A program made the position numbers and the translations under genes. Positions 1-64,000 of a DNA stretch of 64,000 bases are shown here, piece by piece. The stretch lies in sequence record NC_023593.1; one strand, given 5' to 3'. The first letter of the stretch is position 1. Every line of letters starts with the position of its first letter. The notes under the pieces were generated by a model. It was not told the origin of the DNA. It made no database searches and was given only the letters and a program-made list of their open reading frames with translations. This stretch comes from Escherichia phage KBNP1711.

Positions 1-673
1 TCAGTACGGTTCCTCAGTCTACTACGGTGGTGGTGATTTACCAACTGGTATTGGATTCTACAGCGGGGACACGTCACCTTTTCCGGGAGGTAATGGGGCA
101 CCCTTCACATATGCGGAGATAATGACTATTGCTGAAGGTGGTCGTGGAGGTAACTGGTCCCAAATAGGGTTCTCTACTATCACATATGAAGCCCCTCGCT
201 ACAGACAAAGGACTAGTGACCCTTCTTTAATCACAAACTGGCGTGACTTCTTAGTAAGAGATTTGAACACTACCGTAGATGTTAATGGTTTTGTTAAGAT
301 TGCATCACCTATAGTCAAACTAAAATCTGACGGGTCTTCTGAAGTCAATGACCAAGCCCAAGGAGTAACAACCGAAAGATTAGATGTTGGTGTTTATAAG
401 ATCTCTGGAGTTCTAGGTTTTAACTCAGACCCTTCTTGGGGAGGTAATGGTGGCGGTTTCTCTATCCCTCAAAACTCTAATGGTTTGCCTTTGTTATGGG
501 TGGATTACGAAGTTGATGAAGAAGGTGATATTACTCTGAAAACTTACCATCGAACTCACGAGGGAGTTCCTTCTTTTGCAAGTAATGTAATAGAAGGTGT
601 GGTGGATGGAGAACCTATTGACATTCCAGAAGGACGTTGGGTAGATCTTCGTGTAGAGATGCCAGCCGAGTAA
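1..673 (+). CDS. virion protein, C-terminal part (5' end outside window); likely tail fiber/receptor-binding module
   Basis: Frame is open from base 2 to the stop at 671-673 (track ORF 122..673 is the Met-internal part); Gly/Asn/Ser-rich; directly upstream of a tail fiber gene. Confidence 0.45.
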   Translation, partial: QYGSSVYYGGGDLPTGIGFYSGDTSPFPGGNGAPFTYAEIMTIAEGGRGGNWSQIGFSTITYEAPRYRQRTSDPSLITNWRDFLVRDLNTTVDVNGFVKIASPIVKLKSDGSSEVNDQAQGVTTERLDVGVYKISGVLGFNSDPSWGGNGGGFSIPQNSNGLPLLWVDYEVDEEGDITLKTYHRTHEGVPSFASNVIEGVVDGEPIDIPEGRWVDLRVEMPAE

Positions 674-682
674 ATAATATAT

Positions 683-701
683 GCTCCCTTCGGGGAGCTT
701 T
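683..701 (+). terminator. stem-loop gctccc-ttcg-gggagc followed by TTT (terminator or RNA processing hairpin)
   Basis: Perfect 6-bp GC stem with TTCG loop read directly after the stop at 673. Confidence 0.3.
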
Positions 702-713
702 AAGGAGATTTTA

Positions 714-2840
714 ATGTCTAGAGAATTAATGCCCAAATCTGGCATAATGATGCCTCATGTTGTAATTAACCGAGATGCTGCGGTAGTGGGTGTTTCCACT
801 ATTGACGGTATTGCTGGTGCTGTAGATTTAACAGGAAAGTATCTACAGAAAACTGATGCTGCTGATACATACCTAACTAAAACAGATGGAGCTACTAAAA
901 CTTTTGTAACTGATGCAATAGGCCCTATCATGTCTGGTGCTTTGTTTAAAGACGACCCTGTTGTTGCAAACGATGTAGCTTTCCGTTCAGGTGGGGCCAA
1001 TGGTGTAGAATCTGTTGATATGATCAAAGTCACTCCGGAGAATACTATCAAGTTAGGTAGTTATGCTTCTTCCGTTCAGGGTGTAGAGATTCACTCAGCT
1101 GGTCGTCTTCAGGTTGTTGATCAAAACGACAGTGGTATAGAAACTAAATACCCTGTGTACTCTAAGCGCTATCGTCCTGAGATTGAAGATTTACCTTTTG
1201 CTGCAATTGGTTCTTATGTTAAGGATTCAAAAGGTCGTACTGTTGGTGTAACCCGTACCGGTATCAACTCTGATATCAAACAACTTACACAGAAAGTCAC
1301 TTTTACTCAACCTGTAACCGTAGCCGATGCTGTAGGCGATTATGATGCAGTGACACTGAGACAGCTTAAGAATCAGGGTGGTGGTTCTGGTGGTCCTACC
1401 ATGAGTGGTATTTCTAACTTTGGTATTGGTGATTTTCACCTACGTGACAGTCGTGCTTTCATCCCCGCTTTTGAGGTAGTCTCTGACGGGCAGCTTTTGA
1501 ATCGCGCTGACTACCCTGATTTATGGGCTTATGCTCAACTCTTAACTCCAATCAGTGACTCCCTTTGGTTAGAAGACCCTTACCAGAGAGGTAGGTATTC
1601 CACAGGGGACGGCTCCACCACTTTCCGTGTTCCAGACCGAAACGGTATTCAGCCTAATTCCCTTCCGGCTCTTTATGGACGAGGTGATGGTGGTGCTTCC
1701 GCAGCTAATGGTCAAGTGTTTGATTCTGCAGCCCCTGACATTATTGGCTCTGTTGCAGCATATTCTGCTGGAACTTATGCCCAGCTTTTTGGAGTAGCTG
1801 CCAATGCATTTGAATCTAGCAATGCCTTCTTTCCTCAAGGTACAGGGGATACAATACCTCCGGGGTCTGGGCCAGTCGATGGTCGATATAACACTATTGA
1901 GTTTAAGGCTTCCAGATATAATGGAGTTTATGGTCGTAGTAACACAGAAATCATGGGTCGTAACTTTGTCGGTGTGTGGACTATCCGTGCTCATGGTGGA
2001 TTCACTGCTGCTAATACTTCTTGGTCTGTTATTAACAGTGACACTGTTTTGCCAAACACTGGAACTTCTATTAACGGTGGCTCTATTATATCTGAGTACA
2101 AAGTGGGCACAAATGTTGAAGGTTCTGCTTCGTTCAAAATGGCCGGTGCAGTTGGGGCTGCCTATTCTGCTCGTATTACAGTTTCCAATAAAACTTCAGG
2201 ATCTAGTAAAACTTTTGATTTTTTAAGCGATGGAGACCTAAGCGTTCCAGGAAGCTTGCTTACTCTAGAAGGCAATGTCGACGCTAAAAGTCAACTGATA
2301 TCTCGAGGTGGTCGGATAGTTCTTGTAGGTAATAATGATCAAAGCCAATCTTTTATTGAATTTAACAGCAACAATGGTTATACTGTGTACGGAAGATTTT
2401 ACTCAGAACGTGATGGTGACATTACCCTATCAACATCTACAGCCGGAGCTAATCAAAAATATTTTCAATTTCTCAAGGATGGAAGTGCTACAAGCTCCGG
2501 AGGGTGGATCAATTCTTCTGATATCAGAATTAAAGAGAATATCGAACCTATTAAAAACCCACTAGACAAAATGAGGAACATTAAAGGTGTTTCTTGGAAA
2601 CTTAAAAATGGAGGGAAGGTAGGATTTGGTTTTATAGCGCAAGACGTCGAAGTAGATTTCCCTGATGCGATTTCTGTTTCGGGTGATATGGAGATGGCAG
2701 ACGGGTCTTTAGTGAAGGATGTGAAGTCTGTTAATACCTATGGTGTTGCAGCTGCTTTACACCACGAAGCTATTCTTGAACTTATGAAGCAGGTTGAAGA
2801 CCTCAAGAAAGAGGTGTCAGAGCTTAAGTCTAGTAAGTAA
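714..2840 (+). CDS. tail fiber/tailspike protein with C-terminal intramolecular chaperone (peptidase S74-like) domain
   Basis: C-terminus SSDIRIKENIEPIKNPLDKMRNIKGVSWKLKNGGKVGFGFIAQDVEVDFPDAISV matches the self-cleaving chaperone domain of phage fibers; ATG at 714 preceded by AAGGAG; track ORF starts upstream at 681. Confidence 0.7.
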   Translation: MSRELMPKSGIMMPHVVINRDAAVVGVSTIDGIAGAVDLTGKYLQKTDAADTYLTKTDGATKTFVTDAIGPIMSGALFKDDPVVANDVAFRSGGANGVESVDMIKVTPENTIKLGSYASSVQGVEIHSAGRLQVVDQNDSGIETKYPVYSKRYRPEIEDLPFAAIGSYVKDSKGRTVGVTRTGINSDIKQLTQKVTFTQPVTVADAVGDYDAVTLRQLKNQGGGSGGPTMSGISNFGIGDFHLRDSRAFIPAFEVVSDGQLLNRADYPDLWAYAQLLTPISDSLWLEDPYQRGRYSTGDGSTTFRVPDRNGIQPNSLPALYGRGDGGASAANGQVFDSAAPDIIGSVAAYSAGTYAQLFGVAANAFESSNAFFPQGTGDTIPPGSGPVDGRYNTIEFKASRYNGVYGRSNTEIMGRNFVGVWTIRAHGGFTAANTSWSVINSDTVLPNTGTSINGGSIISEYKVGTNVEGSASFKMAGAVGAAYSARITVSNKTSGSSKTFDFLSDGDLSVPGSLLTLEGNVDAKSQLISRGGRIVLVGNNDQSQSFIEFNSNNGYTVYGRFYSERDGDITLSTSTAGANQKYFQFLKDGSATSSGGWINSSDIRIKENIEPIKNPLDKMRNIKGVSWKLKNGGKVGFGFIAQDVEVDFPDAISVSGDMEMADGSLVKDVKSVNTYGVAAALHHEAILELMKQVEDLKKEVSELKSSK

Positions 2841-2846
2841 TCTAGT

Positions 2847-2865
2847 AGCCCCTTCGGGGGCTTTA
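2847..2865 (+). terminator. stem-loop agcccc-ttcg-ggggct after tail fiber gene
   Basis: Perfect 6-bp GC stem, TTCG loop, weak T tract. Confidence 0.3.
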
Positions 2866-2936
2866 GTAGTGAGTATGTTCAAGAAGTAATGAAACTACTA
2901 TATCACAAAAGGAATACACATAGGAGATACGAAGAG

Positions 2937-3155
2937 ATGAAAATGATGAAACAAATCAGTTATGGGTTAGCTTGTGTTGCTACCGGTTTTGCTGTGTCAG
3001 TGGCTGTTCCTGTTAACGCTGTGCATCCTCTGGTAACACAACCTGCACCTGTTGAGAAATTGAGTGCATCATGCAAGCAGCGTACAATTCAAAATAATCT
3101 TGTGGTTATTTGTCCGGACTCTGATTCTAGTGCTCTGAGAAATATGCTTCAGTAA
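2937..3155 (+). CDS. small exported protein (signal peptide, two Cys)
   Basis: MKMMKQISYGLACVATGFAVSVAVPVNA signal-like N-terminus; TAGGAGA 9 nt upstream of ATG 2937. Confidence 0.4.
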   Translation: MKMMKQISYGLACVATGFAVSVAVPVNAVHPLVTQPAPVEKLSASCKQRTIQNNLVVICPDSDSSALRNMLQ

Positions 3156-3185
3156 TTCAGGGCTGACTAGAAAGGGAGGTGAAAA

Positions 3186-3677
3186 ATGGATAATGTCGCA
3201 TTGCCACCGATACAACTGAGCTTAAGCCCAGAAGGGATGGAATTCATCATGAAGCATGAAGGTATGAGAACTCGTGCTTACCAAGATTCCGCAGGTATCT
3301 GGACGATATGTGTTGGGGCTACGCGCGATATGAATGGGTATCCAGTTAGACAGGGATTAACGTATTCTATAGAGGATTGTCTAGCTCTGCTAGATAGAGA
3401 CACACAAGACTCTGTTCGTGCCACTCAGAAAAATATTAGGGTTCCTTTGTTAACCCACGAGTTTGATGCTCTCACCTCTTTCAACTTCAACGTTGGTGGT
3501 GGAGCTTTATCAACTTCTAAACTTAGGAAAGTTATTAACGGGGATGTGAAGGGTGATGTTTATTCTGAGTTCCTCCGTTGGGATAAAATTACAGTTAAAG
3601 GTAAGAAGATTAGTAGTCCGGGGTTGAAGAATCGTAGAACTGCTGAAGCTGATCTTTACACTGAAGGTAAATACTAA
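3186..3677 (+). CDS. lysozyme (glycoside hydrolase family 24-like muramidase)
   Basis: EGMEFIMKHEGMRTRAYQDSAGIWTICVGAT motif typical of phage GH24 lysozymes; GGGAGGTG RBS. Confidence 0.8.
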   Translation: MDNVALPPIQLSLSPEGMEFIMKHEGMRTRAYQDSAGIWTICVGATRDMNGYPVRQGLTYSIEDCLALLDRDTQDSVRATQKNIRVPLLTHEFDALTSFNFNVGGGALSTSKLRKVINGDVKGDVYSEFLRWDKITVKGKKISSPGLKNRRTAEADLYTEGKY

Positions 3678-3688
3678 AAGGAGTTGTC

Positions 3689-4492
3689 ATGGCAGTAGAA
3701 ACTAATGCTAACACAATTAATGACCTCAACCCCCTGTACCCTCGTGACAGGGATTATCTTTACGAAGGGGCGGCTCAGATTCGCCTTGTTAAACAAGTAT
3801 TGCAGAATACTTTTCCAAACGTAACAGAGCCAGTTCAGTTGGACTCAGATTCTCTCAATATTCTGGCTAGCAAAGTTACCTTTACTGGTGACTCTATGGA
3901 TGTTGGTGGGTTGATGATCAAGAATGCCACTCCGGGCACAGGTGATAGAGATGTTGTTACTAAAGGCCAGATGGAAGCTTTCATGCAGAACTGGATGGCT
4001 AACAAAGTATTCAGAATTGGTTCTTACTATATCACTGAAGAAGATATTAACCCTGGTGATAGTTCTTCTCTTGGTTTTGGCTCTTGGGCTAAAGTGACTG
4101 GCGTTATCATGGGTTCTGGTGTAGTAAACCCTGATGGTTCTGTTCCTAATGCTCAGCGTGTTGAATTCCAAGCAGGTGGTACAGGTGGTCGTGTGTTTAA
4201 CACTGTCCGTTCTGATAACCTACCTCTTGTAACTATTAACGGTTCAAGCTTCTCAGTGTCTAGTAACACACACAGTCATAACATGGTGTTTGGTCGTGGT
4301 GACGCAAGTGGTCATAACAGTTCCCCTAACTGGTATAGTCCGGGTGGTGGTTATAATCAGAGAACTGAAAATGATACACACTCTCACACAATCTCTGGTT
4401 CTGTATCTTTTGGTCGTGATGATGTTTCTCGTCAACCAATCAATACTTTACCACCTTTCCGATCTGCACACATCTGGAGACGTATTAGCTAA
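3689..4492 (+). CDS. tail fiber protein with tail-collar-like C-terminal region
   Basis: THSHNMVF...HSHTISGSVSF...QPINTLPPF pattern resembles the phage tail collar domain. Confidence 0.5.
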   Translation: MAVETNANTINDLNPLYPRDRDYLYEGAAQIRLVKQVLQNTFPNVTEPVQLDSDSLNILASKVTFTGDSMDVGGLMIKNATPGTGDRDVVTKGQMEAFMQNWMANKVFRIGSYYITEEDINPGDSSSLGFGSWAKVTGVIMGSGVVNPDGSVPNAQRVEFQAGGTGGRVFNTVRSDNLPLVTINGSSFSVSSNTHSHNMVFGRGDASGHNSSPNWYSPGGGYNQRTENDTHSHTISGSVSFGRDDVSRQPINTLPPFRSAHIWRRIS

Positions 4493-4501
4493 GGAGGAAT
4501 T

Positions 4502-7500
4502 ATGGCGTTATACCCTATAAAATCACTTGGGGCTATCGGTGTTATCGCTGATCAGGCACCAACTGATTTAGCACCTAACGCTTTCACCAACGCTATGAAC
4601 GCTCGGTTTGTTGAGCAGAGAGTTTTTAAGACGGGGGGCAATGCCCCTCTTTCTTACGTGGAAGAAGACAAAGATCTGACTCCACTCTCTTTTGTCTCCA
4701 TGCCTTTCGATTATTATAGCGCAGGAAATAGCTTCCTTGTAGTAGGTACAGATAAGAAGTTATATAAACTGACAGATGAAAGCTTAACCGATATCAGTCG
4801 TAAAGTTGCTACGGTAACTAAGAAAGCTTCTGCTATCATAAAGATCTATCCAGTGGTCTCAAGGATTGTTCCTAAAGAGAGCACTGTCACAATGAACTTT
4901 AACCAGACAAAAGAGTTAGAAGTTCAGGTTTTTCCAGAGGATGCTAATAATGCCAATCTGACTTGGGAAGTAAGTAACCCTTCTTATGCCAGTATTGCAG
5001 TAAATCCTACAGATTCTAAAAAAGCCACCCTTACTACGTTGTCTACAGAAGGAACACTGTCCATTACTGTTTCCACTGAAGATGAATCTGTGACAGCTCA
5101 AATCTCCGTTAACATTGTTGATGGGGATACGGGTATCTTCTTGAGTCAAGACACAATCACAATTCGAAGAGGTGGTACAACAACTCTTACTGCTATCTCA
5201 GGTAAGACTCCTATCACTTGGATTAGTAGCAATGGTGGTGCTTTGTCTGTGACACCTAATGCCAATACACTAACTACTGTTCTCAATGCCATGGGAGAAG
5301 GAACTTTTACTGTTACAGCTGATAATGGCTCTAAGTCTGCTACCTGTACAGTTAATGTGATACCTCAGATTGATTCTATTTCTCTGAGTCAGACAGATGT
5401 TCAGATGGATAGAGGGACTCAGTATGTTCTAACTGCAACAGTCAATCCTGCTGATGCTCCTAATAAAGCAATCACTTGGACTTCCTCTAATCCTAATATT
5501 GCTACAGTATCAGGGACAAGTACAGAGGCTACAATTACTGGACTTCTGGCTGGGTTTACAGAGATTACAGCAGTAACAGAGGAAGGTAGTCGTTCAGCTG
5601 TTTGTACTGTTCGTGTCAACCTAGCAGGTAGAATGCTAAATACCAGAAGTCTAGCGATGGCTGCTAGTGCACCTCTAGTAGAAGAGTTCAAAGAGGAAGA
5701 AGAACCAGTTGTACAGAATGAAGAAGTTGTTTACTTCATGTCTGACTCTATGGGAATTGATACCTCTGGCATGGCTGAAGGCAACAACTTCTTTGACTAC
5801 TCTAACGTATTCGATATGGAAGGTTTTGCTCGTGCTGCGGAGAACTCAAGAGCTGTTCCTCTGACAAATGTGACATTAGATATTGTTGAAGCTTCTCTAG
5901 ATGTAGGTGAAGAGATTGTCATAACTGCTACAGCAGCTCCAGAAGGAGATTACTCTTATCAGTGGGTTGTTGATAAAAGTGGTTATGTTTCTACTACCTC
6001 TACAACTGGTAGGTCTTTGAAACTTACAGCTGTTCGTAAAGGCGAGATTAAAGTTACATGTACGGCGAGTCAGATGACTCAAAGAGATTACGATGCTTTT
6101 GATGATTACCCTTGGTATCATGCAGTAATCTCTAACTGTGCAGTAGCGACAACTCACTATGAAACTCCTCAGGTTAAAGAATTCGAATCTGAATACTTTA
6201 CAGACCTTCCGGGATGGGGTGAACAGACAGTTGTTGATGGTGACGGAAACCCTTCTGTTCGTAAATTTAACTGGAAGTGCGAAAGGGTTAGAGCTTTTAA
6301 CAACAGGCTATTTGCTCTGAATATGAGAGAATCTAATGCCTCTGGTGTTACCACTCATTATCCTTTACGTCTTCGCTGGTCTAACTTTGCGAATGAGAAC
6401 AAGGCTCCTACTTTGTGGGATGATTATGCTTACGACCGACTGACAACTTCTGATCTTTCAGCGAACATTGTTGGACAGACTGAAGCTCTTGAGAATGGTT
6501 ATGCAGGATATATTGATCTGGCTGACTCTAATGGTAGTTTGATTGATGTTCTCCCTTTGAAAGATTACTTATTTGTTTACACCGAGTTTGAAACCTACAT
6601 TGGTTCTCCTACTAACAACACATACCAGCCTCTGATGTTTAAGAAGCTGTTTAATGATTCAGGTATTCTTGCTCCTGAGTGTGTGGTTGAAGTAGAGGGT
6701 GGTCACTTTGTTGTAACCCAGAACGATGTGATTCTTCATAACGGTGCATCTAAGAAATCTATTGCATCTAACCGTGTCAAGAACATGCTCATTAATGAAG
6801 TGTGTTTGGTAAACCCTCTAGCGACTAGAGTTCACTTGCACCAAGATAAGAAAGAGGTTTGGGTCATGTATGTTGGGCCGGGAGAGCCGAAAGAAAGTTT
6901 TGCTTGTACAAAGGCTGCGGTCTGGAATTACGAGTTTGACACTTGGTCTTTCCGTACTATCCCTTATGCTCAGTGTATTGGTCTTGTAGATCCTCCTGTT
7001 CTCGAAAGAGGTCCAGTGTGGACTGACTTCCAAACTATCACTTGGGATGACCCTGCTATTGATAAGCTGGTGTGGAGAAAGGATGCAACTAACTTCCGTC
7101 AGAGAATTACTATCGTAGGCTCTTTCTTAAGGGGTTTCTATCAAGTAGATGTTGGTGCTTTGGATTATTTCTATGACAGAGCGAATGACAAAATAATAGA
7201 GCGTCCTCTGGAAATGAGGTTAGAGAGAACGGGGATTGATTTTGATAACGTTACTAACGAATGGAATCAAAAACATATCAACCGATTCAGACCTCAGACT
7301 ACAGGTTCTGGTACGTATATCTTTGAAGCTGGAGGTAGTCAATTCTCTAATGAGTATGGTCACAACCACACAACTAAGAGTTATACGATTGGAGTTGATA
7401 GGCACGTAGCTGTGAGACTGAACCATCCATACCTATTCTATAATGTTATAGATAATGATGTTAACAGTAACGCAGCCATAAATGGGCTGACAATAGAGTT

Positions 7501-7522
7501 TAATGTTGGCGGTCGAAGATAA
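4502..7522 (+). CDS. large virion structural protein with tandem Ig-like (Big_2-type) domains
   Basis: 1006 aa; repeated ~80-aa units ending ...SATCTVNV / ...SAVCTVRV typical of bacterial Ig-like group 2 domains. Confidence 0.55.
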   Translation: MALYPIKSLGAIGVIADQAPTDLAPNAFTNAMNARFVEQRVFKTGGNAPLSYVEEDKDLTPLSFVSMPFDYYSAGNSFLVVGTDKKLYKLTDESLTDISRKVATVTKKASAIIKIYPVVSRIVPKESTVTMNFNQTKELEVQVFPEDANNANLTWEVSNPSYASIAVNPTDSKKATLTTLSTEGTLSITVSTEDESVTAQISVNIVDGDTGIFLSQDTITIRRGGTTTLTAISGKTPITWISSNGGALSVTPNANTLTTVLNAMGEGTFTVTADNGSKSATCTVNVIPQIDSISLSQTDVQMDRGTQYVLTATVNPADAPNKAITWTSSNPNIATVSGTSTEATITGLLAGFTEITAVTEEGSRSAVCTVRVNLAGRMLNTRSLAMAASAPLVEEFKEEEEPVVQNEEVVYFMSDSMGIDTSGMAEGNNFFDYSNVFDMEGFARAAENSRAVPLTNVTLDIVEASLDVGEEIVITATAAPEGDYSYQWVVDKSGYVSTTSTTGRSLKLTAVRKGEIKVTCTASQMTQRDYDAFDDYPWYHAVISNCAVATTHYETPQVKEFESEYFTDLPGWGEQTVVDGDGNPSVRKFNWKCERVRAFNNRLFALNMRESNASGVTTHYPLRLRWSNFANENKAPTLWDDYAYDRLTTSDLSANIVGQTEALENGYAGYIDLADSNGSLIDVLPLKDYLFVYTEFETYIGSPTNNTYQPLMFKKLFNDSGILAPECVVEVEGGHFVVTQNDVILHNGASKKSIASNRVKNMLINEVCLVNPLATRVHLHQDKKEVWVMYVGPGEPKESFACTKAAVWNYEFDTWSFRTIPYAQCIGLVDPPVLERGPVWTDFQTITWDDPAIDKLVWRKDATNFRQRITIVGSFLRGFYQVDVGALDYFYDRANDKIIERPLEMRLERTGIDFDNVTNEWNQKHINRFRPQTTGSGTYIFEAGGSQFSNEYGHNHTTKSYTIGVDRHVAVRLNHPYLFYNVIDNDVNSNAAINGLTIEFNVGGRR

Positions 7523-7527
7523 CAACT

Positions 7528-7556
7528 AAGGGGCTTCGGCCCCTTTTCTTGTTTTT
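7528..7556 (+). terminator. rho-independent terminator (aaggggc-ttcg-gcccctt + T run)
   Basis: 7-bp GC stem, TTCG loop, followed by ttcttgttttt. Confidence 0.55.
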
Positions 7557-7573
7557 AAACTTTGGAGGTACTT

Positions 7574-8542
7574 ATGGGTGCTGGAGGTTTTCGTAAGAAT
7601 ACTGGACGCAACAACACCACACTTCCCTATAATGTTGGGTTTCTTAATAGGGTAGAGGATACAGAAACATATAACACCGCTGTCTATGATGAATTACAGA
7701 AAGTCAGTACAGCAACTAACCAAATGTTCCAAGCAATCGACGAGATTCATGATGAGATTGATGTTCGTATCAAAGCTCTTAATGCTATGAACCTCCAGTT
7801 TGATGAGCTTGAGAATAGAATTACTACAGAGATTGAAACAGCTATTGCAGATATTATCACACAGATGGGTAATTTATCTACTGAAGATATTTGGGATAAT
7901 TCAACCGTTCCTCCTACTAAACTGGATGGTACGGTAGCTGGTATTAAAACTAGCATTGAAGGGAATGATGTAAAGATTCAAACTGTTCAGGGGATTGTTA
8001 ATGAGCAGGGAGAGGAGATTGCTTTAGTTCAAACAGAACTTTCTAACATTAATAGCAGTCTTTCTCAGTATATGAAGCTCACGGACTACGAAGCTACTTG
8101 GGGTGTTAATTCTAATGTTAATGGTCGATACGCTGGAGTTAAATTAACTAACAACGGAACGAACAGTGCTTTCCAAGTGACTGCTCAGAAGTTTATTGTC
8201 GGTGATGGTAGCTCTGGTAACACCCCTTTCGTCTTTGAGAATGGTAGGGCTAGAATGGAGTTCGCTGATATAAAGAATGTCAATATCACAACTGCCATGA
8301 TTGCTAATGCTCGTATTCAGTTTGCTCAGATTGATAACGTGTGGATTACTGACGGTCAGATTGCTAACCTTACTGCTAACAAGATTACTGCTGGTTCTAT
8401 GAGTGGTTCTAATTGGAGACTTACAGTAGGTGGGGATTTTGTGATGGGTGGTACAGGTGGTTCTCAATTGTGGATGAATGGTAATAGAATAGATTTTTAT
8501 GATGGGAGTGGGACTCTTCGCATAAGAATAGGGAGTTGGTAA
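7574..8542 (+). CDS. putative tail fiber/tail-associated protein
   Basis: GGAGG RBS then ATG 7574 (track start 7562 is TTG); N-terminal coiled coil, Gly/Asn-rich beta-type C-terminus. Confidence 0.45.
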   Translation: MGAGGFRKNTGRNNTTLPYNVGFLNRVEDTETYNTAVYDELQKVSTATNQMFQAIDEIHDEIDVRIKALNAMNLQFDELENRITTEIETAIADIITQMGNLSTEDIWDNSTVPPTKLDGTVAGIKTSIEGNDVKIQTVQGIVNEQGEEIALVQTELSNINSSLSQYMKLTDYEATWGVNSNVNGRYAGVKLTNNGTNSAFQVTAQKFIVGDGSSGNTPFVFENGRARMEFADIKNVNITTAMIANARIQFAQIDNVWITDGQIANLTANKITAGSMSGSNWRLTVGGDFVMGGTGGSQLWMNGNRIDFYDGSGTLRIRIGSW

Positions 8543-8543
8543 T

Positions 8544-9578
8544 ATGGCATATGGAATATGGACAAGACCTGTTGGTCCAGGTCCGGCGGCACCTGCTGAC
8601 ATTTACATCGATAGTGGTAGCACGTTTCCTCAACTCAAGAATAGAGTTAGCGGTAACTTTGCATTTAGTGGAAACATATGTGACCTCCCTATAAACGGGT
8701 GGGATGGAAGTGGTCAAATAGTTATTGTCCCGACAGGTTCTGTGGTATGGGAAAGATACATACCGCCTAATGTGACCTCAGACGTATACTGGATAAACAA
8801 TATCTCAGTTATTAATAACTCTACTTTTCGAGTTACTATGGATTATAATGTTAATGGGTGGGTCTTTGATATGGCTTTTAATGTATATCAGATATGGCCT
8901 AGAGCTAATAGAAACTACGGAATTACTTTTTCTAACACAGCTGATTACTTCTCTATTTCTGACTCTGGCACTGTTGGTCAGTGTATCTGGGCTTGGGAAG
9001 GTGATATAAACGGCTCTCTTCAGATACCAGATATTGGAGGTTTTGATATGAGCCGGGCAACTGTTTATGCAAACTGGAGTCACGGAGGGGCTGGGTTGTT
9101 GTATAACCCATCTAACAGAGTTGTTTATGTGTACCAAAACAGATCTCACGATAATAGTAACACAAACCAAACAGGGTCTATTGGTGGTGTTAGGATTGCT
9201 GTTTTCTGCGATGGTTCTGGAGTACCAACTCACAACGGTGGCCTAAATATCTTTTCCCCAAATGGGTCTCAGTGCGTATTCTCTACCTACAGAACCCCTT
9301 TTAGTGTTGAAGGGTTTATGCCTATGAGTGGAGGTAATACATCTCTGGCCTATCCAATGATACCACTGTCTTATGGGGCTGGGGCTATACGAGGAAGTGC
9401 TAGTGGTTGGTACTTTCAACACACAAGATCTCATATGATGAATGGATCTTCTTTTGGGACAGGGTATGGAAGAATGATATACTCTTGGTCAAATCAGTAT
9501 GATCTCGGTGGTGGGGGTGCTCTAGGATTAAGTATTCCGGTATTAGACGCCAAGAAGATTTTTAGAAGCATACAATAA
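8544..9578 (+). CDS. hypothetical virion protein
   Basis: 344-aa ORF tightly coupled to neighbours in the structural operon. Confidence 0.4.
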   Translation: MAYGIWTRPVGPGPAAPADIYIDSGSTFPQLKNRVSGNFAFSGNICDLPINGWDGSGQIVIVPTGSVVWERYIPPNVTSDVYWINNISVINNSTFRVTMDYNVNGWVFDMAFNVYQIWPRANRNYGITFSNTADYFSISDSGTVGQCIWAWEGDINGSLQIPDIGGFDMSRATVYANWSHGGAGLLYNPSNRVVYVYQNRSHDNSNTNQTGSIGGVRIAVFCDGSGVPTHNGGLNIFSPNGSQCVFSTYRTPFSVEGFMPMSGGNTSLAYPMIPLSYGAGAIRGSASGWYFQHTRSHMMNGSSFGTGYGRMIYSWSNQYDLGGGGALGLSIPVLDAKKIFRSIQ

Positions 9579-9587
9579 GGAGAGGAT

Positions 9588-10382
9588 ATGGATAGAATTT
9601 TAGGAGTTTCAGAACTAGACCCACTGGTTCAACAAGCTGCTAAGAAGTATGGTATTCCTGCTGCTCTTGTTCATGCGGTTATTCAGAGGGAATCTAGTGG
9701 CAAACCCTCTGCTGCTTCAGGAACAGGGCCAGTAGGATTGATGCAGATTAGTAAAGGTTTGGCAAAAGATTATGGTTACAAATTAGAAGATCGTCTAGAC
9801 CCAGCTAAGAATATCGACATGGGTGCTAGATACATCAGGGACAATCTAAAAGCGTTTAATGGTGATGTAAGAAAGGCAATGGTAGGTTATTCAGAAGGGA
9901 CTGGTGGTGCTAAGCAAATGTTTGCTGGTAAGAAAGGGTTCACCCCTCAAGCACTAGACTCCATGAACAACAAACACTTCCTCCCTTTCTTTAACCCTAA
10001 TGATGCAGCAAGACAGACAGCAAACCCTGTAGGAGCTTTACAGGAGGCTCAAGTTGTAGATCAATACAATCCATCAACACTAACTCGTGAGGGTGCTGCA
10101 AACGCTCCTACACAGGCTGAGGTGATGGCTAGTAAGACAGGCGCTCTTGGTGGGAAACCTGCTGAGTTCTACGCTGAAGAAGTGCAAGGTCAAGACCAAC
10201 AAAGACCTCAGAATTTTGGTAATGCTGCACTTGCTGCTGCTGCAATGCTGGCTGGTAAAGTTCCTAACTCACAGACTGTTCAAAGAGCGCATGCACCTAC
10301 TGGAGCTTCCTCTAATTACAGTCCTCAAACTCAAGCGGTGCTCAGACGTTTAGCAAGCATCGGTACAGACATTTACAGGTAA
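9588..10382 (+). CDS. lytic transglycosylase (SLT domain), virion-associated
   Basis: AAKKYGIPAALVHAVIQRESSGKPSAASGTGPVGLMQI is the canonical SLT catalytic region. Confidence 0.75.
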   Translation: MDRILGVSELDPLVQQAAKKYGIPAALVHAVIQRESSGKPSAASGTGPVGLMQISKGLAKDYGYKLEDRLDPAKNIDMGARYIRDNLKAFNGDVRKAMVGYSEGTGGAKQMFAGKKGFTPQALDSMNNKHFLPFFNPNDAARQTANPVGALQEAQVVDQYNPSTLTREGAANAPTQAEVMASKTGALGGKPAEFYAEEVQGQDQQRPQNFGNAALAAAAMLAGKVPNSQTVQRAHAPTGASSNYSPQTQAVLRRLASIGTDIYR

Positions 10383-10391
10383 GGAGGTTCT

Positions 10392-11435
10392 ATGTCTCTC
10401 TTCGGTTCTTCGGCTAAATCTAAAGTTACAGTAGCGCCTTCTTCTCAAGTAGATGCTCTGTTACGTCAGATTGTTTCCAATGCTCAAGGAATGAATAACG
10501 GTCAATTTGTTGGTCGTGAAATGGCAGGATTCAATCAGAATCAAAGTGCTGCTCTATCAGGTTTGGCTAACTCTGATGTACAGAAACAATTAGCTGCTCT
10601 TTATACACCCCGTACTCAGCAAGGATTAGACCAGATGAATACTCTGGCTCAGCGTTATCAAAGTATGGCAAATGGTGGTGTTACTGGTCAAGCTGTTAAT
10701 GATTACAGCAAATCCCTGAATAACTCAGCTCTTGCACAAGCCACAGGTAAAGCAGCTTCTAATGTATCTCTTGGCAATGGCTCTGATTCTGGTTCACTCC
10801 GTCGTGCTAGTGCTCAAGGTGCTGCTCTGGCTAGTGCAAACACTAACCTCTCTCGTAGTATAGATGGTAAGAACATGGGGATTAATAACCTCCAGAACAA
10901 TGAAGCTTTCCAACGTGGTATCCTAGGTGCTCAGACAGGTCTGGCCGGTCAGAATCTTAACTTGGGTGCACAAGGTGTTCAGGCTACTCAGCAAGCCATT
11001 CAGAATCAGCTCTTGGCTGGTAATCTGCAACAGCAGCAAGACCAGACTCAGGCTAACCTTAATTGGGAGAATGCTATTGGTAATCAACAGTTCGGTTGGA
11101 ATCAACTCAACAATCAGCTTAATGTACTTAACTCAGTAAGTCCTATGGCTGGGTACACAATCAAGAATGCACAACCCGGTGTTAGTCAAGGACAGCAATT
11201 GCTTGGTGCAGGTGTGACTGGACTAGGTATTGCAGGTCGCTTAGGTGCTTTCACTCCTAATGCTCAGACTCAGAATGCTTGGAACTCTTACAACGCTTCT
11301 GGCGGACAATCCGGTATGGCTGGTCCTATGATTGGTGGGTCTAACCTTTCTAACCAACAGAGTCAAAACAACTGGCTATCTACCGCAGGTAATAATATTT
11401 TAGGTGGTGTTCTTGGGGCATTCGGGGCTAACTAA
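10392..11435 (+). CDS. Gln/Asn/Gly/Ala-rich virion protein
   Basis: 347-aa low-complexity ORF with AGGAGG RBS. Confidence 0.45.
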   Translation: MSLFGSSAKSKVTVAPSSQVDALLRQIVSNAQGMNNGQFVGREMAGFNQNQSAALSGLANSDVQKQLAALYTPRTQQGLDQMNTLAQRYQSMANGGVTGQAVNDYSKSLNNSALAQATGKAASNVSLGNGSDSGSLRRASAQGAALASANTNLSRSIDGKNMGINNLQNNEAFQRGILGAQTGLAGQNLNLGAQGVQATQQAIQNQLLAGNLQQQQDQTQANLNWENAIGNQQFGWNQLNNQLNVLNSVSPMAGYTIKNAQPGVSQGQQLLGAGVTGLGIAGRLGAFTPNAQTQNAWNSYNASGGQSGMAGPMIGGSNLSNQQSQNNWLSTAGNNILGGVLGAFGAN

Positions 11436-11447
11436 GGAGAAAACTTT

Positions 11448-12416
11448 ATGGCTTTATTCGGTGGTGGGGGTGGTTCTACTACCTCCAAAATGACAAGACC
11501 TGACTATATTCAGAGTTACATTGATCAATTAGTTAATCAAGTAAATAACACTAGTTCAGGCGATTATGTTTATCGAGAGAACGTAGGATTTAATAACAAC
11601 CAGAACCAAGCTCTTAATGATCTTGCTCAATCTGGTGCCTTAGGTGCCCTCTCTTCTCGATATATGGATGCAGCTGGTCAAGGGTTAGGTTATATGGATA
11701 ATGCCTACCAAGGCTTTAATAACCTCTCCGGACAAGGGCCTATCTCAGCAGAACAGATTGGTGCTCTTGCTGGTGAACTCTACGACGATGCTGCTGTACA
11801 AGCAGCTATCACTGCTAACAACGAACAAACTCAACAGAGTCTGGCACGTAATGCTCTTCCTCAACTGGCTCAGCAATATGCTGGTCAACAAGGCTCTGGT
11901 GCTCGTATGGCTAAATCTTTTGCTCAGGGTGATGCTCTGAATCAGATGCAGAATACAGCAACCAACATTACTAACAGTGCTTATGACTCTGCTCTAGGAC
12001 AAGCTCAGAACATCCTCTCTGGAAACAGACAGAACCAAGCAGCTGCTCTTAGTGGACTCTCTAACATTGGTGGTAACTTGGCTGGTCTTGGTCAGCAAGG
12101 TGCTCAGTTGTCACAACAGCAATTAACTAATCAATGGGGTGCTGGTTTGCAGCAACAGCAACAGCAACAAGCCGGTTTGGATAATGCTTATCAGAATGCT
12201 CAGAACGCAGCTAATTGGGGATGGCAAGATATTAATAACCAACTAGGTGCAGCAGGTGTCCTTAATGGTGCCCTCGGAACAACCACAACTACTAAAACAA
12301 CTGGTGGCGGTGGTGGTTTCCTTGGTGGAGCAGCAAGCGGTGCAGCAGCTGGTTCAGCGTTTGGCCCTTGGGGTGCATTAGCTGGCGGTGTTATTGGTGG
12401 CTTAGCCTCTACCTAA
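11448..12416 (+). CDS. Gln/Gly/Ala-rich virion protein (similar composition to previous)
   Basis: 322-aa ORF; Gly-rich C-terminus. Confidence 0.45.
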   Translation: MALFGGGGGSTTSKMTRPDYIQSYIDQLVNQVNNTSSGDYVYRENVGFNNNQNQALNDLAQSGALGALSSRYMDAAGQGLGYMDNAYQGFNNLSGQGPISAEQIGALAGELYDDAAVQAAITANNEQTQQSLARNALPQLAQQYAGQQGSGARMAKSFAQGDALNQMQNTATNITNSAYDSALGQAQNILSGNRQNQAAALSGLSNIGGNLAGLGQQGAQLSQQQLTNQWGAGLQQQQQQQAGLDNAYQNAQNAANWGWQDINNQLGAAGVLNGALGTTTTTKTTGGGGGFLGGAASGAAAGSAFGPWGALAGGVIGGLAST

Positions 12417-12430
12417 CTAGGAGATTAATT

Positions 12431-14095
12431 ATGCAACAAACTTCATACGCGTACCTCCGCAGTCGAGACCCACGCAATCAGATTTATGGTGTAAATCAGG
12501 GAGGGGCACAAGCCTCTCCTTATGTTCCTCGTCCTGCTTACCCACAAGCAGATATGTCTGTTTATACCCGTCCTAATATGGCTCCTGCTGGATTAGCTGG
12601 ATTGGTTTCTCAGGCTAACGAAGATCAAGAAGCAATGCTTGGTCCAAACAAACAAATTGTTCAGGGTGCTAACATCCAACCTGATATCCCTAACGAAACT
12701 CCTGTAGCAGCTCCTCAGTCAGCTTCTCCTTTTGCTAACGATGAAAGCATGGTTGCTGCTGGCCTTTCTCCAGAAACTGCTTCTCAAGAGTTCTCAGACC
12801 CTCTGCCGGTAAGTGCTCCTCCTAAACCGTTGGAACCTACTGATACAGAGTTTACTCAAGACCAAGTTAAACAGGCACAACAGGTTATGTCAACCCTTTC
12901 TTCTGGTTTACCTGAAGCTGAAGGTATGGCAGGTGCTTCTCGTAGCGCTGACCAAGAACGTGTTAACAAGGATTTGATGGAAGTGGCTAAGGCTAAGAAT
13001 CCGATGGAAGAGTGGGGTAAGCTACAGAAACAACCTTTCTATCAGAACTCTAGTTTCTATACAGGCTTGATGGGTGTAGGTCTTTCTATCATGTCCGGTA
13101 AATCCCCTATTGAAGCTTTCCAGATTGGCTCTGGTATGGCTGCACAGGATGAGACTAAGAATCAACTTGAAGCTAACCGCGAATCTCTTATCGAACAAGG
13201 TTACTCTCCAGACTCAGTTGCTGCTGCAATTGCTACTGGTGACCCTTCTGCTTTGAAGATTCGTCAGATTAGCCCTCAAGAGAAACTTGCTTTGTCTGCT
13301 ATTGAAGATGAGAGAGCTAACCGTGAATGGGACAGACGTCAGCAGGTTAACGAACAGTCTATGAGTCGTAGAATGGATGCAACTCGTCAGGCTGCTGAAC
13401 AGCGTGCACAAGAACAGTTTGCTCGTCAGAAAGATCTTATCAACTATCGTGATAAAGTGAAAGCTGATCGTGCTGAACAGATGGCTCAGAGTTTTAACTT
13501 TAATACGAAAGAGATTCGTAACGCCCAGAACACTGCTGAAGGCACGATTGCTAAACAGTGGGCAGAGAAAGGTGGTCTGTTTAACCAGTCTCATAAAGAC
13601 TTGGACTTGGCTGATCAGGCAGTTAAGGATAAAGATTATCAGACAGCTCGTTCTGCTTACATGCAAGCAATTATGAACTCCGCAAGAGCTGAAATTGGTT
13701 CTACTCGTTCTCTAACTGAAGAAGACTTACGTCACTTTGCAGAAGACCCTTCGATCTTTGTTAAGGTCGGTAATACTTGGTCTCTGAAAGGTGGGTACCG
13801 TCCCACTGATGCCGCTCTTGCTTATGCTCGTAAACAGGCAACTGTTGGTCACACTTCAGCGATGAAGGGTGTTAAGGATGCTAAGAGGGATACTATCAAT
13901 GCTTATGTGGGTTCTGGTATGGATAAGAAACGTGCTACTGCACTTGTTAACCGTGCTATACCTTCTGGTGGTTTCTATGACCCGCTGGGTACATTTGAAG
14001 CACAGGCAGAAGAGGCTGTTGGTGGTGATGCTACTAATCCACGCCTGAATGGTGCTCTTTCAGCTTCTGAAGATACTAGCTGGTTCACTCAATAA
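12431..14095 (+). CDS. hypothetical virion/internal protein
   Basis: ATG 12431 after taggaga RBS; the track start 12368 overlaps the upstream gene and is rejected. Confidence 0.45.
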   Translation: MQQTSYAYLRSRDPRNQIYGVNQGGAQASPYVPRPAYPQADMSVYTRPNMAPAGLAGLVSQANEDQEAMLGPNKQIVQGANIQPDIPNETPVAAPQSASPFANDESMVAAGLSPETASQEFSDPLPVSAPPKPLEPTDTEFTQDQVKQAQQVMSTLSSGLPEAEGMAGASRSADQERVNKDLMEVAKAKNPMEEWGKLQKQPFYQNSSFYTGLMGVGLSIMSGKSPIEAFQIGSGMAAQDETKNQLEANRESLIEQGYSPDSVAAAIATGDPSALKIRQISPQEKLALSAIEDERANREWDRRQQVNEQSMSRRMDATRQAAEQRAQEQFARQKDLINYRDKVKADRAEQMAQSFNFNTKEIRNAQNTAEGTIAKQWAEKGGLFNQSHKDLDLADQAVKDKDYQTARSAYMQAIMNSARAEIGSTRSLTEEDLRHFAEDPSIFVKVGNTWSLKGGYRPTDAALAYARKQATVGHTSAMKGVKDAKRDTINAYVGSGMDKKRATALVNRAIPSGGFYDPLGTFEAQAEEAVGGDATNPRLNGALSASEDTSWFTQ

Positions 14096-14160
14096 GACCT
14101 AAGTCCTGCCTTCTATAATGTATATAGGGGGTAGGACATTTTTATTTATAAGGAGACGTT

Positions 14161-17100
14161 ATGGCTAACATTAAATCTTGGGAAGAAGCATCGAAAAGCC
14201 CCAAGTATATGAATGCAACTCCTGAGCAACAGGCTCAGTTGAGAGAGCAATATAAAGCGGCAGGTGGTACAATCCCTGAAGATAAGCCAGTACAACCACA
14301 ACAAGAAGAGCGTGGCTTAGTTGGTGAGTTCGCTCAGGGAGTGTCTAATGCTATCGAATCTGGTGGAGCTAGTATTGCAGCTAGTACCGCTCGTGGTTTA
14401 GGTGGTCTGGTTGAAATGGGTGAGAACGTTCTCGGTTCCCAAACAAGTTATGGTAAAAGAATTCAAGATAACGCAAAACAAGTATTAGAAAAGCGTATGG
14501 CTGGTATCGAGGATGGCTTTGGTAAGACTGCTGGGCAGTATGCTGGAGTGGCTGCTGATATTGGTTTGACGGTTGCTAACCCAGCTTTAGCTGCTGGTGT
14601 TATTGCGGGTCGTGAAGCAGGTCGTGCTTATGCAGACCAGACTCCAGAAGAGGGAGAAGACAAGTCAGTGTTAGATGCTGCTCTTGTTGGTGGTGCTAAC
14701 TTTGCAGCTCAGAAGATTCTTCCGGGTTTTACAGGAACATCTGAATCTACTTTAGGTCGTATTGGTCAGAGTGCTGCTTCTAACGCCGTGGCTGGCGCTA
14801 AGGGTGGTGCTCTCGTAGGTGCTGCTGAAGCTCAGAACAAATATGGTGATGACACTACACTTGCCAATGTACTAGAAGGTGCAATTGATGAAGGTGTTGC
14901 TGGTGCTGCTTATGGTGGTGCTATCGGTGGTGTTCATGGTGCGATTAGTCGCCCTAGTCCTCAAGTGTTTGATAAGACTCCTGAGAATGTTAAGACTGAT
15001 ATCTCCGCTGAAGATGAAGCAATTCGTAGTGCGAAGAATGCTGATGAACTCCGTGAAGCTTACTCTCAAGCCGATACTGCTAACACAGCTTCCGCTCTTA
15101 ACCTGCTAGACCAGAACGATTTCCGTATTACAGATGCTGTGGCTATGGATTCTCCAGCTGCTCAACGTATCCTTAATACTGACCAGACTCGTGCTGAGAA
15201 AGCTGCTTCCTCTCTTACAGAGCGTTCTAACATTCCGGGTCTTAATCCTCTTGCTTCTCCAAGTAAGGTCAAGGGTAAAGCTTTTGCGGATAACGAACAT
15301 AACCAGAAGCAAGCTGTAGCAATGAAAGATGCAATGGCTGACTACACTAAAGACAACACCAAGACTCTTAATGATGTTCTTGATAACCTAGACCGAGAGT
15401 TGAATGACCTTCGTGTTCGTGGTGACTTTACTGGTAGTGCTATTGACATTAAGAATCAGACTCGCAATGATCGTGATTTCATTGATGCTTACAAGAACTT
15501 CTACACTGAAGCAAACAGATTCAAAGCTCGTGATGGTGAAGACTTTAATAACTTTGTAGAGAAAGCTACTGAACTACAGAAACTTGCTGACAATGTTTCT
15601 CCAGAGATGAAGAAAGCTATTGGTGGTTTGAAGAAACTCAAAGGTATGCCTGAAGGTTTCAACCCTATCCAAGATGCCTTTACTCTGAACAACACAGCTA
15701 AGCTAATGAGTAACCAAGACCGTGGTTGGACGACACTGACAGATGATGGTTTCCGTGAAGCCTCTTCTCCAAGCTTTGTTATGAATACCCTAGGTGCTGC
15801 TAAGTATGCTCTGAACCGCTTCTCTTCAGAGAGGGCTAGGTCTCAACGTGCTCGACAGCAGGATTCAAATAGTGAAGCAATTCGCTCTTTGGCTCGTGGT
15901 GATTTAGAGGTTGCTCGTGCTCGAAGTGCAGCAGCAAAAGCACGCGAAGAAATGGAAGCCGAACCGGTTGTTGATGACGTCCAATTTAAGACGCAAGCTG
16001 ATGACCAAAATATGGCTGGTTCTGAACCCTCTTCTCCAGCTACTGTGACGGAAGATTTCTCTCCTTCTCCAGCTCCTTTAACTGCTCGTGATTTGGTTGC
16101 TCAAAGGCGTGCTATCCGACAGGCGGAACAACGTCGTGCAGAGGAAGAAGCACAAGCTGCTCAGAATGCTCCAGTTGAACCAGAAGCTCCAGCAGAAACT
16201 CTGCCTACGCGTAACCCTCTTGAGGAACGTAGAGTGCAAGAAGCTGAGATGGAACAACAGCGTGCAGCAGAAGAGGCTGCTAAAGCTCCTGAGACGCCCG
16301 TAGAAGAGCCTACAGCTAAAGCTGAGCCATTACCTGCTCGTGCTCCTAAAGCTCCTAAGGAAGCTGCTCCTGAGGTTAAACCGGCTACTGGTGTAGAGCG
16401 TCTTGCTGCTATGTCAACAGCTGCTCGTCAGGCTACTAAAAACCGTGCTGAACGTTTTGCTCGTTCTCTGTATACTGCCGGTGCTAAAGCTAAAGCTACT
16501 GCGGAAAACTTCTTGGCTTATAAAGGGGACCCGAAAGAGCTGATGCGTCGTATCCGTCAGGAAGACCAAGCGAACAATGCTGCTCGTCATGAAGAGATGG
16601 CTCGTAACCAATTAGCTTCTCAGCAAGGTATTGCAGCTGCTAAGTCTAACCGAGTCCGTTCTGCATTCTCCGATTGGGTTAAAGAACGTGGGCTACCTTC
16701 TGAAATCGCCTCTAAAGCTCTTCGTGCTGAAGAACGTGGATTAGACGGTAACGTGTCAAGTCTAGACTCTCTGAAGCGCAGAGCTGAGCGTATGTATCAG
16801 AAAGAGCGTGATGATGAGTTTGATAGGATGTATCGTGAAGCTCTGGAAGAAAATAAAGCTTTCGATAAGAAAGATGCACCTAAGCTGAAAGATCAGAAGG
16901 CTGAGTTCCAGTCAGAGATTGATTCTCTGCTTGAGAGCGAACCTCTTCGTCCTGCTCAGAAAGATGCAATGCGTAAGATGATGAGTGATTTTGTTGATGG
17001 GAAGTTTAAAGCGGCTGAGAAAGCTGGAAGGGAAGAAGCTTTAGAGGTTGGTCAAATGAAGGACTTGTGGGATGGATTTATTAATACCTACAATCGTGAA

Positions 17101-18582
17101 GTTGGCATGTTCAATAAAGCTAACAAGAACTCTCAGTATGAAGCAGCAGCTAAGCATCTACAAGCTCGTGAAGAACGTCTTACCTCTTTACGTAACAGAG
17201 CAGAAGCTCGTGCTCAAGCGAAAGCTACAGCAGAAGCTGAACGTCAGTCACTCGAAGCTATTGCTGGTCAGAAGACTGAGATAGAGAAGATGTTTGATGC
17301 GTTACCTAAACCTGTCCGCGAGGCTCAGGAAAGCCGTACTCTGAAACAGCTTGCAGCTCACCATGATAAGAACTCCCCTGTTCCTCCAGAACGTTTCCGT
17401 AGTATTATCGAACGTATCCACAACGCAGAGTCTGACTACCTTGATCGTAAGCGTCGTCTCACTGATGCAGAGGAAGATGCTCGTGAAGCTAAGTGGAACA
17501 AGATGTATGAACAAGCAGAGGAGATGAACCGTAAGTTCGATATAGATGCTCGTGTATCTCGTGATAAGAGCCTCAAAGAAGCCCAGGAGCGACAGAATGA
17601 TCTCATGGCAGTACAACGCCAACGTGATGACATTCACAGCCGTCTGGTGCGTTCTATCGAAGATAAGGGCATACCTAAAGCTGATGCTGAAGCATTTGCT
17701 GGTTCTTATATGGATAATCGTTATGCTCTTCTTGAAAAACCTATGACCCCTACCGAACATCAGAATGCTCGTGCACGTATTGAGTCCGATGTAGAGAAGT
17801 TTGCTAAGAAGTATGAAAGCTTGTCTCCTATCGAGAAAGACGTGGTTAAGATTACTGGTGATGTGGAAGGTAAACTGGATGGGTTGGATGCTGAGACTGT
17901 GAAGGCAGTTGAGGAAGCTAGGAAGGTTGACTCTGATATTAAGAAACTTCAGGATGAAGAGTTGGAGATGGAGAAAGTCCGTTCAGCTTTACCTGATGAT
18001 GAAAAGTCTCAGGCAAATTCCGACATTCTGGAAAGCATTAAAAAACAAGAAGATAAGTTTGCAGGGAAGGTTGAGAAGGCATTCTTGGAAGGCAAGGACT
18101 TGAAGGAACTGGCTAGTGTTGCAGAGGTTCTGGATAGGGTTCATGGTGCTGACAAGGCTGGGAACAACCGTAGATTTGTTCGTGCTCTACAGACTGCTGC
18201 TGACAACAAGAAGAAGTATGGTGATAATCCGGTAGCTTGGTTTAGTGCTGATGATTACTCTGCTATTGCTAAACTTGGTGCTGCATCAGCGGGTGGTAAC
18301 AAATCAAGAGCGTTGGAGAAGATCTTTGGTTCTACAGCAGATCAAGCTAAGGCTAAGCTTTTGGGGAGAGATGATGTAGCGAAGATTAGACGTGTGATTG
18401 AAGCGAATCCTGAAATCAAGATTCCTTCTTACAAGACTACTACTCGTCAAGAGTATTTACAGTTCTTGGAGAAGTATAATGATGAGGGAGTGTTGAAAGT
18501 CAAACGTGGTTCTCTGTCTGACAAGTTGGAAAGGAATAAGCGTCAAGCTAGACTTCGTGTTAGAGTTCGCTCGAAAGAGTAA
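14161..18582 (+). CDS. large internal virion/ejection-type protein (1473 aa, Ala/Glu/Lys/Arg-rich, coiled-coil)
   Basis: AAGGAGA RBS; last gene of the + strand operon, immediately before a strong terminator. Confidence 0.5.
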   Translation: MANIKSWEEASKSPKYMNATPEQQAQLREQYKAAGGTIPEDKPVQPQQEERGLVGEFAQGVSNAIESGGASIAASTARGLGGLVEMGENVLGSQTSYGKRIQDNAKQVLEKRMAGIEDGFGKTAGQYAGVAADIGLTVANPALAAGVIAGREAGRAYADQTPEEGEDKSVLDAALVGGANFAAQKILPGFTGTSESTLGRIGQSAASNAVAGAKGGALVGAAEAQNKYGDDTTLANVLEGAIDEGVAGAAYGGAIGGVHGAISRPSPQVFDKTPENVKTDISAEDEAIRSAKNADELREAYSQADTANTASALNLLDQNDFRITDAVAMDSPAAQRILNTDQTRAEKAASSLTERSNIPGLNPLASPSKVKGKAFADNEHNQKQAVAMKDAMADYTKDNTKTLNDVLDNLDRELNDLRVRGDFTGSAIDIKNQTRNDRDFIDAYKNFYTEANRFKARDGEDFNNFVEKATELQKLADNVSPEMKKAIGGLKKLKGMPEGFNPIQDAFTLNNTAKLMSNQDRGWTTLTDDGFREASSPSFVMNTLGAAKYALNRFSSERARSQRARQQDSNSEAIRSLARGDLEVARARSAAAKAREEMEAEPVVDDVQFKTQADDQNMAGSEPSSPATVTEDFSPSPAPLTARDLVAQRRAIRQAEQRRAEEEAQAAQNAPVEPEAPAETLPTRNPLEERRVQEAEMEQQRAAEEAAKAPETPVEEPTAKAEPLPARAPKAPKEAAPEVKPATGVERLAAMSTAARQATKNRAERFARSLYTAGAKAKATAENFLAYKGDPKELMRRIRQEDQANNAARHEEMARNQLASQQGIAAAKSNRVRSAFSDWVKERGLPSEIASKALRAEERGLDGNVSSLDSLKRRAERMYQKERDDEFDRMYREALEENKAFDKKDAPKLKDQKAEFQSEIDSLLESEPLRPAQKDAMRKMMSDFVDGKFKAAEKAGREEALEVGQMKDLWDGFINTYNREVGMFNKANKNSQYEAAAKHLQAREERLTSLRNRAEARAQAKATAEAERQSLEAIAGQKTEIEKMFDALPKPVREAQESRTLKQLAAHHDKNSPVPPERFRSIIERIHNAESDYLDRKRRLTDAEEDAREAKWNKMYEQAEEMNRKFDIDARVSRDKSLKEAQERQNDLMAVQRQRDDIHSRLVRSIEDKGIPKADAEAFAGSYMDNRYALLEKPMTPTEHQNARARIESDVEKFAKKYESLSPIEKDVVKITGDVEGKLDGLDAETVKAVEEARKVDSDIKKLQDEELEMEKVRSALPDDEKSQANSDILESIKKQEDKFAGKVEKAFLEGKDLKELASVAEVLDRVHGADKAGNNRRFVRALQTAADNKKKYGDNPVAWFSADDYSAIAKLGAASAGGNKSRALEKIFGSTADQAKAKLLGRDDVAKIRRVIEANPEIKIPSYKTTTRQEYLQFLEKYNDEGVLKVKRGSLSDKLERNKRQARLRVRVRSKE

Positions 18583-18589
18583 ACAGGAA

Positions 18590-18630
18590 AAGCCCCCAAG
18601 GATATTCTCCAAGGGGGCTTTATTTTTAAA
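18590..18630. terminator. bidirectional rho-independent terminator at the convergence of + and - strand transcription
   Basis: aagccccc...gggggctt stem flanked by an A-run upstream and T-run downstream. Confidence 0.6.
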
Positions 18631-18823
18631 TCTTTTTGTAGGTAATCGTTCCTTCTTTAACTGCCCTCTCATAAGATTCTTTAAACTTACGCATAGCAGC
18701 TATTTTACCTTCTCGGATTTTATCATAATCAGGTTTATCTGTTTTCATGGGTAGTATCCTATTTAAGTTTTAGAAACCATCAAATTCGTCATACATCCCA
18801 GCACTCTTCATTCATACAACCTC

Positions 18824-19078
18824 CTAAATTAAATCATAATATTGAATAATATCTTTCAGAGCAAAGTCACGAATCTGATCTTTCTCTGTATCGTAGGCTG
18901 TCATAATCCAGCAAGGATTCCCGTCATTGTGATAAACGGAAACACCAACTGAAGTTCGGATAGGAATAACGGCTCGGTCTGCAACCTCACCTCTCCAATT
19001 ACGATAGCGAAAGCGAAGAATTTGTTTCGTAGAGACTGGAGCATCAGTTGTTTCCTTTTTTAAATTGTTTTCTAGCAT
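18824..19078 (-). CDS. hypothetical protein
   Basis: Track ORF 18824..19186 trimmed to internal Met to limit overlap with the HNH gene. Confidence 0.3.
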   Translation of the reverse strand: MLENNLKKETTDAPVSTKQILRFRYRNWRGEVADRAVIPIRTSVGVSVYHNDGNPCWIMTAYDTEKDQIRDFALKDIIQYYDLI

Positions 19079-19445
19079 TATTTTCTTCTTGAGTTTTAGT
19101 TTTATGGCAAGGTTCTTTACAAAGCACTTGGAATCCGTGTTTCTCAACAAGTGCCCTCTGAATAATTTCATCCCAAGTAGCTTCATGGTCGATAGGGACC
19201 AGAGGCTCTATATGGTCAATAGCCATTTCTTTAACAGGGTGGTCGTTGCCACACATAGCACATTGATAGTGCATTGCCAGCTTCCCTGTCTTGGGGTTTA
19301 TCTTGCGTTCTGTTTGAGCATCTTTAAGAGCATCGAACATAGGCTTCCACTTCCTAGTCAGAGAACGAATCCCTGACTTGATGAAGGAATTGTATCGAGC
19401 TTCTGTCCAAGTGCCACTACAGCGAGTCTTCTCAACCTTCGCCAT
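19044..19445 (-). CDS. HNH endonuclease
   Basis: CAMCGNDHPVKEMAIDHIEPLVPIDHEATWDEIIQRALVEKHGFQVLCKEPCHKTK contains the HNH His/Asn and Cys zinc ligands. Confidence 0.7.
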   Translation of the reverse strand: MAKVEKTRCSGTWTEARYNSFIKSGIRSLTRKWKPMFDALKDAQTERKINPKTGKLAMHYQCAMCGNDHPVKEMAIDHIEPLVPIDHEATWDEIIQRALVEKHGFQVLCKEPCHKTKTQEENNARKQFKKGNN

Positions 19446-19618
19446 AACCTATATCCATATCATCCTCCTGCCAGACTCGTTTATTAACACGGTGACTAAC
19501 CTTGTCAGCCTTGGGGATACGACCGGTACGTTGATCAAACAGTTGGTGTTTAATCTTCTGATCTTTACGAGTTTCACGGTTAGGTGAAGTTTCATCATAA
19601 GTACGGTAGTTGAATTTG

Positions 19619-20458
19619 TTACCCATTATCAATATCCTTATTCCAAATTTTATCAAGCCATGACCACTCGAAGAGGTCTTCTGGTGTTTGACCTACGAAT
19701 AGGAGACGAGCATTTTCAAGCATCTTTTCTTCCCATTCTGTATCAAACTTCTTATAATATTCCATTCGCACTATATGATAAAGAGTCCACTTATCATTTA
19801 CACCTTGTAAAAGGTTGATAGCGGCTTTCTTTCCAACCCCTTGACGACGGAGTTGTAACTTACCTCCCCACATAACTTCCTCACGTTCACCACAACCGGG
19901 AATGTTATCTGTTCCATCACCAATGAGCATTTGATAAAAGAAGTTTTGCCAAGCAACCTCATCTGATACATAGTGAGGAGGAACCTCTTTCTGTCTTTCT
20001 CCACATGCCCACCGATAGTGCCATCCGGGAGTTATCAATAAGTCTTTGTCTCGTGTACAGATGATAGTGTTCTTGTCAGTTCGCTGTCTTTCTGCTAATG
20101 CATCATCAGCTTCTCTTCCATAAACATCTACATACTCGTAATTGTTTTTAATGTAGTCACCAACGTTCTGCCAGTGGAAAGGTCTTTCTCCCGGAGGTCG
20201 GTTGGCTTTGTATCCTTGCTGCTTTGCTACATCAAAACGGAAATTACCGCCTTCGCTGAAGTAGAAGATTGTCTTTCGACAGCCAGCGCGAGCAATGATT
20301 GTATCAAGTTTGTTTTGAAGTCGTTCAATTAGAAACCCATAATCTACTGGTGTACGTCCTGTATCCAGAAAAGGATGCTCCTGAGTCAGAGCACCCACTT
20401 CGTATCGGAGAACATCAGCATCCACTAGAGCTACTTCAGGATACTTAACGTCTTCCAT
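19619..20458 (-). CDS. 5'-3' exonuclease (T7 gp6-like, FEN/H3TH family)
   Basis: YKANR, TRDKDLL and IGDGTDNIPGCG motifs match 5' nuclease active-site and H3TH regions. Confidence 0.7.
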   Translation of the reverse strand: MEDVKYPEVALVDADVLRYEVGALTQEHPFLDTGRTPVDYGFLIERLQNKLDTIIARAGCRKTIFYFSEGGNFRFDVAKQQGYKANRPPGERPFHWQNVGDYIKNNYEYVDVYGREADDALAERQRTDKNTIICTRDKDLLITPGWHYRWACGERQKEVPPHYVSDEVAWQNFFYQMLIGDGTDNIPGCGEREEVMWGGKLQLRRQGVGKKAAINLLQGVNDKWTLYHIVRMEYYKKFDTEWEEKMLENARLLFVGQTPEDLFEWSWLDKIWNKDIDNG

Positions 20459-20459
20459 A

Positions 20460-20996
20460 TCACTCCCCTAAAAGTTTACGAACTTCTTTCTTGAATGTTT
20501 CATACTCTTCAGGGTATTCAAACCCACACTCTAACATTGCATAGTGAACAACCTTAAGCAAGTCTTGAACCTTGTTCTTATCTTTGTGTCGATAAGCATA
20601 CTTGATCATGTTACATTGCTGGAAATTAAGCTGAGGGTTAGCTGCATAGAATTCAATAGGTTGAATCTTCTTGGAGTCAGGGTCATAATGAGCACCGCCA
20701 ACCATTACATCTAGTGCTGGACTTCTTTGGCTAGTCTTCTCAGTTGTATTCTTAAAACTGACCACAGGAACAGAAGAGTAAACTATATACTCTTCCCCTA
20801 CTGGTGGTTTTACTCTTAGTCCACGCATGGCATATTCAATCTTTATGTCAGCGGAACCTGAAGCGACCTCTTCAATAGATTTTCGATAGCTGTCAATAAC
20901 TGCCCTTAGCATAGAGATTGTTTTGGTCATATCTTTTACTTTCTCATTCAGTACAACAATCTCTGATTCTTTGAAATCGAACAAATTCATTTCCAC
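20460..20996 (-). CDS. hypothetical protein
   Basis: 178-aa ORF; NMIKYAYRHKDKNKVQDLLKVVHYAM resembles a recurrent phage motif of unknown function. Confidence 0.45.
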   Translation of the reverse strand: MEMNLFDFKESEIVVLNEKVKDMTKTISMLRAVIDSYRKSIEEVASGSADIKIEYAMRGLRVKPPVGEEYIVYSSVPVVSFKNTTEKTSQRSPALDVMVGGAHYDPDSKKIQPIEFYAANPQLNFQQCNMIKYAYRHKDKNKVQDLLKVVHYAMLECGFEYPEEYETFKKEVRKLLGE

Positions 20997-21379
20997 TCTC
21001 CAATGATTTCCATATCAAATTTATCTCCTTTCTTCGTAAGGAGTATTGCCGGTTTATCTTTACTTTTCATATACTCAAACATGTGCAGAGACCCTCTTGA
21101 CTCTCCATCCCAGAAGACTATTGCTGAGTCAGCATACTCTCCCATGTCTACGTTTCGAAGGATACCAGCTTTCTTTCCTAAGGTTGTCCAAGAAGGGATA
21201 AACCTTTTAACCCCAAGGCCGTTGTGCTTAGCAACAATCTCTCCGTGAGAGTCTGGCCCTGTTGCTCCTCCTGATACAACTTCAGTGAAGAGCTTAGGTA
21301 TTTCTTTGGGGAGTAAATCCCACATCTGAATAAAAGAAGGCCAGTCAATAGACCGGCTTCCTGCTATAATCACTTTCAT
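20987..21379 (-). CDS. Rossmann-like protein, SLOG/DUF2493-like
   Basis: N-terminal MKVIIAGSRSI and GGATGPDSHGE glycine-rich loop. Confidence 0.4.
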   Translation of the reverse strand: MKVIIAGSRSIDWPSFIQMWDLLPKEIPKLFTEVVSGGATGPDSHGEIVAKHNGLGVKRFIPSWTTLGKKAGILRNVDMGEYADSAIVFWDGESRGSLHMFEYMKSKDKPAILLTKKGDKFDMEIIGEWK

Positions 21380-21380
21380 A

Positions 21381-22022
21381 TTAAGACCCTTGGAATTCTT
21401 CTTTGTCGAAGTGCTTCTCTACCACATACTCATACAGATCTTTATACTCTGCATAACGACGGTAGAATGTACCGTGTGAGATGCCTAATTCTTTCTGAAT
21501 GGAATCGTGAGGGATACCTAAGAAGAGCATTGAGAACATGCTTGCGAGCTTCTGTGTGTCCATTGTATCACTCAAATCTTGGAAGAAGTAGAAGATACGA
21601 GATTCCATGAAAGGGTCCCCAACTGAATCATGCTTATTAACTGCATATTCCAGAGGACCTTCTGAGTAAATGTCAGGGTTGTTAAACATATCTGCTTCTG
21701 GAATAGCATAGATACGTCGATCACCAACTGTCTGTCGATTAGAACGGATAGACCAGATGATATTCTTCACACGATAGGTCATGTGCTCAATCTCTACCTC
21801 ACCTTCTAGTAGAAGCTCTTCTTGCTTGGAATAGATGAAACGCCAAGCATTAAGCAACACCTCTTGAGCTACATCCTCTGCTTCATGATAGTCACGAATG
21901 TCGTACATAAAGAATTTGTGAACCACTTTCCAGTTCACCTTATAGAACTCATCGAAGGTTGGGAAGTATTTGATTGGAATACCGTGAATACGATACCGAG
22001 TAGGTGTTGTTTTCTTAGCCAC
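21381..22022 (-). CDS. sigma-70 family (ECF-like) sigma factor-like protein
   Basis: [16 protein letters not shown] resembles sigma region 2; C-terminal HTH-like [15 protein letters not shown]. Confidence 0.55.
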
Positions 22023-22052
22023 AAGTTATCCTTAACTTTGTTGGTTTTAAAT

Positions 22053-22262
22053 TTATACGCTGATCAAGTAAATAGCCGTTTCGGGGTTTGGTGTGTGTTG
22101 TTGTGGTGTTCCGAGGATACGAATCCACTCATCGTTTTCTGGTTCGTAATACAACCAAGCATCTGTGAATTTGAAAGTTTTTCCAAACACTTTGTTATCG
22201 TGTTCCCAAATTACGTGAACATTTCGAGTTCCTTGTGGTAGAACTGATTGCGCTCTAATCAT
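22053..22262 (-). CDS. hypothetical protein
   Basis: 69-aa ORF packed between neighbours. Confidence 0.35.
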   Translation of the reverse strand: MIRAQSVLPQGTRNVHVIWEHDNKVFGKTFKFTDAWLYYEPENDEWIRILGTPQQHTPNPETAIYLISV

Positions 22263-22519
22263 TGGATACCTCTTTCTTTCAGAGCCTCTATTAACCCGTT
22301 GTGGTTAGCAGCACACTCTGTGTATTGGTCTTGATACCACTCTAGTGTTGTTGATAGTGCAACACCTTGTGGACCTTCTAGCATCGGTAAATCTACCCTA
22401 CACTCAGCTTTTAGGTTTGTTGGTAAGGGCATTAATTGCCTGCTGTTGTCGCTCATTGAACAACTTGACATACTCATCACTAGCGCAAACATTATAAAAA
22501 ACTGGCTTAGTCTTTTCAT
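22259..22519 (-). CDS. lipoprotein, o-spanin candidate
   Basis: MKRLSQFFIMFALVMSMSSC signal with lipobox-like MSSC followed by Pro-containing segment; starts inside the upstream gene in another frame. Confidence 0.4.
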   Translation of the reverse strand: MKRLSQFFIMFALVMSMSSCSMSDNSRQLMPLPTNLKAECRVDLPMLEGPQGVALSTTLEWYQDQYTECAANHNGLIEALKERGIQ

Positions 22520-22754
22520 AGTGCATCTCTTTGTAAACTGTCTCAGTGTTCTTCTTCCAGTCTGATAGACCATTGAGAACTCTCATAGCAACCTCATCAG
22601 CTGCTTTGTTTCTCTCTATCTCTAATTCTTGCTGATGTTTCTCTTTGTCCAGATTGTTACTATCTGTTTGGTATTCGTTAAACTTCATACCACCAAAGAA
22701 CACAAGAGCTGAAAAGACGATGAACCCTAAGTTATCGCTTAACGTGTTTTGCAT
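22404..22754 (-). CDS. membrane-anchored coiled-coil protein, i-spanin candidate
   Basis: ATG 22754 with GGAGA RBS; one N-terminal TM segment (LGFIVFSALVFFGG) then charged helical region; overlapped by the lipoprotein ORF. Confidence 0.45.
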   Translation of the reverse strand: MQNTLSDNLGFIVFSALVFFGGMKFNEYQTDSNNLDKEKHQQELEIERNKAADEVAMRVLNGLSDWKKNTETVYKEMHYEKTKPVFYNVCASDEYVKLFNERQQQAINALTNKPKS

Positions 22755-22772
22755 ATTATCTCCAACGAAAAA

Positions 22773-22790
22773 AGCCACCCGAAGGTGGCT
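22773..22790 (-). terminator. - strand terminator after SSB gene (agccacc-cgaa-ggtggct)
   Basis: 7-bp stem with T-run on the - strand side. Confidence 0.45.
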
Positions 22791-22812
22791 AAACTATTAC
22801 AAGGAGAGATAC

Positions 22813-23553
22813 TTAGAACGGAGATTCGTCTTCTTCAAAAGTAGACTCAGGCTCACGGTCGATAGTAGGGATAGAAGCAACCGGCTCTTTCTGCTCGTTC
22901 TCAGAAGCCTTAGTGACTTCACGACCAGCGAGAGGAATGTTCTTAGCGTCATTAGCTTGGGTAAGCAGGTTACGCTGGAATGGGAAGATTACCTGGTAAG
23001 CAGCTACGTTATCATCTGTTTCAGCATACGGTTCGAAGAAGACCAAAGGACTGCGAGCAGCAGCAACAGCTTCACGATACTTGGTAGGAATCGGAGTAAT
23101 CTGTTTGATAGAATTCTTAACTTCACCAGCTTTGTTGGTGTAAGAGTTAATCAGAACGTTTACAGGCTGACCTAACAGCATTTCTTTAAACCAAGCTAAA
23201 TCACCTTTCAGTGCTTGGATGCTAGGGTCAACCATCTTAATTAGGTTGAGAATACCAGAGTTCTTAGCTCGTGGGTTTACATCGAAGCTCTTAAATTGAC
23301 ATGCAGGGCGCGGGTCAAGAGCGTTGCCTTCAGAGTCCTTACCGGTTGCATCAACACTAATCAGTTCAAACGCCAAGTCCATACGGAAAGCTGGGTTCTT
23401 AGGAGTAACTGCTTTAGTTTTAGGGTCAACCCAAGGGTCACGATTGTGAACACCAAGACCAACAACACGAACGATACGAGCTTCGTACTCACCATCAGGG
23501 ATTACGTCGTAGTTGGATTTACGGGAAACGGACATAGTTGGGATAGAAGACAT
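22813..23553 (-). CDS. single-stranded DNA-binding protein (T7 gp2.5-like)
   Basis: Acidic C-terminal tail ending EEDESPF; AAGGAA RBS. Confidence 0.6.
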   Translation of the reverse strand: MSSIPTMSVSRKSNYDVIPDGEYEARIVRVVGLGVHNRDPWVDPKTKAVTPKNPAFRMDLAFELISVDATGKDSEGNALDPRPACQFKSFDVNPRAKNSGILNLIKMVDPSIQALKGDLAWFKEMLLGQPVNVLINSYTNKAGEVKNSIKQITPIPTKYREAVAAARSPLVFFEPYAETDDNVAAYQVIFPFQRNLLTQANDAKNIPLAGREVTKASENEQKEPVASIPTIDREPESTFEEDESPF

Positions 23554-23778
23554 ATTTTAATTTCCTTATTTAATTTAAGATTGTTGCTCACTTTGAGCGG
23601 TTATGTATAGTATACATTACACCTATACCGATAAGAGTGCTATGTAGTATAAGCATCAGTGGTAGTAGATATTGACTACTAGTAATGTATATATTGTATA
23701 GATGATAATTCTATTGCAGGCTTGTATATTGGGCAATTCTCAGAATCCCTTGCAAGTACCGAAGGGCAGGAGACACCT

Positions 23779-23843
23779 GCGAGATAAAAATAGAGAATTA
23801 AGGAATCCTTGATTTAGGTTGTGGGGACTCCTAGGGACTTTGA
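23779..23843. repeat. perfect 11-bp inverted repeat AAATAGAGAAT / ATTCTCTATTT around a 43-bp core
   Basis: Read directly in the 414-bp ORF-free region upstream of the SSB gene. Confidence 0.5.
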
Positions 23844-23967
23844 TTCTCTATTTAAAAGATTAATAATTACTTACTACCTAAATAGTTAACTAACTTACTT
23901 AAACCAAATTCAATAATAATAGATAAAAAGATTATTCCTAAGAAAGCTAAGATGTAAAGAACATAAG

Positions 23968-24138
23968 TTACCATTCCATCATTCCTTTTAATCTAGATTC
24001 TTCTACTATTCGCTGATAAAGTAAGTTAGATTCAGCTTGATCTTTTAATATCTTACTATATTGATCTCTGAGACTATCTTTATAAACAACAGGTGGTTTA
24101 AATAGTGATGATACCTTGTTCTTTTCTTCTTTCATCAA
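23968..24138 (-). CDS. hypothetical small protein
   Basis: Track ORF 23968..24219 trimmed to internal Met; overlaps upstream gene end. Confidence 0.25.
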   Translation of the reverse strand: MMKEEKNKVSSLFKPPVVYKDSLRDQYSKILKDQAESNLLYQRIVEESRLKGMMEW

Positions 24139-24604
24139 AGGTCTTCCTAATCTCTTGCAGAGATACAGCTTTAAAGTTGATTTGTTCCATCGAAGTACAG
24201 AAGTATCTCCAATCATCAATCACATGATTATGAGTATGAGCATAGATGTTGAACTTCCCTCTCATTTCATCAGAGTGAATAGGAATGTGAGTTACCCAAA
24301 ACTCTTTGTACTTGAAGTCACCTGATACAGTTCTGAACACTTTCATAATCTGTGGTAATAAATCCAGCCTGTCATGGTTCCCTAAGACAAGATGTTTCTC
24401 ACCCTTAATCTCATAGATGATATCCAGTGCATATGGTTCAAACACCCAATCACCAGTAAAGAAAGTCTTATCACGTTTAGTCACATGGTCAAACGCTGAA
24501 AGAATTGCTTTGTCATGTTCTTCAATACTGCCGAACTGTTTACGAAACTTGCAGATGTTACGATGACCTAAGTGACCATCTCCTGCGAAATATACCTCAG
24601 CCAT
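24098..24604 (-). CDS. calcineurin-like metallophosphoesterase
   Basis: GDGHLGH, GDW, GNHD and HTHNH metal-binding motifs. Confidence 0.7.
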   Translation of the reverse strand: MAEVYFAGDGHLGHRNICKFRKQFGSIEEHDKAILSAFDHVTKRDKTFFTGDWVFEPYALDIIYEIKGEKHLVLGNHDRLDLLPQIMKVFRTVSGDFKYKEFWVTHIPIHSDEMRGKFNIYAHTHNHVIDDWRYFCTSMEQINFKAVSLQEIRKTFDERRKEQGIITI

Positions 24605-24613
24605 AGAGACCTC

Positions 24614-24814
24614 TTAGATAGTACAACCATCACATACGAAATCCCCGCTCAGGGATTCTTGTAATAAACGACTTTGTTCGTCAGATACTAGTTGATTAAC
24701 TACTTTCTGTAACTCCAATAGTTGATCAAAATCTATATATTGTCCTTCCTCAAGAACGTTAGTTTCAATCCCCCATAAAAGTGATGGCATGTTTCCGCTT
24801 GCATTAAAGATCAT
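24614..24814 (-). CDS. hypothetical protein
   Basis: 66-aa ORF, co-oriented and abutting neighbours. Confidence 0.35.
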   Translation of the reverse strand: MIFNASGNMPSLLWGIETNVLEEGQYIDFDQLLELQKVVNQLVSDEQSRLLQESLSGDFVCDGCTI

Positions 24815-25035
24815 AATGTAGTCCTTTGTTTATTATTAATAACATCCAACGCAGTGTAAGCTTTACCTGTTCCTAAGTATTCTAGAACTGGCGGACTCTT
24901 CTTTTCTTCAGCAACCTCAACGTAGGTTTTAACTTCACCTTTCAGAACTTCTTGAGAAGCAATAGCACTTTCTTCAGAGTGGTGTACAACAGTAATTACT
25001 TTCTTTCCAATCTTATAAGTATGAACCCAAATCAT
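24811..25035 (-). CDS. hypothetical protein
   Basis: 74-aa ORF with stop/start overlap to downstream gene. Confidence 0.35.
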   Translation of the reverse strand: MIWVHTYKIGKKVITVVHHSEESAIASQEVLKGEVKTYVEVAEEKKSPPVLEYLGTGKAYTALDVINNKQRTTL

Positions 25036-25217
25036 TTAACTTCCTCAATATCAACTAATTCAAAACTTCCTATTTCTTCAAGCTGGATAATCTCTTTAAC
25101 CTTCTCAACAGCTTTAATAGGGTTTTCTTCTTCTACAACTTTACACCCTGACACTTCAAGACTACCTGTTCCACGAAGGTATAGATTTAACTTGTAGATC
25201 ACTTTGTAATATTTCAT
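25032..25217 (-). CDS. hypothetical protein
   Basis: Track ORF 25032..25238 trimmed to internal Met. Confidence 0.3.
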   Translation of the reverse strand: MKYYKVIYKLNLYLRGTGSLEVSGCKVVEEENPIKAVEKVKEIIQLEEIGSFELVDIEEVK

Positions 25218-25407
25218 CGTATTCCCAATTTCTTTCATAATATCCAGAGTTGTAGTTTAGGGCGCATTTCTCGGCCTCTTCTATGTCATCTGTGTTTAGG
25301 ATATTAACCCAACCACCAACTTCATCAAAACCCTCTTCTTCTTCATTAAACCATACGCTGTATTTCTTCATCTTGATAAGACTCTTCCCCAATCTTTTAC
25401 ATAGCAT
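25162..25407 (-). CDS. hypothetical acidic protein
   Basis: 81-aa ORF. Confidence 0.3.
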   Translation of the reverse strand: MLCKRLGKSLIKMKKYSVWFNEEEEGFDEVGGWVNILNTDDIEEAEKCALNYNSGYYERNWEYDEILQSDLQVKSIPSWNR

Positions 25408-25543
25408 CGACCGTTAACCCACTTTGTATCTGACTTAAATTCTTGAGACAGTCTCACTTCACAATCTTCTCTACTGGCATCCCCTCCGATATCAATCAGA
25501 TACAGGAATAGGGCTATACCTAAAGCCCAAAGAATTAACTTCT

Positions 25544-25936
25544 TCATCGAATCACCAAAGGCTCATCAGAATACACAGGAGCGGCTATTTCTACAGGAGG
25601 TGCTGCTTTAAGGTCATTGAGTCTTACACCCTTTAGCATCCCATCTAGGTGGTCCATCTTGGGGATTCCAACAGGGAAGTCATCAATCCAAATATCTACA
25701 AAGAAACCAAGCTGCCGACAAACATCATCTTTCTGTACACCATTACAAAAGATAATAGGAATCTGCAAGCACTCTGCATCAATCTTAATGTCGTGGTTGT
25801 CGTACCCATTAGGCTCTGCAAAGCGATAAGTTACGAATCGTACATCATAACCCTTCGACTGCATTAATGCTACCACAGAACGCCACAGCTCTTTATCAGA
25901 GGTGTAGGTATCATCGTAATCTAAACCAATGTTCAT
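25544..25936 (-). CDS. HAD-superfamily phosphatase-like protein
   Basis: N-terminal LDYDDT (DxDxT) and later IWIDD motifs. Confidence 0.5.
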   Translation of the reverse strand: MNIGLDYDDTYTSDKELWRSVVALMQSKGYDVRFVTYRFAEPNGYDNHDIKIDAECLQIPIIFCNGVQKDDVCRQLGFFVDIWIDDFPVGIPKMDHLDGMLKGVRLNDLKAAPPVEIAAPVYSDEPLVIR

Positions 25937-25958
25937 ATCTAATCCTTAGACAAGAAAA

Positions 25959-25974
25959 GCCGCCCGAAGGCAGC
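25959..25974 (-). terminator. GC hairpin gccgcc-cgaa-ggcagc with T-run on - strand
   Basis: Intergenic between two - strand genes. Confidence 0.35.
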
Positions 25975-25982
25975 TCTTTAGT

Positions 25983-26180
25983 TTATGCTTCTTGTTCTTC
26001 TGGCTCTTCAGCATTCAGCTGTTCCAGTCGATCATTCTCAATACTCAGATCGATAACTACACCAGTGAGTTCTACTACAGCCTGACGCAGTGCATCTTTA
26101 CCCATCGAGTTAACTTGGGTCATGAAGAATGCTTTACCTTCTTCTGTGGATAGGGTTTCTTTAAGTTCAATAGGGGTCAT
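25983..26180 (-). CDS. hypothetical acidic protein
   Basis: 65-aa ORF. Confidence 0.35.
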   Translation of the reverse strand: MTPIELKETLSTEEGKAFFMTQVNSMGKDALRQAVVELTGVVIDLSIENDRLEQLNAEEPEEQEA

Positions 26181-26183
26181 TTA

Positions 26184-26348
26184 TTATCTCTCATAAATTC
26201 GGGTCACTGTACCACCCGCAGCTTCTACTTGAGCTACGAATGAATCACGCTCTTCATCTGTATAAACCAGCTCATTCAGGAACGTTCCTTCAGAGTCTTG
26301 GTACAGGATGTTCCACTTAGGCAGGGGCTTACGGATCAAGTCCATCAT
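26184..26348 (-). CDS. hypothetical small protein (54 aa)
   Basis: ATG with GGAGG RBS 7 nt upstream; translated by hand, below the track size cutoff. Confidence 0.3.
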   Translation of the reverse strand: MMDLIRKPLPKWNILYQDSEGTFLNELVYTDEERDSFVAQVEAAGGTVTRIYER

Positions 26349-26527
26349 TCTTTATCCTCCCGTTCTTTCCACAGTTGGGCTAGTTCTAAATAATACTCAG
26401 CTTCGTCAGTGCGTCCTTGTTCTTTACAGATGCTATACTGACGGAAGCACCAATCTGAAGGTTGCTCTTCCACTTCCTTGTCTCCTTGAGAAGTAATCAA
26501 TAAGACTACTTCATTTGTTTTTCCAAT

Positions 26528-26719
26528 TCACTCTTCCATTTGAGGAATCTCTAAATGCTTTATAGAGAAGTTTTTATTTGGGAAAGTCTTTATTAGCCAA
26601 GCTGCTTCTTGGATAGCTTTGTTTTCTTTCTCGTAAATACAAAGCCGAGAATCCAATGAAACAATCCTCCCGGTTTCGCTGAAGATAGCCCATGTTTTGT
26701 ATGTGTAAGTAGGTGTCAT
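26528..26719 (-). CDS. hypothetical protein
   Basis: 63-aa ORF. Confidence 0.35.
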   Translation of the reverse strand: MTPTYTYKTWAIFSETGRIVSLDSRLCIYEKENKAIQEAAWLIKTFPNKNFSIKHLEIPQMEE

Positions 26720-27091
26720 TTATTTCTCCAACACCGAGATGCTATATCTATCGTGTAAGGTTTTTCTAACCCAAGCAATGCGTTTAGGGTTTTTGTGATG
26801 AGAGCCTGTGTAACGTTCTCTGTGGTATGTGTCACAACCGAAAGGGTATACCGGGTCCTCAAACCCTTCGTGTTCAAACATATACGTCAGATCATTAAAG
26901 TCCGTATGTTTTGTGAAGAAGTAATAGCTTTTATAACAACGGTAGTTGAAACACAAACCGTGCTCAGGACTGAACCATTTTGGGTATTCGTCTGTCTGAG
27001 AGATGTTATAATACTGGAGGAGGAAATCCTCCATCCCCCTTTCTTTGGCAATACATCTTAGTGTTCGGTAAATAATGTTACTTTGTTTCAT
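26720..27091 (-). CDS. hypothetical protein
   Basis: 123-aa ORF. Confidence 0.4.
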   Translation of the reverse strand: MKQSNIIYRTLRCIAKERGMEDFLLQYYNISQTDEYPKWFSPEHGLCFNYRCYKSYYFFTKHTDFNDLTYMFEHEGFEDPVYPFGCDTYHRERYTGSHHKNPKRIAWVRKTLHDRYSISVLEK

Positions 27092-27100
27092 TGTGAATTC

Positions 27101-27586
27101 TCAATGTGTGTGATTCCAGTTTAATCCTATCTGACAATCAGATGCCAGAGGACATTCCATCTTGAGGTACTCACCAGCTTTCTTAACACAAAGCTCTGTA
27201 AGCTCTTTTAGCTTTTGTGCATCATTACGGTGAACAGAGAACTGCCCTTCATCGTGCATGTCAATAACCTTCGCACAACGAACACCATCACGCTCAATCC
27301 ACTTGTTAAGGAAAAGCATGGCATACTTCATAACAATCGCACCAGCACTCTGTAATAGGGTATTCAGTGCTTTATGAACCATTACCTTACCTGTTGCATC
27401 ACGTCTCATTGTAACACGACGACCATCAACACCCAAGATATAACCTTGAGCTGCCTTCTCTGTCATACGTTCAATAAGAATTGCAATACAAGGATTCTCT
27501 GCCAAGAAACGTGCTCTCATTACTGCACCTTCTTCAGAGCCTCCACCAACGATAGAACCGAGCTTAGCATCACCTGCCCCATCAAT
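27101..27586 (-). CDS. DNA polymerase (family A, T7 gp5-like), exon 2 / C-terminal part
   Basis: Reading frame open upstream of the track Met gives ...IDGAGDAKLGSIVGGG... then HKALNTLLQSAGAIV and HDEGQF (motif C), colinear with T7 DNA polymerase after motif B; 5' boundary approximate. Confidence 0.65.
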   Translation of the reverse strand: MDGAGDAKLGSIVGGGSEEGAVMRARFLAENPCIAILIERMTEKAAQGYILGVDGRRVTMRRDATGKVMVHKALNTLLQSAGAIVMKYAMLFLNKWIERDGVRCAKVIDMHDEGQFSVHRNDAQKLKELTELCVKKAGEYLKMECPLASDCQIGLNWNHTH

Positions 27587-28367
27587 AGTTCAAGCAAAGG
27601 CGCTACTCTTTGCTCCGTTCTCTTATGAACTGCTTACAGTTTCCTGTAAGATCGGACTATATCTTCATCTCCACCTTTACGTGCTGAGAGACAGGCGCTT
27701 CCGTAACACTTGTTACGTACTCCCTTCCGGGATAGTCTCTGAACTTTCCGTGACACAAACTTTTCTACATAGATCAATGAACTGAGCATCAGATAGTTTA
27801 CCTTTTGCATTATTCACTTCCCAAGTTACCCATTGGACATTTCCAATTTCGTAACCTTTCGAATTATCCTTCCTATCTAAAGAAAGTTTATTCGGATGTC
27901 CGCTGACGAAAGATAGTGAATCTCCTGTCAAGGCACATTTGTAGTTTTGCTGAGAAAGAAGCTCGAATAAATAGTCTTGAGTAATCGTGAACTCAAAACC
28001 CCTTTCTCTAGCTCTGTGATGGGAGTTGTGATATCTCTCACGAACCGCTCCACCCCAAGTTTGTCGATATTGTCCCATAGCAGCAGATGCTGCACTTCTG
28101 TTTCGACGTCTCCACTCATTTGAAGCAATGAGAGCACAATTTTTTACATTGACATTGCTTTCCATCTTTACTCTTAGATGAATTATGGAAACTGTCGAGT
28201 GGCTTTTCTTCGCCACAGCTTGAACATATCTTTGTCATAAACACCTCCTTGTGTTGATGTTTATGTCACGGCTTAGCTGCTGATTGGCATATCTTTCGAC
28301 TTAGCTTTCCAGCAATTCACCTGTTTTGCTTCTGCACATTTCTATGCAGTGAACCAATTATTTAGTT
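27587..28367 (-). mobile_element. intron (group I-like) carrying an HNH homing endonuclease ORF, inserted at polymerase motif B
   Basis: Polymerase frame broken by stops between ...RDNAKTFIYAF and IDGAGDAKLG...; intervening ~780 nt has its own RBS and endonuclease ORF; boundaries +/- about 10 nt. Confidence 0.55.
27713..28238 (-). CDS. intron-encoded HNH homing endonuclease with apparent frameshift
   Basis: ATG 28238 with AAGGAGGTG RBS encodes MTKICSSCGEEKPLDSFHNSSKSKDGKQCQCKK then stops; HNH domain (HNSHHRARERGFEF...DRKDNSKGYEIGNVQWVTWEVNNAK) continues in another frame after an A6 run near 28140. Confidence 0.6.
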
Positions 28368-29729
28368 AAAGGCATATATAAATGTCTTCGCATTGTCACG
28401 AGTAGGAAGACCAGCAAGTCTCTGATTATGAGAATGGATATCACCTTCTAACAGAATATCACGATACATAACAGCAGAAGCTAAACCACGTTCAGCTAAT
28501 GCTTTCTTACCAGCGTTACCTTCTGCAATTGCTTCAGCAAGCATGTCTCTACACTCTTTAATGAGGTAGTGAGCAAGCATACGAAGCTCTAATCCAGAAC
28601 CATCATAACCTAGGAAGAGTTCTCTACCAGCTGGTACATAATACTTATATAACCCTACTGGTTTGTCTTTCTTTCCGGGTTTTCCACGTTCGTAGATAAC
28701 GTTTGTATTTTTTCGTAAGTAACACCCATCAGGGATATTGTTGGTAATGATGAAAGGATAGTTATGACTATCATCTGTGGAGTAGTTAGATTGAAATAAA
28801 CTCCTACACTCGTGACCAAACAGACCGCGAGAAGGAATATTAACAACAATGCGATGTTTAAAACGAAATGTCGGAGTAGCGCAGCTATTAGCTTCCGCTG
28901 AGAGTTTACCATCTGGACGTTCCTTATCAATCAGTCCATTAATCAAGCCTAGTCTGTGAGCCGCTACAACACGTCTCTTAAGCAGACTTCCCACCTTACC
29001 TAGATCACCCTCAAGACCTTCTTCAAGAGTCTCTTCGAGGTTTGTAGGAGCTGTGGGCCACTTGTTCGAAGTAGCTAATGCTCTCTTAATTTCATCAAAG
29101 GTTACAGGTTTCTTCCTGTTAGGGTTTAAACCTAAACCAAAGACATAAGCCTTCATGTAGTTGACAGTTTTGTGACGAAAGTGCTTATCCAAGAATTTCT
29201 TGATATCAGCATCAACCATCTGAGCTGTCTGTCGCTCTTTCTCATTGCCACGCATCCAAGAGTTGTACCATTCTTGATACGTTCCACACTTACGCAAGGC
29301 TCGCTTAATCTCAAATGTGTTCCAAGGCTTCTTAGATGTATTAAATTCTGGAGGAAGAAAACCTTCATCCATCAGTGCTTCTTTAACTCGTGCATCCTTT
29401 GATGGGTCAAAGTCAACATACTCAACACAAGTAAAAGCTCCACCGATATCTTCCCTCTTTAACCCCACTCTGTCACAATATAATTGAGGCCACTTCTGAA
29501 GAGCACCAGTCTTCTTAAAGGGTTTCATGTAAGTAGAACCATCAACCCTCATCTTAGGTAACAGAGGAATCAGCTCTCTGTCGATGTTAACGATAATCTC
29601 TCTGAGAAGGTGAACATACCACCGTGCATTCCTCCGATTAAAGTTGACACCACTCTTCGCTTGCTTTGAAATTATATCAGCGACAGTCATCTCCGTTAAG
29701 AACGGAAGTACATCAGGGTTCTCCATCAC
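28368..29729 (-). CDS. DNA polymerase (family A, T7 gp5-like), exon 1: polymerase domain through motif B
   Basis: GYDGSGLELRMLAHY (motif A) and LPTRDNAKTFIYAF (motif B/O-helix) align with T7 gp5 GIDASGLELRCLAHF / LPTRDNAKTFIYGF. Confidence 0.7.
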
Positions 29730-29741
29730 CCTCTCCTTTTA

Positions 29742-30119
29742 TTATCGGTATAGTAAATCTGTAAACGCTTGGTTGTCTGCTATTACGTCCAAAGCCTCAT
29801 CCGTGCTAGGAACTTCAGTTGCTTCCACTTGGTACGCAACTTCACGTACACGGAAAGCTCTTGCAGGAACCCTAAAGTCTGCATGTCTCTCCATAACATC
29901 TTTCTGAACCTGTGCAAGCTTCATACCCCACACTTCTTCATAAAGCTCTGGATGTTTGTTACTAATAACTACATACTGACGGTGTATGGATTTTGACTCT
30001 CTGACCTTAGCTAGTAGATCATTAAATAGATCTAACTCTTCTTCTGAGAGCGCATCTACAACGTCTTCCCACTTCTCTACACAGAAGCGGTGGGCATGTC
30101 TGATAGGTAATGGCATCAC
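29742..30119 (-). CDS. hypothetical protein
   Basis: 125-aa ORF. Confidence 0.4.
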   Translation of the reverse strand: MMPLPIRHAHRFCVEKWEDVVDALSEEELDLFNDLLAKVRESKSIHRQYVVISNKHPELYEEVWGMKLAQVQKDVMERHADFRVPARAFRVREVAYQVEATEVPSTDEALDVIADNQAFTDLLYR

Positions 30120-30398
30120 TCACCCCTTAGGAAAAGGAATCAACAAATCAACTGCTGCTTGAATATCTTCTTGCACTTTAGGGTTTTTGTAAGAAACAAA
30201 ACGGCCTTTGCTGTCTCGAAGCATCACATTAGTGCGGGCAGTTTCTTTAAACATTAAGATATTTTCAGCGGCATCCCTCTCTTCCATCATACCAAAATCC
30301 ATAATATCTTCTGGAGCTGAGGCGATTTTGAGCTTGAAGGTCTGGCCTGTGCCGTTGTCGTAACGATCACTGATCTGGATAGTTTTCACCAGAGACAT
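30120..30398 (-). CDS. hypothetical protein (tandem paralog of 30400..30657)
   Basis: Shares TARTNVxLR..G.F.SYKN..V.......L.PFPKG with neighbour. Confidence 0.45.
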   Translation of the reverse strand: MSLVKTIQISDRYDNGTGQTFKLKIASAPEDIMDFGMMEERDAAENILMFKETARTNVMLRDSKGRFVSYKNPKVQEDIQAAVDLLIPFPKG

Positions 30399-30399
30399 A

Positions 30400-30657
30400 T
30401 TAAACTCCTTTAGGGAAAGGAAGAAGATTTTCTACTGCAACACGATAAACCTTTTCTACGTTTTTGTTTTTATAAGAGATGAACTTGCCATCAGCACCAC
30501 GAAGGATTACGTTAGTTCGAGCTGTCTTTGGGTTATGAGAAATCTGATTAGCAATGATAGACGCGTTAAGAGCATTCTCAGCATAATTAGTGAAGTTCCA
30601 TTTAACAAGTTTAGTAGAAAGAGAATCGATGATAGTTACAGTTTTTACGATAGACAT
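30400..30657 (-). CDS. hypothetical protein (tandem paralog of 30120..30398)
   Basis: Shared motif as above. Confidence 0.45.
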   Translation of the reverse strand: MSIVKTVTIIDSLSTKLVKWNFTNYAENALNASIIANQISHNPKTARTNVILRGADGKFISYKNKNVEKVYRVAVENLLPFPKGV

Positions 30658-30691
30658 ATTTTATTACCTAAAGGATTTGTATAAAAGAAAA

Positions 30692-30711
30692 GGCCACCCA
30701 AATGGGTAGCC
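30692..30711 (-). terminator. hairpin ggccaccc-aaat-gggtagcc with T-rich tail on - strand
   Basis: Intergenic; same GCCACCC stem family as at 22773 and 55503. Confidence 0.35.
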
Positions 30712-30716
30712 TCTGA

Positions 30717-31031
30717 TTAACTTGAGCTTAAAGCCCCTTTGCGACCGCCAGCTGATTTTCCAGCGCGATCTCCACTTTTGCCGCCAGCTGAACGATTTCC
30801 GCTGACTGTCTCAACACGTAAGTTGCTTGACGCATTAGAGCCTCCTGATTTAATGGCTCGTTTGTGTCCGACATCTTTACCTTTGAGTGCAGATTTTCCA
30901 ACGCGTTTTTCAACGATGCGACGTGCACGGTGGCGCTGAGCATCTCCGCTCTTACTTCCAACTCCCGTTTCACCTCTTGCGATGGCTGTACGTCTTTCTT
31001 GTGCATAATCTCTTTTAGCCTTATCAGTCAT
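30717..31031 (-). CDS. highly basic Gly/Ser/Lys/Arg-rich protein (possible nucleic-acid binding)
   Basis: AAGGAG RBS 6 nt before ATG 31031; overlapping alternative-frame ORF 30728..31006 lacks an RBS. Confidence 0.45.
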   Translation of the reverse strand: MTDKAKRDYAQERRTAIARGETGVGSKSGDAQRHRARRIVEKRVGKSALKGKDVGHKRAIKSGGSNASSNLRVETVSGNRSAGGKSGDRAGKSAGGRKGALSSS

Positions 31032-31102
31032 TTACAACTCCTTAATATATCAGTGTACACTAAGGAGTATACATTATGAGAGGGTAGCTTTAGTTGCCAG
31101 CT

Positions 31103-31288
31103 TTAGTCACACCACCCTGTAGGTGGTACAAAAGTGTCAGGAACATCAATAATAGTTGGTTCACCATCATTTACACAGGTATCTTCATTAAATTCTTCAC
31201 ACTCAAAACATGCTTGTTCAATGTTTTTGTAGAAGTCAATGGTAGAAGTACCATCACCACAGTCTCGGATAACTAGGGCAACTTGCAT
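31103..31288 (-). CDS. small acidic Cys-rich protein
   Basis: 61-aa ORF with CxxC-type spacing. Confidence 0.35.
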   Translation of the reverse strand: MQVALVIRDCGDGTSTIDFYKNIEQACFECEEFNEDTCVNDGEPTIIDVPDTFVPPTGWCD

Positions 31289-32029
31289 TTAATTACCACC
31301 CTTTTCCATAGCTTTAACGATTGCTTTACAGAAACCAGAACGAACAATATCATCTGAGTCGCCATCAACAATATCAGCGAACTCGTACAGGTCGTGATCG
31401 TCAATGAACTCAGTAGCCCAAGTAAGACCGCTCTCTCGGCCTTTCATATCGTGCTGGTTAGTGTCACCCATGCAGAACAGCTGGGATGTTTCACCCAAGC
31501 GAGTCATAATAGAGAATGCTTCATCTTTGGTTGTATTCTGGAACTCATCCACAATAACAATGGCATCATTGAAAGAGCGACCACGGAGATATTCCAGAGG
31601 CACAAACTCAATGTTCCCATTACCAAGCTGACATTCATAGAAACCTTTACCATACCGCTGAGTGATTACATCAACAATAGGCATCAGGTATGGTTCGAAC
31701 TTATCACGAAGCCCACCCGGAAGTAATCCAAGAGAGTTACCCATGCCAACAGAGGGTCGGCTAATGATAATCTTTTGAATCTTACCACTCTTCAGTGCAT
31801 CAATGACAGTAGAGGTGATGACGAACGTCTTACCACAGCCCGCAGGAGCGTCTGTGAACACCACTTGTTTAGTCTTGATAGCATTGAGTAGCTCAGATTG
31901 AAACTGATTCTGAGGGACCACTGGCTTCGCTAAAACAACCTCTTCATACTCACGCTTACCTTTCTTAGTGACTAAGGCTTCACGACGTAAATCTTTACGA
32001 GATTCTCTACGGGACTGTCTACGGCTCAT
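31289..32029 (-). CDS. phoH: PhoH-like ATPase
   Basis: Walker A FTDAPAGCGKTF and overall PhoH-like length and order. Confidence 0.8.
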   Translation of the reverse strand: MSRRQSRRESRKDLRREALVTKKGKREYEEVVLAKPVVPQNQFQSELLNAIKTKQVVFTDAPAGCGKTFVITSTVIDALKSGKIQKIIISRPSVGMGNSLGLLPGGLRDKFEPYLMPIVDVITQRYGKGFYECQLGNGNIEFVPLEYLRGRSFNDAIVIVDEFQNTTKDEAFSIMTRLGETSQLFCMGDTNQHDMKGRESGLTWATEFIDDHDLYEFADIVDGDSDDIVRSGFCKAIVKAMEKGGN

Positions 32030-32211
32030 TTTCGCTCTCCTAGCTCTTCGTAATTAAATACAGAGGTTCGACAATCTTTACATGTTGTTGTATAGACCCG
32101 AACATTAATGAACTTCTTGTTCTTCCCTTTGGTGGGTGAGCCTTTAGCAAGCTCGCTGATAACTTTAGAACTTAAGTTTAGGTTTGTTCCTTCACATTTA
32201 GAACACTTCAC
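32026..32211 (-). CDS. small zinc-ribbon protein
   Basis: CSKCEG...CKDC Cys pairs. Confidence 0.4.
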   Translation of the reverse strand: MKCSKCEGTNLNLSSKVISELAKGSPTKGKNKKFINVRVYTTTCKDCRTSVFNYEELGERK

Positions 32212-32378
32212 TCCGGCTCACCAACAGTAACATCCCATACAACTTGGGAGATGATGTTGTTAATCTGTTTGATTTGCTCGTGAGTCAGTTGCATACCTTT
32301 CATTTTCCGAGAGGCATTACTTCGTGCTCTTCGCTGACGATAGAAGTTATTCTTTTTAGTAGAGTGTAAGCTACTCAT
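32205..32378 (-). CDS. small basic protein (57 aa)
   Basis: ATGA stop/start overlap with upstream gene; translated by hand. Confidence 0.3.
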
Positions 32379-32560
32379 TTCACAACCTTAAATTTGAATG
32401 TTGTTGGGTGATAATAATGCAACCTGTTAATGGTGTGCTTTGTTTCAAGATATGTCCTACAGGAGTGACACATAACATGAGACAAACCAGTCACAGGATT
32501 GGGCTTAAAATTGATGATAGTCTTCTCTTTCTTACAGAAGCTACACACTTTCTTATCCAT
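32375..32560 (-). CDS. small zinc-ribbon protein
   Basis: CSFC...CHSC Cys pairs. Confidence 0.4.
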   Translation of the reverse strand: MDKKVCSFCKKEKTIINFKPNPVTGLSHVMCHSCRTYLETKHTINRLHYYHPTTFKFKVVK

Positions 32561-32708
32561 CTTCTCTCCTGCTAATCCTCTGAGTTGTGGGAACAGCAGT
32601 ATTCACATACTCCACAACAAGGACAAATCTCTACACTTGGGTCATATGCATCATCAACTGTCATCCCACACTTGGTGCAGAACACATCATCATCATCTTC
32701 TTCCAATA

Positions 32709-33365
32709 TTAATTCTCCAAAGTTTTCTTCAGAGCTGCCCACGAGATTGGGTAGAGTTTAGCCATCTCTTCATCCAGAGATTGAGCAAACACTCGAACTT
32801 CGTATTGAGCGTGAGAGGAGAGTCGCTGACGACACAACTCAAACCAGCCATACAAAGAACCAGTCCACACCCACTCAGTGATCATTCCCTGAGGAAGAAC
32901 AAATCGAGCTTGCTCTGGTGCAACGAATTCAATCAACTTGTCATATGCTGCTAGAGAGGCTTCATATGCATCGTTAATCAACATTAATGCTTCAGCTCGC
33001 TCTCCATCAATGAGTTGAACCCCTGAACCTGCATGGAGGTCCGAAGGTCTCGCAAAAATCTCTTTAGGGATGAAGACTTCAACTGCTCCATCTTTATACC
33101 TCCGGGACATTTCGTTCCACGAGAATCCAACCTGATGCTTGCCCAGCTGTCTCGCAATTGCGATAGGTGCTTTGCATCGGAAACTGACTTGCGGGTGCCT
33201 GAAAGGCGTGACATGCTTCTCTCTTGCGAGGAAGTTGATGAGACGTTCATCACGTTCATTTAAATCACCTTCACGGGTTACGCCAAAGGAAACTCGAGCT
33301 GCGTTTACTACGCTACGATCACTTCCCATAGCTTCGATTAATGTTGCTTGTAATTGTTCATTCAT
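32709..33365 (-). CDS. thyX: flavin-dependent thymidylate synthase (ThyX)
   Basis: FRHPQVSF...ARQLGKHQVGFSWNEMSRRY resembles the ThyX signature region. Confidence 0.75.
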   Translation of the reverse strand: MNEQLQATLIEAMGSDRSVVNAARVSFGVTREGDLNERDERLINFLAREKHVTPFRHPQVSFRCKAPIAIARQLGKHQVGFSWNEMSRRYKDGAVEVFIPKEIFARPSDLHAGSGVQLIDGERAEALMLINDAYEASLAAYDKLIEFVAPEQARFVLPQGMITEWVWTGSLYGWFELCRQRLSSHAQYEVRVFAQSLDEEMAKLYPISWAALKKTLEN

Positions 33366-33380
33366 CCGTGAATTTCCTTA

Positions 33381-33590
33381 TTAATATTCTTTTACATAAT
33401 AAACCACTAAGGTTCCCATCTCTGACAATGTTGATTTATGTAAGCTTACTTTACTATAAATCTTTGGAGCCATCTTAAGAGCCTTCTTAAAACGGCGAGC
33501 ATCTTTACGAGTAGCAAAGTGCTCTGTAACAGGTATAGACAGATCTTGGTAGATATAATATACCACCGTCCAATATTTTTTCATAATCAA
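33381..33590 (-). CDS. small basic protein, paralog family B
   Basis: KKYW...TRKDARRFKK...VYYV pattern shared with 35447..36083 genes. Confidence 0.4.
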   Translation of the reverse strand: MIMKKYWTVVYYIYQDLSIPVTEHFATRKDARRFKKALKMAPKIYSKVSLHKSTLSEMGTLVVYYVKEY

Positions 33591-33859
33591 ACACCTAGGG
33601 CAGTAGTTAAGAATGCTTTCAGGTTTGCTTCAGTCTGCATACCAGAGATGCTGTAGTGTGCACCACTGTTACGGTCAGGCACAACGAAAGCAGGGATACT
33701 TCGTACACCATACTTAACAGCTTGTTCACGACCATCACCTTCAAGGATATTAATCTCTTCCACTTCTACATCAAACTCCTTAACAACCTTCTCAAAGGTA
33801 GGAGCCATTGCTTTACATGGAGCACACTGATCACTATAAAACTTAATTACTTTACTCAT
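33587..33859 (-). CDS. thioredoxin-like protein (CAPC active site)
   Basis: KFYSDQCAPCKAMAP...GVRSIPAFVV; ATG 33859 with AAGGAA RBS. Confidence 0.6.
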   Translation of the reverse strand: MSKVIKFYSDQCAPCKAMAPTFEKVVKEFDVEVEEINILEGDGREQAVKYGVRSIPAFVVPDRNSGAHYSISGMQTEANLKAFLTTALGV

Positions 33860-34049
33860 TCTATTCCTTGTTAATAAACAGGTTGATATGATGCTGGGTA
33901 GCAGGAACAACAATAAAAGATTTATACTGACCTTTTGCTAAGTCATGAGCAATCTTCTTTGTCTGACCAAGACCCATCACACAGCCGCTAACGATAATGG
34001 CATGTGCTTGTAATTCTTCAGGTAGGTTTAGTTTCACTCTTTGGATTCC

Positions 34050-34235
34050 TTATAGCATACAAAGAATAATAACAAGAGGTAGTGTTATAGCAAAATGTAC
34101 CAGAACAACACTACCTAGCTTGATAGCTTTAACATCCTCTTCTGCTGGGTTTTCTTTAATTGCTAAATTTCGAGCTTTATATATAACAGTACCAACTATT
34201 AACGACCACACGGCCCACACAATCAGTGAAATCAT
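34050..34235 (-). CDS. small two-TM membrane protein (paralog pair)
   Basis: IVWAVWSLIVG...KENPAEE...AIKLGSVVLV pattern. Confidence 0.4.
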   Translation of the reverse strand: MISLIVWAVWSLIVGTVIYKARNLAIKENPAEEDVKAIKLGSVVLVHFAITLPLVIILCML

Positions 34236-34244
34236 ATCAAACCC

Positions 34245-34424
34245 TTATGCAGTCCACAGGTGGAGAAGGAAAGGAATCACAATAGTACAAACTACCAGAG
34301 CGATGCTGCCATGTTTAATAGCTTTAGCTTCACTTGGATTTTCTTTAAGCATCTGCTTCTGGGCCAGATAGACGATACCACCAATAATGATTGCCCAAAA
34401 AGACCATACGATTGCTGAAAACAT
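34245..34424 (-). CDS. small two-TM membrane protein (paralog pair)
   Basis: Internal Met of track ORF 34245..34631; IVWSFWAIIIG...KENPSEAKAIKHGSIALV. Confidence 0.4.
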   Translation of the reverse strand: MFSAIVWSFWAIIIGGIVYLAQKQMLKENPSEAKAIKHGSIALVVCTIVIPFLLHLWTA

Positions 34425-34485
34425 ATTCACATCCTTATAAAGAAGTTCGCCCCACCTCGGATTAGGAGACAGGGCGGAGGTTTGA

Positions 34486-35070
34486 TTAGTAAGACACGTC
34501 ACCACTGGAGTGGGACATGTTGCTCTTGACGAAGTAACAGAACTTTCCAAGACCTTCATTAATTTCTTGAAGCATACTCTGATCAACTGGATAGGTGCAC
34601 AAGTCTGAATCAAACTCGTCCATCTTCTCAATGATACACATAAGAGTCATGCACATGTCAGAAAGCATACCGTCCATGTCGAGATCAGCGTTACCTTCTC
34701 GGAACCAAGCACAACCAAGATAGCTACTAGCTGTTGCATCCACTTTAATGCAGTGATAACGCATTCGCTCTGCTACCCGATCACCAGTTTCACGAGCATA
34801 ATCTTCTAGTTCATCGAACATACCGTGAACACCTTGGAAACCAGCTCCAGAGACGTTCCAGTGATAGTTCTTTGATTTGATGTGTAGAAGTTCAAGGTTA
34901 GCCTGCACACCACACAGGATGTGCTCTAGGCTGTTACCGCTAATCAATTTATTCATTCCCTCTAGACGAGAGATAGAAGAGTCAGTTGTAGAGAATGGGT
35001 TGCTAGAACCCACTCGTGTCAGTTCAGGTAAGTCGAAGACATTATTATGCATTAGGTTCATCTCCTTCAA
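34486..35070 (-). CDS. Dps-like ferritin-fold protein
   Basis: YHWNVSGAGFQGVHGMFDELEDYARETGDRVAERM matches the Dps helix B/C signature. Confidence 0.5.
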   Translation of the reverse strand: MKEMNLMHNNVFDLPELTRVGSSNPFSTTDSSISRLEGMNKLISGNSLEHILCGVQANLELLHIKSKNYHWNVSGAGFQGVHGMFDELEDYARETGDRVAERMRYHCIKVDATASSYLGCAWFREGNADLDMDGMLSDMCMTLMCIIEKMDEFDSDLCTYPVDQSMLQEINEGLGKFCYFVKSNMSHSSGDVSY

Positions 35071-35374
35071 GCTCAGTAGAGTTAGCTACATTTCGTTCCA
35101 GATTTGAGATTACCTGTTGGGTGATAACGATGCAGTTCTGTGGGTCAACTGACTTAGAACGTCCCATCTCAGGGTCATACACCTTAACACGTTTTGCTGT
35201 AGAACCAGTTACCTGTAATACCTTGAGAAGATAACCCTGATTCCCGATAGACCATGCAACAACATCACGATTCTTGATGAATCGACCAAGCATATCACGA
35301 TGATAGAACTGCTGCATAACCTTTGATTTATTAATCTCTTCGGCTGGCGGAGCCACTTTACTCAAATCTAACAT
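35045..35374 (-). CDS. hypothetical protein
   Basis: 109-aa ORF. Confidence 0.4.
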   Translation of the reverse strand: MLDLSKVAPPAEEINKSKVMQQFYHRDMLGRFIKNRDVVAWSIGNQGYLLKVLQVTGSTAKRVKVYDPEMGRSKSVDPQNCIVITQQVISNLERNVANSTELEGDEPNA

Positions 35375-35446
35375 TTCACTCTCTCCTGTTTAACACAATA
35401 TTCTTATACTGTATATACATTTGAGAGTGATCATATCTACTACCAA

Positions 35447-35656
35447 TCAGTAGTAAATTACTTTAGACATAAAAGAACCAGTGTTAGGGTCTTCATGCCA
35501 GCGATGTATGTCAGCGCTTTTTACTATTGTGCCCAGAGTCTTCAACTGTTTCTTAGCAATACGAGCCTCTTTGCGAGTGTCAAACAATTTGATGTTATCT
35601 TTTCTCATATGTTGCTCAAGATCCCAAACAACATGAATAGCCCACATCTTTTTCAT
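35447..35656 (-). CDS. small basic protein, paralog family B
   Basis: Tandem array member. Confidence 0.45.
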   Translation of the reverse strand: MKKMWAIHVVWDLEQHMRKDNIKLFDTRKEARIAKKQLKTLGTIVKSADIHRWHEDPNTGSFMSKVIYY

Positions 35657-35871
35657 TAGTAATGTACCTTTCCGCTGATATAAATACGGCCTGAGGTATA
35701 CTCATAGCCCTTGAGAATCTTAACAGAGGTAGTGGAGCCATCGTTTAGTGCACAGATTGACTTCTTAAGATTGCGTGCATCTTCTCGTGTCTTCTGGTAG
35801 GTCATGGTCACACCCCCACTCTTCCACTCTGTTTTAACTAACCAAACTATTTTCATAAGACCTGCTCTCAT
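35656..35871 (-). CDS. small basic protein, paralog family B
   Basis: Tandem array member. Confidence 0.45.
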   Translation of the reverse strand: MRAGLMKIVWLVKTEWKSGGVTMTYQKTREDARNLKKSICALNDGSTTSVKILKGYEYTSGRIYISGKVHY

Positions 35872-36083
35872 TAGTAGTACACCTTGCTACCAGCCATAAA
35901 TGCCCCTGTTGAGTTTATCATGGCTTTGCTGATAGTAACTTTCTTACACCGTAAACATACCTTCCAGTTCTTTTTACAGATTCGAGCTTCTTGTCGAGTG
36001 TTACAAAAAATAGCCGAAGATATTTCTTGGGTGTTGTTATCATAAACACGAACACACCACTTTTTCATTGTTCCAAACTCCAC
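35871..36083 (-). CDS. small basic protein, paralog family B
   Basis: Tandem array member. Confidence 0.45.
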   Translation of the reverse strand: MEFGTMKKWCVRVYDNNTQEISSAIFCNTRQEARICKKNWKVCLRCKKVTISKAMINSTGAFMAGSKVYY

Positions 36084-36283
36084 TATCTGTCAACCGATTC
36101 AGGGACAAACTGCATTACACAGACCTGATTACGAGGAAGGTTTATTTCACAAGCGGCTTTTCTATCAGCAACCTTAGATGACGAGTTAGGGCCAATTTGA
36201 GCCATCATTAATCCCATAGCTAACATGCCGAGGATTACACCAATTGCTAAAGATGCTACAGTTTCTTGTTTCATCTTGATCAC
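36083..36283 (-). CDS. small membrane protein
   Basis: Hydrophobic ASLAIGVILGMLAMGLMMA segment. Confidence 0.35.
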   Translation of the reverse strand: MIKMKQETVASLAIGVILGMLAMGLMMAQIGPNSSSKVADRKAACEINLPRNQVCVMQFVPESVDR

Positions 36284-36813
36284 ACCCCTTTAGATGCAAC
36301 TACACCTTCAGAATTATTATAACGACCCTTCACTGCATATGAATGTTCCCCTGCATGAGAGTGCTCAAACATAACCATCTGACCAACACGCATACCAGCA
36401 CGAACTCGTAAGCTATGATGCTTGGTTACGTTATGGAATTCAAATGTCAGCTTACTGCTATTAAACCCTGCGTCTGCCCACCCAGCGTGGAGATGGTTCA
36501 AGCCACAACGAGCCATCGAAGACCGCAGGACAAACAAACTGGAGATGTTATCTGGAAGGTTAAACTCTTCCATCGAGTGAGCTAAGAAGAATTGTCCCGG
36601 AGTAATGATAATACCGTCTTCAGGGATTTTTACTTCTTTCCACTTGAGATTTTCTTTCGCATCAATGTCAACAATCCCATCAGCCTGTTCTTCAATAAGG
36701 ATAGTATCACCAATACGGATATCCACACTAGCAGCGTTAACATACTTATGCTCCGCATCCAGAAAACCGTTATCGATAACGTCGTGTAATTCCATGCTTC
36801 CTAATAAACTCAT
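36280..36813 (-). CDS. dCTP deaminase/dUTPase-family protein
   Basis: ASVDIRIGD and HAGWADAGF motifs. Confidence 0.65.
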   Translation of the reverse strand: MSLLGSMELHDVIDNGFLDAEHKYVNAASVDIRIGDTILIEEQADGIVDIDAKENLKWKEVKIPEDGIIITPGQFFLAHSMEEFNLPDNISSLFVLRSSMARCGLNHLHAGWADAGFNSSKLTFEFHNVTKHHSLRVRAGMRVGQMVMFEHSHAGEHSYAVKGRYNNSEGVVASKGV

Positions 36814-36827
36814 TCTTATTCCTTATG

Positions 36828-38108
36828 TTAATCTGTGATACTGTCGCTTTCGTCAACCCAGACTGGATTATTAATCTGTCCTAAACGACGAGCTGATGTT
36901 TCGTTAATAGAGTTAACCCCTGCTGTGCGAGGGTTTGTGTACCACGGTCGGACTATGCTACCCGACTGAATTGCTTGGTTTGCTTCTACATGCCACCTGT
37001 TTGATACCGTGTTGGCTTCAAAGTTACCACCCGCTCCACCACTGATAGGCACAGCTTGAGCTGGTTGATTTACTCGGTTAGTTCCTGCCCCAAAGGCTGC
37101 TGCAAATTCAGACACACGTGCACTAAATGAAGAACGAGCACGCTGAGGAGGTGATATATCATTTCGTGTATCTACTGCACGAGGCATAGCCCAAGTATCA
37201 TCTGTTGAGATATCAGGGGTAGGCTCTTGCTCTAGAGGTTGAAGATTAGCTGTCCATTGACTATTCAGTATACGATAGAAATCTGCACCATAACCACTTC
37301 GGATAACATCCTCTCTGACACCAAAGAAGCGACTGATATCCCCACCGATTCGGGCTAGTTTGTCATTGTATGCAGGTATGATTATTCCACCCTCTGTCAC
37401 TAAATCAGAGACACGACTTGTTGTAAGTGGTGAAGTGATCCAACAATAATAATCAGTAATGTGACCATCGTATCCGAAGAATGCAATCTCTGCATCAGGC
37501 CATTTCTTGTGGACATATGCCACTTCACGGTTAGAACAAACAGGGATTGCACCTGTTTCAGTCATTGCATAGAAGCCGTCAGAAGAGAACCAAAGTGAAT
37601 CTAGTGCTAAGAATCCACGACACACGCTCGGGAAAGTAGCAGCCAGCGCCCCAAGTGAGGTAGGTTCATTGAACATTAACTGAATCTTTGCACTCTGATA
37701 ATTAATCTCTAGGATATCTACAAAATTCAAAGAAGACCCAGGGGCATATTGATTATTACTTCGTCCAATATCCTGCTCAATGAGAAGAGATCTTGTTTCA
37801 ACACCATGAGCCTCTGCCCACTCTTTGAAATCTTCAAGGAACAAGCGAGCCTTAGCTCGCCACATCGACCGATCAGTTACAGACTGTCTCGGCAATCCAC
37901 CCTCTGTAGTGATGAGAAAGATATCAATGTCGTGAGGTTCACGCGTCTGAAAGATTGCATCCCTAACAGCACCACCTGCAATGATAGGGTACACACCATC
38001 AGGGATTAAACGGTTTGCAATCAACTCGTTAATTAACGTAAGACCAGACACAAGCTGCGGACTATCATCAATCCGACGACGAATTAGTGCATTAGGGATA
38101 TTATACAT
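36828..38108 (-). CDS. nucleotidyltransferase with CCA-adding-enzyme-like head domain
   Basis: IIAGGAVRDAIFQTREPHDIDIFL = GGxVRD...DxD motif of the Pol-beta-type tRNA nucleotidyltransferase/poly(A) polymerase head; long C-terminal region of unknown type. Confidence 0.5.
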   Translation of the reverse strand: MYNIPNALIRRRIDDSPQLVSGLTLINELIANRLIPDGVYPIIAGGAVRDAIFQTREPHDIDIFLITTEGGLPRQSVTDRSMWRAKARLFLEDFKEWAEAHGVETRSLLIEQDIGRSNNQYAPGSSLNFVDILEINYQSAKIQLMFNEPTSLGALAATFPSVCRGFLALDSLWFSSDGFYAMTETGAIPVCSNREVAYVHKKWPDAEIAFFGYDGHITDYYCWITSPLTTSRVSDLVTEGGIIIPAYNDKLARIGGDISRFFGVREDVIRSGYGADFYRILNSQWTANLQPLEQEPTPDISTDDTWAMPRAVDTRNDISPPQRARSSFSARVSEFAAAFGAGTNRVNQPAQAVPISGGAGGNFEANTVSNRWHVEANQAIQSGSIVRPWYTNPRTAGVNSINETSARRLGQINNPVWVDESDSITD

Positions 38109-38657
38109 TTACATTTTCCAATATAAAGATGGGGGGTCATTTGGGTCAAAGTTTGCAATATGGCAAAGATATTTATAAACCTTAACCGTTAAGTTTACGT
38201 CCTGTTCACAATAAGTAAACATGTCCTCTGTAAAGGCATCCCATGCTTCTTCCTGTTCACCGTAATCACCCTTAAGCTCTTCTAAGAACTCACCCCATTG
38301 CTTTAAGCCATGACCTCTTGGGCCATGTCTAGGGTCGCCTTTCGGATACTCAGGACTGTCACCAATACGGTCAGGTTTAAGATACCGACTCAGACATAAA
38401 GTGTCTAGGACGTTGAATTTGTAATCAATCAAATCAGGGTACATCTTCTTCAGAGCACATAAGTCGAAGTCAATAACGTTATGACCTACAACAACATCAG
38501 CCTCTGTAAGTTTCTTGATACCCTCTTCAATCTGGTGAGGGCGAAATCCCCACCGTTCACCAGTTGATATATCGAAGATAAAGATACACCATACGTTTGT
38601 GATATTGTCGTACAGTGCATCACTCTCAATATCAAATGCGTAGACTTTCTTTACCAC
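38109..38657 (-). CDS. 3'-5' exonuclease homologous to the proofreading domain of T7 DNA polymerase, encoded as a separate gene
   Basis: [36 protein letters not shown] align with the Exo I-III motifs of the T7 gp5 N-terminus. Confidence 0.75.
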
Positions 38658-40441
38658 GGGCTTTTCTCTCCATCTTGAGCAAGAAGTGATGCTGCATCCT
38701 CTCCATTTGTCAGCGAGAATGGGTTTTCTTCATCAATTTCATGATCTTCACGCTCAAGCAACCGTCCCGTCTCTCCTACATACTTCGTATAGCACACCCC
38801 TGTTTGTCCATAGTTACGCTCTTTGAGGAGTCGTATAATGGAGAGGTTCTTAGCCAGACCATCTGCTTGTTTGTCACGTTCAAAACCGATGATACATTGA
38901 CACCAACGCATAAGAGAACGAGAGCCAGTAAACTGTACCTCTCGAACCTGACCACCTTCTTCATGAGGTGCACCACCTGCCGGAGCATTGAGGTGAGATA
39001 GTACGAATGCTGTGAAGTTTAATTCTTGACACATACCAGCAAGCTCGGAAGCAATCTTACTGATTTCAGTGTTAATCTCTGAAGGTGTTAAATGAGACAC
39101 CAGAGCGGTAATGTTATCAAGGATGATAAACTTACACTGGTTTTCAACAACCCAGAAACGGATACACTGTTTAATGTCGGCCCATTCATTCTGACCAAAG
39201 TTATCATAGAGGAAGAATTTATCTGCATATCGAAGAGCTTCGTTACGCAATGTATCTTCATCATACTCAACATCAGGTCTATGGAAAGGAATAGATGCTG
39301 ACTTGCCTGCAATGTTCTTAACGGACATTCCGACCTTCTCTTCCAAGAAGAATCCGCCACCATTAAAACCATGCTCAAGGCAAAGCCAAGCAACCAGTTC
39401 ATGTGCAATCAATGTTTTACCAGAGCCTACACCACCACCAATTGCTACCATTTCTCCCCAACGAATACCGTAGGTCATCTCATTAAGAGTTTTCCACGGG
39501 TATGGGATACCCCACTCTGCTTTCTTCAGAGCATCATCTAAGCAATCAAAAACAGTTACAGCACCAGCTGGAGATTCCCGCTTCGCTGAATATTTAAGAA
39601 TGTTAAACAATTCCTGACCACGACCAGAGAGGAGCATATCATTCGCATCTTTAAGCTCTTTCTCAACACCGTTGTACTGGAAAGAACCTTTAGGAATACG
39701 AGCAAACTTCACATGTGGGAACAGAGCACGCCCTTTGGTAAGAGCAATCTCACCAGCATCATCGTTGTCCATACAAAGGACAACCTCTTCAAAACCATTC
39801 AAGAACTCACGGTTGCGAGACAGAACGGAAGAAATCGACCCTGCACCGAACGGTAAAGAGACACACGCTGGTTTAATGTTTGTTGCATTTGTAAAAGCTG
39901 TAAGAACGTGGAAGCCAGACATGCAAGACAAGGGGTCTTCAAAGATGAAGAGCTTCTTATTATACACATCTCCACGTTTAGCCTGTGCCATACCAAACAA
40001 ATCAGCTTCTTTCACACTACCGATGTAATAAAACTTTTTACTATCAAGTAGTTTAACCTCGTAACCGACAATGTTTCCGTCACGTTCACGAGGAAAGAAG
40101 TAACTGTCCGGTGTCTGACCATCAGTTTGACTGAGACCAATACGACATTCAAAACGCTCTGATACAGCTTTAGGGATTAATCGACGAGTGAGTTCTCCTT
40201 GAGGTAACTCCAAGCAATCATCCAAGACCTCTCGAAGTTCTTCAGGGGACAGCTCTTTCTTTTCATTTGGTGTAGGTGTCGTGCCTTTCTCAAAGACTTC
40301 GTAATTACCACACCGGTTACAACTACCCCACTCTTCACCGGATTCCTCATTACGGAAGAGAATCATGTGATTGTGGGTTTTATCACGACCATGAGAGATG
40401 CACTCCTTACAGCCTGTGTCTCCCAAAATGATCTTTGACAT
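38651..40441 (-). CDS. DNA primase/helicase (T7 gp4-like)
   Basis: N-terminal Cys4 zinc motif, primase region, Walker [10 protein letters not shown] and DnaB-like helicase motifs. Confidence 0.8.
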
Positions 40442-40478
40442 GCTCTATCCTCCTTGGATTCTCCTTGAGCAAACTACC

Positions 40479-40688
40479 TTACTTATAAAAACTTCGAATC
40501 ATGTCCCAGATTTCTTCCTGCTGGACCCTAAAGAAAGCTAAACGTGTCGATGTACGTTCGATAAACTCTTCACTATGCTTTTCTCTATCTAGCATACTGA
40601 CAAGCTTTTCGTATTTATTGATCTTCCATCGCATTTTTAAATAGTCTGATTCTAGTGTCCTTAACCTCTGACACTCAATCAAATCCAT
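40479..40688 (-). CDS. hypothetical protein
   Basis: 69-aa ORF. Confidence 0.35.
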   Translation of the reverse strand: MDLIECQRLRTLESDYLKMRWKINKYEKLVSMLDREKHSEEFIERTSTRLAFFRVQQEEIWDMIRSFYK

Positions 40689-41107
40689 CAGTTATCCTCT
40701 GACAGATAAAGAGACCAGTCACCAGATTCAACCAGTTCATCTTGCTCTTCATCAATGTGATAAATCCAAGCAGTGACAGTTTCACCACTATCCAGAACCA
40801 CTTCGATAGGTGTACGCTTGTAGAAAGTGTGTGGGTTGTCATTACCACGATGCCCTTCCAGCATGTCATAAGCGCCCTCAACACCATCCATATCCGTCTT
40901 AAACACTTCAACACGAACAGGTTTACCGTTACTGCTGTGTTCCAGAGAAACACTTGGGAAGTATGAACCACCGTAGCGGTACAGGTTGTAGTTTTCTTTA
41001 GTGAAACCTTCACCAATCGATTCAGCACCTGCACGAGCATTCACTCGGAAGTTAGCCTGACCAGTACGAAGAGAACCATAAGTTGCTACATAAATTACTT
41101 CTGACAT
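40688..41107 (-). CDS. gamma-glutamyl cyclotransferase-like (AIG2/GGCT fold) protein
   Basis: N-terminal VATYGSLRTG motif and length typical of GGCT-like proteins. Confidence 0.45.
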   Translation of the reverse strand: MSEVIYVATYGSLRTGQANFRVNARAGAESIGEGFTKENYNLYRYGGSYFPSVSLEHSSNGKPVRVEVFKTDMDGVEGAYDMLEGHRGNDNPHTFYKRTPIEVVLDSGETVTAWIYHIDEEQDELVESGDWSLYLSEDN

Positions 41108-41178
41108 TTTAAATACCTTTGTTCATTGTTTAGTTAATCCGAACTAGCCTCCTCTTTCGAAGAAGCTAGAGCAGATTG

Positions 41179-41361
41179 CTATGCTGTGAAGTTTTTGATT
41201 ACACCGCAAATAACATCTGTTTCAAACGTACCCACCAGAACATCGTCTCGGTAGAAGTTAATCGCTCTACCGTCTCGGTTAAAGTGATCTGCTTCAATGA
41301 GCATTGACTGTACCTGACCATCTGGAGTGGAGGTTCGAAAGATGACGTTATACTGACTCAT
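41179..41361 (-). CDS. hypothetical protein
   Basis: 60-aa ORF. Confidence 0.3.
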   Translation of the reverse strand: MSQYNVIFRTSTPDGQVQSMLIEADHFNRDGRAINFYRDDVLVGTFETDVICGVIKNFTA

Positions 41362-41600
41362 AAAGAAGTTACTCCCTTATCTTCTTGGGCGATAGAGATG
41401 ATACGACTCACACACTGCATTGAGTACTCATCTCCACGCTTTAGGAACGTTACGATAGCAGAGAATTGATTACCAATCATCCGCTCATTTGTGATACCGA
41501 ACTCTTTGCAGAGTTCTTTCAGTTTGCTACGAGAACCAATAATCAGAGGCTCTTTTTCTTCAGTCATTCCGCGACTAATCAAATCTTCAATAGACAACAT
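41358..41600 (-). CDS. hypothetical protein
   Basis: 80-aa ORF. Confidence 0.35.
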   Translation of the reverse strand: MLSIEDLISRGMTEEKEPLIIGSRSKLKELCKEFGITNERMIGNQFSAIVTFLKRGDEYSMQCVSRIISIAQEDKGVTSL

Positions 41601-41623
41601 AATTCCATTCCTTGGGGGTTTAA

Positions 41624-42841
41624 TTAAAAGTTTACTACTTCACCATTAACGGTAGTTACTGATGCAAGACGACGAACACGACCAATCTGTTCACGACTAA
41701 TTGGAGTGTTCCAACCAGAGCGATAGAAGTTGCGACCGCAGAAGAATACAACAACATTAGAAGCAATCCGTCCGTAGTTACGATCAGGGTGGTTGATATT
41801 CGCTAGGTAATATCCACGGGTCAGGTTTGCATTTTCATTAATGGGACGAGCATTTGGTGCAGTTGTTTCAGCTTGCATCACTTCTTGAACTTCTTCAACA
41901 ACAGGCTCAACTGTAGGAGTATCACCAGCTAAAGCAAAGTTCTCATCAGCAGCCTCTTCTGCATCATCTTCCAGCTCCACAGTTTCCTGAATAACTGGCA
42001 GAGGGTATGCTACACGATACTCAGGGTTTTGACCACGGAGAGACTCAACATACTGCAAGAAGTTGTGCTGGTAAGTTTCCAGAGTCGTACCAGTCAGGCC
42101 CGGAGCGGTGTTAACTTCTAACACCCATGCTTCCTCGCCTTTACTGATAATGTCAACAGCACCAAAGTTAAGACCGAGTGCTTGTACTGCTTTGTGCGCT
42201 TGAATCAGAACCTGATCATTTGGTGAATCATTAAAAGCATTTGAATAAACCCAACCAGTGTGATGATTACGAACATCTTCACGATAGTCAGGGTTATCAC
42301 GATACCCATTACGACGAATCTTCTTCTGTACGTAAGTAATAACACCTTCAAAGACATGAACACGCCATTCACGACGTGGGCCAGTGATTGCTTTCGTGTA
42401 CAGAGGAGCCTCTGCAATACCTTCACGAGTAAGACGAACAGTGATACCTTCACCAGAGTGACCGTTCAGTACACCACGTTCATAAACAATACTATTTCGG
42501 TTCCAGTTCTGTGCTTCTTCACGATTAGTGGTATATTCAACAGTCTTGACTTCCGCAAGACGCATAGTATTGAAAGCTGCAACCTTGTTCGCCGCACGAT
42601 TCAACGCTGCTACGTTGTTCAGGACCGTTGCACCTTCGAAGAAGGATTCTTGATAACGACGGTTTCCGTAGTTGATGATCACATCACCAGAACGAGCACG
42701 GAATCGGCTGGTTCCATCAGACAGAAGAGCCATTGCGTTAGCATTGATTCGGTTGTCACGGAGATGTTGATTCAAGCTGGACACCAGAGCATTAACAGAA
42801 TCAGAAGGGCCATAAGGGAGAACACGGATACGAGTAGTCAT
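41624..42841 (-). CDS. ATP-grasp family ligase
   Basis: EWRVHVF and LGLNFGAVDIISKGEEAWVLEVNTAPGL match the ATP-grasp C-terminal nucleotide-binding motifs. Confidence 0.55.
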   Translation of the reverse strand: MTTRIRVLPYGPSDSVNALVSSLNQHLRDNRINANAMALLSDGTSRFRARSGDVIINYGNRRYQESFFEGATVLNNVAALNRAANKVAAFNTMRLAEVKTVEYTTNREEAQNWNRNSIVYERGVLNGHSGEGITVRLTREGIAEAPLYTKAITGPRREWRVHVFEGVITYVQKKIRRNGYRDNPDYREDVRNHHTGWVYSNAFNDSPNDQVLIQAHKAVQALGLNFGAVDIISKGEEAWVLEVNTAPGLTGTTLETYQHNFLQYVESLRGQNPEYRVAYPLPVIQETVELEDDAEEAADENFALAGDTPTVEPVVEEVQEVMQAETTAPNARPINENANLTRGYYLANINHPDRNYGRIASNVVVFFCGRNFYRSGWNTPISREQIGRVRRLASVTTVNGEVVNF

Positions 42842-42843
42842 TT

Positions 42844-43077
42844 TTAGATACCTTTAAGTTTAAGAATTTCGTTGCGAGTACGTTGGATACGTTCTTCAAG
42901 AGTGTGATAATCAAAGATGCAGATCTCTTCTGCTTCATCAGAAGGTGCATCCATTAAACCCATAGCAATCGGATACACTTTTCGCTGTTCCGTTGTCATG
43001 TTCTGTAGCCGGAGTCGTTGATACTCCAGCAGGGTAATTTTCGGCTTGTTAGTTTCCTTGCTTGACATGAGGCTCAA
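42844..43077 (-). CDS. hypothetical protein
   Basis: 77-aa ORF. Confidence 0.3.
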   Translation of the reverse strand: MSLMSSKETNKPKITLLEYQRLRLQNMTTEQRKVYPIAMGLMDAPSDEAEEICIFDYHTLEERIQRTRNEILKLKGI

Positions 43078-43282
43078 CCTTGATACCTTTCAGTTTCACA
43101 TAGTCAGCCAGCACGTTGTTAATAACTGTTGGGAAAGGAATCTCAACAGGTGCATTAACTAACCCACCAATACCCTCTTGCATCCACTTCTGGATTGCAC
43201 GAAGGTTATCACATCCTGTGCTTGTCATTGGAATACGGCGAGTGGTTACAACGTTATCCAACATCATCTTACGAATTTCCAT
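43049..43282 (-). CDS. hypothetical protein
   Basis: 77-aa ORF. Confidence 0.3.
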   Translation of the reverse strand: MEIRKMMLDNVVTTRRIPMTSTGCDNLRAIQKWMQEGIGGLVNAPVEIPFPTVINNVLADYVKLKGIKVEPHVKQGN

Positions 43283-43292
43283 AATACACCTC

Positions 43293-45311
43293 TTAATTAT
43301 GACCTTTACAGTGCACTGAATCGCACACCACTTGATTGGTATTGTTTAGTGTGCAGAGTTCTGCATCACGCCACGGAATCTTTTTAAAACAGACTGCACA
43401 AAACCCCAAAGTAGACCAGAGGGCTTTTGTGAAGGTTGCTGAACGGTTTCCATCGGAAGAGGCAACTGTTCTGGTAATTGAGACTTTTGACTCACGAAAG
43501 GTTTCCGCTACTGGAGCGGATTCCTCCTTTGGGGTAGTCACTGCAATAGCATAAATACCACCCCAACGCTTCTCAATGTAAGCACCGAATACATCTTCCA
43601 GAGTGATTTCACTCTTACGCTTGGTTGAGGATTCCATGACAACCATGTTGTCCAGAATCTTTTGATCGACACGAAGAGCTACTTCAGGACGTCGAGCACT
43701 TGTTGTATCAACACACTTAGTCCAAACATAACCCTCTTTCAGGGTGACTTGAGTTGCTTGCTTCTTTGCTTTATTAGCACAGATTTTACAAACATCGTCA
43801 CCACGAAGTTTACTGAACTCTTCATCAAATTCAAAGTCAGACTTCACTTCACCGCACACCGAACAAACACCGATAGGAATCTCATCCTCTTCAACGTCTT
43901 CTACTTGCTTCTGGATAGAATCAAAACAAGCTTTATGCCAATATGCTTGGTATGCGAAGATTGCACTTGGGGCTTCTTTCCAGTCGATGTGCTTATCACA
44001 GCCACCACAATCACCATGGGAATGGGCTTCCCAGAACTTACGAGTGATAGTCACCCCATTCTTGCTGACAAAACTATCCTCTGCATCAAAAGGGATATCA
44101 TCATCGAAATCAGCTGTAGTGCTTTCCGGCTCCTTTTTCGACAAGTCAAAGAAGTGACCAGAGATCAACACCAAACGAATCATGCTATTAACTTCAGAAA
44201 TACAGCCAACCGTACCACGGTAAACCATATGCTTATTCTTAAGAGCAGCTTCGTAATCAGTTTGCAGGATGTTATGAACATCACCCTCAATATACTCTTG
44301 AGCTTTGTCATCATAAATATAACCAACCATCTTACCGCGATCGGTATCTTTATAACAAACAAACTCGTGAGGAATAATATCAACCTGCATATCACGACGG
44401 ATATCAACACCTTTGTCAGATGCGATCTTGTTTTGTTTCAAGATTGCTTCACGACGACGTACATCACCTGCGGTTACGCCGGGCTTTCTTTGCTCGTCGC
44501 TGTTCCCGTTTACGTAACTTTTTATCCCGCTTGAGTGATTGTTGCTGTAGCTGTTCGAGTAATAACTTCCCCAACGCGTTGCTACCGTAAAAACCGGGAG
44601 TTCATGTACGACCTCCTCTACCAAAGTCATCTTGTTGTCAGAAACATCAAAGATGTACTCTGTACCGACTTTACACTCAAAGTGCTCATCGATTCGATTC
44701 TTGTGGCTCTTAGAACGCTGAAGAATCCACATCAACATAGCTTCTTCTGAAGCACCAAACCATGAAGTTCCCAGACGGGCCAGATGGAATGGACGCTCAT
44801 CGTTGCGAATGATGTGAAGACGGTTATCACTTGCATCATGCCAGATCAGAGTGAATGCACCATCCAACTTCTGAATAGTCTCTGCTGCACCAATCTTGTT
44901 AATAGAGTGGCAGATGTTCTCACTATCAACCTCAAAAACCTTACTGTCAGGCAGAAGGTCTTGATCAACTAAGGTTCCGTTATGAACCAGAGTGATGTTT
45001 CCGTGAGAGAATGGGTGAGCGTTACGTGAGTTAATAGCACCTTTCGTAGCATGTCGGCTATGACCAACAATCCATGAAGGAGGCACTGTGTAATTAGTAA
45101 GGCCAGTTGTCAGCTCGGTGTACTCTTTCTGTAACATGAAAGCATAGGAAGGTAGTGCTTCTTTGTAAGAGAACACAGATCTTTCGCTTTTACGCTGACC
45201 GAAAATACCAGTTGAGTGTTGACCACGAAATACACCAGCATAAAGAAGCTGGTTGTAAACATCTAAGTCATAACTTGAGAGGCTTCCACCTGCTAATACG
45301 ATACCACAAAT
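43293..45311 (-). CDS. class-II (Ntn) glutamine amidotransferase domain protein with long Cys-rich C-terminal extension
   Basis: Hand translation upstream of track start gives (ATT)-CGIVLAGG...VFRGQHSTGI...HNGTL; SD AGGTGG 8 nt before ATT 45311; track ORF begins at GTG 45176. Confidence 0.6.
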   Translation of the reverse strand: MCGIVLAGGSLSSYDLDVYNQLLYAGVFRGQHSTGIFGQRKSERSVFSYKEALPSYAFMLQKEYTELTTGLTNYTVPPSWIVGHSRHATKGAINSRNAHPFSHGNITLVHNGTLVDQDLLPDSKVFEVDSENICHSINKIGAAETIQKLDGAFTLIWHDASDNRLHIIRNDERPFHLARLGTSWFGASEEAMLMWILQRSKSHKNRIDEHFECKVGTEYIFDVSDNKMTLVEEVVHELPVFTVATRWGSYYSNSYSNNHSSGIKSYVNGNSDEQRKPGVTAGDVRRREAILKQNKIASDKGVDIRRDMQVDIIPHEFVCYKDTDRGKMVGYIYDDKAQEYIEGDVHNILQTDYEAALKNKHMVYRGTVGCISEVNSMIRLVLISGHFFDLSKKEPESTTADFDDDIPFDAEDSFVSKNGVTITRKFWEAHSHGDCGGCDKHIDWKEAPSAIFAYQAYWHKACFDSIQKQVEDVEEDEIPIGVCSVCGEVKSDFEFDEEFSKLRGDDVCKICANKAKKQATQVTLKEGYVWTKCVDTTSARRPEVALRVDQKILDNMVVMESSTKRKSEITLEDVFGAYIEKRWGGIYAIAVTTPKEESAPVAETFRESKVSITRTVASSDGNRSATFTKALWSTLGFCAVCFKKIPWRDAELCTLNNTNQVVCDSVHCKGHN

Positions 45312-45385
45312 TTTCTAATCCACCTGAAGGGTAAACCCTTTCATCTAATTAACCTTTAATTGTGCCCCTTTCGAGGCACCCATTG

Positions 45386-46486
45386 TTACAGCAGTCGTTC
45401 TAACTGAATTTCCAAGTGGTCTGGAATATACTCAGTGACGTTGTTATCAGAGACGCCAGATTCACGCATCATGTTGAGCATGTTACGAATCTGCCCTTCT
45501 GTTGCTTCACGAGTTTCACTAATCTCTGTTTCATACAGAGCCATGATCTCGTTATGAACATCTTGAGCATTACCACGGACATATCCGAGGAAGCCATAGA
45601 AGTCAGACATATCACGAAGGGATACAACTACCGACCCACTACTATCAAGAGTTTGTAAACGAATACGCCCAACCTGACGCACAGATCGGTTACGACAGAA
45701 CAGGATATCACGAGCCAGACGATAACCGCTATCAAGATCTTCGTGTCTTGGGGTGTAGTCCAGAGGTAGGTGCGGGAGCATAGGGTCAAAACGAACCCTG
45801 TTGAGCATCTCAACAAACTCTTCATTGTCCATCTCTGCATTTTCAACTGCTAATTTCTTAAGAACCAAGAAGCGGTTTACCAGATTTAACAGCTGACCTT
45901 TCTTCCACTTAGGCTCTGAGATACGGAACTCAACAGAACCGAACTGAGCCAGAGGGAGTAGGTTGAGTGATGTGTACTTATCCCAACGGTCGACGATATG
46001 TCGGAAGAAGTTCTCACCTTCGTAGTTAAATGCTTCAGAAGCGTTCATTACTTGAGCCTGAACCACTGCAAAAGCAGGACAGAAATTACTACGGTAACGG
46101 TGATAACCAGAGCACTTAAACATCAATGCTTCATAGAAAGTCCACCCAAGGATAACTTTCTTAACGATATTGCTATCAGCATCTCGCATATCCATATGAA
46201 CGTGAGTGGAACATCGCCAAGTCCCTTCTGCTTCGGACTCCATCACTGCCTCACTCAGATTGTTGATAGCGTCAAACAGTTCTACACCATTGTAAGGGCG
46301 AGAACAGACCATTTCACATCCGTTGCGAAGCGAGCCATCCTCTGTACATTCCCACATATCTGCTTCGATATGATCGTCACCTTCAAGCTCCAGCTCAATA
46401 CCAATACCGCATTGGAATGCGATACTCGGATGTGCTTCACTCAGACGATTACTACGGTATCCAAAAGCTTGCGCTACAGTTGTCAT
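45386..46486 (-). CDS. glutamine synthetase-like amidoligase (carboxylate-amine ligase) candidate
   Basis: IGIELELEG near N-terminus and CSTHVHMD resemble the Glu-x-Glu and His-x-His metal motifs of GCS2/amidoligase enzymes. Confidence 0.45.
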   Translation of the reverse strand: MTTVAQAFGYRSNRLSEAHPSIAFQCGIGIELELEGDDHIEADMWECTEDGSLRNGCEMVCSRPYNGVELFDAINNLSEAVMESEAEGTWRCSTHVHMDMRDADSNIVKKVILGWTFYEALMFKCSGYHRYRSNFCPAFAVVQAQVMNASEAFNYEGENFFRHIVDRWDKYTSLNLLPLAQFGSVEFRISEPKWKKGQLLNLVNRFLVLKKLAVENAEMDNEEFVEMLNRVRFDPMLPHLPLDYTPRHEDLDSGYRLARDILFCRNRSVRQVGRIRLQTLDSSGSVVVSLRDMSDFYGFLGYVRGNAQDVHNEIMALYETEISETREATEGQIRNMLNMMRESGVSDNNVTEYIPDHLEIQLERLL

Positions 46487-47097
46487 AACGACTCCACTAA
46501 CTCCACAGTGTATTGGTTAAAATCACTTTCAATATGCTTGAACTTGTCAAGCAGTTGTACGGTCTGACGACCACGGCTGTCATATCCAGCACTAAGAAGC
46601 ACACGACCAACATGTGCACCTTTATAATAAACAAGACCATCAGAAGGATTGATGAAGATAAAGCGAGTCAACAAGCCTTCAAAGGATGGGTTAAACAGGT
46701 TATAAACCATCTCACCAGAGATGTTACGACCTAGAGAAGTTACGCCACGGAGTTTGTTACCCATCAACCCCTTAGCTCGCTGACGAACTGGATTGATGTG
46801 AGTCCAACTTACCATGTTACGTCCGTGTTGAAGATAACCAACATCAGGGGATTCCAGAATCAGGTTAGGGTTGAAAACCCCAATCTGAACTGTTGTACGG
46901 TTAAACCCTGAGTCTGTTTTAAACCAACGCTCTGCTTCGAACATCAAAGCCATCTCTGCTTCATGAGAGAAGTCATCACGAGAGAACTCACCTTGTTGGA
47001 ATACGTTCATAACAAACAGTGGGATGTTTAAGTTCCCACGTCTTTCAGCAATCCATGTCCCACAATAGTAATGAGAGAAGTCAGTTACTAAGCTCAC
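46483..47097 (-). CDS. hypothetical protein
   Basis: 204-aa ORF inside the ligase cluster; Cys at position 12. Confidence 0.4.
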   Translation of the reverse strand: MSLVTDFSHYYCGTWIAERRGNLNIPLFVMNVFQQGEFSRDDFSHEAEMALMFEAERWFKTDSGFNRTTVQIGVFNPNLILESPDVGYLQHGRNMVSWTHINPVRQRAKGLMGNKLRGVTSLGRNISGEMVYNLFNPSFEGLLTRFIFINPSDGLVYYKGAHVGRVLLSAGYDSRGRQTVQLLDKFKHIESDFNQYTVELVESL

Positions 47098-47106
47098 GAT
47101 AACCCC

Positions 47107-47913
47107 TTACGCTACCTGTAAACGTTTCAAGAACACATCTGCTTCACGAACATCGTTGGTGTTGATGATCTGGTGCAGCTTTTCAATCGGAAGGCGAGAG
47201 TGGAGGCTCATCAAGAACTCCATGTCGCTATTTTGTACAACCTTGTCAACTTGATCGTACACGAATTGACGATCTTCTTTCTTGCCAATCCAGAAGTTCG
47301 ACAGAGAGCGATACTCAATGCCATAAGGTTTGTAACGGATTGCGGATGCTTTACCGTACAGCTCTTTACGTCGAGTATCACCATCCATCAGAACAGCAGG
47401 CAATGACAGGAAGTAATCACACAGAACGCCCAGCATCATCTGAACCTTCTTATTCACATCCAGAGAGCCAGTGACACCAATGTGCACATGACCACCTGCT
47501 GTACGCAAGCCCTTGTTCTCTGAAGTTGGAGAAGCATTCTTTTGACCAGTGAATGCGTTGAAGTCTGGAGTACAACCAAACACGAAAGCGGACGGATGGA
47601 ATGATTCCAATTCCTCTTTAGAGAAGATATGAGAACTTACACCCAGAGCCGCTTCCATGTCCTGTTTCTTCAGAACTTCGTTGGTAAGATCAATACCGCG
47701 CTGAACGTTGTCATTAAACGCTTCAAAACCTTGTTGTGGGTTGATATCAAACTCAGCCAGCACGTTGTCTTCTTGGAGACGTACATCCTTAGCCAGATCG
47801 ATTTTATTTTCTTTAGAACAACCCAGCTTGCCAGCAACAGAGGTGATGATGCCAGAAGAAGTACGAACAAACATCTCTGGGTCCGTTCCAATTAAAAAGA
47901 TGCGCTTAGTCAT
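47107..47913 (-). CDS. glutamine synthetase/GCS2-like amidoligase candidate
   Basis: Internal Met start MTKRIFLIGTDPEMF and RTAGGHVHIG motifs. Confidence 0.45.
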   Translation of the reverse strand: MTKRIFLIGTDPEMFVRTSSGIITSVAGKLGCSKENKIDLAKDVRLQEDNVLAEFDINPQQGFEAFNDNVQRGIDLTNEVLKKQDMEAALGVSSHIFSKEELESFHPSAFVFGCTPDFNAFTGQKNASPTSENKGLRTAGGHVHIGVTGSLDVNKKVQMMLGVLCDYFLSLPAVLMDGDTRRKELYGKASAIRYKPYGIEYRSLSNFWIGKKEDRQFVYDQVDKVVQNSDMEFLMSLHSRLPIEKLHQIINTNDVREADVFLKRLQVA

Positions 47914-48835
47914 TATAGTATTCCACCAATTCTTTAAAGAGGGATATGATTGTTTCTTTGTTGCTCTCCATATTAGAGCCGCAACGACTTTCAATACGTT
48001 CTAAGAAACCATTTACATTGATGTTAGAAATCTTTTCATCAAGAGATGAACGTTTCCAACCAGTGCTCATAGACCAAACTCTCAAAAAGGTACTCATTGA
48101 AGAGTACATCTCTGCGTTTTGGTTTCGACGACGAGCAATACGACGAAGAGCTGCACGGTCATGGTTTCGGATATACCCTGATGTGTTATCACCTTCTCCG
48201 ACTTTGTTTTGCAACCAAACGTCGGTTGAAAACTCACCTGTATTGCAAATAATCGGAAGAAATGCAAATGCTGGTAAATCATGCGGTAAATAGATAGATG
48301 TTGATTCGTCAGTGGAGTCATTAACTCTATCAAAGTTAAGCTCCCCAAAGAAGTCCTTACTTACCCCAGCAAGAGCTAGAGCTAATCCAACACGACGACG
48401 GAATAGCCATTCTTCTCTATCATCAACTCCCTCTGAAAGAAAATCCATAGATTCATACTCGCAATCGAGATAGCTACGGAAAGTCATTAGTCCTGTAAAA
48501 ACTTTATCTGCTGCGTGTTCACGAAGATCAACCTCTACACTATTAGCAGAAGTTATTGTGAACATATCTTTGTACATAGAACAGGAGTTCAGTACATCAG
48601 CAGTATCCACCAAATGAGACTCAGTCTCATCCATGTTGCAGTGGGGCCAGTAGTTAATCTTACCCATGTGCGCTGTGAAGTTATCCAAGCTGGTTCGAGT
48701 ACTCAGGCCGTTAATGTCACGAGTGCTAAAGTTGTGCATAGAGTTGTGGATACCGAAACAAACTCGGCTCGCAAAACTCTGCTCACCCAACATATCACTA
48801 ACTTCTACAGGAGCTAATGTTGTGGAAATTGCCAT
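47906..48835 (-). CDS. hypothetical protein
   Basis: 309-aa ORF. Confidence 0.4.
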   Translation of the reverse strand: MAISTTLAPVEVSDMLGEQSFASRVCFGIHNSMHNFSTRDINGLSTRTSLDNFTAHMGKINYWPHCNMDETESHLVDTADVLNSCSMYKDMFTITSANSVEVDLREHAADKVFTGLMTFRSYLDCEYESMDFLSEGVDDREEWLFRRRVGLALALAGVSKDFFGELNFDRVNDSTDESTSIYLPHDLPAFAFLPIICNTGEFSTDVWLQNKVGEGDNTSGYIRNHDRAALRRIARRRNQNAEMYSSMSTFLRVWSMSTGWKRSSLDEKISNINVNGFLERIESRCGSNMESNKETIISLFKELVEYYND

Positions 48836-48847
48836 TGTCTTTAACCT

Positions 48848-50041
48848 TTAATTTCCTAAGAAAAGTTTCGTGAGAATTGAATCCCACTCCGTACTAGGCA
48901 GCACATCAAAGCTGCTATTATTTGACAAATTCGACTGTTGAAAGTGGCGAATCAGTGTGTAAGTGTTAACACGGTCATTACCAAATCGAGTATACAACAA
49001 CTCGTTTCGAGTCTTGTCTGATAGGGAAATAGCTTTGGCAAAAGCTACAATCAGCATAGGCTCTTTGAGGGCACGATCTTGAAGGGCTTCTGGTTGAATA
49101 ATAGGTAAGAACATCGAGTTGTTTACATACAGCTCATGCTCTTCGTGTCCGGGAACGTCATACCAAATACTCTGGTAGTCTTCATCACGAAAATGTCCTT
49201 CACCAGCCATATATGACGGTTGACGCCACGCGGTCTGGCGAGGTTCTGCCATATTAGCTCCGATACCCACTGTGTACAGTGTTACAGGGAACAGGCAGTT
49301 GTCATATTCGTTACCAGTAAAGGCAACTCGTACTTCACCAAACAGGTTCTCTTTTGCGTTAATCAATCGAGAATAGGCAAGAGCTTGTAACGGAGACCAA
49401 TTATCCATGTAGAGCTTATCAAGGAAAGTCCACACGTTTGCTTGTTCGTCTTCTTGATAGAACAGACGATTCACCATAAGGTAGAACAGGCAACGATCAG
49501 CAGGAACTGGTTCAGATACATCTTCTGTTACTACACCCATAAAACCTTTTTCATGCCAAACAAGACATGAAGGACGATCTTTATCCATGAAAGCTTCAAG
49601 CGCTTCCATAACTGACTTGACAGTTACATCAGGACGTTCACGATATTCAGCCCAAAGCTCAACTGCATTCTTAGGCTTTTCATCCCCTACATCAGCGTGA
49701 TAGAAAGCATATTGGAAGGAGATGATGTTGTTGCTCCCATCCTTTCCACGCATAGGGATGTGGGTTCCAGAGTTCCAGATAATACGAATATCTTCCATTG
49801 ACATATTTCTGCTCAGGACTTCATCTCTGCCTGAGCTTTGCATCAAGCTATAGCTGCTATCCCAAACATGGACATACTGCGTCCAGCCTTCATTGGCTTC
49901 GTAGGTAATGGGGTCGTAATAGTCGTCATCTTCATCACAATCATCACCACCATGGTAGTTGTCGTGCTGAAGAAATCCATAGCAAGGAGGCCAGACTGTT
50001 AATACGTTGTCGTGCTTATCCTGCAATGTTACTGGAAACAT
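48848..50041 (-). CDS. hypothetical protein
   Basis: 397-aa ORF with acidic Cys-containing N-terminus. Confidence 0.45.
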   Translation of the reverse strand: MFPVTLQDKHDNVLTVWPPCYGFLQHDNYHGGDDCDEDDDYYDPITYEANEGWTQYVHVWDSSYSLMQSSGRDEVLSRNMSMEDIRIIWNSGTHIPMRGKDGSNNIISFQYAFYHADVGDEKPKNAVELWAEYRERPDVTVKSVMEALEAFMDKDRPSCLVWHEKGFMGVVTEDVSEPVPADRCLFYLMVNRLFYQEDEQANVWTFLDKLYMDNWSPLQALAYSRLINAKENLFGEVRVAFTGNEYDNCLFPVTLYTVGIGANMAEPRQTAWRQPSYMAGEGHFRDEDYQSIWYDVPGHEEHELYVNNSMFLPIIQPEALQDRALKEPMLIVAFAKAISLSDKTRNELLYTRFGNDRVNTYTLIRHFQQSNLSNNSSFDVLPSTEWDSILTKLFLGN

Positions 50042-50052
50042 TTTGAAACCTC

Positions 50053-50415
50053 TTATTGTTGTTTGATCAACTCAACGGACTTACGGATGTAAAGAATATC
50101 ACGGAAGTTACGATAGTTGTTCATGAATTGATGCTTCTGGAACTCAGCTTCAAGCAGAGATTCTTTGGCACTTTCATAACTCTTACGGGCAAGATACACA
50201 ACCCGCTCTGGTAATACGTTTGCACGACGGATGATATACTTGTGAGCTTTCATATTGCTCTGCTCACGAGCTATCTTACTTTTTGCTACCGTAATGCCAT
50301 TTGCAAGCCAAACAAGCTCTTGCTCAAGCTCTTCGTTGGACATTCCACCGAGGTTTGATGCAACCTTGTTCAGAGTTTCAATGTTAACGTTGCCCTTGAT
50401 GGGACGTGTATTCAT
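50053..50415 (-). CDS. hypothetical protein
   Basis: 120-aa ORF. Confidence 0.4.
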   Translation of the reverse strand: MNTRPIKGNVNIETLNKVASNLGGMSNEELEQELVWLANGITVAKSKIAREQSNMKAHKYIIRRANVLPERVVYLARKSYESAKESLLEAEFQKHQFMNNYRNFRDILYIRKSVELIKQQ

Positions 50416-50417
50416 AC

Positions 50418-50573
50418 CTACTCCTGTTGTTTACACTCACCAATAACCCACTGATAAGAAGTGGATTGACCTGAAAAGAAACACTGAATAAATCCAGACG
50501 TTCTCTGCGTTACCAGTGCTAGTGCACATATCACTACCGCTGCTGCTAGCAGTTTCATATCTAATTTAGACAT
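50418..50573 (-). CDS. small exported protein
   Basis: Internal ATG 50573; signal-like MKLLAAAVVICALALV. Confidence 0.35.
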   Translation of the reverse strand: MSKLDMKLLAAAVVICALALVTQRTSGFIQCFFSGQSTSYQWVIGECKQQE

Positions 50574-50685
50574 ATTTCCTCTCTTTGAATTTAAAAAAGG
50601 ACTCTCCGAAAAGAGCCAAGCTTTAAATACAAAAAAGATATTACCCAATATCTGTGGATAACCTGCTCTTAAAATATCTATCCGA

Positions 50686-50802
50686 CGGATGTTCGAGGAC
50701 TGTCCCTCTCCCTAGCATCGGCCCCATACGGGAAATATATTAAGATTAGGTTAGTTGAGTCAGAATAACTCACATAGCCCTCCGGAGGGAAGGCTATAAA
50801 TG
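50686..50802. repeat. intergenic element copy 1 (CGGATGTTCGAG ... CTCTCCCTAGC ... hairpin CACATAGCCC...GGCTATAA)
   Basis: Second copy at 55920-56028. Confidence 0.5.
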
Positions 50803-50811
50803 TCACTCTAT

Positions 50812-51027
50812 CTAAAAATCGCCTGATTTTACAAAATCATCACTAAGGATTTCATCAATTTCTTTGCTGGTTAGGTCTTTTCTGAACCAACAACAAGGAA
50901 CATCCACCCATTGACCAGAATTGTTTTCTACAGAGCATCTGTTTCCTGTCTTACTTTTGCATTTATAAGACTTCCCTTTATCTAGGCGATAATGGATTCT
51001 ATAAACAATTGACACAAGTTCTATCAT
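50812..51027 (-). CDS. small Cys-rich protein
   Basis: Internal ATG 51027; Cys-rich C-terminal half. Confidence 0.35.
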   Translation of the reverse strand: MIELVSIVYRIHYRLDKGKSYKCKSKTGNRCSVENNSGQWVDVPCCWFRKDLTSKEIDEILSDDFVKSGDF

Positions 51028-51028
51028 A

Positions 51029-51271
51029 CTATTTATCCCCACCAAAGGCAAGGTAGGCATCTTTGATTTCAGTAACCTGTGAATCAGGTTTGAATGCAGA
51101 CAAATGCCCTGTGTTCAGATTAACTGCGTTGGCAGGGATGATGCAACCCTCTACTTTAGTGTCAGGGATTTTCATGTAGTAGCTTGAAAAGTGCTCTGCT
51201 GAGAAAACTTCCCCAATAGAGATATCACTAATCTTCGCTAGAACATCCTTAGCTGGTTTCCCTATTTTCAT
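51029..51271 (-). CDS. small protein, paralog family A
   Basis: Shares L..G.VF...F/Y..K...C..L..G with seven other genes. Confidence 0.4.
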   Translation of the reverse strand: MKIGKPAKDVLAKISDISIGEVFSAEHFSSYYMKIPDTKVEGCIIPANAVNLNTGHLSAFKPDSQVTEIKDAYLAFGGDK

Positions 51272-51528
51272 TACTCACCTTTCTTAGCACGATCTTTGGC
51301 AGTTTTGCCAGTGCGGATACGATGGGAAACGTTAACCAGAGTGCCACCTTCAACAATGGTAACGCTCTTGTTCTTGGCAACGTCAAACACAGACTTCTCC
51401 GTGCCACCCAAGCGAATCTGCTTAGGCTCACTGAAGGTTTGTGTGGACTTGGACTGGATGTTGAACGGCTGACGGATTGCATCGATTGCACTTACTTTAC
51501 TCATGGGGGAATAGCTCCTAAAAATCAT
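51271..51528 (-). CDS. hypothetical basic protein
   Basis: 85-aa ORF. Confidence 0.35.
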   Translation of the reverse strand: MIFRSYSPMSKVSAIDAIRQPFNIQSKSTQTFSEPKQIRLGGTEKSVFDVAKNKSVTIVEGGTLVNVSHRIRTGKTAKDRAKKGE

Positions 51529-51737
51529 GACTGCGTAGAGGGAATTCCCTACGCAAAAACGACGCTAAAAGAAGCGTCACAGTAGTTGAAAAGAGGTACA
51601 GAAACAGAGGTTATTTAGCTACCTTTTTCTGACCGTTTACGAACCAGATAATTGAACCGTCGGGCTGTCGTTGACCGAAGCCTTTCATGGTTAGCATGTC
51701 TTCCGAAAACTCTTTAAAAGTAATCACTTGCTTACCC

Positions 51738-51983
51738 TTACATTGGAGTTAATACAATCTCTGCTTTGGCAAACCTCTCGCCAACTTCGAGAGTATCAGC
51801 AACAGGACGAGGCACACCAGTACCCAAACAAACAGCCCTTCGATACCCTCCAGTCACAGGCATCATCAAATAGATGACCTGATTATCATCTTCTTTTAAA
51901 GTGAAGATGTCAGCGATTGATAAGTCTTTAACAAAGAGTTTCTTTTCTTCTTTGTTGTGAACCTTAATATGTATTGTGCTCAC
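51738..51983 (-). CDS. small protein, paralog family A
   Basis: Family motif. Confidence 0.4.
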   Translation of the reverse strand: MSTIHIKVHNKEEKKLFVKDLSIADIFTLKEDDNQVIYLMMPVTGGYRRAVCLGTGVPRPVADTLEVGERFAKAEIVLTPM

Positions 51984-51985
51984 AC

Positions 51986-52231
51986 CTACTCCTGAACCAC
52001 AGACATACGAATCATTTCCACCTGAGTGTCACCTTTCATAACACCCAGCACACCAGTCAGAAGGTTAACTGTAGTAATCCAACCCTCTTCTACAGAGATC
52101 TTGTTGGACACATTATTAACACGCATGTAATACTGAGGTGATGCTGTACCCCGCTGAACTACGAAAGGGTTTCCGGGGATGATAGTATCCAGCGGATGTG
52201 TGTTATCTTTGACCTTGGGGATAATTTTCAT
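51986..52231 (-). CDS. small protein, paralog family A (divergent)
   Basis: Family motif, weaker. Confidence 0.35.
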   Translation of the reverse strand: MKIIPKVKDNTHPLDTIIPGNPFVVQRGTASPQYYMRVNNVSNKISVEEGWITTVNLLTGVLGVMKGDTQVEMIRMSVVQE

Positions 52232-52239
52232 CTTGATTC

Positions 52240-52551
52240 CTATTTAAGTTTGAGGCTAATGTTGAGGTGCATACATGCCCTGTTCTGTACAGCAGCATAA
52301 CTTCTACCGAGCATGTCAGCCATTCTCTGAATAGACATGAACCCAGCATTACGGATAAGGAACTGATCTTCTTCTTTAGACCACTTAACTCGGATTACAG
52401 CTCTAGAGATACCGAACTTAGTGCAAGCTGTATTAACTGCATTCTCCGTTACATTCATAATCTGAGCAACTTCTTGAACGGAGTACTCTTTGATTAGTCT
52501 CCGAAGATTTTCAATCTGCATCGGAGTCCATATAGTTCTTCGTGCTTTCAT
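52240..52551 (-). CDS. DNA-binding protein with two tandem helix-turn-helix (Myb/SANT-like) repeats
   Basis: Two ~45-aa repeats each starting with W and containing helix-turn-helix-like segments. Confidence 0.45.
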   Translation of the reverse strand: MKARRTIWTPMQIENLRRLIKEYSVQEVAQIMNVTENAVNTACTKFGISRAVIRVKWSKEEDQFLIRNAGFMSIQRMADMLGRSYAAVQNRACMHLNISLKLK

Positions 52552-52982
52552 ACATCCTCCAATTAAACATTTATATAAGACTTGCTTAGATAAAGATTCA
52601 ATAAAATAGGGGGAGGGGACGAATCCTCCCTTATCCTATTAATTAATGTTGCATGTAAGATCTAACAATCGGTTGCCTTTGTAGGAATAAGCATTATGCT
52701 AATCCAGCACTAAACTCCCGCCCCCTTAGTGGGCTGGGTTATTAAAGGGTAACGCCCTTATGGGCTAGTTACGTGAATGTTAGTTTGATAGGAGATCTGA
52801 AGTCCTATCTCAAAGGACTCTCGTAAGAATCCTTCACGATATTACTTATTCATTTCTCGTCGGCTATCTCTCCAAGCCAACCAAGTGTAGGTTTTCAGCT
52901 CTTCAAAGTCTTCTGGAGAGAATAGATATTCTTTGAAGGTGTCACTAAACCACTCTAAAAATTCTTCAGTCATAATAACCTC

Positions 52983-53156
52983 TTAACAATACTGATCACA
53001 TGGCTGATCACCACATGTCTTACAGATCACTGGAGAGTAACTACAGGCAGGATATACTGACACACCATCAAACGTTTCACACCCACAATCAGGGCATGTA
53101 CCATTGGATTCCATGTCATCGTCATCATACACTTCTCCGCCACCATAACAGCTCAT
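52983..53156 (-). CDS. small Cys-rich zinc-binding-type protein (57 aa)
   Basis: AAGGAG RBS 5 nt before ATG; CPDCGC...CKTCGDQPC; + strand ORF 53000..53185 is judged its shadow. Confidence 0.4.
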   Translation of the reverse strand: MSCYGGGEVYDDDDMESNGTCPDCGCETFDGVSVYPACSYSPVICKTCGDQPCDQYC

Positions 53157-53165
53157 ATGAACTCC

Positions 53166-53387
53166 TTAGTAGACCAAACCTATAGCCTTTGCATCAGGCT
53201 GAGGGACTACTTTTGCACTAGGGCGATAGCCATCCACTGAACCATTCCAAAGATTGACACAGGTGATATACCCATCGCTCAAGTAGTCTGTTTTAATCCA
53301 GAAGTGTTTATCATGACCAAAAATACTTCCGTTTGGCAGCGTGGACAGTTCAACAGTTTTAAGGGATTGTTTAGAATCTAATTTCAT
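53166..53387 (-). CDS. small protein, paralog family A (tandem duplicate)
   Basis: About 50 percent identical by eye to 53397..53618. Confidence 0.5.
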   Translation of the reverse strand: MKLDSKQSLKTVELSTLPNGSIFGHDKHFWIKTDYLSDGYITCVNLWNGSVDGYRPSAKVVPQPDAKAIGLVY

Positions 53388-53396
53388 ATAAGTTCC

Positions 53397-53618
53397 TTAA
53401 TATACCAAACCTACAACCTTTGCATTAGGTTGAGGGGTTACTTCAGCGGATGGAGAAAAACCATCAACAACACCGTTGCAGATATTGATGCAGGTGATAT
53501 ATCCTCCAACCTCTTGATTTCCTTTAATCCAAAAACCGTTATCATGTCTAAAAGCACTCCCACTAAGAAGTCTAGACAAAGGAACTACCGGCAATGTTTG
53601 CTTGGCTTCAACTAACAT
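53397..53618 (-). CDS. small protein, paralog family A (tandem duplicate)
   Basis: As above. Confidence 0.5.
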   Translation of the reverse strand: MLVEAKQTLPVVPLSRLLSGSAFRHDNGFWIKGNQEVGGYITCINICNGVVDGFSPSAEVTPQPNAKVVGLVY

Positions 53619-53627
53619 AACAACTCC

Positions 53628-53876
53628 TTAATTATCGTAGCATGTATCCCAATACATATAGTTAACGTATGTTCTCGGTTTGAGTCCGTACATGATGAAG
53701 TGAGTCTTCTTAATTCTTTCCTTCAGGGTATAATAAAGGCCATCACTGAAGTTACCAATCTTTACTTGGAAGCGTAAAGATCGAGCATCCATTCGAAGCA
53801 TAGAGATTAGCTGTACTCTACTACCCCCAGCCATCTCTTCAAGAAGCTTCTTTGTATTCCAATAATGAGCTGTCAT
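53628..53876 (-). CDS. hypothetical protein
   Basis: Internal Met of track ORF 53628..53933. Confidence 0.35.
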   Translation of the reverse strand: MTAHYWNTKKLLEEMAGGSRVQLISMLRMDARSLRFQVKIGNFSDGLYYTLKERIKKTHFIMYGLKPRTYVNYMYWDTCYDN

Positions 53877-53877
53877 A

Positions 53878-54183
53878 TTACCACTCCTTACCGGTCGTAA
53901 TCGTAGAGCCACCACACCACAACGCTGTATCAATCACAACATTGTCTGGCGTAGACTTCTCTTCGTTGATAGACGGGTTGGCATTAGAACAGGTTGCTCC
54001 GTTCCAGCGCATATCAATCTCACCAGAAGGAACCTTCTCACCTTTATGCCAGCGAGATACACAAATACCGTCCACTGCTACCGCACACCATCCATCAGGA
54101 CGGCTCTGTACGCAGCCTGTAAGGGCCACACAGACAAGGAAGATACAGATTAAGGATATTACACCACCCCAACTCATAAGCAC
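53878..54183 (-). CDS. lipoprotein (Cys-rich)
   Basis: Signal peptide with lipobox LTGC (ICIFLVCVALTGC). Confidence 0.5.
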   Translation of the reverse strand: MLMSWGGVISLICIFLVCVALTGCVQSRPDGWCAVAVDGICVSRWHKGEKVPSGEIDMRWNGATCSNANPSINEEKSTPDNVVIDTALWCGGSTITTGKEW

Positions 54184-54196
54184 CTCCTAATTAATT

Positions 54197-54271
54197 TGGC
54201 GTCCCCACTAGGACTCGAACCTAGAATGGATTTTTAGAAGAAATCTGTTATATCCTTTTAACTATAGGGAC
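54197..54271 (-). tRNA. tRNA-Arg (anticodon UCU)
   Basis: Hand-folded cloverleaf: 7-bp acceptor stem, D stem GTTA/TAAC, anticodon stem GATTT/AAATC with loop CTTCTAA, T arm CTAGG-TTCGAGT-CCTAG, encoded CCA. Confidence 0.8.
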
Positions 54272-54280
54272 TTATTTTAT

Positions 54281-54445
54281 TTAGATCATATCTCGCTTGG
54301 TGATATGACCACATATTTTACATCGAAGTATGTAACGAGTTCCTGTGTCTTCTAGTTTACCGAACTCATCATACACATTTAAACGAATCTCTTTTATAGT
54401 TTCCCATTCATGGAGATGGAAGAGATATTTAAACCACTTGAACAT
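54281..54445 (-). CDS. small zinc-finger protein
   Basis: Internal Met of track ORF 54281..54619; CKICGH. Confidence 0.3.
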   Translation of the reverse strand: MFKWFKYLFHLHEWETIKEIRLNVYDEFGKLEDTGTRYILRCKICGHITKRDMI

Positions 54446-54452
54446 AATAACC

Positions 54453-54704
54453 TCAAGCACAAGCAGGGAGTGTGATGATTTTATACTGACCTTCGAACTC
54501 TCCAAATAAACCCAAGAATGTAGGACTGTAAGTACCAGTACAAACAAACTCATCAAACAGGGCGTTATAGCTAGGCTTAATCTTCCAAGCCCATACATAA
54601 CCCATCTTGTCAATTGCAATGTAACGAGCGTTCAGAGGAACAGTCATCATCACATCATCAACTTCGATCACTTTAGTGATTGGTGCAGCTTGGAAGTTTT
54701 TCAT
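54453..54704 (-). CDS. hypothetical protein
   Basis: 83-aa ORF. Confidence 0.4.
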   Translation of the reverse strand: MKNFQAAPITKVIEVDDVMMTVPLNARYIAIDKMGYVWAWKIKPSYNALFDEFVCTGTYSPTFLGLFGEFEGQYKIITLPACA

Positions 54705-54925
54705 CCTACTCTCCTAACATTTAGGGTAGCTTGATAAAATTTGACAGGGCAAGTCCTATCAAATGTAAATCTTGTTTCAGGATTCTTTATACAGATAGCA
54801 TGTCTGTGCATAACCTTCATGTATAAAGGAGGTTTTGTATCCCCGTCCACTTCTAGAGAGAACACATCACCATTACGTAGACTACCAAAAGTATTATCTT
54901 TAGGTTCAGAATGGACAATAATCAT
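54701..54925 (-). CDS. small protein, paralog family A
   Basis: Family motif (LRNGDVFSL...LYMKV). Confidence 0.4.
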   Translation of the reverse strand: MIIVHSEPKDNTFGSLRNGDVFSLEVDGDTKPPLYMKVMHRHAICIKNPETRFTFDRTCPVKFYQATLNVRRVG

Positions 54926-55107
54926 ACTTTACCTTTAATGAAAATATCATTACCACAGACATAGCATGAACGAACAACAGTAGCGCCACGCTGAACGATA
55001 CGAACCTCTTCCTTAACCAGATTAACACGAGCACCACAGCAAGGAGAGTTAACATAAGAGTAACCAGCTTGTGTATTCTTGATTGTTTGCTTAGACATTT
55101 GATTCAA
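54922..55107 (-). CDS. small zinc-ribbon protein
   Basis: PCCGARV...CYVCG. Confidence 0.4.
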   Translation of the reverse strand: MNQMSKQTIKNTQAGYSYVNSPCCGARVNLVKEEVRIVQRGATVVRSCYVCGNDIFIKGKV

Positions 55108-55447
55108 GATCTCTCAGTTGTTTAGCCAATTGTTCGCACTCGTTGATGCAGAACTCTTCTGTTCTTGGAACCCCATTAGGGTTGAACCGTGTCTTATCAC
55201 CTGCATGGGCACAATCAAATCCGACTGTATTTAAACCACCCATTTCTTCGAGAGAATCCTGCCACGTAACACCGCCATGGACGTTGACATAACAAACCTC
55301 TTCATCGTCCCCATTATATCCGGTGAAGTTTTTACTGCTCAGAGTGTCTGGTAACTCTACATACCCACATAAGTGTGAGTTGTTCATGTTTATAATCACA
55401 GCACAAAGACCTGATTTAGTTACCCAATCTTTAACTATTCGTCTCAT
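55091..55447 (-). CDS. hypothetical protein
   Basis: ATG 55447 preceded by AAGAGGTG RBS. Confidence 0.45.
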   Translation of the reverse strand: MRRIVKDWVTKSGLCAVIINMNNSHLCGYVELPDTLSSKNFTGYNGDDEEVCYVNVHGGVTWQDSLEEMGGLNTVGFDCAHAGDKTRFNPNGVPRTEEFCINECEQLAKQLRDLESNV

Positions 55448-55531
55448 ATAAGCACCTCTTGTTAGTTTAAGTAAGAGTTGTCCCTTAATTAAAACAACAA
55501 AGGCCACCCGATTGGGCAGCCTTTTTACTTA

Positions 55532-55672
55532 TTAACTGTTATATGTCCAATTACCTTGCTTGTTACGAATAGCCGACATAGCATGAAGCCAGAAGCCTTC
55601 CAGTTTCAGAGCACCGTTAGCTACTACATCCATACGTTCAGGGCGGTTCATACGTTTGGTTGATACTTTCAT
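55532..55672 (-). CDS. small basic protein (46 aa)
   Basis: Hand-translated ORF in a region with no track ORF; weak SD. Confidence 0.25.
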   Translation of the reverse strand: MKVSTKRMNRPERMDVVANGALKLEGFWLHAMSAIRNKQGNWTYNS

Positions 55673-55919
55673 ACCTATCTCTCTTTGTTAGTGGAGGCAT
55701 TATTGCCAGTTGATATAAGGGATAGCCCTAGTCAGTAGACTAATCCTGACCGCGTACTCATTGCCGACCTTCTCTGCCTAAGAGTTCAGGTTCTAGAGCT
55801 ATCTCTTATTCCAACTGGTGAAGACTCCCTACCCCTAGGAAGTCTCCTGAATCCCAAACCAATATGTACCCCTACATATTAGAAAGTCTTTCGAAAATTA
55901 ACAGGTTTTAGTCTAACAC

Positions 55920-56028
55920 CGGATGTTCGAGCAAGCTCTCCCTAGCGGTGTGGCATATGCCTGAGTTAATAATTTAATGAGGAACACCCTCACATAGCCC
56001 TCTGATGGATACAAGGGCTATAAGTCGG
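55920..56028. repeat. intergenic element copy 2 (CGGATGTTCGAG ... CTCTCCCTAGC ... hairpin CACATAGCCC...GGGCTATAAG)
   Basis: Matches copy at 50686-50802. Confidence 0.5.
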
Positions 56029-56030
56029 TG

Positions 56031-56249
56031 TTACTTTTGGGATAAACACAGATCGGGACGTGGCATAACAGTGGTTGATAGACCGAAGACTGCAACAGAG
56101 CCACTGTTCAGATCAGCGGCCTTACACAAACCGTCAGGAGTTTTATCTTCTAGCATCAGCCAGAAACGTCTATCGTAAGAGAAAACATCACCACCTTTAA
56201 CATCTTCTGCATTTGCATATTTAGGATAATCAACTACTTTAATTTCCAT
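56031..56249 (-). CDS. small protein, paralog family A
   Basis: Family motif (VKGGDVFSYDRRFWLM). Confidence 0.4.
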   Translation of the reverse strand: MEIKVVDYPKYANAEDVKGGDVFSYDRRFWLMLEDKTPDGLCKAADLNSGSVAVFGLSTTVMPRPDLCLSQK

Positions 56250-56507
56250 CTACTTACCTTTATTGGTAATTACTGCATCTGGGATAAGGATTACAGGAAG
56301 ACTCGAATCAAGCTTCATAACCTGATTAGTACTTAAACTAAGTACAACTGTTCCAGAATCTTTCTTGTTTGACTCTGTTACGTGTGGAGTAAATAAACCA
56401 ACAACCAAATAGTGACCGAAGCGTGTAGCTTTAACTTGGAATACATCGCCAAGCTTTAAATCACCAACTGTAAGATCTGGGTCTTTTAGTTCAAGATCAA
56501 TCTTCAT
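56250..56507 (-). CDS. small protein, paralog family A
   Basis: Family motif (LKLGDVFQV). Confidence 0.4.
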   Translation of the reverse strand: MKIDLELKDPDLTVGDLKLGDVFQVKATRFGHYLVVGLFTPHVTESNKKDSGTVVLSLSTNQVMKLDSSLPVILIPDAVITNKGK

Positions 56508-56757
56508 CTTTAGCCTCGATGTTAGTTATGTGGAGATCATTACGAACTTGGCAGACTTCATCACGCTTAATAGGGACTAGCTTTCCAGTGACAACATCAA
56601 CGCAGTTCACGTAATTGTCTGCGTATAAAGAGTCGGTTCGAATATAAAGGAACCCTTTAGACTCAAAGAGAACCCCCGGCTTCATATTATTTAAGCGAAG
56701 CATTGTACGGTTAGATTTAATATTAACCTTCACTATTGATCTCCTGTTGCTTGGCAA
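56497..56757 (-). CDS. small protein, paralog family A (divergent)
   Basis: Family motif (MKPGVLFESKGFLYIR). Confidence 0.35.
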   Translation of the reverse strand: MPSNRRSIVKVNIKSNRTMLRLNNMKPGVLFESKGFLYIRTDSLYADNYVNCVDVVTGKLVPIKRDEVCQVRNDLHITNIEAKDED

Positions 56758-57028
56758 TAGCTACTCGCAAGTCTTCATTAGCACGAGCAAGGCGTTTAAC
56801 TTCATGATCAAGGCTGATAAGGCGCTTATTTCTATCCTCAACCTGTTCAACCAGATCAAAAAGCTCAAATCTCACCTTTTCTGTATACATCTCCTCTACT
56901 TTAACCAGACTGTTATAGCGACGTTCCCAGCTGGCTGCTTTGTTTCTTAGGATAATAAAACCCAACACAGCAACAGTTAACAGCAATACAAGTAAGAATT
57001 TATATACTTCAATACTCATCTTATTCAC
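56723..57028 (-). CDS. type II membrane protein with coiled-coil ectodomain
   Basis: One TM (FLLVLLLTVAVLGFIIL) then heptad-rich charged helix; follows the SleB-like hydrolase gene. Confidence 0.4.
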   Translation of the reverse strand: MNKMSIEVYKFLLVLLLTVAVLGFIILRNKAASWERRYNSLVKVEEMYTEKVRFELFDLVEQVEDRNKRLISLDHEVKRLARANEDLRVAIAKQQEINSEG

Positions 57029-57217
57029 CTTTAAAGTAAGTTATTATAAGAAATATTATTTAGAATTATTATTTTCTAAACATAATTTCTATAATCTTTT
57101 TCAGAGGTCTATATACAGTCATTACCCCTAGTTCCAAATTGCTTCCACTTTTCAGCGACTATTTTCTAAGTCGCTGTTTTATAAGGGAATTTAGTTTGTC
57201 AATTCTGGCACCTATGA

Positions 57218-57607
57218 TTATTCATGAGCATCATTATTGAACACTAAATCACCACAATACATCGGATTGGTATACCACTTTGGCACCCCCTCGCTCTTAC
57301 TCTGAAAGTAGGTTCCACTATACAGAGGAACATAATTCTTCTTGAGAGCACGTCTAGCAAGCTGCTCGCTTTCTCTTATGGCTTGTTTAGTCATAGGATT
57401 ATCATCACGAATCAGCTTTACATAACGTTTATAAGGTTTCTCCTGTTTTAATAGTACCGGAATCCACTCAAACTGGTTCTTTTGTCTTATCACCTGTTCA
57501 GCGGTCAGTTTTCGTTGGGCCATTCTATTTATCACGGTATCCGCAACTAAAGCCTTACATGCGGTTGGCTGATTCCCTGCCTCATAATAAATAGTCAATG
57601 TCAACAT
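57218..57607 (-). CDS. cell wall hydrolase (SleB/Hydrolase_2-like)
   Basis: IYYEAGNQPTACKALVADTVINRMAQ...QFEW resembles the SleB-type hydrolase core. Confidence 0.55.
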   Translation of the reverse strand: MLTLTIYYEAGNQPTACKALVADTVINRMAQRKLTAEQVIRQKNQFEWIPVLLKQEKPYKRYVKLIRDDNPMTKQAIRESEQLARRALKKNYVPLYSGTYFQSKSEGVPKWYTNPMYCGDLVFNNDAHE

Positions 57608-57687
57608 TAGCTGGGCCGTTGTTATCAGAACTTGATACCTCCTGTTTTACGGGCATAAAAAAGCCCCAGCCGTAGCCGGGGCGGTTA

Positions 57688-57810
57688 TTAACGTGATACT
57701 GCTTCCATGAATCCTATCATAAGTATCAATAAGGTGATAATAACACCAAAAAGCATACCACATAGGAAGAAAAATCCACCTTCACCTAGATATGAAATAG
57801 CTGATTCCAC
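57688..57810 (-). CDS. small hydrophobic membrane protein (40 aa), holin-like candidate
   Basis: GTG start with AGGAG 6 nt upstream; almost entirely hydrophobic; immediately upstream of the hydrolase. Confidence 0.35.
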   Translation of the reverse strand: MESAISYLGEGGFFFLCGMLFGVIITLLILMIGFMEAVSR

Positions 57811-57831
57811 AGATAACTCCTACAGCAACAC

Positions 57832-57853
57832 AAAAAGCCGCTCAAAGGCGGCT
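57832..57853 (-). terminator. - strand terminator (agccgc-tcaaag-gcggct + T run)
   Basis: 6-bp stem; T-run on - strand. Confidence 0.45.
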
Positions 57854-57929
57854 ATGTGGAAGCTTCAAATGGGGAGAGGGCACGGGGCACAGAGAAACGT
57901 CACAGTAGTTGCAAAGAATCCACTCGCTA

Positions 57930-58373
57930 TTACTTAACTCTTGCCTCTTTGATAGGGTCAATATACTTTTCAACTCCCCACTTATGTTTGCTGTCTGCGT
58001 AGAATACGTCAGGTGCACACTGGCTTGTTTTAGGGAAGGCTTGCGGGTCTTTGGTGCTCCCTTTAAACTTCTGTTTACCACGGGTGCGACCATTACAGAA
58101 GATTTCTAACTTCTTCTCTTCTTCTGTTTTAGCTCCCCCGCTCTGTAACAAAGAGCGTTTATGATCAGCTAACAATAACGCATCAGCACGATGAACGCGA
58201 TGGCCTACACGTTTTGCCACACTAGAAGGAATATGAGATTCAGCCTCAGCCCTTGCAGCACGACGTTTTAAACTACGCTTACTGACGTGATTGGTTGCCT
58301 TTGGTTTTTCTTTCTCCAGTTCAGAGATAGCAAAACAGCGCCCGCCCTTCATGCTGATTTTAGATTTAGCCAT
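57930..58373 (-). CDS. basic Lys/Arg-rich protein
   Basis: 147-aa ORF. Confidence 0.4.
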   Translation of the reverse strand: MAKSKISMKGGRCFAISELEKEKPKATNHVSKRSLKRRAARAEAESHIPSSVAKRVGHRVHRADALLLADHKRSLLQSGGAKTEEEKKLEIFCNGRTRGKQKFKGSTKDPQAFPKTSQCAPDVFYADSKHKWGVEKYIDPIKEARVK

Positions 58374-58442
58374 TATCTAATTCCTTTCAGTGATAAGTTA
58401 TATCGTGCAAGCCCATCATAGGGATAGGCTTAACCAAATAAC

Positions 58443-58652
58443 TCAATTGAGTAAACTAAATGATTTCCAACTACGCAACAAAACTGTTCCGTCATCCATT
58501 GCTACACTTAATTGTAGTAACTTCTTATTAATACTGCTTACTGTTAAAATCCGTCCAGTTGTAGATTTACCTTTATTGCTATAAAGATACACGACACGAC
58601 GACTCAATAAACGGGATGGCGCTTTCTTAAATTCAGATATATTGGTGATCAT
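58443..58652 (-). CDS. hypothetical protein
   Basis: 69-aa ORF. Confidence 0.35.
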   Translation of the reverse strand: MITNISEFKKAPSRLLSRRVVYLYSNKGKSTTGRILTVSSINKKLLQLSVAMDDGTVLLRSWKSFSLLN

Positions 58653-58873
58653 GATGCTTGATACCTTTGAATGTATTCAATACGGGTGGATTGAGCAAAT
58701 GACGCTTTAACCGCCATCTTTCTAACTTCTTCTTTACGCTGGTTAGTGTGTACAGTATCCCAATGCTTGTTATCACGTTGGCGCTGTAGTATCTTACTGC
58801 ATTTTCGATGGTTTCCCGTGCTGCGATGTTTCTCACAAATAGGACACTTGCCAAAATTGCTACTGAATATCAT
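58649..58873 (-). CDS. small basic zinc-finger-like protein
   Basis: CPICEKHRSTGNHRKC; preferred over the overlapping frame 58633..58854. Confidence 0.35.
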   Translation of the reverse strand: MIFSSNFGKCPICEKHRSTGNHRKCSKILQRQRDNKHWDTVHTNQRKEEVRKMAVKASFAQSTRIEYIQRYQAS

Positions 58874-59097
58874 TTTCTTAATCCCAGCTTTCTTAAGATA
58901 CGGCCTAACGTTGTTTCTTGCGTGATAATATAGCTGATCGCTTCACGTTCCAACGTTTCAATCTTCATCGGCGACGGATACCATTCACCGGTAATAACGC
59001 ACTTACATTCAACGCCATACTTTTCAGATAGGCGGTAATGTTGACCGTTGACAAGATTTCTATAAACCGTGGTATGTGTAGTTAACATGATCGTCAC
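58870..59097 (-). CDS. hypothetical protein
   Basis: 75-aa ORF. Confidence 0.35.
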   Translation of the reverse strand: MTIMLTTHTTVYRNLVNGQHYRLSEKYGVECKCVITGEWYPSPMKIETLEREAISYIITQETTLGRILRKLGLRK

Positions 59098-59150
59098 CTT
59101 TGATTAAATTCTTTGATTAATGCACTGAATCAATGCACTGATAAAAGAAA

Positions 59151-59176
59151 AGGCGCTACCCGTTAAGATAGCGCCT
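59151..59176. terminator. hairpin with perfect 8-bp stem AGGCGCTA/TAGCGCCT, A-run upstream and T-rich downstream
   Basis: Read directly; lies between two - strand genes. Confidence 0.45.
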
Positions 59177-59199
59177 TATGTTTATTTAGATTGTCTTAC

Positions 59200-60099
59200 T
59201 TATGCTGCGTTACGTGCTGCCATGATCTCAGCTGCCTTGCGCAATACTTCTTCTTCCTCAGCTTTTGCAGCTTGTTCGGTACGGATTGCTACCGTTGAAG
59301 AGATACGACCGCGCAGGCTTTCTAACTTCTCCTGCATTTTGGCAATGGTGGATTCCATTTCATCGGCATACGAATCCAGTGATTCCAGTTCCTTGCTTGA
59401 TGCGTTCATCAGATAATCATCAGAGATCGCTACCGTTGAAGCCGTGACTTTCTTGATGAGTGAGTCAAAGGACTTCTTAACCTTGCCTACTTCTTCACTC
59501 AGGGCAATAGTATTATCACTGGTAGCGCCGTTACGCTCATCAGCCAACAATTTTGCTTCAATACGGATTGCATTTAAGCGTTCAACCAAAGCGTAAATAT
59601 CTTGGTTAAAATCTTCCTTGTTTTTCGCCGGGATTTGCAGGTGTGCCGCCACGTTGTCATTGCAACCCTTGTAAAAGTTAGGGTTATCTACTTCAATTTC
59701 ACGACCTAACGCAAAGTTTTCGAAAGCGTTCGACCAGCGAGCGCGATTCTGTTCCATTTTGGCCTTAATTTGCGCTTCTTTCGCATCTTCTTTCGCTTTC
59801 GCTTCACCTTCCAGATTAATCCACTTTTTACGACCGTTTGCCGCATCGGTGTTAAACTTGACAGGAGTCAGGAAAGTGATTGCAGTGGCGATCACATCCA
59901 TATCACGAAAACGCTCGGTTAACAGAAAATCGACCGCCGCCTGCAATACGTCTAACTTTTTACCGTTGCTGCGGAAGTGCTGCAAATGACCTAACAGAAA
60001 ATTAGAAACATCTTGCTTAATCGCCGCGTTATTGCTACGAATGTTGTTAGCCAGTGCGTTAAAACCAGACTCTTTTACCAGATTAAAAATTTTAGCCAT
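59200..60099 (-). CDS. hypothetical protein (300 aa, helical, Ala/Lys/Glu-rich)
   Basis: ATG 60099 with AAAGGTG upstream; track start 60108 is GTG; first gene downstream of the ORF-free region. Confidence 0.5.
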   Translation of the reverse strand: MAKIFNLVKESGFNALANNIRSNNAAIKQDVSNFLLGHLQHFRSNGKKLDVLQAAVDFLLTERFRDMDVIATAITFLTPVKFNTDAANGRKKWINLEGEAKAKEDAKEAQIKAKMEQNRARWSNAFENFALGREIEVDNPNFYKGCNDNVAAHLQIPAKNKEDFNQDIYALVERLNAIRIEAKLLADERNGATSDNTIALSEEVGKVKKSFDSLIKKVTASTVAISDDYLMNASSKELESLDSYADEMESTIAKMQEKLESLRGRISSTVAIRTEQAAKAEEEEVLRKAAEIMAARNAA

Positions 60100-60108
60100 G
60101 ATATTCAC

Positions 60109-62064
60109 CTTTCAATTGTAAGGGCACTATGCCCCGCTCTCTATGAGCTTTTTAAGTCGCCATTGACTTATCAATATCCACTCATTGTTAAGTAATTATT
60201 GATAAGTGGGGCGGTCTTATCAGAAGTTAACCTTGCCGCCCCTTTATCTGTGATGTTTCATCTGGTATCTTTAATTAGTCGCTATAAACGAAGCCGACCT
60301 GATAGCGATGATCAATCATCACAATAAGGCAGTGCGTCCGACTCTAATTAGTTACTTTATTGTAACCGTCGGCAATATCGTCTACTTTGCTTTCGCTCTC
60401 GCCTATCCTTTTATACTAACTCTCAATCGCTAACCATCGCCCACTACGGGAGGTTATTGCGAAAGAGTCATTAGCCGTCTAATATTCCGACGTTTTATAT
60501 CTTTCGGCAAGTTTACTACATAACCCGACTATGTACTTTCATCTTGTGATGAATCTCAAGCCGTTCGCATCGTAAACGTTCACACTAAACCTTATTGTTA
60601 AATAGCAATTTGCCACTTTTTAACCACTCCCCGCCGCTCTCAATTGAGCGTTAATTAGTCGGGCTTGCCTACCCTGATTAACTTCTTTCACTGTAGCACC
60701 ATGTTAGCGATGGCCGCCGCTACCCTTAACCGTGGGCGATTAGTTTAAGCCTTTGCGTGTACTCAATGAATCCGCTTATCAGTGGTGACGTTTCCAGTTA
60801 AGGGATTGTGAGATTGTTTTCTCTGATAGTCTAGAGAATCTCACACCGTTTTATCTGGTATGCTGTCCGATGGTTATTATCTTCCAGCATATTTAACCGA
60901 TATAGGAGAATGTTTAAATTGTTAAAGAGCGGTAAATCTATCAACGTGCTTTCTCACGTTATGCAACTGTTAGCCGTTGTTACGCTTTTCACTGAAGCGG
61001 TGATTTGCTTAAGTGGTGCTCATTATGGACCATGTTGTTTTTGCCGTCAATCACTTTTTTAATCTTTTTCGTCGTTCCCGCTATTGGGAGGATATATCAA
61101 CCCGCTTTATTGGGTTGAAGATTAAGCGATGAGGCTTAACCCATGATTCATACTGTTAAAGAGCGTTTAGCCTTTTATAGTGTCTGCTAATCACTGCATC
61201 ATTAAAGGCTTACTTATTCATTAACGGGGCGCCTAAGCCCGAACTACCCGCTGCACTATGTGCCACCTTTCCCGCGATACGTTGATTTGGGAACTAGTTA
61301 ACGTTGTTTTGTTAACTTGTGGTTAGTATGGACTACCTTAACCACGTTTGCAACCTCTTTTTTATCATCTTCTTTTATTCTTTTCCCTTATCTCGCGTGA
61401 ATCTATGCGAAAGGGCAAGATGATAAGTCTGATTTGTCTTTTAGGAATCTAGTGCGCTTTCAAGCATTGACCATTTGAAAGTATCGAACAAATGAGGCTT
61501 ATTTTGTTGCTCATCGTCCGCCTGTTCACGTATGAATCAGGAATCAATTCTAGTGGTCAACTAAGCGCCTTATAGTAATGACGTTCCCGCCACCTGTAAG
61601 ACAAATCATATTTTTAAAGAGCGGGATTTTTCAAGTCATCGCTGACTATGCTCACTATATATCAGGCTTTTTCCGGTGTCAATACTCTTTTTCAAGTATT
61701 TTCACTTTCTAGCCTGATTTTTAAAGAGCGGGGCAATTTCTTGCCTTGTATGTTTTACATCGTACCCGATGAAATGAAGTATACATTAATCAGATGAGGT
61801 TGCAATAGGGTAAAGCAAATTATTTTAAACTTTTTGAAAGGTGGGAAGTATAAGAGAATGCGCGCGGGATAACATACCCAAAACAGGCTGTAAATCACTT
61901 TCTAACGTCCTGTAAGCCATTCTAATGAGCTAAAAGGAGGCAAGGTATACAATCACCTTAGAAAAGAAAAAAGCCTCATAGCGAGGCTTACAGGAAGGAT
62001 TAGAGAATCAGATAGATTATGACCATAGGCATGACCACGGCACAATATAAGAGAAAGATTAAGC
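60109..62064. other. 1.9-kb ORF-free region with dispersed short repeats; candidate origin, terminal or regulatory region
   Basis: No ORF of 60 aa or more in any frame; four TTAAAGAGCG copies (60931, 61165, 61614, 61731); inverted repeat CTTATCAATA/TATTGATAAG at 60176-60214. Confidence 0.5.
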
Positions 62065-62430
62065 CTATGGATTTATACATTGACCGTTACCGGATGCCAC
62101 TTCATTCATAGACTCATCGAACAAGGTTAGGGATGAGCGTAACAGGTGATCAATCGTGATTTGTTTACCAGTAGTTTCATTTACCAGTAAAATAGTTTTA
62201 CTATCTGATTGCACATGATCAAAATCATTTAAATGCAAAATAATAACCTTAGGTGACTTTTTACCAGTCGAATAGTTTTCTATCAAATAGGTGCACTGTA
62301 AACCTTCCACCGTATCATGGGAGAATGTTGCAGCCTTAACGCTACCCACAGCCGATAGGAGCACACCCAGCAGGAGAACGACCAGAAAAAACCCTACAAC
62401 CGTTTTAACGACGAATTTAATAAACCACAT
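62065..62430 (-). CDS. exported or membrane-anchored protein
   Basis: ATG 62430; N-terminal hydrophobic segment FLVVLLLGVLLSAVGSVKA. Confidence 0.4.
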   Translation of the reverse strand: MWFIKFVVKTVVGFFLVVLLLGVLLSAVGSVKAATFSHDTVEGLQCTYLIENYSTGKKSPKVIILHLNDFDHVQSDSKTILLVNETTGKQITIDHLLRSSLTLFDESMNEVASGNGQCINP

Positions 62431-62619
62431 AGTAATCAACCTTCAATAATAAGTTTAAGAATATCGAAAGCGGCAACAATCAATAAATAGTTTAAAGAAA
62501 TGAAGCCAATGACAAACAAAAACAGAAACAACACAACCGGACCTCAAAGGATGTAAGAATAAAGCATATCAGCGACGAATATCGCCACTGTAACGACGAA
62601 CAAGCAACGCCAGAAACAA

Positions 62620-62883
62620 TCATGAAGCATCATTGACACCCTCAACAAAAAATGATACGCTGATTTGTTCCACTTCTTCCAGCGACAACAGAATCCCACA
62701 TCGGGCTAAATACTTCCCAATGGTCAAATAGTCCTGTACTAAATAGACCGCAGGAAAGCTAATGGTTTTTATCTCACCCTTAGTTAGAAAGGACAAATAA
62801 GTGTAGTCGATTGACTCATCAAAGGAGAGCGTAACGCCACCATAATTATGCGTGTCAATCAGCGCAATAGTTTCAGTTCCCAT
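62620..62883 (-). CDS. hypothetical protein
   Basis: Track ORF 62620..62988 trimmed to internal Met to limit overlap. Confidence 0.3.
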   Translation of the reverse strand: MGTETIALIDTHNYGGVTLSFDESIDYTYLSFLTKGEIKTISFPAVYLVQDYLTIGKYLARCGILLSLEEVEQISVSFFVEGVNDAS

Positions 62884-63139
62884 TAGTATCATCCCCATTA
62901 AGCCCATGATTAAGCAGGTTGGCCAGTGATAAGCCACCGTCAAAATAAATTGAACGGAAGTCATCGCGGGTAATTTCAAGATCAGCAAACATTAGCCAAT
63001 TTTTAGCCTGCTTAAAACCCATCTTGCAAAAAGTGATAATAGGCACTGTTAATTGACCATCCAGAGTATTAAACATAATTTCGGAACGACCGACAAAACA
63101 AGAAAAACCATTAGTAAACTTAACTTCTTTGATAGCCAT
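62873..63139 (-). CDS. hypothetical protein
   Basis: 88-aa ORF. Confidence 0.35.
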   Translation of the reverse strand: MAIKEVKFTNGFSCFVGRSEIMFNTLDGQLTVPIITFCKMGFKQAKNWLMFADLEITRDDFRSIYFDGGLSLANLLNHGLNGDDTNGN

Positions 63140-63153
63140 AATTATAACTCCTA

Positions 63154-63645
63154 TTATTTAGCACTGATGCAGTTAGATAGGTTAATATGTACAGTATAAA
63201 CCGCATTATTTTCGCTATTGTAAACCGTGGTGGCAAACATTGATTCGTTCATCGGGCCATAACTAACCAGATTCGTGACAGCTTTCGCATGACTGTAACG
63301 TTGTATAGTGCCGAAGGTAACTAGTTCGGGATCGTTATCAGTACGCTTGAGAACTAGATCACTGTTAGGCTGATTGTCTAGTGTTTTGGTACTAACGACC
63401 AGACCATCACGGGAAACGTTACTGAATTTAACTTTTAACACGATTTGATTGGTGTCACTATCCGCACCGTTACAGACTAGCCATTGCTTAGGTGCATCCT
63501 TAACGAATAGACTAGCGGCATCACTAGCAACAGGAGCAGGACTAGCAACAGCGTTATCAGAAAAAGAAGTTACCAGTGCACTGACACCGATGACTGTAAC
63601 CAGCGCATAACTTGCCAGATTAATAGCCTGCATTACTTTCGCCAT
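63154..63645 (-). CDS. secreted protein with N-terminal signal peptide
   Basis: MAKVMQAINLASYALVTVIGVSALVTSFSDNAVA signal-like N-terminus. Confidence 0.45.
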   Translation of the reverse strand: MAKVMQAINLASYALVTVIGVSALVTSFSDNAVASPAPVASDAASLFVKDAPKQWLVCNGADSDTNQIVLKVKFSNVSRDGLVVSTKTLDNQPNSDLVLKRTDNDPELVTFGTIQRYSHAKAVTNLVSYGPMNESMFATTVYNSENNAVYTVHINLSNCISAK

Positions 63646-63766
63646 TTTTTGTTACTCCTTAGATAAAATCAATTAACTATCGCCACTATATAATAAAAGG
63701 AAAGAGCGACAACTGTTTATTTTTAGCTTTCTTATAACTCACTGAATCTTAAAGGAATTTAATTTA

Positions 63767-63973
63767 CTAAACTTTCCTACTCAGAGCATAGTTTACTACT
63801 TCTATTGTTACTTTATAACATAACGCCAGATCAACGGGGAGAACGTGCCGCATAAACAGACCTACGGGGCAACGGTACAACGTAACCAGCACGGGGGGAG
63901 TATAAACGGGTAGGTTATAATGTATGTTGTTACATGATGCTATTGTTAGCGGCTTGCGGAAGTAATATACCAA
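63767..63973 (-). CDS. hypothetical protein
   Basis: 68-aa ORF near window end. Confidence 0.25.
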   Translation of the reverse strand: MVYYFRKPLTIASCNNIHYNLPVYTPPVLVTLYRCPVGLFMRHVLPVDLALCYKVTIEVVNYALSRKV

Positions 63974-64000
63974 TCAAATAATTAACCCATCAAAATATCA

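Follow-up and report, generated by a model that had tools for sequence, protein, structure and literature searches.

The class-II (Ntn) glutamine amidotransferase gene of Escherichia phage KBNP1711, which lies on the minus strand of the 64,000-nucleotide stretch analyzed here (from NC_023593.1; herein referred to as the window), appears to begin at an AUU codon (table 1). Initiation at 45311–45309 is strongly supported by sequence comparison, because the start region is conserved in 95 phage records, homologous genes carry ATG at the same place, the codons upstream of the annotated start evolve as coding sequence, the window lacks a suppressor tRNA and stop-codon read-through is unable to explain the other lineages with ATT starts. 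We consider it very probable that the gene starts at AUU, that removal of fMet exposes a cysteine as residue 1 and that a conserved, weak initiation region limits synthesis of the enzyme. The ATT start of this gene is already annotated in relatives and hence is not itself new; the family-wide use of ATT and ATC starts with near-uniform Shine–Dalgarno (SD) spacing and an SD-abutting hairpin, and the cassette-like behavior of the leader, are new and previously undescribed.

Table 1. Features of the amidotransferase start region and its surroundings, in positions of the window.
Feature	Coordinates	Strand	Basis
Class-II (Ntn) glutamine amidotransferase CDS (predicted), phiEco32 gp83 orthologue	43293..45311	-	Translation, Pfam
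ATT (AUU) initiation codon (predicted)	45309..45311	-	Homologous ATG in 10 distant relatives; invariant in 95 records
TGT codon, predicted catalytic nucleophile Cys1	45306..45308	-	C1-G2 invariant in alignments A1, A3; profile aligned to PurF 1ecb
Shine–Dalgarno AGGTGG	45320..45325	-	Sequence; 8 nt before ATT
A-rich 8-nt spacer ATTAGAAA, with in-frame TAG 45315–45317	45312..45319	-	Sequence
GTG, start in the annotation track; probable internal Val codon, 45 codons 3′ of the proposed true start	45174..45176	-	Mechanical ORF list
Amidoligase (Amidoligase_2), upstream neighbor	45386..46486	-	Pfam; synteny with phi32_84
Perfectly conserved 56-nt leader block	45304..45359	-	Three-way exact match (window, phiEco32, ECBP2)
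Leader hairpin AAGGG-UUUA-CCCUU, ending 1 nt 5′ of the SD	45327..45340	-	Centroid fold
Intercistronic hairpin, 7-bp stem, GAAA loop, just 3′ of the amidoligase stop	45362..45379	-	Fold
Putative 9-codon uORF MKGFTLQVD-stop, same frame as AUU	45315..45344	-	Sequence

The minus strand reads ATG (45344–45342) AAA GGG TTT ACC CTT CAG GTG GAT TAG (45317–45315) AAA ATT (45311–45309) TGT (45308–45306) GGT ATC GTA, with the translation MKGFTLQVD-stop-KICGIVLAGG...FRGQHSTGI. A preliminary description of this DNA had proposed that the frame is open upstream of GTG 45176 into the cysteine region, that no ATG, GTG or TTG separates the in-frame TAG from the Cys codon and that an AGGTGG sits 8 nt before ATT; the minus-strand reading agrees with the first point, AAA and ATT are the sole codons between TAG and Cys, and the AGGTGG falls at 45325–45320, followed by the spacer ATTAGAAA. 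The 64-kb window has 49 non-overlapping ORFs that reach 120 aa, and no other complete one among them has a long open frame (here 46 codons) ahead of its first canonical start. Read from ATT to its TAA stop, the gene would encode a mature protein of 671 residues counted from Cys, and it matches Bas89_0080 and phi32_83 in length and start. The amidoligase upstream is a member of the phiEco32-type ligase/amidotransferase gene cluster. The orthologous phiEco32 gp83, SU10_085 and Bas89_0080 share the synteny ATP-grasp, GATase, amidoligase and COOH-NH2 ligase, and phiEco32 gp83 and its orthologues have an identical 56-nt leader and an ATT-start CDS, with no material difference from the window.

By profile and conserved residues, the product is a class-II (Ntn) glutamine amidotransferase of predicted activity. 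It scores above the curated cut-offs of Pfam GATase_6 (53.1 bits, cut-off 27; 4e-14) and GATase_7 (28.5 bits, cut-off 25; 2e-6), and a family profile, required since a PDB search with the single amidotransferase sequence returned no match, matched the structures of GlmS, PurF and AsnB. Position 1 of the profile, the Cys, falls on the first residue of the mature PurF of E. coli (1ecb/6czf). The C1-G2 pair is invariant in alignments A1 and A3, with the Cys codon immediately 3′ of the start codon, and R28, H109-N110-G111 and D128 do not vary in two alignments of diverse members (13 and 25 sequences); by analogy, R28, the Asn-Gly oxyanion hole and the Asp are probably the residues of the glutamine site. 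With Met removed, Cys would be residue 1 of the mature chain, as every Ntn class-II amidotransferase requires.

Automatic gene callers choose GTG 45176, and the records of EP335, ECBP2 and SU7 carry downstream starts, both of which would fit a sequencing or assembly error in the TAG or ATT, or a decaying pseudogene whose real start is GTG 45176 and whose product lacks the Cys. Against this extremely improbable reading, C1, G2, R28, G29, H31 and G34, all invariant in the alignment, are encoded upstream of GTG 45176, and the 44 codons before it show third-position-biased substitution (24 of the 35 differences from phiEco32), a pattern by which they appear to evolve as coding sequence. Moreover, 95 genomes sequenced independently carry an identical sequence, and the sequencing error that the preliminary description had kept as a fallback is excluded because of this conservation. 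Of 97 phage records (phiEco32-like), 95 share with 100% identity the 45-nt core, which includes TAG-AAA-ATT-TGT, and the coding DNA of these 95 same-core records is ~80% identical. The 56-nt block of three-way exact identity (45359–45304) is the longest such block both in the 5.1-kb neighborhood (the runner-up is 24 nt) and from 4 to 52 kb in the window; over the whole window it ranks 10 of 137.

At the exact position of the ATT, 10 distant homologs carry ATG, among them those of Proteus P59, Vibrio Vp_R1, Cronobacter GAP52, Salmonella PKM.Hi.22.6 and SE131, Aeromonas LAh_8, E. coli PJNS034 and Pseudomonas Bjorn and PaP3. Judged by these comparisons, the TAG/ATT/Cys arrangement is not due to chance, and SD-directed AUU initiation giving Met-Cys, the reading that the preliminary description preferred, is upheld by the homologous ATG, the 95-record invariance, the coding evolution and the alignment with Cys1 of PurF. 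SU10 phage, which has the identical core, has yielded nine peptides of this protein by mass spectrometry, in a report whose supplements contain no peptide lists and no N-terminal peptide.

Propeptides occur in some Ntn amidotransferases: the B. subtilis PurF type, which belongs to the same superfamily and has the same need to expose Cys1, has a continuous ORF with a canonical start and an 11-residue propeptide. The in-frame ATG at 45344 and the propeptide-like length of the stretch after it would permit a start there, read-through of the UAG and autocatalytic removal of an 11–12-residue propeptide as in B. subtilis PurF. However, unlike the B. subtilis type, the phage frame is broken by TAG two codons (AAA, ATT) before Cys; the TAG serves as a genuine stop, the SD is placed for ATT, distant relatives begin directly at Met-Cys, and the sole tRNA in the window is a tRNA-Arg-UCU rather than a suppressor. 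Since the open stretch that precedes the stop in two other ATT lineages (L052 and L053) contains no canonical start, read-through fails to account for the family-wide ATT pattern; the earlier fallback of read-through from ATG 45342–45344 does not generalize to ATT lineages that lack an in-frame upstream start, and we consider this route very improbable. TAG is a rare stop in the window (2 of 49 long ORFs), as might be expected if the genetic code were recoded with TAG as sense, but TAG does end ORFs, no other window gene needs in-frame TAG read-through and the host, E. coli, uses the standard code. Stop-codon recoding, likewise raised in the preliminary description, is excluded because a suppressor tRNA is absent from the window and TAG is used as a stop, and we assign it next to no probability. 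A -1 frameshift from the out-of-frame ATG found in GGAGATGAGAAAATT leaders was discarded, since a slippery heptamer is missing and that ATG does not occur in the leader of the window.

AUU initiation in the window belongs to a wider pattern. Across 122 non-redundant leaders of the family, the start codon is ATT in 12, ATC in 4, TTG in 3 and GTG in 2, and one common SD-to-start spacing is found in 14 of the 16 ATT/ATC leaders versus 25 of the 101 ATG leaders (Fisher p = 2e-6). A stronger SD compensating for ATT was considered and rejected, the SD duplex energies of ATY leaders being no different from those of ATG leaders (p = 0.29). An in-frame stop upstream, with no canonical start in between, is also present in 13 other ATT/ATC leaders, and three metagenomic ATT/ATC leaders (L103, L113 and L148) have a canonical in-frame codon 8–13 codons upstream and are ambiguous. 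The identical spacer followed by ATT-TGT-GG occurs in at least eight other GATase lineages, whose proteins are 25–51% identical to one another and to that of the window, and the proteins of an ATT lineage (L071) and an ATG lineage (L064) are 97% identical; the leader acts like a cassette that can be swapped. The neighbor-joining (NJ)/Fitch minimum of 17 changes between ATY and other starts is unreliable at ~40% identity and confounded by leader swapping, and we therefore claim only that the ATT/ATC starts, as judged from these sequences, arose by multiple origins or transfers.

When the 64-kb window was scanned with a covariance model derived from other lineages, the only match was the leader hairpin (E = 6e-6). 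Across lineages its positions are 98.5% paired, with double changes in 5 of 5 pairs, a pattern indicating compensatory stem changes in the SD-abutting hairpin of the family, and in BUCT695 the stem is retained with one loop base altered. Loop sequences vary between lineages, which argues against one shared sequence-specific ligand. An alternative minimum-free-energy (MFE) hairpin that would sequester the SD was rejected, as both BUCT695 substitutions break its pairing without compensation; the same substitutions preserve the SD-free hairpin, which is the one supported in other lineages. In the intercistronic hairpin, the stem changes of ECBP2 (GGGCGC...GCGC) preserve pairing. Rfam gave no match with E < 0.5 for the window leader and no gathering-score match for seven related loci, and no further copy of the leader motifs, as a repeated element would provide, was found within the window. 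A promoter reading of the leader was also rejected: its coding strand holds no sigma-70-like site, and the phi32_gp36-dependent consensus tAATGTAtA, which lies 6–8 bp upstream of the transcript start (PMC8948821), has no match in the leader, with TAAAGGTTA at the corresponding place.

The putative uORF raises the question of how ribosomes reach the AUU. They might translate the uORF from AUG 45344, melt the hairpin, terminate at UAG 45317–45315 and restart at the AUU 3 nt on with the aid of the SD, and such termination–reinitiation would itself be a form of AUU initiation rather than a competing explanation. The geometry of stop, 3 nt and AUU is that of E. coli thrS-infC, in which the AUU of infC (encoding IF3) likewise follows an in-frame stop after a 3-nt gap (UAA GGU AUU versus UAG AAA AUU) and is used about as much by re-initiation as by de novo initiation (PMC3592434). 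BUCT695 and all 95 records retain the AUG and UAG of the uORF, and an AAGG lies 8 nt 5′ of the AUG; however, the entire block is conserved and the uORF thus is not singled out, BUCT695 (in which it reads MKGLTLQAD-stop) lacks an SD for it and both uORF changes there are nonsynonymous, and the ATT lineages L052 and L053 have no comparable in-frame uORF. We regard reinitiation as unlikely to be the main route, and because AUU is a poor start, any share of it after the uORF is inseparable from de novo initiation.

For AUU initiation itself, we envisage that the 30S subunit would be positioned by the SD AGGUGG 8 nt 5′ of the AUU, that initiator fMet-tRNA would decode AUU 45311–45309 and that deformylase and then methionine aminopeptidase would strip fMet, leaving the Cys of 45308–45306 as residue 1. 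The weak start would sit within a rigid initiation region (the SD-abutting hairpin, fixed spacing and A-rich spacer), which most likely holds enzyme synthesis low inside a long polycistronic early transcript and may make it dependent on IF3 level or the physiological state of the host; any role of the hairpin is putative. The function is likely to be low, possibly IF3- or nutrient-sensitive translation, a reading built on analogy with infC and pcnB. In E. coli, initiation at AUU or AUC reaches 1–2% of that at AUG, with an N-terminal Met (10.1101/063800), or is 6–8 times lower than at AUG (PMC3592434); the weak AUU start of infC gives IF3-sensitive output (PMC3592434; 10.1101/063800), and that of pcnB (poly(A) polymerase I) restrains the level of the enzyme (10.1101/063800).

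The parallels have limits. IF3 autoregulation offers an obvious logic for infC but none for a phage amidotransferase, and the upstream cistron of infC is full-length thrS, whereas its phage counterpart is a 9-codon uORF. To our knowledge, no SD-abutting hairpin has been described for infC. The product of pcnB, an unrelated protein, is toxic when overexpressed, and its start alternates with AUG, GUG and UUG across phyla, whereas in the phage family ATT/ATC outnumber GTG/TTG ~3 to 1. In the T4 gene 43 and thrS operators, too, a short hairpin immediately precedes the SD of the gene under control; the phage leader is like these in architecture, with no binding protein known or implied for it.

In public records, an ATT start is deposited for phi32_83 (phiEco32, EU330206/NC_010324, 2008), SU10_085 and Bas89_0080 (the records annotating it being EU330206, KM044272 and PQ850613), and it is annotated in BASEL phages too, whereas most other records miss it. 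Sixty of the 97 same-core records were sampled across the set; 55 of these are annotated, and only 8 of the 55 have a CDS that covers the ATT. The phage of the window is nearest to EP335 and Bas89 (97.6–97.9% DNA identity), and the EP335 record starts the gene downstream. Among the papers open to our literature search, none describes or tests an ATT start for a phage amidotransferase. Most deposited genomes of this phage group truncate the enzyme and lose its catalytic cysteine, so function predictions and expression constructs derived from them would be wrong.

Confirmed starts apart from AUG, GUG and UUG are extremely rare in bacteria, infC and pcnB being the only ones in E. coli (10.1101/063800); in this phage enzyme family, AUU or AUC is found in ~13% of lineages, with a covarying SD-abutting hairpin and fixed spacing. 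We tentatively propose, as a possibility that we rate below even, that hairpin, SD, 8-nt A-rich spacer and AUU/AUC may act together as a mobile, cis-regulatory cassette for translation that is reserved for the Ntn-amidotransferase genes of phages, repeatedly selected and exchanged between lineages, which would go beyond a mere lowering of expression and couple enzyme synthesis to a host signal acting on non-AUG initiation (IF3 level, ppGpp/nutrient state or temperature) or to a hairpin-binding factor. The phage amidotransferase family offers a natural set of cases in which to study how a weak start codon is made to work and what it senses during infection.

Read from its Cys codon, the product of the window's class-II (Ntn) glutamine amidotransferase gene (hereafter GATase, the orthologue of phiEco32 gp83) matches Pfam GATase_6 (4e-14) and GATase_7 (2e-6), both above curated cut-offs, and a family profile built from 13 diverse phage homologues matches the GlmS, PurF and AsnB structures, its first position aligning with Cys1, the first residue of mature E. 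coli PurF. Invariant residues are C1, G2, R28, G29, H31, G34, H109-N110-G111 and D128; the neighbours (a phiEco32-type amidoligase, a COOH-NH2 ligase and an ATP-grasp enzyme) follow the order of phi32_80 to phi32_86, and mass spectrometry of phage SU10, whose core is identical, recovered nine peptides of the protein. The C-terminal 420 residues (about 250-671) lack a Pfam match and carry several CxxC pairs (for example CGGCDKH...HKAC, CSVCGEV...CKIC, CAVCFKK...CDSVHC), which suggests an amidotransferase domain fused to zinc-ribbon-like modules.

The window comes from a phiEco32-like podovirus of E. coli whose DNA is most similar to that of EP335 and KarlSchell_Bas89 (97.6-97.9% identity across the query). 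A mechanical ORF list starts the gene at GTG 45176. Its frame stays open for 46 codons 5' of that first canonical start, and no other complete ORF among the 49 non-overlapping window ORFs of at least 120 aa has such a long open extension. Ten distant relatives carry ATG, behind an ordinary Shine-Dalgarno (SD) sequence, as the codon before Cys (among them Proteus P59, Vibrio Vp_R1, Cronobacter GAP52, Salmonella PKM.Hi.22.6 and SE131, Aeromonas LAh_8, E. coli PJNS034, and Pseudomonas Bjorn and PaP3), and ATT therefore occupies the homologous start position. The 44 codons from Cys1 to GTG 45176 differ between genera mostly synonymously and mostly at third positions (24 of 35 differences in the comparison with phiEco32), and are thus translated. 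By this comparison, from which we infer the N-terminus, ATT is the start codon of the window gene. Every element of the preliminary description (TAG-AAA-ATT-TGT, AGGTGG and the listed GTG start) agrees with the minus-strand reading and the ORF list, and its preferred SD-directed AUU start is upheld by the homologous ATG codons, the conserved core and the coding character of the upstream codons. The start is already in public annotation: phi32_83 (original phiEco32 record EU330206), SU10_085 and Bas89_0080 are deposited with the same ATT. The EP335, ECBP2 and SU7 records use downstream start codons, losing the Cys, and when 60 of the 97 core-bearing records, spread over the set, were sampled, a CDS covered the ATT in only 8 of the 55 that were annotated.

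Features of the GATase locus and other window positions discussed in the text
Feature	Position (strand)	Remark
GATase gene	43293-45311 (-)	
GATase C-terminal region	43293-44560 (-)	CxxC pairs
uORF	45315-45344 (-)	9 codons, MKGFTLQVD-stop, in frame with GATase
uORF start ATG	45344-45342 (-)	then AAA GGG TTT ACC CTT CAG GTG GAT
uORF stop TAG	45317-45315 (-)	then AAA
SD AGGTGG	45325-45320 (-)	8 nt 5' of ATT
Start ATT	45311-45309 (-)	
Cys1 codon TGT	45308-45306 (-)	then GGT ATC GTA
SD-abutting hairpin	45327-45340	
Covariance-model match	45304-45346 (-)	
Three-way identical leader block	45359-45304	56 nt
Hairpin 3' of amidoligase stop codon	45362-45379 (-)	7 bp, GAAA loop
Other three-way identical blocks	57561-63384	most of the longest, up to 106 nt
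Isolated three-way identical block	52785-52848	64 nt
Isolated three-way identical block	3354-3421	68 nt
Conserved block with gp36 promoter consensus	31036-31078	43 nt, consensus on minus strand
Counterpart of Bas89 (L001) 4719-5228	43049-43293	
Counterpart of Bas89 (L001) 1-894	47107-47994	

Of 97 matching phage records, 95 contain the 45-nt core TTAGATGAAAGGGTTTACCCTTCAGGTGGATTAGAAAATTTGTGG at 100% identity, and the coding DNA around it is only about 80% identical; this identity and the coding-type substitution upstream of GTG 45176 rule out a pseudogene and dispose of the sequencing error first offered as a fallback. In a comparison of the window with phiEco32 and ECBP2, the leader block is the longest three-way identity both in its 5.1-kb surroundings (runner-up 24 nt) and in the whole 4-52 kb interval, and it ranks tenth of 137 such blocks window-wide. 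The other nine of the ten longest lie outside the leader.

Three further routes to Cys1 were weighed. Recoding of the TAG as a sense codon, also raised initially, is contradicted by the window's only tRNA, Arg-UCU, and by the use of TAG as terminator in 2 of 49 ORFs. Read-through from the uORF, which would yield the leader peptide once proposed from its ATG, cannot be general, as in L052 and L053 (L numbers denote related phage or metagenomic loci), both ATT lineages, the open stretch 5' of the in-frame stop contains no canonical start. Re-initiation after the uORF possibly contributes to the AUU start: UAG AAA AUU shares its stop/3-nt/AUU spacing with UAA GGU AUU at thrS-infC, where re-initiation and de novo initiation contribute roughly equally in reporters (PMC3592434), although the uORF of Aeromonas phage BUCT695 (Grimontviridae; L015) has no SD.

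AUU or AUC starts recur across the family. Two scans of IMG/VR with family alignments gave 153 loci and, after de-replication, 122 non-redundant leaders, in which the codon before Cys1 is ATG in 101, ATT in 12, ATC in four, TTG in three and GTG in two; at 70% protein identity, ATT occurs in 13 and ATC in four of 111 clusters. E. coli genes start with AUG in 83% of cases, GUG in 14% and UUG in 3%, and AUU is a confirmed start in only two of them (10.1101/063800); the excess of ATT/ATC (ATY) over GTG/TTG is therefore far from expectation. Most ATY leaders have an upstream in-frame stop and no intervening canonical start; three (L103, L113, L148) are ambiguous. SD-to-start spacing is uniform in 14/16 ATY versus 25/101 ATG leaders (p=2e-6), the signature to be expected of a weak start codon needing optimal geometry; SD strength does not differ between the two sets.

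A second leader type, GGAGATGAGAAAAT[TC]TGTGG (L037, L052, L103, L154), has an out-of-frame ATG within the spacer, from which a mini-ORF of 6-7 codons (MRKFVE/D-stop) runs across the GATase start; the SD sits too near this ATG to serve it. A third type has TGGAGAT(T/A)TTATT followed by ATT or ATC (L113, L131, L138, L148, L166) or TTG (L162) and no obvious SD-abutting hairpin, so a hairpin accompanies only some non-canonical starts.

Where present in ATT leaders, this short hairpin ends 0-2 nt before the SD. Median folding energy at positions -38 to -12 is -4.8 kcal/mol in ATY versus -0.1 in ATG leaders (Mann-Whitney p=9e-6; composition-controlled z-scores, p=2e-5), a difference proposed post hoc on a first leader sample that held in a second. 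Scanning viral and metagenomic contigs with the 18-mer GGATTAGAAAATTTGTGG added nine distinct GATase leaders, all AGGAGG-ATTAGAAA-ATT and all structured in this interval (-5.4 to -10.3 kcal/mol). In seven of them a clear stem, at least 5 bp long and differing in sequence between leaders, ends at -15/-16; the exceptions are L187 (less regular) and L211 (hairpin further upstream). A covariance model seeded with six 18-mer lineages, the window excluded, has exactly one match in the 64-kb window (E=6e-6), and across about 550 kb of related loci every match with E<1e-3 lies at an ATT/ATC GATase start. In the alignment, itself fitted to the model and with seeds as 6 of its 15 rows, 98.5% of cells pair (46% when shuffled, 29-40% with partners slid), all five pairs change on both sides, and the covariation score of 1.05 versus 0.20 was reached by 0 of 500 shuffles; six of the nine non-seed rows pair at all five positions. 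An alternative minimum-energy fold burying the SD is broken by both BUCT695 substitutions; the SD-free hairpin keeps its stem there, with change in the loop alone.

The hairpin may leave the SD unpaired and shield it from upstream structure, dock on the 30S platform, or bind a factor, the last being less likely because loop sequences vary. L208 and L212 share the loop CAAGA on unrelated stems (GCATGT/ACATGC, CCTGA/TCAGG) and L204 has CAAGC, possibly a sign that the loop is recognised in some lineages. A separate hairpin directly 3' of the amidoligase stop codon keeps its pairing in ECBP2 and SU7 with a different stem (GGGCGC...GCGC); the lack of a following T-run sets it apart from typical intrinsic terminators.

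The leader also behaves like a cassette. The BUCT695 GATase most resembles those of the ATG-start GAP52/SE131 group (60-63% identity, compared with 56% for the nearest phiEco32-group protein and 51% for the window protein), yet its leader is of phiEco32 type (43/45 identity to the core). L071 (ATT) and L064 (ATG) code for proteins 97% identical, but their upstream sequences are unrelated, beginning at the start codon. The L187 and L203 proteins are identical, and both leaders contain the same SD-spacer-ATT core; 5' of this core, their hairpin-forming sequences are unrelated. Apart from this pair, proteins encoded downstream of the identical 18-mer share just 25-51% identity.

Between the amidoligase-like gene and the leader (about 2300-2500), L015 carries homing-endonuclease-like remnants, MDKVLKKITHQGDCWLWTGCINSDGYPKE-stop, followed by a stretch resembling an XRE-type HTH; BUCT695 could have acquired its leader by endonuclease-driven co-conversion. 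In Bas89, an HNH endonuclease gene absent from the window and EP335 is inserted immediately 3' of GATase, and the COOH-NH2 ligase CDS is a two-part join flanking a second HNH gene. Five Grimontviridae loci (L005, L007, L015, L021, L025) carry TTTAAATGTAAA between an intercistronic hairpin and the SD, about 20-35 nt 5' of the start; it resembles the phi32_gp36 promoter consensus tAATGTAtA, and phiEco32-like phages have TTTAAAGGTTAA there. In BUCT695 a putative transcript start 6-8 bp 3' of TTTAAATGTAAA would coincide with the uORF ATG. Elsewhere in the window, the gp36 promoter consensus TAATGTATA occurs in reverse complement, as TATACATTA, inside a three-way conserved block.

Beyond the gene's public annotation, three things are new: AUU/AUC starts recur in the family, the hairpin covaries and the leader behaves like a cassette; as far as we could find, none has been described in the literature, nor the hairpin in Rfam. 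From what is established of bacterial initiation and Ntn amidotransferases, fMet-tRNA would initiate at AUU and the Met would then be removed, exposing Cys1. In E. coli reporters, AUU/AUC output is 1-2% of AUG, with Met at the N-terminus (10.1101/063800), or 6-8 times below AUG (PMC3592434), and AUU mRNAs compete poorly, especially in cold, nutrient limitation or ppGpp (PMC5499595). From this weak output and poor competition we therefore infer that the leader module holds the enzyme low, possibly depending on host state; within its long early operon, translation would be the only gene-specific control.

What the first reader, a model, noticed from the sequence alone, without database searches (positions are those of the whole stretch)
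51029..56757. Expanded family of at least eight small paralogous proteins
ORFs 51029-51271, 51738-51983, 51986-52231, 53166-53387, 53397-53618, 54701-54925, 56031-56249, 56250-56507 and 56497-56757 (68-86 aa each) share a motif by eye: L..G-[DS]-[VI]-F early, then an aromatic [FY]-[WYL]-[IML]-K segment, a Cys, and L..G. One tandem pair (53166-53387 and 53397-53618) is about half identical. Multi-copy small-protein families in phage early regions are often host-takeover or anti-defence factors that diversify by duplication, and this family has no obvious annotation.
Basis: seen in the sequence. Interest (0 to 1): 0.55.

Follow-up and report, generated by a model that had tools for sequence, protein, structure and literature searches.

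The report
Nine-copy small beta-barrel phage protein family
The early region of this E. coli phage (KBNP1711, a phiEco32-like podovirus) really does encode nine diverged copies of one 72-85-residue protein, and they belong to a very large, uncharacterised family of phage mini-barrel proteins that recurs in multi-copy arrays in unrelated phages and whose function nobody knows.

Summary
All nine ORFs exist on the minus strand, each has a Shine-Dalgarno-like motif, and all are exact matches to "hypothetical proteins" of Escherichia phage KBNP1711. They are homologous despite 12-56% pairwise identity. A profile built only from 119 non-Kuravirus relatives finds exactly these nine among 421 window ORFs (E 6e-19 to 1e-6; the next ORF has E 0.9).

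An exhaustive profile search finds at least 2,673 clusters (50% identity) of relatives. Most are single-domain proteins of 65-80 aa; some are 2-5x tandem fusions. There is no Pfam, NCBIfam or PADLOC match and no solved structure. PHROGs splits the family into about nine "unknown function" families.

AlphaFold models (pLDDT 82 and 84) give an SH3/Tudor/KOW-like small beta-barrel. Conserved positions are core hydrophobics and turn glycines; the other positions are hypervariable.

Copy number is 8-11 in Kuravirus and Nieuwekanaalvirus, 4 in SU7 and 1 in N4, PaP3 and LUZ24. Arrays of 3-5 copies occur in unrelated metagenomic phages. Orthologues are under purifying selection (dN/dS 0.04-0.33). LUZ24 gp7, a member, was non-toxic in a published screen.

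The most likely role, inferred and untested, is a repertoire of non-enzymatic binding modules for host or defence targets.

The parts
51029..51271 (-). Family copy 1 (80 aa; = KBNP1711 CH16_gp095). Present in XT18 and EP335; absent at this slot in phiEco32, MN05, NJ01 and ES17.
   Evidence: HMM E 1.5e-16 with the non-Kuravirus profile. Leave-one-out E 7.6e-13. Exact database match. Presence/absence.
51738..51983 (-). Family copy 2 (81 aa; gp098), GTG start. The weakest member by within-window evidence.
   Evidence: Leave-one-out E 0.045. Reached by 1 of 500 shuffles. E 3.6e-8 with the independent family profile. Orthologues 79-92% identical with dN/dS 0.09-0.22.
51986..52231 (-). Family copy 3 (81 aa; gp099), tandem with copy 2. 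This cluster holds 2 copies here and 3-5 in relatives (phiEco32 gp95-98).
   Evidence: E 1.4e-13. Copy counts.
53166..53387 (-). Family copy 4 (73 aa; gp103; phiEco32 gp104 orthologue). Modelled structure: five-strand small beta-barrel.
53397..53618 (-). Family copy 5 (73 aa; gp104), 56% identical to copy 4. In single-copy relatives the slot holds either the copy-4 type or the copy-5 type (MN05); this phage and EP335 carry two copies.
   Evidence: BLASTP 56% identity, E 9e-27. Orthology table. Copy counts.
54701..54925 (-). Family copy 6 (74 aa; gp109; phiEco32 gp109 orthologue). The most divergent copy (pI 9.1). Modelled as the same all-beta barrel.
   Evidence: E 1e-6. Leave-one-out E 1.5e-3, rank 1. 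AF2 pLDDT 84.4, pTM 0.72, with the same order of strands.
56031..56249 (-). Family copy 7 (72 aa; gp113; phiEco32 gp113 orthologue), acidic (pI 4.9).
   Evidence: E 1.4e-13. pI.
56250..56507 (-). Family copy 8 (85 aa; gp114), with a longer loop after the Y-Y-M-K strand.
   Evidence: E 2e-7. Alignments.
56497..56733 (-). Family copy 9 (78 aa from GTG 56733; gp115). The 56757 TTG start given in the finding is probably too long. This cluster has 3 copies here, 4 in ES17 and 5 in NJ01.
   Evidence: SD-like motif before 56733 but not before 56757. The 78-aa form is an exact match to KBNP1711 gp115. E 1.2e-15. Copy counts.

Best explanation
The nine ORFs are real genes of phage KBNP1711. They are a lineage-specific, ancient expansion of a very widespread and uncharacterised family of phage proteins. 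Each protein is a single SH3/Tudor/KOW-like small beta-barrel of about 70-80 residues.

The genes sit in five clusters of the leftward early region, which is transcribed by host RNA polymerase. The barrel core and turn residues are conserved across the whole family. The residues between them on the strands and the loops differ freely in sequence and length.

My best reading is that the barrel is a non-enzymatic binding scaffold. On this reading the array gives the phage a repertoire of early-expressed binders, each recognising a different host or host-defence macromolecule. They would be accessory host-modulation or counter-defence factors that are individually dispensable and not generally toxic. 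Repertoires would be reshuffled between related phages by recombination, gain and loss.

What is shown: gene reality, homology, fold class (predicted), family size, recurrent multi-copy arrays, purifying selection, and absence of any catalytic-looking conserved polar motif.

What is inferred: the binding function, the nature of the targets, and early expression in this particular phage.
For: Homology and gene reality.

Fold:
- Two independent AF2 models have pLDDT 82 and 84.
- Foldseek against BFVD matches small proteins with no informative annotation (nearly all 'uncharacterised') in N4 (gp21), PaP3 (ORF65), N4-like Pseudomonas phages, Vequintavirinae-type phages and others.

Scaffold-plus-variable-surface pattern, from a 127-sequence alignment:
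- The low-entropy columns are hydrophobic residues or Gly (M1, I3, L17, G20, V22, F23, Y29, Y30, M31, A43, V44, L46, G49, F54, V60, A66, L68, I71).
- The intervening positions and the 34-41 loop are near maximal entropy and carry indels.
- No conserved His/Cys/Asp/Ser constellation is present.

Family size and recurrent arrays:
- 2,673 clusters at 50% identity.
- Natural 2-5x tandem fusions.
- Arrays of 3, 5 and 4 copies in unrelated metagenomic phage contigs L004, L006 and L009.
- 4-11 copies across Gordonclarkvirinae, with slot-wise gain and loss, allele replacement and a frameshifted copy.

Other support:
- Early-class position by synteny with phiEco32, with strong sigma70-like promoters upstream on the same strand.
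- Near-neutral or acidic pI argues for protein rather than nucleic-acid ligands.
- Family member LUZ24 gp7 is not growth-inhibitory.
Against: - No binding partner is known for any member. No experiment addresses function beyond one negative toxicity and biofilm test.
- dN/dS gives no sign of an arms race at whole-gene level.
- No known anti-defence or defence-related gene was recognised among the neighbours.
- The consensus sequence found nothing in plasmids.
- Similarity to characterised barrels is generic (Foldseek against PDB, best E 0.02), so the fold does not point to a target.
- Surface exposure of the variable positions was judged from the strand pattern, not from coordinates.
- Expression timing is taken from relatives, not measured for this phage.
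Confidence: 0.4

Rival explanations
1. The barrels act on RNA or the translation machinery, in the manner of the 'translation-protein SH3-like' or KOW/Sm-type small barrels. For example they could act as RNA chaperones or as modulators of ribosomes or EF-P-dependent translation early in infection.
For: The closest solved folds are eIF5A/EF-P domain I and the uL2 C-terminal SH3 domain. Three of 127 family members give sub-threshold hits to Pfam EFP_N (E about 0.02).
Against: - The similarities are weak (Foldseek E at least 0.02, TM about 0.5).
- Every Pfam hit is below the curated cut-off.
- The family is acidic to neutral (median pI about 5). Only one semi-conserved basic residue (K/R32) was seen, and no EF-P-type basic loop was apparent.
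- Nine diverged copies are hard to explain for a single conserved RNA or ribosome target.
Confidence: 0.15
2. They are Tudor-like RNA-polymerase-binding factors, analogous to the RNAP-interacting barrels of CarD, Mfd and UvrD. On this reading they help the phage redirect or protect host RNAP during the early-to-middle switch.
Against: - These hits are not distinguished from dozens of other SH3-like barrels at the same Z.
- The family also occurs in N4 (its own RNAPs), in a temperate siphovirus contig and in phages of low-GC hosts.
- A member was non-toxic in P. aeruginosa.
- This is really a special case of the main explanation with one named target.
Confidence: 0.1
3. They are oligomeric 'sponges' or antitoxin-like neutralisers. 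They would sequester small immune signalling molecules (as Tad or Acb proteins do) or neutralise toxin-antitoxin or abortive-infection toxins (the VapX antitoxin has a similar barrel).
Against: - No conserved polar pocket residues across the family.
- No toxin gene is consistently adjacent.
- Known sponges are normally single-copy.
- No sequence relation to any Pfam family.
Confidence: 0.08
4. The resemblance is a chance similarity among short ORFs, or the ORFs are not genes.
For: Pairwise BLAST detects only three of 36 pairs. One copy (51738-51983) is marginal with within-window evidence alone.
Against: - The independent family profile finds all nine at E no worse than 1e-6, and nothing else in the window.
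- SD motifs precede every start.
- Orthologues in many phages have dN/dS of 0.04-0.33.
- Confident AF2 models give one shared fold.
Confidence: 0.01

Closest known systems
PHROG families phrog_6570, 7832, 16423, 7431, 12612, 10911, 9955, 8365 and 34455 (all 'unknown function'); orthologues phiEco32 gp95-98, gp104, gp109 and gp113-115
   Same: The nine copies hit these PHROGs directly, and different copies cross-hit the same PHROGs. The phiEco32 genes are positional orthologues.
   Different: PHROGs treats them as separate families with no function. Here they are shown to be one family with one fold. I found no paper that describes the paralogy.
SH3/Tudor-like small beta-barrel clusters of phage proteins in the Viral AlphaFold Database (PMC12487901)
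   Same: [quoted passage not shown] The predicted fold here is of that type.
   Different: I could not check whether this family is one of those clusters. The survey passages I read assign them no function, and I saw no mention of tandem arrays.
N4 gp21, PaP3 ORF65 and LUZ24 gp7
   Same: These are single-copy members in early or left-end regions of unrelated podoviruses. LUZ24 gp7 was expressed alone in P. aeruginosa and did not inhibit growth or biofilm.
   Different: They share 17-26% identity with the modelled copy 4 in Foldseek alignments. They are single-copy rather than a nine-copy repertoire. No target or phenotype is known.
EF-P/eIF5A domain I, uL2 C-terminal SH3, KOW, Tudor, and the CarD/UvrD RNAP-interacting barrels
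   Different: There is no significant sequence relation. The Foldseek E-values are not significant. The family is acidic rather than basic, and I did not recognise the defining motifs of those families.
Multi-copy accessory or anti-defence gene arrays of phages in general (for example anti-CRISPR loci and T-even internal-protein or accessory clusters)
   Same: Small early genes, variable copy number between close relatives, and mosaic exchange.
   Different: This comparison rests on general knowledge only. No member of this family has a demonstrated anti-defence activity, and no known anti-defence gene was recognised next to the copies.

Membership tests
The uncharacterised phage mini-barrel family itself (PHROG 6570/7832/16423/7431/12612... 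set) | Significant profile match over the full length (about 70 positions) to a model built from independent members | tested here: met
   All nine copies score E 6e-19 to 1e-6 with a profile of 119 non-Kuravirus members. PHROG cross-hits support this.
The uncharacterised phage mini-barrel family itself | Single-domain size of 65-85 aa with the MK[IV] N-terminus, G-x-V-F, aromatic-aromatic-aliphatic-K/R, and V-N-L-x-T/N-G turns | tested here: met
   Alignments and column statistics. Individual copies deviate at single positions: A for G in copy 2, and no T/N-G turn in copy 6.
SH3-like / small beta-barrel fold class | Five-strand, strongly bent antiparallel barrel | tested here: met
EF-P / eIF5A N-terminal KOW-like domain (Pfam EFP_N) | Pfam model match above the gathering score | tested here: not met
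   No hit for the nine copies at E up to 1. Three of 127 family members hit at E about 0.02 and 15 bits, against a cut-off of 23. The best Foldseek E is 0.02.
Tudor domains | Aromatic cage that binds methylated Lys/Arg | not testable with these tools
   Conserved aromatics exist (F23, Y29, Y30, F54).
WYL / Sm-like ligand-sensing barrels (Pfam WYL, WYL_2) | Pfam model match | tested here: not met
   No WYL-family hit among the nine copies. None appears among the 25 most frequently hit families for the 127 members.
Known anti-phage defence components (PADLOC) | Match to any PADLOC model | tested here: not met
   No family hit at E up to 1 for any of the nine copies.
Characterised anti-defence proteins (Ocr, ArdA, Tad, Acb, Acr and others) | Sequence or structure match to a characterised anti-defence family | tested here: inconclusive
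   No Pfam hit to those families that Pfam holds, and no PDB sequence hit. A dedicated anti-defence library was not available.
VapX-type antitoxins | Adjacent cognate toxin gene (VapD-like) and specific similarity | tested here: not met

The most novel reading that the evidence does not exclude
These mini-barrels are a phage counterpart of an antibody-like scaffold. One rigid SH3/Tudor-like core would be reused thousands of times with different surfaces. Tandem arrays such as the nine copies here would encode repertoires of binders that each neutralise a different host immunity or stress-response protein. If so, one of the largest 'dark' phage protein families would be a general counter-defence toolkit, and Kuraviruses, which infect E. 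coli and are now in the BASEL collection, would be the model in which to show it.
Probability: 0.2. Interest if true: 0.8.

Novelty: new member of a known kind. Interest (0 to 1): 0.5.

Why it matters
The genes themselves are already deposited as hypothetical proteins of KBNP1711 and of more than 100 related phages. Three points appear to be unreported.

First, about nine separate 'unknown' PHROG families are one family with one predicted fold.

Second, that family is very large: at least 2,673 clusters at 50% identity, with no Pfam model, no solved structure and no known function.

Third, it is repeatedly amplified into arrays in unrelated phages, with 8-11 copies in Kuravirus-type coliphages.

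A recent structural survey singled out SH3/Tudor-like small barrels as the largest phage-only fold clusters without saying what they do. This locus offers an E. coli-tractable place to ask that question by array deletions, pull-downs and defence-panel plating. If the barrels turn out to be diversified binders of host or defence proteins, this would annotate a noticeable fraction of phage 'dark matter' and provide a natural small binding scaffold. If they are ordinary dispensable accessory proteins, the result is still a useful family definition.

Tried and rejected
- Pfam, NCBIfam and PADLOC scans of the nine copies, and a Pfam scan of 127 family members, gave nothing usable. The only signal was sub-threshold EFP_N in 3 of 127.
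- PDB sequence searches with narrow and broad profiles found nothing meaningful.
- Foldseek against AFDB50 was unavailable on the machine.
- The word-indexed homologue search returned mostly or only Kuravirus orthologues, even with the broad alignment. It gave no domain-fusion information.
- tblastn of the family consensus against plasmids found no match.
- tblastn of one metagenomic member against phages found no match.
- The lead that PaP3 gp70.1, an RpoS-binding early protein, might be a member was rejected. It is a 130-aa ORF on the opposite strand and does not match the profile. PaP3's member is ORF65.
- The lead that the [FY][WY][ILM] segment is a WYL motif got no support from Pfam.
- The UniRef label 'Cyclophilin TM1367-like' on one orthologue has no support from Pfam.
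- The two primary phiEco32 papers (PMC2587145, PMC3275717) are not held, so I could not check whether they mention the paralogy.
- A search for whole-gene positive selection found none.
- No tenth copy was found in the window.


Full report
**What the window is.** The 5.8 kb region matches the right-hand part of phiEco32-like podoviruses (Gordonclarkvirinae, genus Kuravirus) at about 88-92% nucleotide identity. All nine proteins in the finding are exact matches to 'hypothetical proteins' CH16_gp095, 098, 099, 103, 104, 109, 113, 114 and 115 of Escherichia phage KBNP1711. The genes lie on the minus strand. GC skew changes sign near 19-20 kb, which fits a rightward late module followed by leftward middle and early genes. 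Published work on phiEco32, YF01 and 7-11 places this right-hand cluster in the early, host-sigma70-dependent class and describes it as mostly unknown genes. On the same strand upstream there are strong sigma70-like sites at 61682-61654 (11 of 12 matches), 61634-61605 and 61050-61022. Terminator-like hairpins lie at 57682-57663, 55524-55499 and 51580-51531. These sites are consensus matches only.

**Checking the observation.** The nine ORFs exist as stated. Each is preceded by an AGGAG/AAGGA/GAGG-type motif. For the last copy, the supported start is GTG 56733 (78 aa) rather than TTG 56757.

- Pairwise BLAST sees only three of 36 pairs, including the 56%-identical tandem pair 53166/53397. The median identity is 21%. 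The question is therefore whether profiles support homology, and they do.
- Leave-one-out HMMs rank the omitted copy first among 421 window ORFs for eight of nine (E 4e-18 to 1.5e-3). The copy at 51738-51983 is marginal (E 0.045).
- Eight of nine beat all 500 composition-preserving shuffles.
- A profile built solely from 119 relatives outside the Kuravirus group finds all nine at E 6e-19 to 1e-6. The next-best ORF in the window has E 0.92.
There is no tenth copy in the window.
- The motif description is partly right. F of G-x-V-F is invariant. The aromatic-aromatic-aliphatic-K/R strand and the N-L-x-T/N-G turn are family features.
- The Cys is not a family feature. The proteins are not basic: pI is 4.9-9.1, and the family median is about 5.

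**How big the family is.** An exhaustive HMMER search of 1.84 billion representative proteins with a 38-sequence profile gave 2,673 representatives (50%-identity clusters) at E of 1e-3 or better.

- Most are 65-80 aa single-domain proteins beginning MK[IV].
- Some are natural tandem fusions of two to five units: P0093 (two units), P0224 (three), P0130 (four).
- One is a chromosomal Tenacibaculum protein with an SprT-like metalloprotease domain followed by five units.
- None of the nine copies, and none of 127 diverse members, matches a Pfam family at a meaningful level. NCBIfam and PADLOC also give nothing.
- PHROGs splits the family into about nine families, all 'unknown function', with extensive cross-hits.
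- No relative has a solved structure.

**Fold.** AlphaFold2 models were made of copy 4 (pLDDT 81.6, pTM 0.67) and of the most divergent copy 6 (pLDDT 84.4, pTM 0.72). Both give the same all-beta arrangement: an N-terminal strand or hairpin, one helical turn, then five strands.

- Foldseek against the PDB ranks eIF5A and EF-P first, but at E of 0.02 or worse.
- Foldseek against predicted viral structures finds small proteins with no informative annotation, nearly all labelled uncharacterised. They come from N4 (gp21), PaP3 (ORF65), N4-like Pseudomonas phages, Proteus and Klebsiella phages of the Vequintavirinae type, and Vibrio, Yersinia and Erwinia phages among others.
- The fold class is clear, but it does not point to a particular function.
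- A 2025 survey of viral AlphaFold models reported that SH3/Tudor-like small barrels form the largest bacterial-virus-only structural clusters. I could not check whether this family is one of them.

**Anatomy of conservation.** In a 127-sequence alignment, the low-entropy columns are hydrophobic residues or glycines: M1, I3, F/L14, L17, G20, V22, F23, Y/F29, Y/W30, M/I31, A/C43, V44, L46, G49, F54, V60, A66, L68 and I71.

- The only semi-conserved polar positions are K2, D21, K/R32, T33, N42, N45 and T/N48.
- The alternating strand positions and the loop at 34-41 are close to maximal entropy, and the loop varies in length between paralogues.
- There is no constellation of conserved catalytic-type residues.
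- I read this as a rigid scaffold with a free surface. This is an inference, because I could not compute solvent exposure from the model.

**Distribution and dynamics.** I scanned fetched loci with the family HMM.

| Phage or contig | Copies |
|---|---|
| This window (KBNP1711) | 9 |
| phiEco32 (gp95-98, 104, 109, 113-115; gp98 matches only in its N-terminal half) | 9 |
| XT18 | 9 plus one frameshifted copy |
| MN05 | 8 |
| NJ01 | 10 |
| ES17 | 9 |
| EP335 (Nieuwekanaalvirus) | 11 |
| SU7 (Suseptimavirus), in the 12 kb fetched | 4 |
| N4 (first 18 kb) | 1 |
| PaP3 | 1 |
| LUZ24 gp7 (first 5.8 kb fetched) | 1 |
| Proteus phage Mydo (40 kb fetched) | 1 |

- Variation is slot-wise. The gp95-98 cluster has 2 copies here and 3-5 elsewhere. 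The gp113-115 cluster has 3 here and 4-5 elsewhere. Copy 1 is present in only some phages.
- Copies 4 and 5 behave as alternative alleles in single-copy phages and are both present here.
- Outside this group, a temperate siphovirus-like metagenomic contig carries three tandem copies and a variant of it carries five. Another phage contig carries four. Others carry one.
- The GC content of these contigs (0.33-0.46) suggests a wide host range.
- Orthologue pairs have dN/dS of 0.04-0.33, indistinguishable from neighbouring non-family early genes (0.02-0.39, with one outlier of 0.78).
- The same gene can be about 98% identical to one relative and about 56% to another. This indicates exchange of diverged alleles by recombination.
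- The copies are therefore old, individually maintained by selection, and reassorted. They are not recent, fast-diverging duplicates.

**Experimental evidence from the literature.** Thirteen early LUZ24 proteins, gp7 among them (77 aa, listed in Table S2), were expressed singly in P. aeruginosa. [quoted passage not shown] LUZ24 gp7 matches the family profile at E 3e-9. So the one member that has been tested is not a host-killing protein. I found no paper that describes the paralogy or a function. The two primary phiEco32 papers were not available.

**Most likely mechanism.** I commit to the following reading, with about 40% confidence. The proteins are non-enzymatic binding modules, and the array is a repertoire of early-expressed binders for different host or host-defence macromolecules. 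They would be accessory factors that are individually dispensable and non-toxic.

The grounds for this reading are:
- the scaffold-plus-variable-surface pattern;
- the absence of catalytic signatures;
- the acidic to neutral charge, which disfavours nucleic-acid binding;
- the early-region position;
- recurrent multi-copy arrays and natural tandem fusions;
- slot-wise gain, loss and allele exchange between close relatives;
- the negative toxicity result.

Rivals are a role on RNA or the translation machinery (closest folds EF-P/eIF5A and uL2; about 15%), RNAP binding in the manner of the CarD/UvrD/Mfd barrels (about 10%; really a special case of the main reading), and small-molecule sponges or antitoxin-like neutralisers (about 8%). 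Chance similarity is excluded. The remaining probability is for something not considered here.

**Comparison with known families.** By sequence, the family is the PHROG set named above and nothing else. By fold, it is an SH3/Tudor/KOW-like small barrel. It fails the Pfam membership tests for EFP_N and WYL, and shows no relation to PADLOC models. A Tudor-type aromatic cage could not be tested.

**Novelty and score.** The genes are already in databases as hypothetical proteins, and the general kind (small, multi-copy, unknown early phage genes; SH3-like phage barrels) is known. I therefore rate this a new member of a known kind. The added value is the unification of several 'unknown' PHROGs into one very large family, the predicted fold, the recurrent-array pattern, and an E. 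coli-tractable locus in which to find the function. Interest is 0.5. It is a good candidate for experimental follow-up, but nothing here shows an unusual mechanism.

Noticed in passing
window 52983-53156 (-): A 57-aa Cys-rich ORF (MSCYGGGEVYDDDDMESNGTCPDCGCETFDG...CKTCGDQPCDQYC) with paired CxxC motifs lies immediately upstream of family copy 4. It looks like a small zinc-ribbon protein with an acidic N-terminus. It is conserved in relatives (89-98% identity, dN/dS 0.02-0.09) and matches phrog_13157, unknown function.
   Followed up: partly
window 54197-54271 (-): A tRNA-Arg (anticodon TCT) sits inside the early region between family clusters, at the same place as in phiEco32, MN05, EP335 and SU7.
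   Followed up: partly
window 57218-57607 (-): A 129-aa protein with a Pfam Hydrolase_2 (SleB-like cell-wall hydrolase) domain is encoded in the early region, far from the late and lysis module. This is an odd place for a peptidoglycan hydrolase.
   Followed up: partly
window 52240-52551 (-): A 103-aa HTH protein (Pfam Sigma70_r4_2, E 3e-7; PHROG 'transcriptional regulator, D5-like') lies between family clusters. It is 98-99% identical to four relatives but only 63% identical to phiEco32, another sign of allele exchange.
   Followed up: partly
window 56723-57028 (-): A 101-aa coiled-coil protein is annotated 'DNA helicase' in relatives and in PHROGs (phrog_12154). It is far too small to be a helicase and its only Pfam match is weak, to a coiled-coil DUF. 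This is probably a propagated misannotation.
   Followed up: partly
L002 (phage XT18) 4197-4465: A family copy is split by a frameshift into an N-terminal-half ORF (4268-4465) and a C-terminal-half ORF (4197-4328). This suggests ongoing decay and turnover of copies. phiEco32 gp98 and its orthologues match the family only in their N-terminal half.
   Followed up: partly
L007 3583-5019 / L008 6001-7437 (Tenacibaculum MAG, protein P0091): A chromosomal 478-aa protein has an N-terminal SprT-like zinc-metalloprotease domain followed by five tandem copies of the same mini-barrel. It lies between a short-chain dehydrogenase gene and a mannose-1-phosphate guanylyltransferase-like gene. It is the only fusion to a recognisable domain seen among the best 150 hits.
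   Followed up: partly
L019 (PaP3) 35103-39596 and 40028-45416; L020 (LUZ24) 998-4142: Bruynogheviruses share with Kuraviruses the amidoligase / COOH-NH2 ligase / large-unknown gene block followed by a run of small early ORFs that includes one family member. This hints at a common ancestry for the early and middle regions of these otherwise different podoviruses.
   Followed up: no
L021/L022 1-16432: A 143-aa relative, of which only the N-terminal ~70 residues match the family profile locally, lies in a run of small genes on contigs of 40 kb and 187 kb. Nearby genes include a reverse transcriptase (RVT_1), DUF932, DUF2786/DUF7168 and a GmrSD_N-domain protein.
   Followed up: no
window 51249-51491 (-), 51322-51585 (+), 53430-53615 (+), 54741-54938 (+) and similar: Many ORFs of 40-110 aa overlap the real genes in other frames or on the plus strand. 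They have no homologue support and are best regarded as spurious. The ORFs at 50812-51060 and 50418-50648 (-) are unannotated in the closest relative and of uncertain status.
   Followed up: no
cluster 2: UniRef names the XT18 orthologue of family copy 2 'Cyclophilin TM1367-like domain-containing protein'. Pfam gives no support for this, and it looks like an automatic superfamily-level label.
   Followed up: partly

Follow-up and report, generated by a model that had tools for sequence, protein, structure and literature searches.

The genome of Escherichia phage KBNP1711 (NC_023593.1), which sequence comparison places in Kuravirus, among the phiEco32-like coliphages, poses a simple question: Does a phage that encodes an ordinary lysozyme carry a second lysis cassette elsewhere? 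In the window analysed here, a single stretch of 64,000 nucleotides, a sequence-only reading had listed three consecutive open reading frames on the minus strand, for a 40-aa hydrophobic peptide (57688-57810), a SleB-like cell wall hydrolase (57218-57607) and a type II membrane coiled-coil protein (56723-57028), and had grouped them as a second lysis-like cassette. All three frames were confirmed on that strand and at those positions.

Lysis genes elsewhere and the leftward operon

The first part of the answer lies in the other lysis genes of the phage. On the plus strand, the frame at 2937-3155 matches phrog_11161, labelled 'holin' (E=1.6e-46), and its product has one N-terminal transmembrane (TM) segment and a Cys-containing tail. 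Next to it, at 3186-3677, stands the GH24 lysozyme that the sequence-only reading had correctly recognised (PF00959, E=4.5e-32), which is, by its place beside the holin, the obvious endolysin candidate. This pair sits within the late tail-gene block, 54 kb from the SleB-type hydrolase; relatives annotate holin and endolysin at the equivalent of 2937..3677, and the S1 table of phage SU10 supports these assignments. On the minus strand, an i-spanin ORF at 22404-22778 (phrog_1152 'Rz-like spanin', E=7.7e-38) overlaps an o-spanin lipoprotein at 22259-22519 that was recovered by a lipobox scan, and both phiEco32 and KBNP1711 have been counted among the phages with overlapped spanins (Kongari et al. 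2018, PMC6139136). A complete and normal lysis set, as predicted from sequence, is consequently found outside the hydrolase locus. The holin of this set being putative, the true holin could be located elsewhere.

Two different muralytic enzymes are indeed encoded, to judge from their PF07486 and GH24 sequences. It had further been proposed that one of them is the endolysin and the other is virion-associated or specialised; the former part agrees with the position of the GH24 gene beside the holin, while neither a virion-associated enzyme nor one specialised for another cell-wall type finds support. Podophages frequently carry ejection-associated muralytic activity, and some phages fuse SleB-type domains into presumed virion proteins of >1,000 aa, which would fit a hydrolase digesting the wall locally at genome ejection. 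However, the KBNP1711 hydrolase is a stand-alone 136-aa domain whose early operon lies a long way from the structural genes, and neither it nor the GH24 enzyme has a counterpart among the 34 proteins of the SU10 particle/lysate proteome. In addition, the accessible portions of the paper on the CsCl-purified virion proteome of Privateer make no mention of a SleB-like hydrolase. We regard a virion-associated role as extremely improbable.

The hydrolase locus itself appears to belong to an early unit. Three strong sigma70-type early promoters, found on the minus strand by a promoter and terminator scan (61022..61682), are predicted to drive a leftward operon that holds the 40-aa ORF, the hydrolase and the gene for the coiled-coil protein (98 aa). 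The same-strand elements upstream of the hydrolase are these promoters, at 61.0-61.7 kb, and terminators at 59.16, 57.84 and 57.67 kb, the first of which is an intrinsic terminator at 59177-59150 with an RNA fold of -18.7 kcal/mol. From 31 to 61.8 kb the minus strand has no exact copy of the late-promoter element TAATGTATA; the copies with one mismatch, at 35 and 38 kb, are a long way downstream of the hydrolase locus, and ahead of the hydrolase the promoter scan found no late promoter of gp36 type. An Rfam scan of 55.5-59.5 kb returned no match reaching threshold. In published maps, CDS69-125 of SU10 and the homologous arm of phiEco32 are assigned to the early class (PMC4281155, PMC8948821), with the same promoter and terminator layout in both phages (PMC4281155), the temporal class of the phiEco32 arm being that given in later papers which cite the primary phiEco32 work. 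Together, the promoter layout and these maps suggest early expression of all three genes from one sigma70-driven operon and not from a late unit, an arrangement which runs against the proposed cassette.

The SleB-type hydrolase and its start codon

The hydrolase, a homologue of phiEco32 gp117 with 136 residues encoded at 57218..57628 on the minus strand, was characterised by Pfam, profile, fold and start-codon comparisons. It matches Pfam Hydrolase_2 (PF07486) with E=1.1e-7 and 32.9 bits, against a curated gathering score of 27. A search of the PDB with the single sequence gave no match, and SleB was reached only when a profile of the hydrolase and its relatives was used, which matches the SleB catalytic domains 4FET and 4F55 with E about 3e-16; PF07486 is carried by all 120 matches listed of the 2,259 found with the hydrolase profile. 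The catalytic Glu is E16 (codon 57581-57583) in the motif I-Y-Y-E-A-G-N-Q, which the profile alignment superimposes on the N-terminal helix motif Y-G-E of SleB. Loss of the catalytic residues would have undermined the identification, and this Glu is invariant in two alignments of 26 and 38 homologues. The AlphaFold model (pLDDT 79.9, pTM 0.78) finds 4FET and 4F55 as its best Foldseek matches in the PDB (probability 0.99-1.0, TM 0.53-0.58), with no other convincing match there besides SleB, and its matches in BFVD are SleB-type phage hydrolases. The gene belongs to the core, being present in about 97 of 98 related records, and its dN/dS of 0.07-0.2 indicates purifying selection. By sequence and model, then, the protein is predicted to be a catalytically intact lytic transglycosylase domain of SleB type, and public records already annotate it as a cell wall hydrolase.

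If the SleB/Hydrolase_2 identity claimed by the sequence-only reading stands, the start codon that it had listed, ATG 57607, probably does not. The most likely start is CTG 57628, because the position of the ATG reads CTT in 4E8, EP335 and ECBP2, the peptide LITTAQL encoded upstream of it is conserved with synonymous changes, a strong Shine-Dalgarno sequence (AGGAGG, 57643-57638, minus strand) lies 9 nt before the CTG, and relatives at 66-74% identity have a TTG start at exactly the same codon. This comparison covers 8-9 Kuravirus loci and two distant relatives; a pattern scan of IMG/VR for the CTG start returned only 3 contigs.

With SleB/CwlJ of Bacillus, a spore cortex lytic transglycosylase (PF07486, 4FET, 4F55), the hydrolase shares the catalytic domain, the fold and the Glu in the N-terminal helix, at only about 18% identity. 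SleB has an N-terminal peptidoglycan-binding domain and a signal peptide, whereas the phage protein lacks both and contains an extra helical insert, of low pLDDT, around residues 50-75. The wall of its host, unlike the substrate of SleB, is devoid of muramic-delta-lactam, and therefore the substrate of the hydrolase must be ordinary Gram-negative peptidoglycan. Neither a signal peptide nor a TM segment was found in the protein, in contrast with environmental homologues at 30% identity that do carry an export signal or TM segment. A signal-anchor of SAR type was considered for the N-terminus and rejected for KBNP1711: The 15 uncharged residues there average about 1.1 in Kyte-Doolittle hydropathy, and the AlphaFold model puts them in helix 1, which bears the catalytic Glu. 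The N-termini of the corresponding proteins of phages 7-11 and GAP52 are more hydrophobic.

These last proteins belong to a wider set. The C3 podophages Privateer, GAP52, A24, CsaP_009, BUCT695 and 7-11, of the Grimontviridae, have an M15 peptidase of T5 type as endolysin and retain a SleB-like gene in the early arm. Orthologues of the KBNP1711 hydrolase at 32-36% identity are gene 111 of 7-11 and gp023 of GAP52, both recorded as 'putative endolysin', and QIN94891 of Privateer, recorded as 'hydrolase'. In these three phages, as in KBNP1711, the second lytic protein with PF07486 lies in the early leftward arm and always accompanies another endolysin, the differences being that the partner is an M15 peptidase instead of a GH24 enzyme and that the CTG start is that of Kuravirus. 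By contrast, the PF07486 proteins of Phapecoctavirus and LNA4, likewise second lytic proteins of virulent phages of enterobacteria, have about 190 residues and an N-terminal extension, unlike the hydrolase discussed here.

The neighbouring membrane proteins

Upstream of the hydrolase, the gp120 homologue (57930-58373) is followed by an intrinsic terminator on the minus strand (57836..57853, found by scan; fold -13.9 kcal/mol, z = -5.3) that is conserved in relatives and constitutes the upstream border of a variable hot spot. Within it lies the hydrophobic ORF of 40 residues (57688..57810, minus strand), with a single TM segment, a GTG start and a Shine-Dalgarno AGGAG at 57821-57817, 6 nt upstream of the start. 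The hairpin that had been noticed after this ORF is real: It is an intrinsic terminator (57663..57682, minus strand, -18.8 kcal/mol) with an 8-bp stem of which 7 pairs are G-C, a T6 tail that stops about 13 nt short of the hydrolase Shine-Dalgarno, and conservation in all relatives aligned. The intervening segment of 138 bp (57683-57820), which forms the module of the 40-aa ORF, is missing in 4E8, phiEco32, EP335 and ECBP2; besides KBNP1711, the ORF occurs only in 172-1 and ev_rybdy3/8, or 4 of about 98 Kuravirus records, in alleles distinguished by 4 synonymous differences and 2 conservative replacements. The same site in other phages is occupied by an adhesin, an HTH protein or a 57-aa coiled coil, or is empty, and in 172-1 an XRE/HigA-like HTH gene directly follows the ORF. 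Described earlier as unannotated by the ORF track, the ORF is annotated in public records for KBNP1711 (YP_009008812.1) and 172-1 (YP_009208158.1), and corresponds exactly to CH16_gp118 of KBNP1711 and to phrog_38462. Its equation with gp118 of phiEco32 was rejected: That protein is not hydrophobic, its gene spans a terminator and tblastn similarity is nil. Rejected also was the idea that a small hydrophobic ORF recurs upstream of the hydrolase in other lineages, where the cargo is unrelated or absent.

Judged from this setting, the 40-aa ORF has the character of a moron-like accessory module in a recombination hot spot that separates the gp120 homologue from that of gp117, and its product is probably a small peptide of the inner membrane. 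As in other phage morons, the module is compact, ends at a terminator, is present in few genomes and occupies a site of variable cargo; it differs from them in that the promoter scan found no promoter of its own, and its expression would need read-through of the terminator ahead of it. What, then, could such a peptide do? It may be, possibly together with the 98-aa protein, an early membrane-acting accessory factor unrelated to the hydrolase, and superinfection exclusion, a type-I-toxin-like action or interference with host membrane or division might be its function. In favour of this proposal are the self-contained nature of the ORF in a hot spot that houses other morons (the adhesin, the HTH gene of 172-1), its resemblance, with 40 residues and one TM segment, to small membrane toxins, and the presence of both genes in the early operon. 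But the 40-aa ORF has no homologue of known function, no Pfam match above threshold and no match in PADLOC, and the missing promoter also weighs against it, leaving the proposal tentative and, on balance, doubtful.

Downstream of the hydrolase, across an A+T-rich spacer of 189 nt (57029..57217, minus strand), lies the gene for a membrane-anchored coiled-coil protein, the homologue of phiEco32 gp116 (56723..57019, minus strand; phrog_12154, E=7e-52). Its start is ATG 57019, not GTG 57028, giving 98 residues. Family members with 49-98% identity occur in 97 Kuravirus records, and a profile search among 1.84 billion representatives found only 3 clusters at E<1e-10, with its own family and coiled-coil noise but no remote homologues. 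PADLOC likewise gave no match for it. The 'DNA helicase' label that the protein carries in many Kuravirus records is spurious. In the spacer, the alignment of relatives shows a conserved motif GGTAATGACTGTATATAGACC at 57126-57106, and a hairpin lies at 57153-57176; TGTATATAG has just two copies in the window, the second of them within a gp36-type late promoter (14116-14127), and the record of 4E8 annotates a promoter in the equivalent spacer. This promoter-like GGTAATGACTGTATATAGACC ahead of the gene may give the 98-aa protein a timing other than 'early'.

As to the earlier description of this product as a type II membrane coiled-coil protein, the TM segment (about residues 8-24, 56948-56998) and the coiled coil are both present, whereas the type II topology is doubtful: The charge flanking the TM segment is 0 on the N side and about +4 on the C side, and by the positive-inside rule a cytoplasmic coiled coil is more likely than a periplasmic one. 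In outline, with a TM segment near the N-terminus and a coiled coil after it, the protein resembles the i-spanin of lambda Rz type, from which it differs in its predicted opposite topology and in having no o-spanin partner. A lipobox scan of the whole 64,000-nt window found no o-spanin lipobox near 56-58 kb, and none is present in the next ORF after the 98-aa gene, 56497-56757. An i-spanin function was accordingly rejected, the spanins proper lying at 22259-22778. The gene adjoins that of the hydrolase also in relatives whose version of it can hardly be aligned, while in the Grimontviridae 7-11, GAP52 and Privateer the hydrolase has no TM coiled-coil neighbour. On sequence grounds we see the 98-aa protein as a lineage-restricted orphan, the positional partner of the hydrolase within its own phage lineage only.

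Could these genes nevertheless make up a second functional cassette, with a holin or pinholin function for the 40-aa or 98-aa product, an endolysin function for the SleB-like enzyme and a spanin-like role for the 98-aa protein? Like holins, the two are small membrane proteins adjoining a muralytic gene; the genes for the hydrophobic peptide, the signal-less enzyme and the TM coiled-coil protein follow one another on a single strand, and the last two remain neighbours in distant relatives. The 98-aa protein, whose single TM segment and charged tail are compatible with a holin, weakly matches the 'holin' phrog_1296 (E=0.003, 18.5 bits), and the holin assigned at 2937-3155 is putative. Yet, apart from this weak match, neither protein shows significant similarity to any holin family, and in Pfam the 98-aa protein has no holin match, only a sub-threshold one to DUF7365. 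Most relatives do without the 40-aa ORF, and its product has no charged C-terminal tail of the holin kind, its TM segment being followed by just 6 residues (MEAVSR, net charge 0). Furthermore, the ORF is present in 4 records against about 97 for the hydrolase, is separated from the latter by a strong terminator and is replaced by unrelated cargo in other phages; the 98-aa protein has no lipoprotein partner in or beside its gene, its flanking charges favour a cytoplasmic coiled coil and it has no equivalent beside the hydrolase of the Grimontviridae; a holin-GH24 pair and overlapped spanins already exist elsewhere; and the genes sit in the early arm. A second functional cassette is, in our estimate, very unlikely. 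A functional link between the 98-aa protein and the hydrolase may nonetheless exist, given the match to phrog_1296 and the position kept in distant relatives.

What the hydrolase may do

The best explanation, to which we give a probability of about 0.5, is that the three are neighbouring genes of an early operon that form no lysis cassette, the hydrolase being an auxiliary, cytoplasmic and holin-dependent wall enzyme of low abundance. Its early and low expression, location, dependence on the holin and auxiliary lytic role are all deduced from the features described above. RNA polymerase would reach the hydrolase gene only after reading through three intrinsic terminators, translation would begin at a weak CTG codon, and because of this double restraint a small cytoplasmic pool would be present from early infection. 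The enzyme would get to the wall only once the membrane has been opened by the holin of the 2.9-kb locus, acting there alongside the GH24 endolysin, while the 40-aa peptide would be unconnected with it and the 98-aa protein would be a lineage-specific, membrane-tethered coiled coil.

Partial precedents come from classical coliphages. The lysozyme of T7, gp3.5, is an amidase and a class II product, and T4 e is a GH24 enzyme whose early transcripts are translationally masked. Both are encoded in early or middle units or transcribed from them and, as is proposed for the hydrolase, are cytoplasmic muralytic enzymes made in restrained amounts ahead of the late phase, but their folds differ from that of the SleB type, and the restraint would be exerted by terminators and a non-AUG start instead of the masking hairpin of T4 e.

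Two counterpoints to the auxiliary role deserve mention. A lytic transglycosylase and a GH24 muramidase cut the same glycosidic bond, and therefore an 'auxiliary endolysin' would be largely redundant in Kuravirus; strong purifying selection across two phage families hints, on the other hand, at a non-redundant role of the hydrolase. Moreover, terminators and a very weak start are odd for an enzyme needed in bulk.

These considerations lead to a different proposal, namely that the SleB-like protein acts early and outside lysis, either as a moonlighting regulator, much as T7 lysozyme is a regulator of T7 RNA polymerase, or as a factor of wall growth or division working with the 98-aa protein. 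It would account for the early-arm position in both Gordonclarkvirinae and Grimontviridae whatever the endolysin type, for the purifying selection despite the apparent redundancy with GH24, for an expression tightly limited by terminators and a conserved TTG/CTG start, and for a 98-aa neighbour that is conserved in position yet evolves fast, as expected of a host-interaction protein. Against it, an enzyme devoid of export signal cannot reach peptidoglycan early, the strict conservation of the catalytic Glu and its motif argues that catalysis matters, there is no sign of any binding partner, and Grimontviridae lack the TM coiled-coil neighbour. We judge this role unlikely. Somewhat less probable still is its fuller version, in which the enzyme would be an early-acting factor outside lysis, long kept across the C3 podophages of the two groups with any endolysin and with its output throttled; by analogy, such a factor might be a moonlighting regulator of the T7-lysozyme kind or might, with the 98-aa protein, manipulate wall synthesis or division.

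Under the preferred reading of an auxiliary, holin-dependent enzyme, the hydrolase locus is an ordinary and already annotated feature, and the 'second lysis cassette' does not stand. The gain for annotation consists in the probable start of the hydrolase at CTG 57628 and in the removal of a misleading helicase label from the 98-aa protein. The hot spot for cargo genes that separates the gp120 homologue from that of gp117 is also a possible insertion site for engineering coliphages that are therapeutic candidates. In biological terms, the early operon of an entire lineage of prolate podophages has retained a second hydrolase, of SleB type and devoid of a signal peptide, beside a different late endolysin, and a non-redundant or non-lytic role of this enzyme, if true, would be of interest to specialists of phage lysis.

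The trio and the canonical lysis genes

The segment 56400-58400 matched 98 phage records, all of phiEco32-like podophages (Kuravirus and relatives, Gordonclarkvirinae), with Escherichia phage 4E8 as the top match (94.6%). By synteny, the minus-strand trio at 56723-57810 comprises the homologues of phiEco32 gp117 (hydrolase) and gp116 (membrane protein), plus the gp120-gp117 gap with its 40-aa ORF (ORF40). The sequence-only reading had located the three ORFs and their hairpin correctly, and had interpreted them as a second lysis-like cassette besides the GH24 lysozyme at 3186-3677, which is indeed a real gene. The lysozyme and a holin homologue (phrog_11161) sit among tail genes at 2.9-3.7 kb, and at 22259-22778 the genes of an i-spanin and an o-spanin overlap, in agreement with a spanin census that includes phiEco32, NJ01, ECBP2, and KBNP1711 (PMC6139136). 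The canonical lysis set is therefore complete without the trio. The annotated holin (2937-3155, plus strand), with one TM segment at its N-terminus and a short C-terminal part that contains Cys, is a putative one, assigned from annotation and PHROG membership. The Privateer authors were unable to find a holin for the sister lineage.

The SleB-like hydrolase and its start codon

The SleB/Hydrolase_2-like assignment of the hydrolase passed all tests applied, its PF07486 match scoring above the gathering score. A profile built from 26 homologues matches the SleB catalytic domains 4FET and 4F55 (E about 3e-16) and contains an invariant I-Y-Y-E-A-G-N-Q motif aligning on the catalytic Glu of SleB. 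Of the PDB neighbours of the AlphaFold model (pLDDT 79.9), SleB alone is convincing; the viral structural neighbours of the model are SleB-type phage hydrolases, and dN/dS against six relatives is 0.07-0.2. From the SleB match, the invariant Glu motif, the fold and the dN/dS values it follows that the catalytic residues have not been lost; the SleB-type catalytic domain is intact, without export signal and under purifying selection. The label "cell wall hydrolase" is already present in several GenBank records, and in UniProt the orthologue of SU10 is entered as "Cell wall hydrolase SleB domain-containing protein".

No Shine-Dalgarno precedes the listed ATG (57607), which is replaced by CTT in 4E8, EP335, and ECBP2. 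The seven in-frame codons 5' of it (L-I-T-T-A-Q-L) are kept, with synonymous differences, at all Kuravirus loci examined. The in-frame CTG 57628 has a strong AGGAGG 9 nt upstream (site 57626-57643, minus strand), and metagenomic relatives with 66-74% identity have a 136-aa protein starting at the equivalent codon, which in their DNA is TTG. Together these features argue that the gene most likely spans 57218-57628 (minus strand), with non-AUG initiation at CTG 57628; TTG is likely the ancestral form of the start codon and CTG the form in this phage. In E. coli, by published codon-by-codon measurements, CTG initiates at no more than about 1% of the level seen with AUG. Public records place the start at an ATG or TTG 7-8 codons downstream of CTG 57628, and the EP335 RefSeq record annotates just a truncated 101-aa hydrolase ORF.

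The cargo gap and the membrane protein

ORF40, an exact match to KBNP1711 YP_009008812.1 (CH16_gp118), lies on a 138-bp segment (57683-57820) absent from 4E8, phiEco32, EP335, ECBP2, and NJ01, where about 52 bp or different cargo is present instead; within the phage collection searched, the segment recurs only in 172-1 and ev_rybdy3/8. Since the insert extends from the Shine-Dalgarno AGGAG, 6 nt 5' of the GTG, to just beyond the stop codon, ORF40 constitutes a gene-sized module. Its three alleles differ by 4 synonymous and 2 conservative replacement changes, a pattern with a probability of about 0.04 for non-coding DNA (rough binomial estimate), so that ORF40 is probably a genuine, though accessory, gene. 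Its peptide contains one TM segment with just six residues beyond it and thus no holin-type tail. Other phages hold unrelated cargo at the same site: a YadA/collagen-like adhesin in phiEco32, ORF40 plus an XRE/HigA-like HTH protein in 172-1, a 57-aa coiled-coil ORF in EP335 and ev_rybdy3, and none in 4E8. Judging from these sequences, the gp120-gp117 gap, with conserved terminators at its borders in the window (57663-57853) and in the relatives' loci L002 (3573-4506), L083 (1541-2036), and L085 (968-1141), is a moron/cargo hot spot.

The 98-aa membrane protein (exact match to KBNP1711 YP_009008810.1) is encoded at 56723-57019 on the minus strand, and its ORF begins at ATG 57019, 6 nt after the Shine-Dalgarno AAGGTG. 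It was found in 97 records at 49-98% identity and belongs to phrog_12154, with a single TM segment and a coiled coil; the label "DNA helicase" attached to this family in many GenBank/RefSeq Kuravirus records is, on the evidence of the sequence, which gives it no support, spurious. Among 1.84 billion representatives, a profile search revealed no remote homologues beyond its own family, and its sole lysis-related signal, a weak "holin" PHROG match (E=0.003), is probably compositional. Flanking charges of about 0 N-terminal and about +4 C-terminal to the TM segment, as also seen in two distant positional homologues, speak for a coiled coil located in the cytoplasm, contrary to the arrangement of an i-spanin; a lipobox scan found no lipoprotein ORF inside or adjoining the gene. 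With the holin-endolysin-spanin set complete elsewhere, ORF40 accessory and the 98-aa gene without a lipoprotein partner, the proposal that the trio forms a second lysis cassette becomes quite improbable.

A spacer motif, GGTAATG(A/CT)CTGTATATAGACC (57106-57126, minus strand), is conserved 5' of the 98-aa gene. There are just two copies of TGTATATAG in the window, the second lying within an exact TAATGTATA late-promoter element at 14116-14127 (plus strand). The motif may be a weak phage-sigma promoter; were it a true one, the 98-aa gene and those downstream would also be transcribed later in infection. A hairpin just past the hydrolase stop (57153-57176, -13.2 kcal/mol) carries a plus-strand T-run and hence would cause antisense rather than sense termination; phiEco32-type relatives do not conserve it.

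Probable early expression and coexistence with the endolysin

A promoter scan detected three strong sigma70-type promoters at 61.0-61.7 kb on the minus strand, with intrinsic terminators downstream of them at 59177-59150 (-18.7 kcal/mol), 57853-57836 (-13.9 kcal/mol), and 57682-57663 (-18.8 kcal/mol). The T-run of the last stops about 13 nt 5' of the hydrolase Shine-Dalgarno, leaving no room for a promoter. No exact copy of TAATGTATA, the phage sigma-factor element, was found on the minus strand over 31-61.8 kb, and one-mismatch copies at 35 and 38 kb (minus strand) are far downstream of the trio. SU10 has a matching promoter/terminator layout, and its early class, CDS69-125, includes the gp116/gp117 homologues CDS115/CDS116 (PMC4281155); the 7-11 paper, in its summarizing passage on the experimentally determined expression classes of phiEco32, agrees with the early assignment. 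An exact TAATGTATA lies at 61780-61788 (minus strand), amid the sigma70 early promoters heading the leftward operon, and overlaps a weak sigma70-like site; the phage sigma factor may re-read the early operon from it.

What, then, would an early cell wall hydrolase do? We consider that it would build up in the cytoplasm in small amounts, beginning early in infection, and gain access to the wall only once the holin fires, as a low-level supplement to the endolysin, a reading to which we assign a probability of about 0.5. Its weak point is that in Kuravirus the gene would be redundant with GH24 and yet is strongly conserved, which leaves room for a non-lytic early role, an unlikely one in our judgement. 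There are precedents: in T7, the gp3.5 lysozyme doubles as an RNA polymerase regulator; in T4, early transcripts of e are translationally masked. That one of the two muralytic enzymes is virion-associated, one of two options in the sequence-only reading, is hardly credible; neither is among the 34 proteins of the SU10 particle/lysate proteome.

Metagenomic relatives with 66-74% identity show the order gp120, long terminator-rich leader, hydrolase, about 200 nt and a TM-plus-coiled-coil ORF almost unalignable with the 98-aa protein; no such neighbour was found beside the SleB-like gene in Grimontviridae phages. The leader in two relatives' loci (L089 3374-4000, L091 3345-4000) is about 630 nt long, with two or three terminator hairpins and a conserved strong Shine-Dalgarno followed by a two-codon mini-ORF (ATG-CGN-stop).

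Hydrolase orthologues with 32-36% identity are present in other C3-morphotype podophages, namely 7-11, GAP52, A24, Privateer, CsaP_009, and Aeromonas phages, which do not have the GH24-holin pair; all those checked have a T5-type L-Ala-D-Glu peptidase endolysin in its place. In 7-11 the peptidase is gene 50 and the SleB-like protein gene 111 (accession numbering, anchored on sigma factor gene 47), and on the published map they would fall in the late leftward and early clusters, respectively. Privateer was described by lysis specialists, who name the peptidase endolysin and the SleB-like protein just "hydrolase". The Grimontviridae C3 podophages 7-11, GAP52, A24, Privateer, CsaP_009, and BUCT695 likewise have a pair of muralytic genes: a SleB-like gene in the early arm and a T5-type M15 peptidase, the latter probably within the late leftward cluster (loci L086 2974-3399, L094 9020-9412, L087, L088, and L093 4718-5110); some records label both "endolysin".

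Two lytic enzymes per genome (GH24 and PF07486) have previously been reported in other coliphages, and the finding is real but ordinary. What is new is that the hydrolase likely starts at CTG, that ORF40 occupies a hot spot, that the helicase label is a misannotation and that the SleB-like gene coexists throughout the lineage with a replaceable endolysin: with orthologues kept and the endolysin replaced, the SleB-like gene thus stays constant, and it is the late endolysin that varies.
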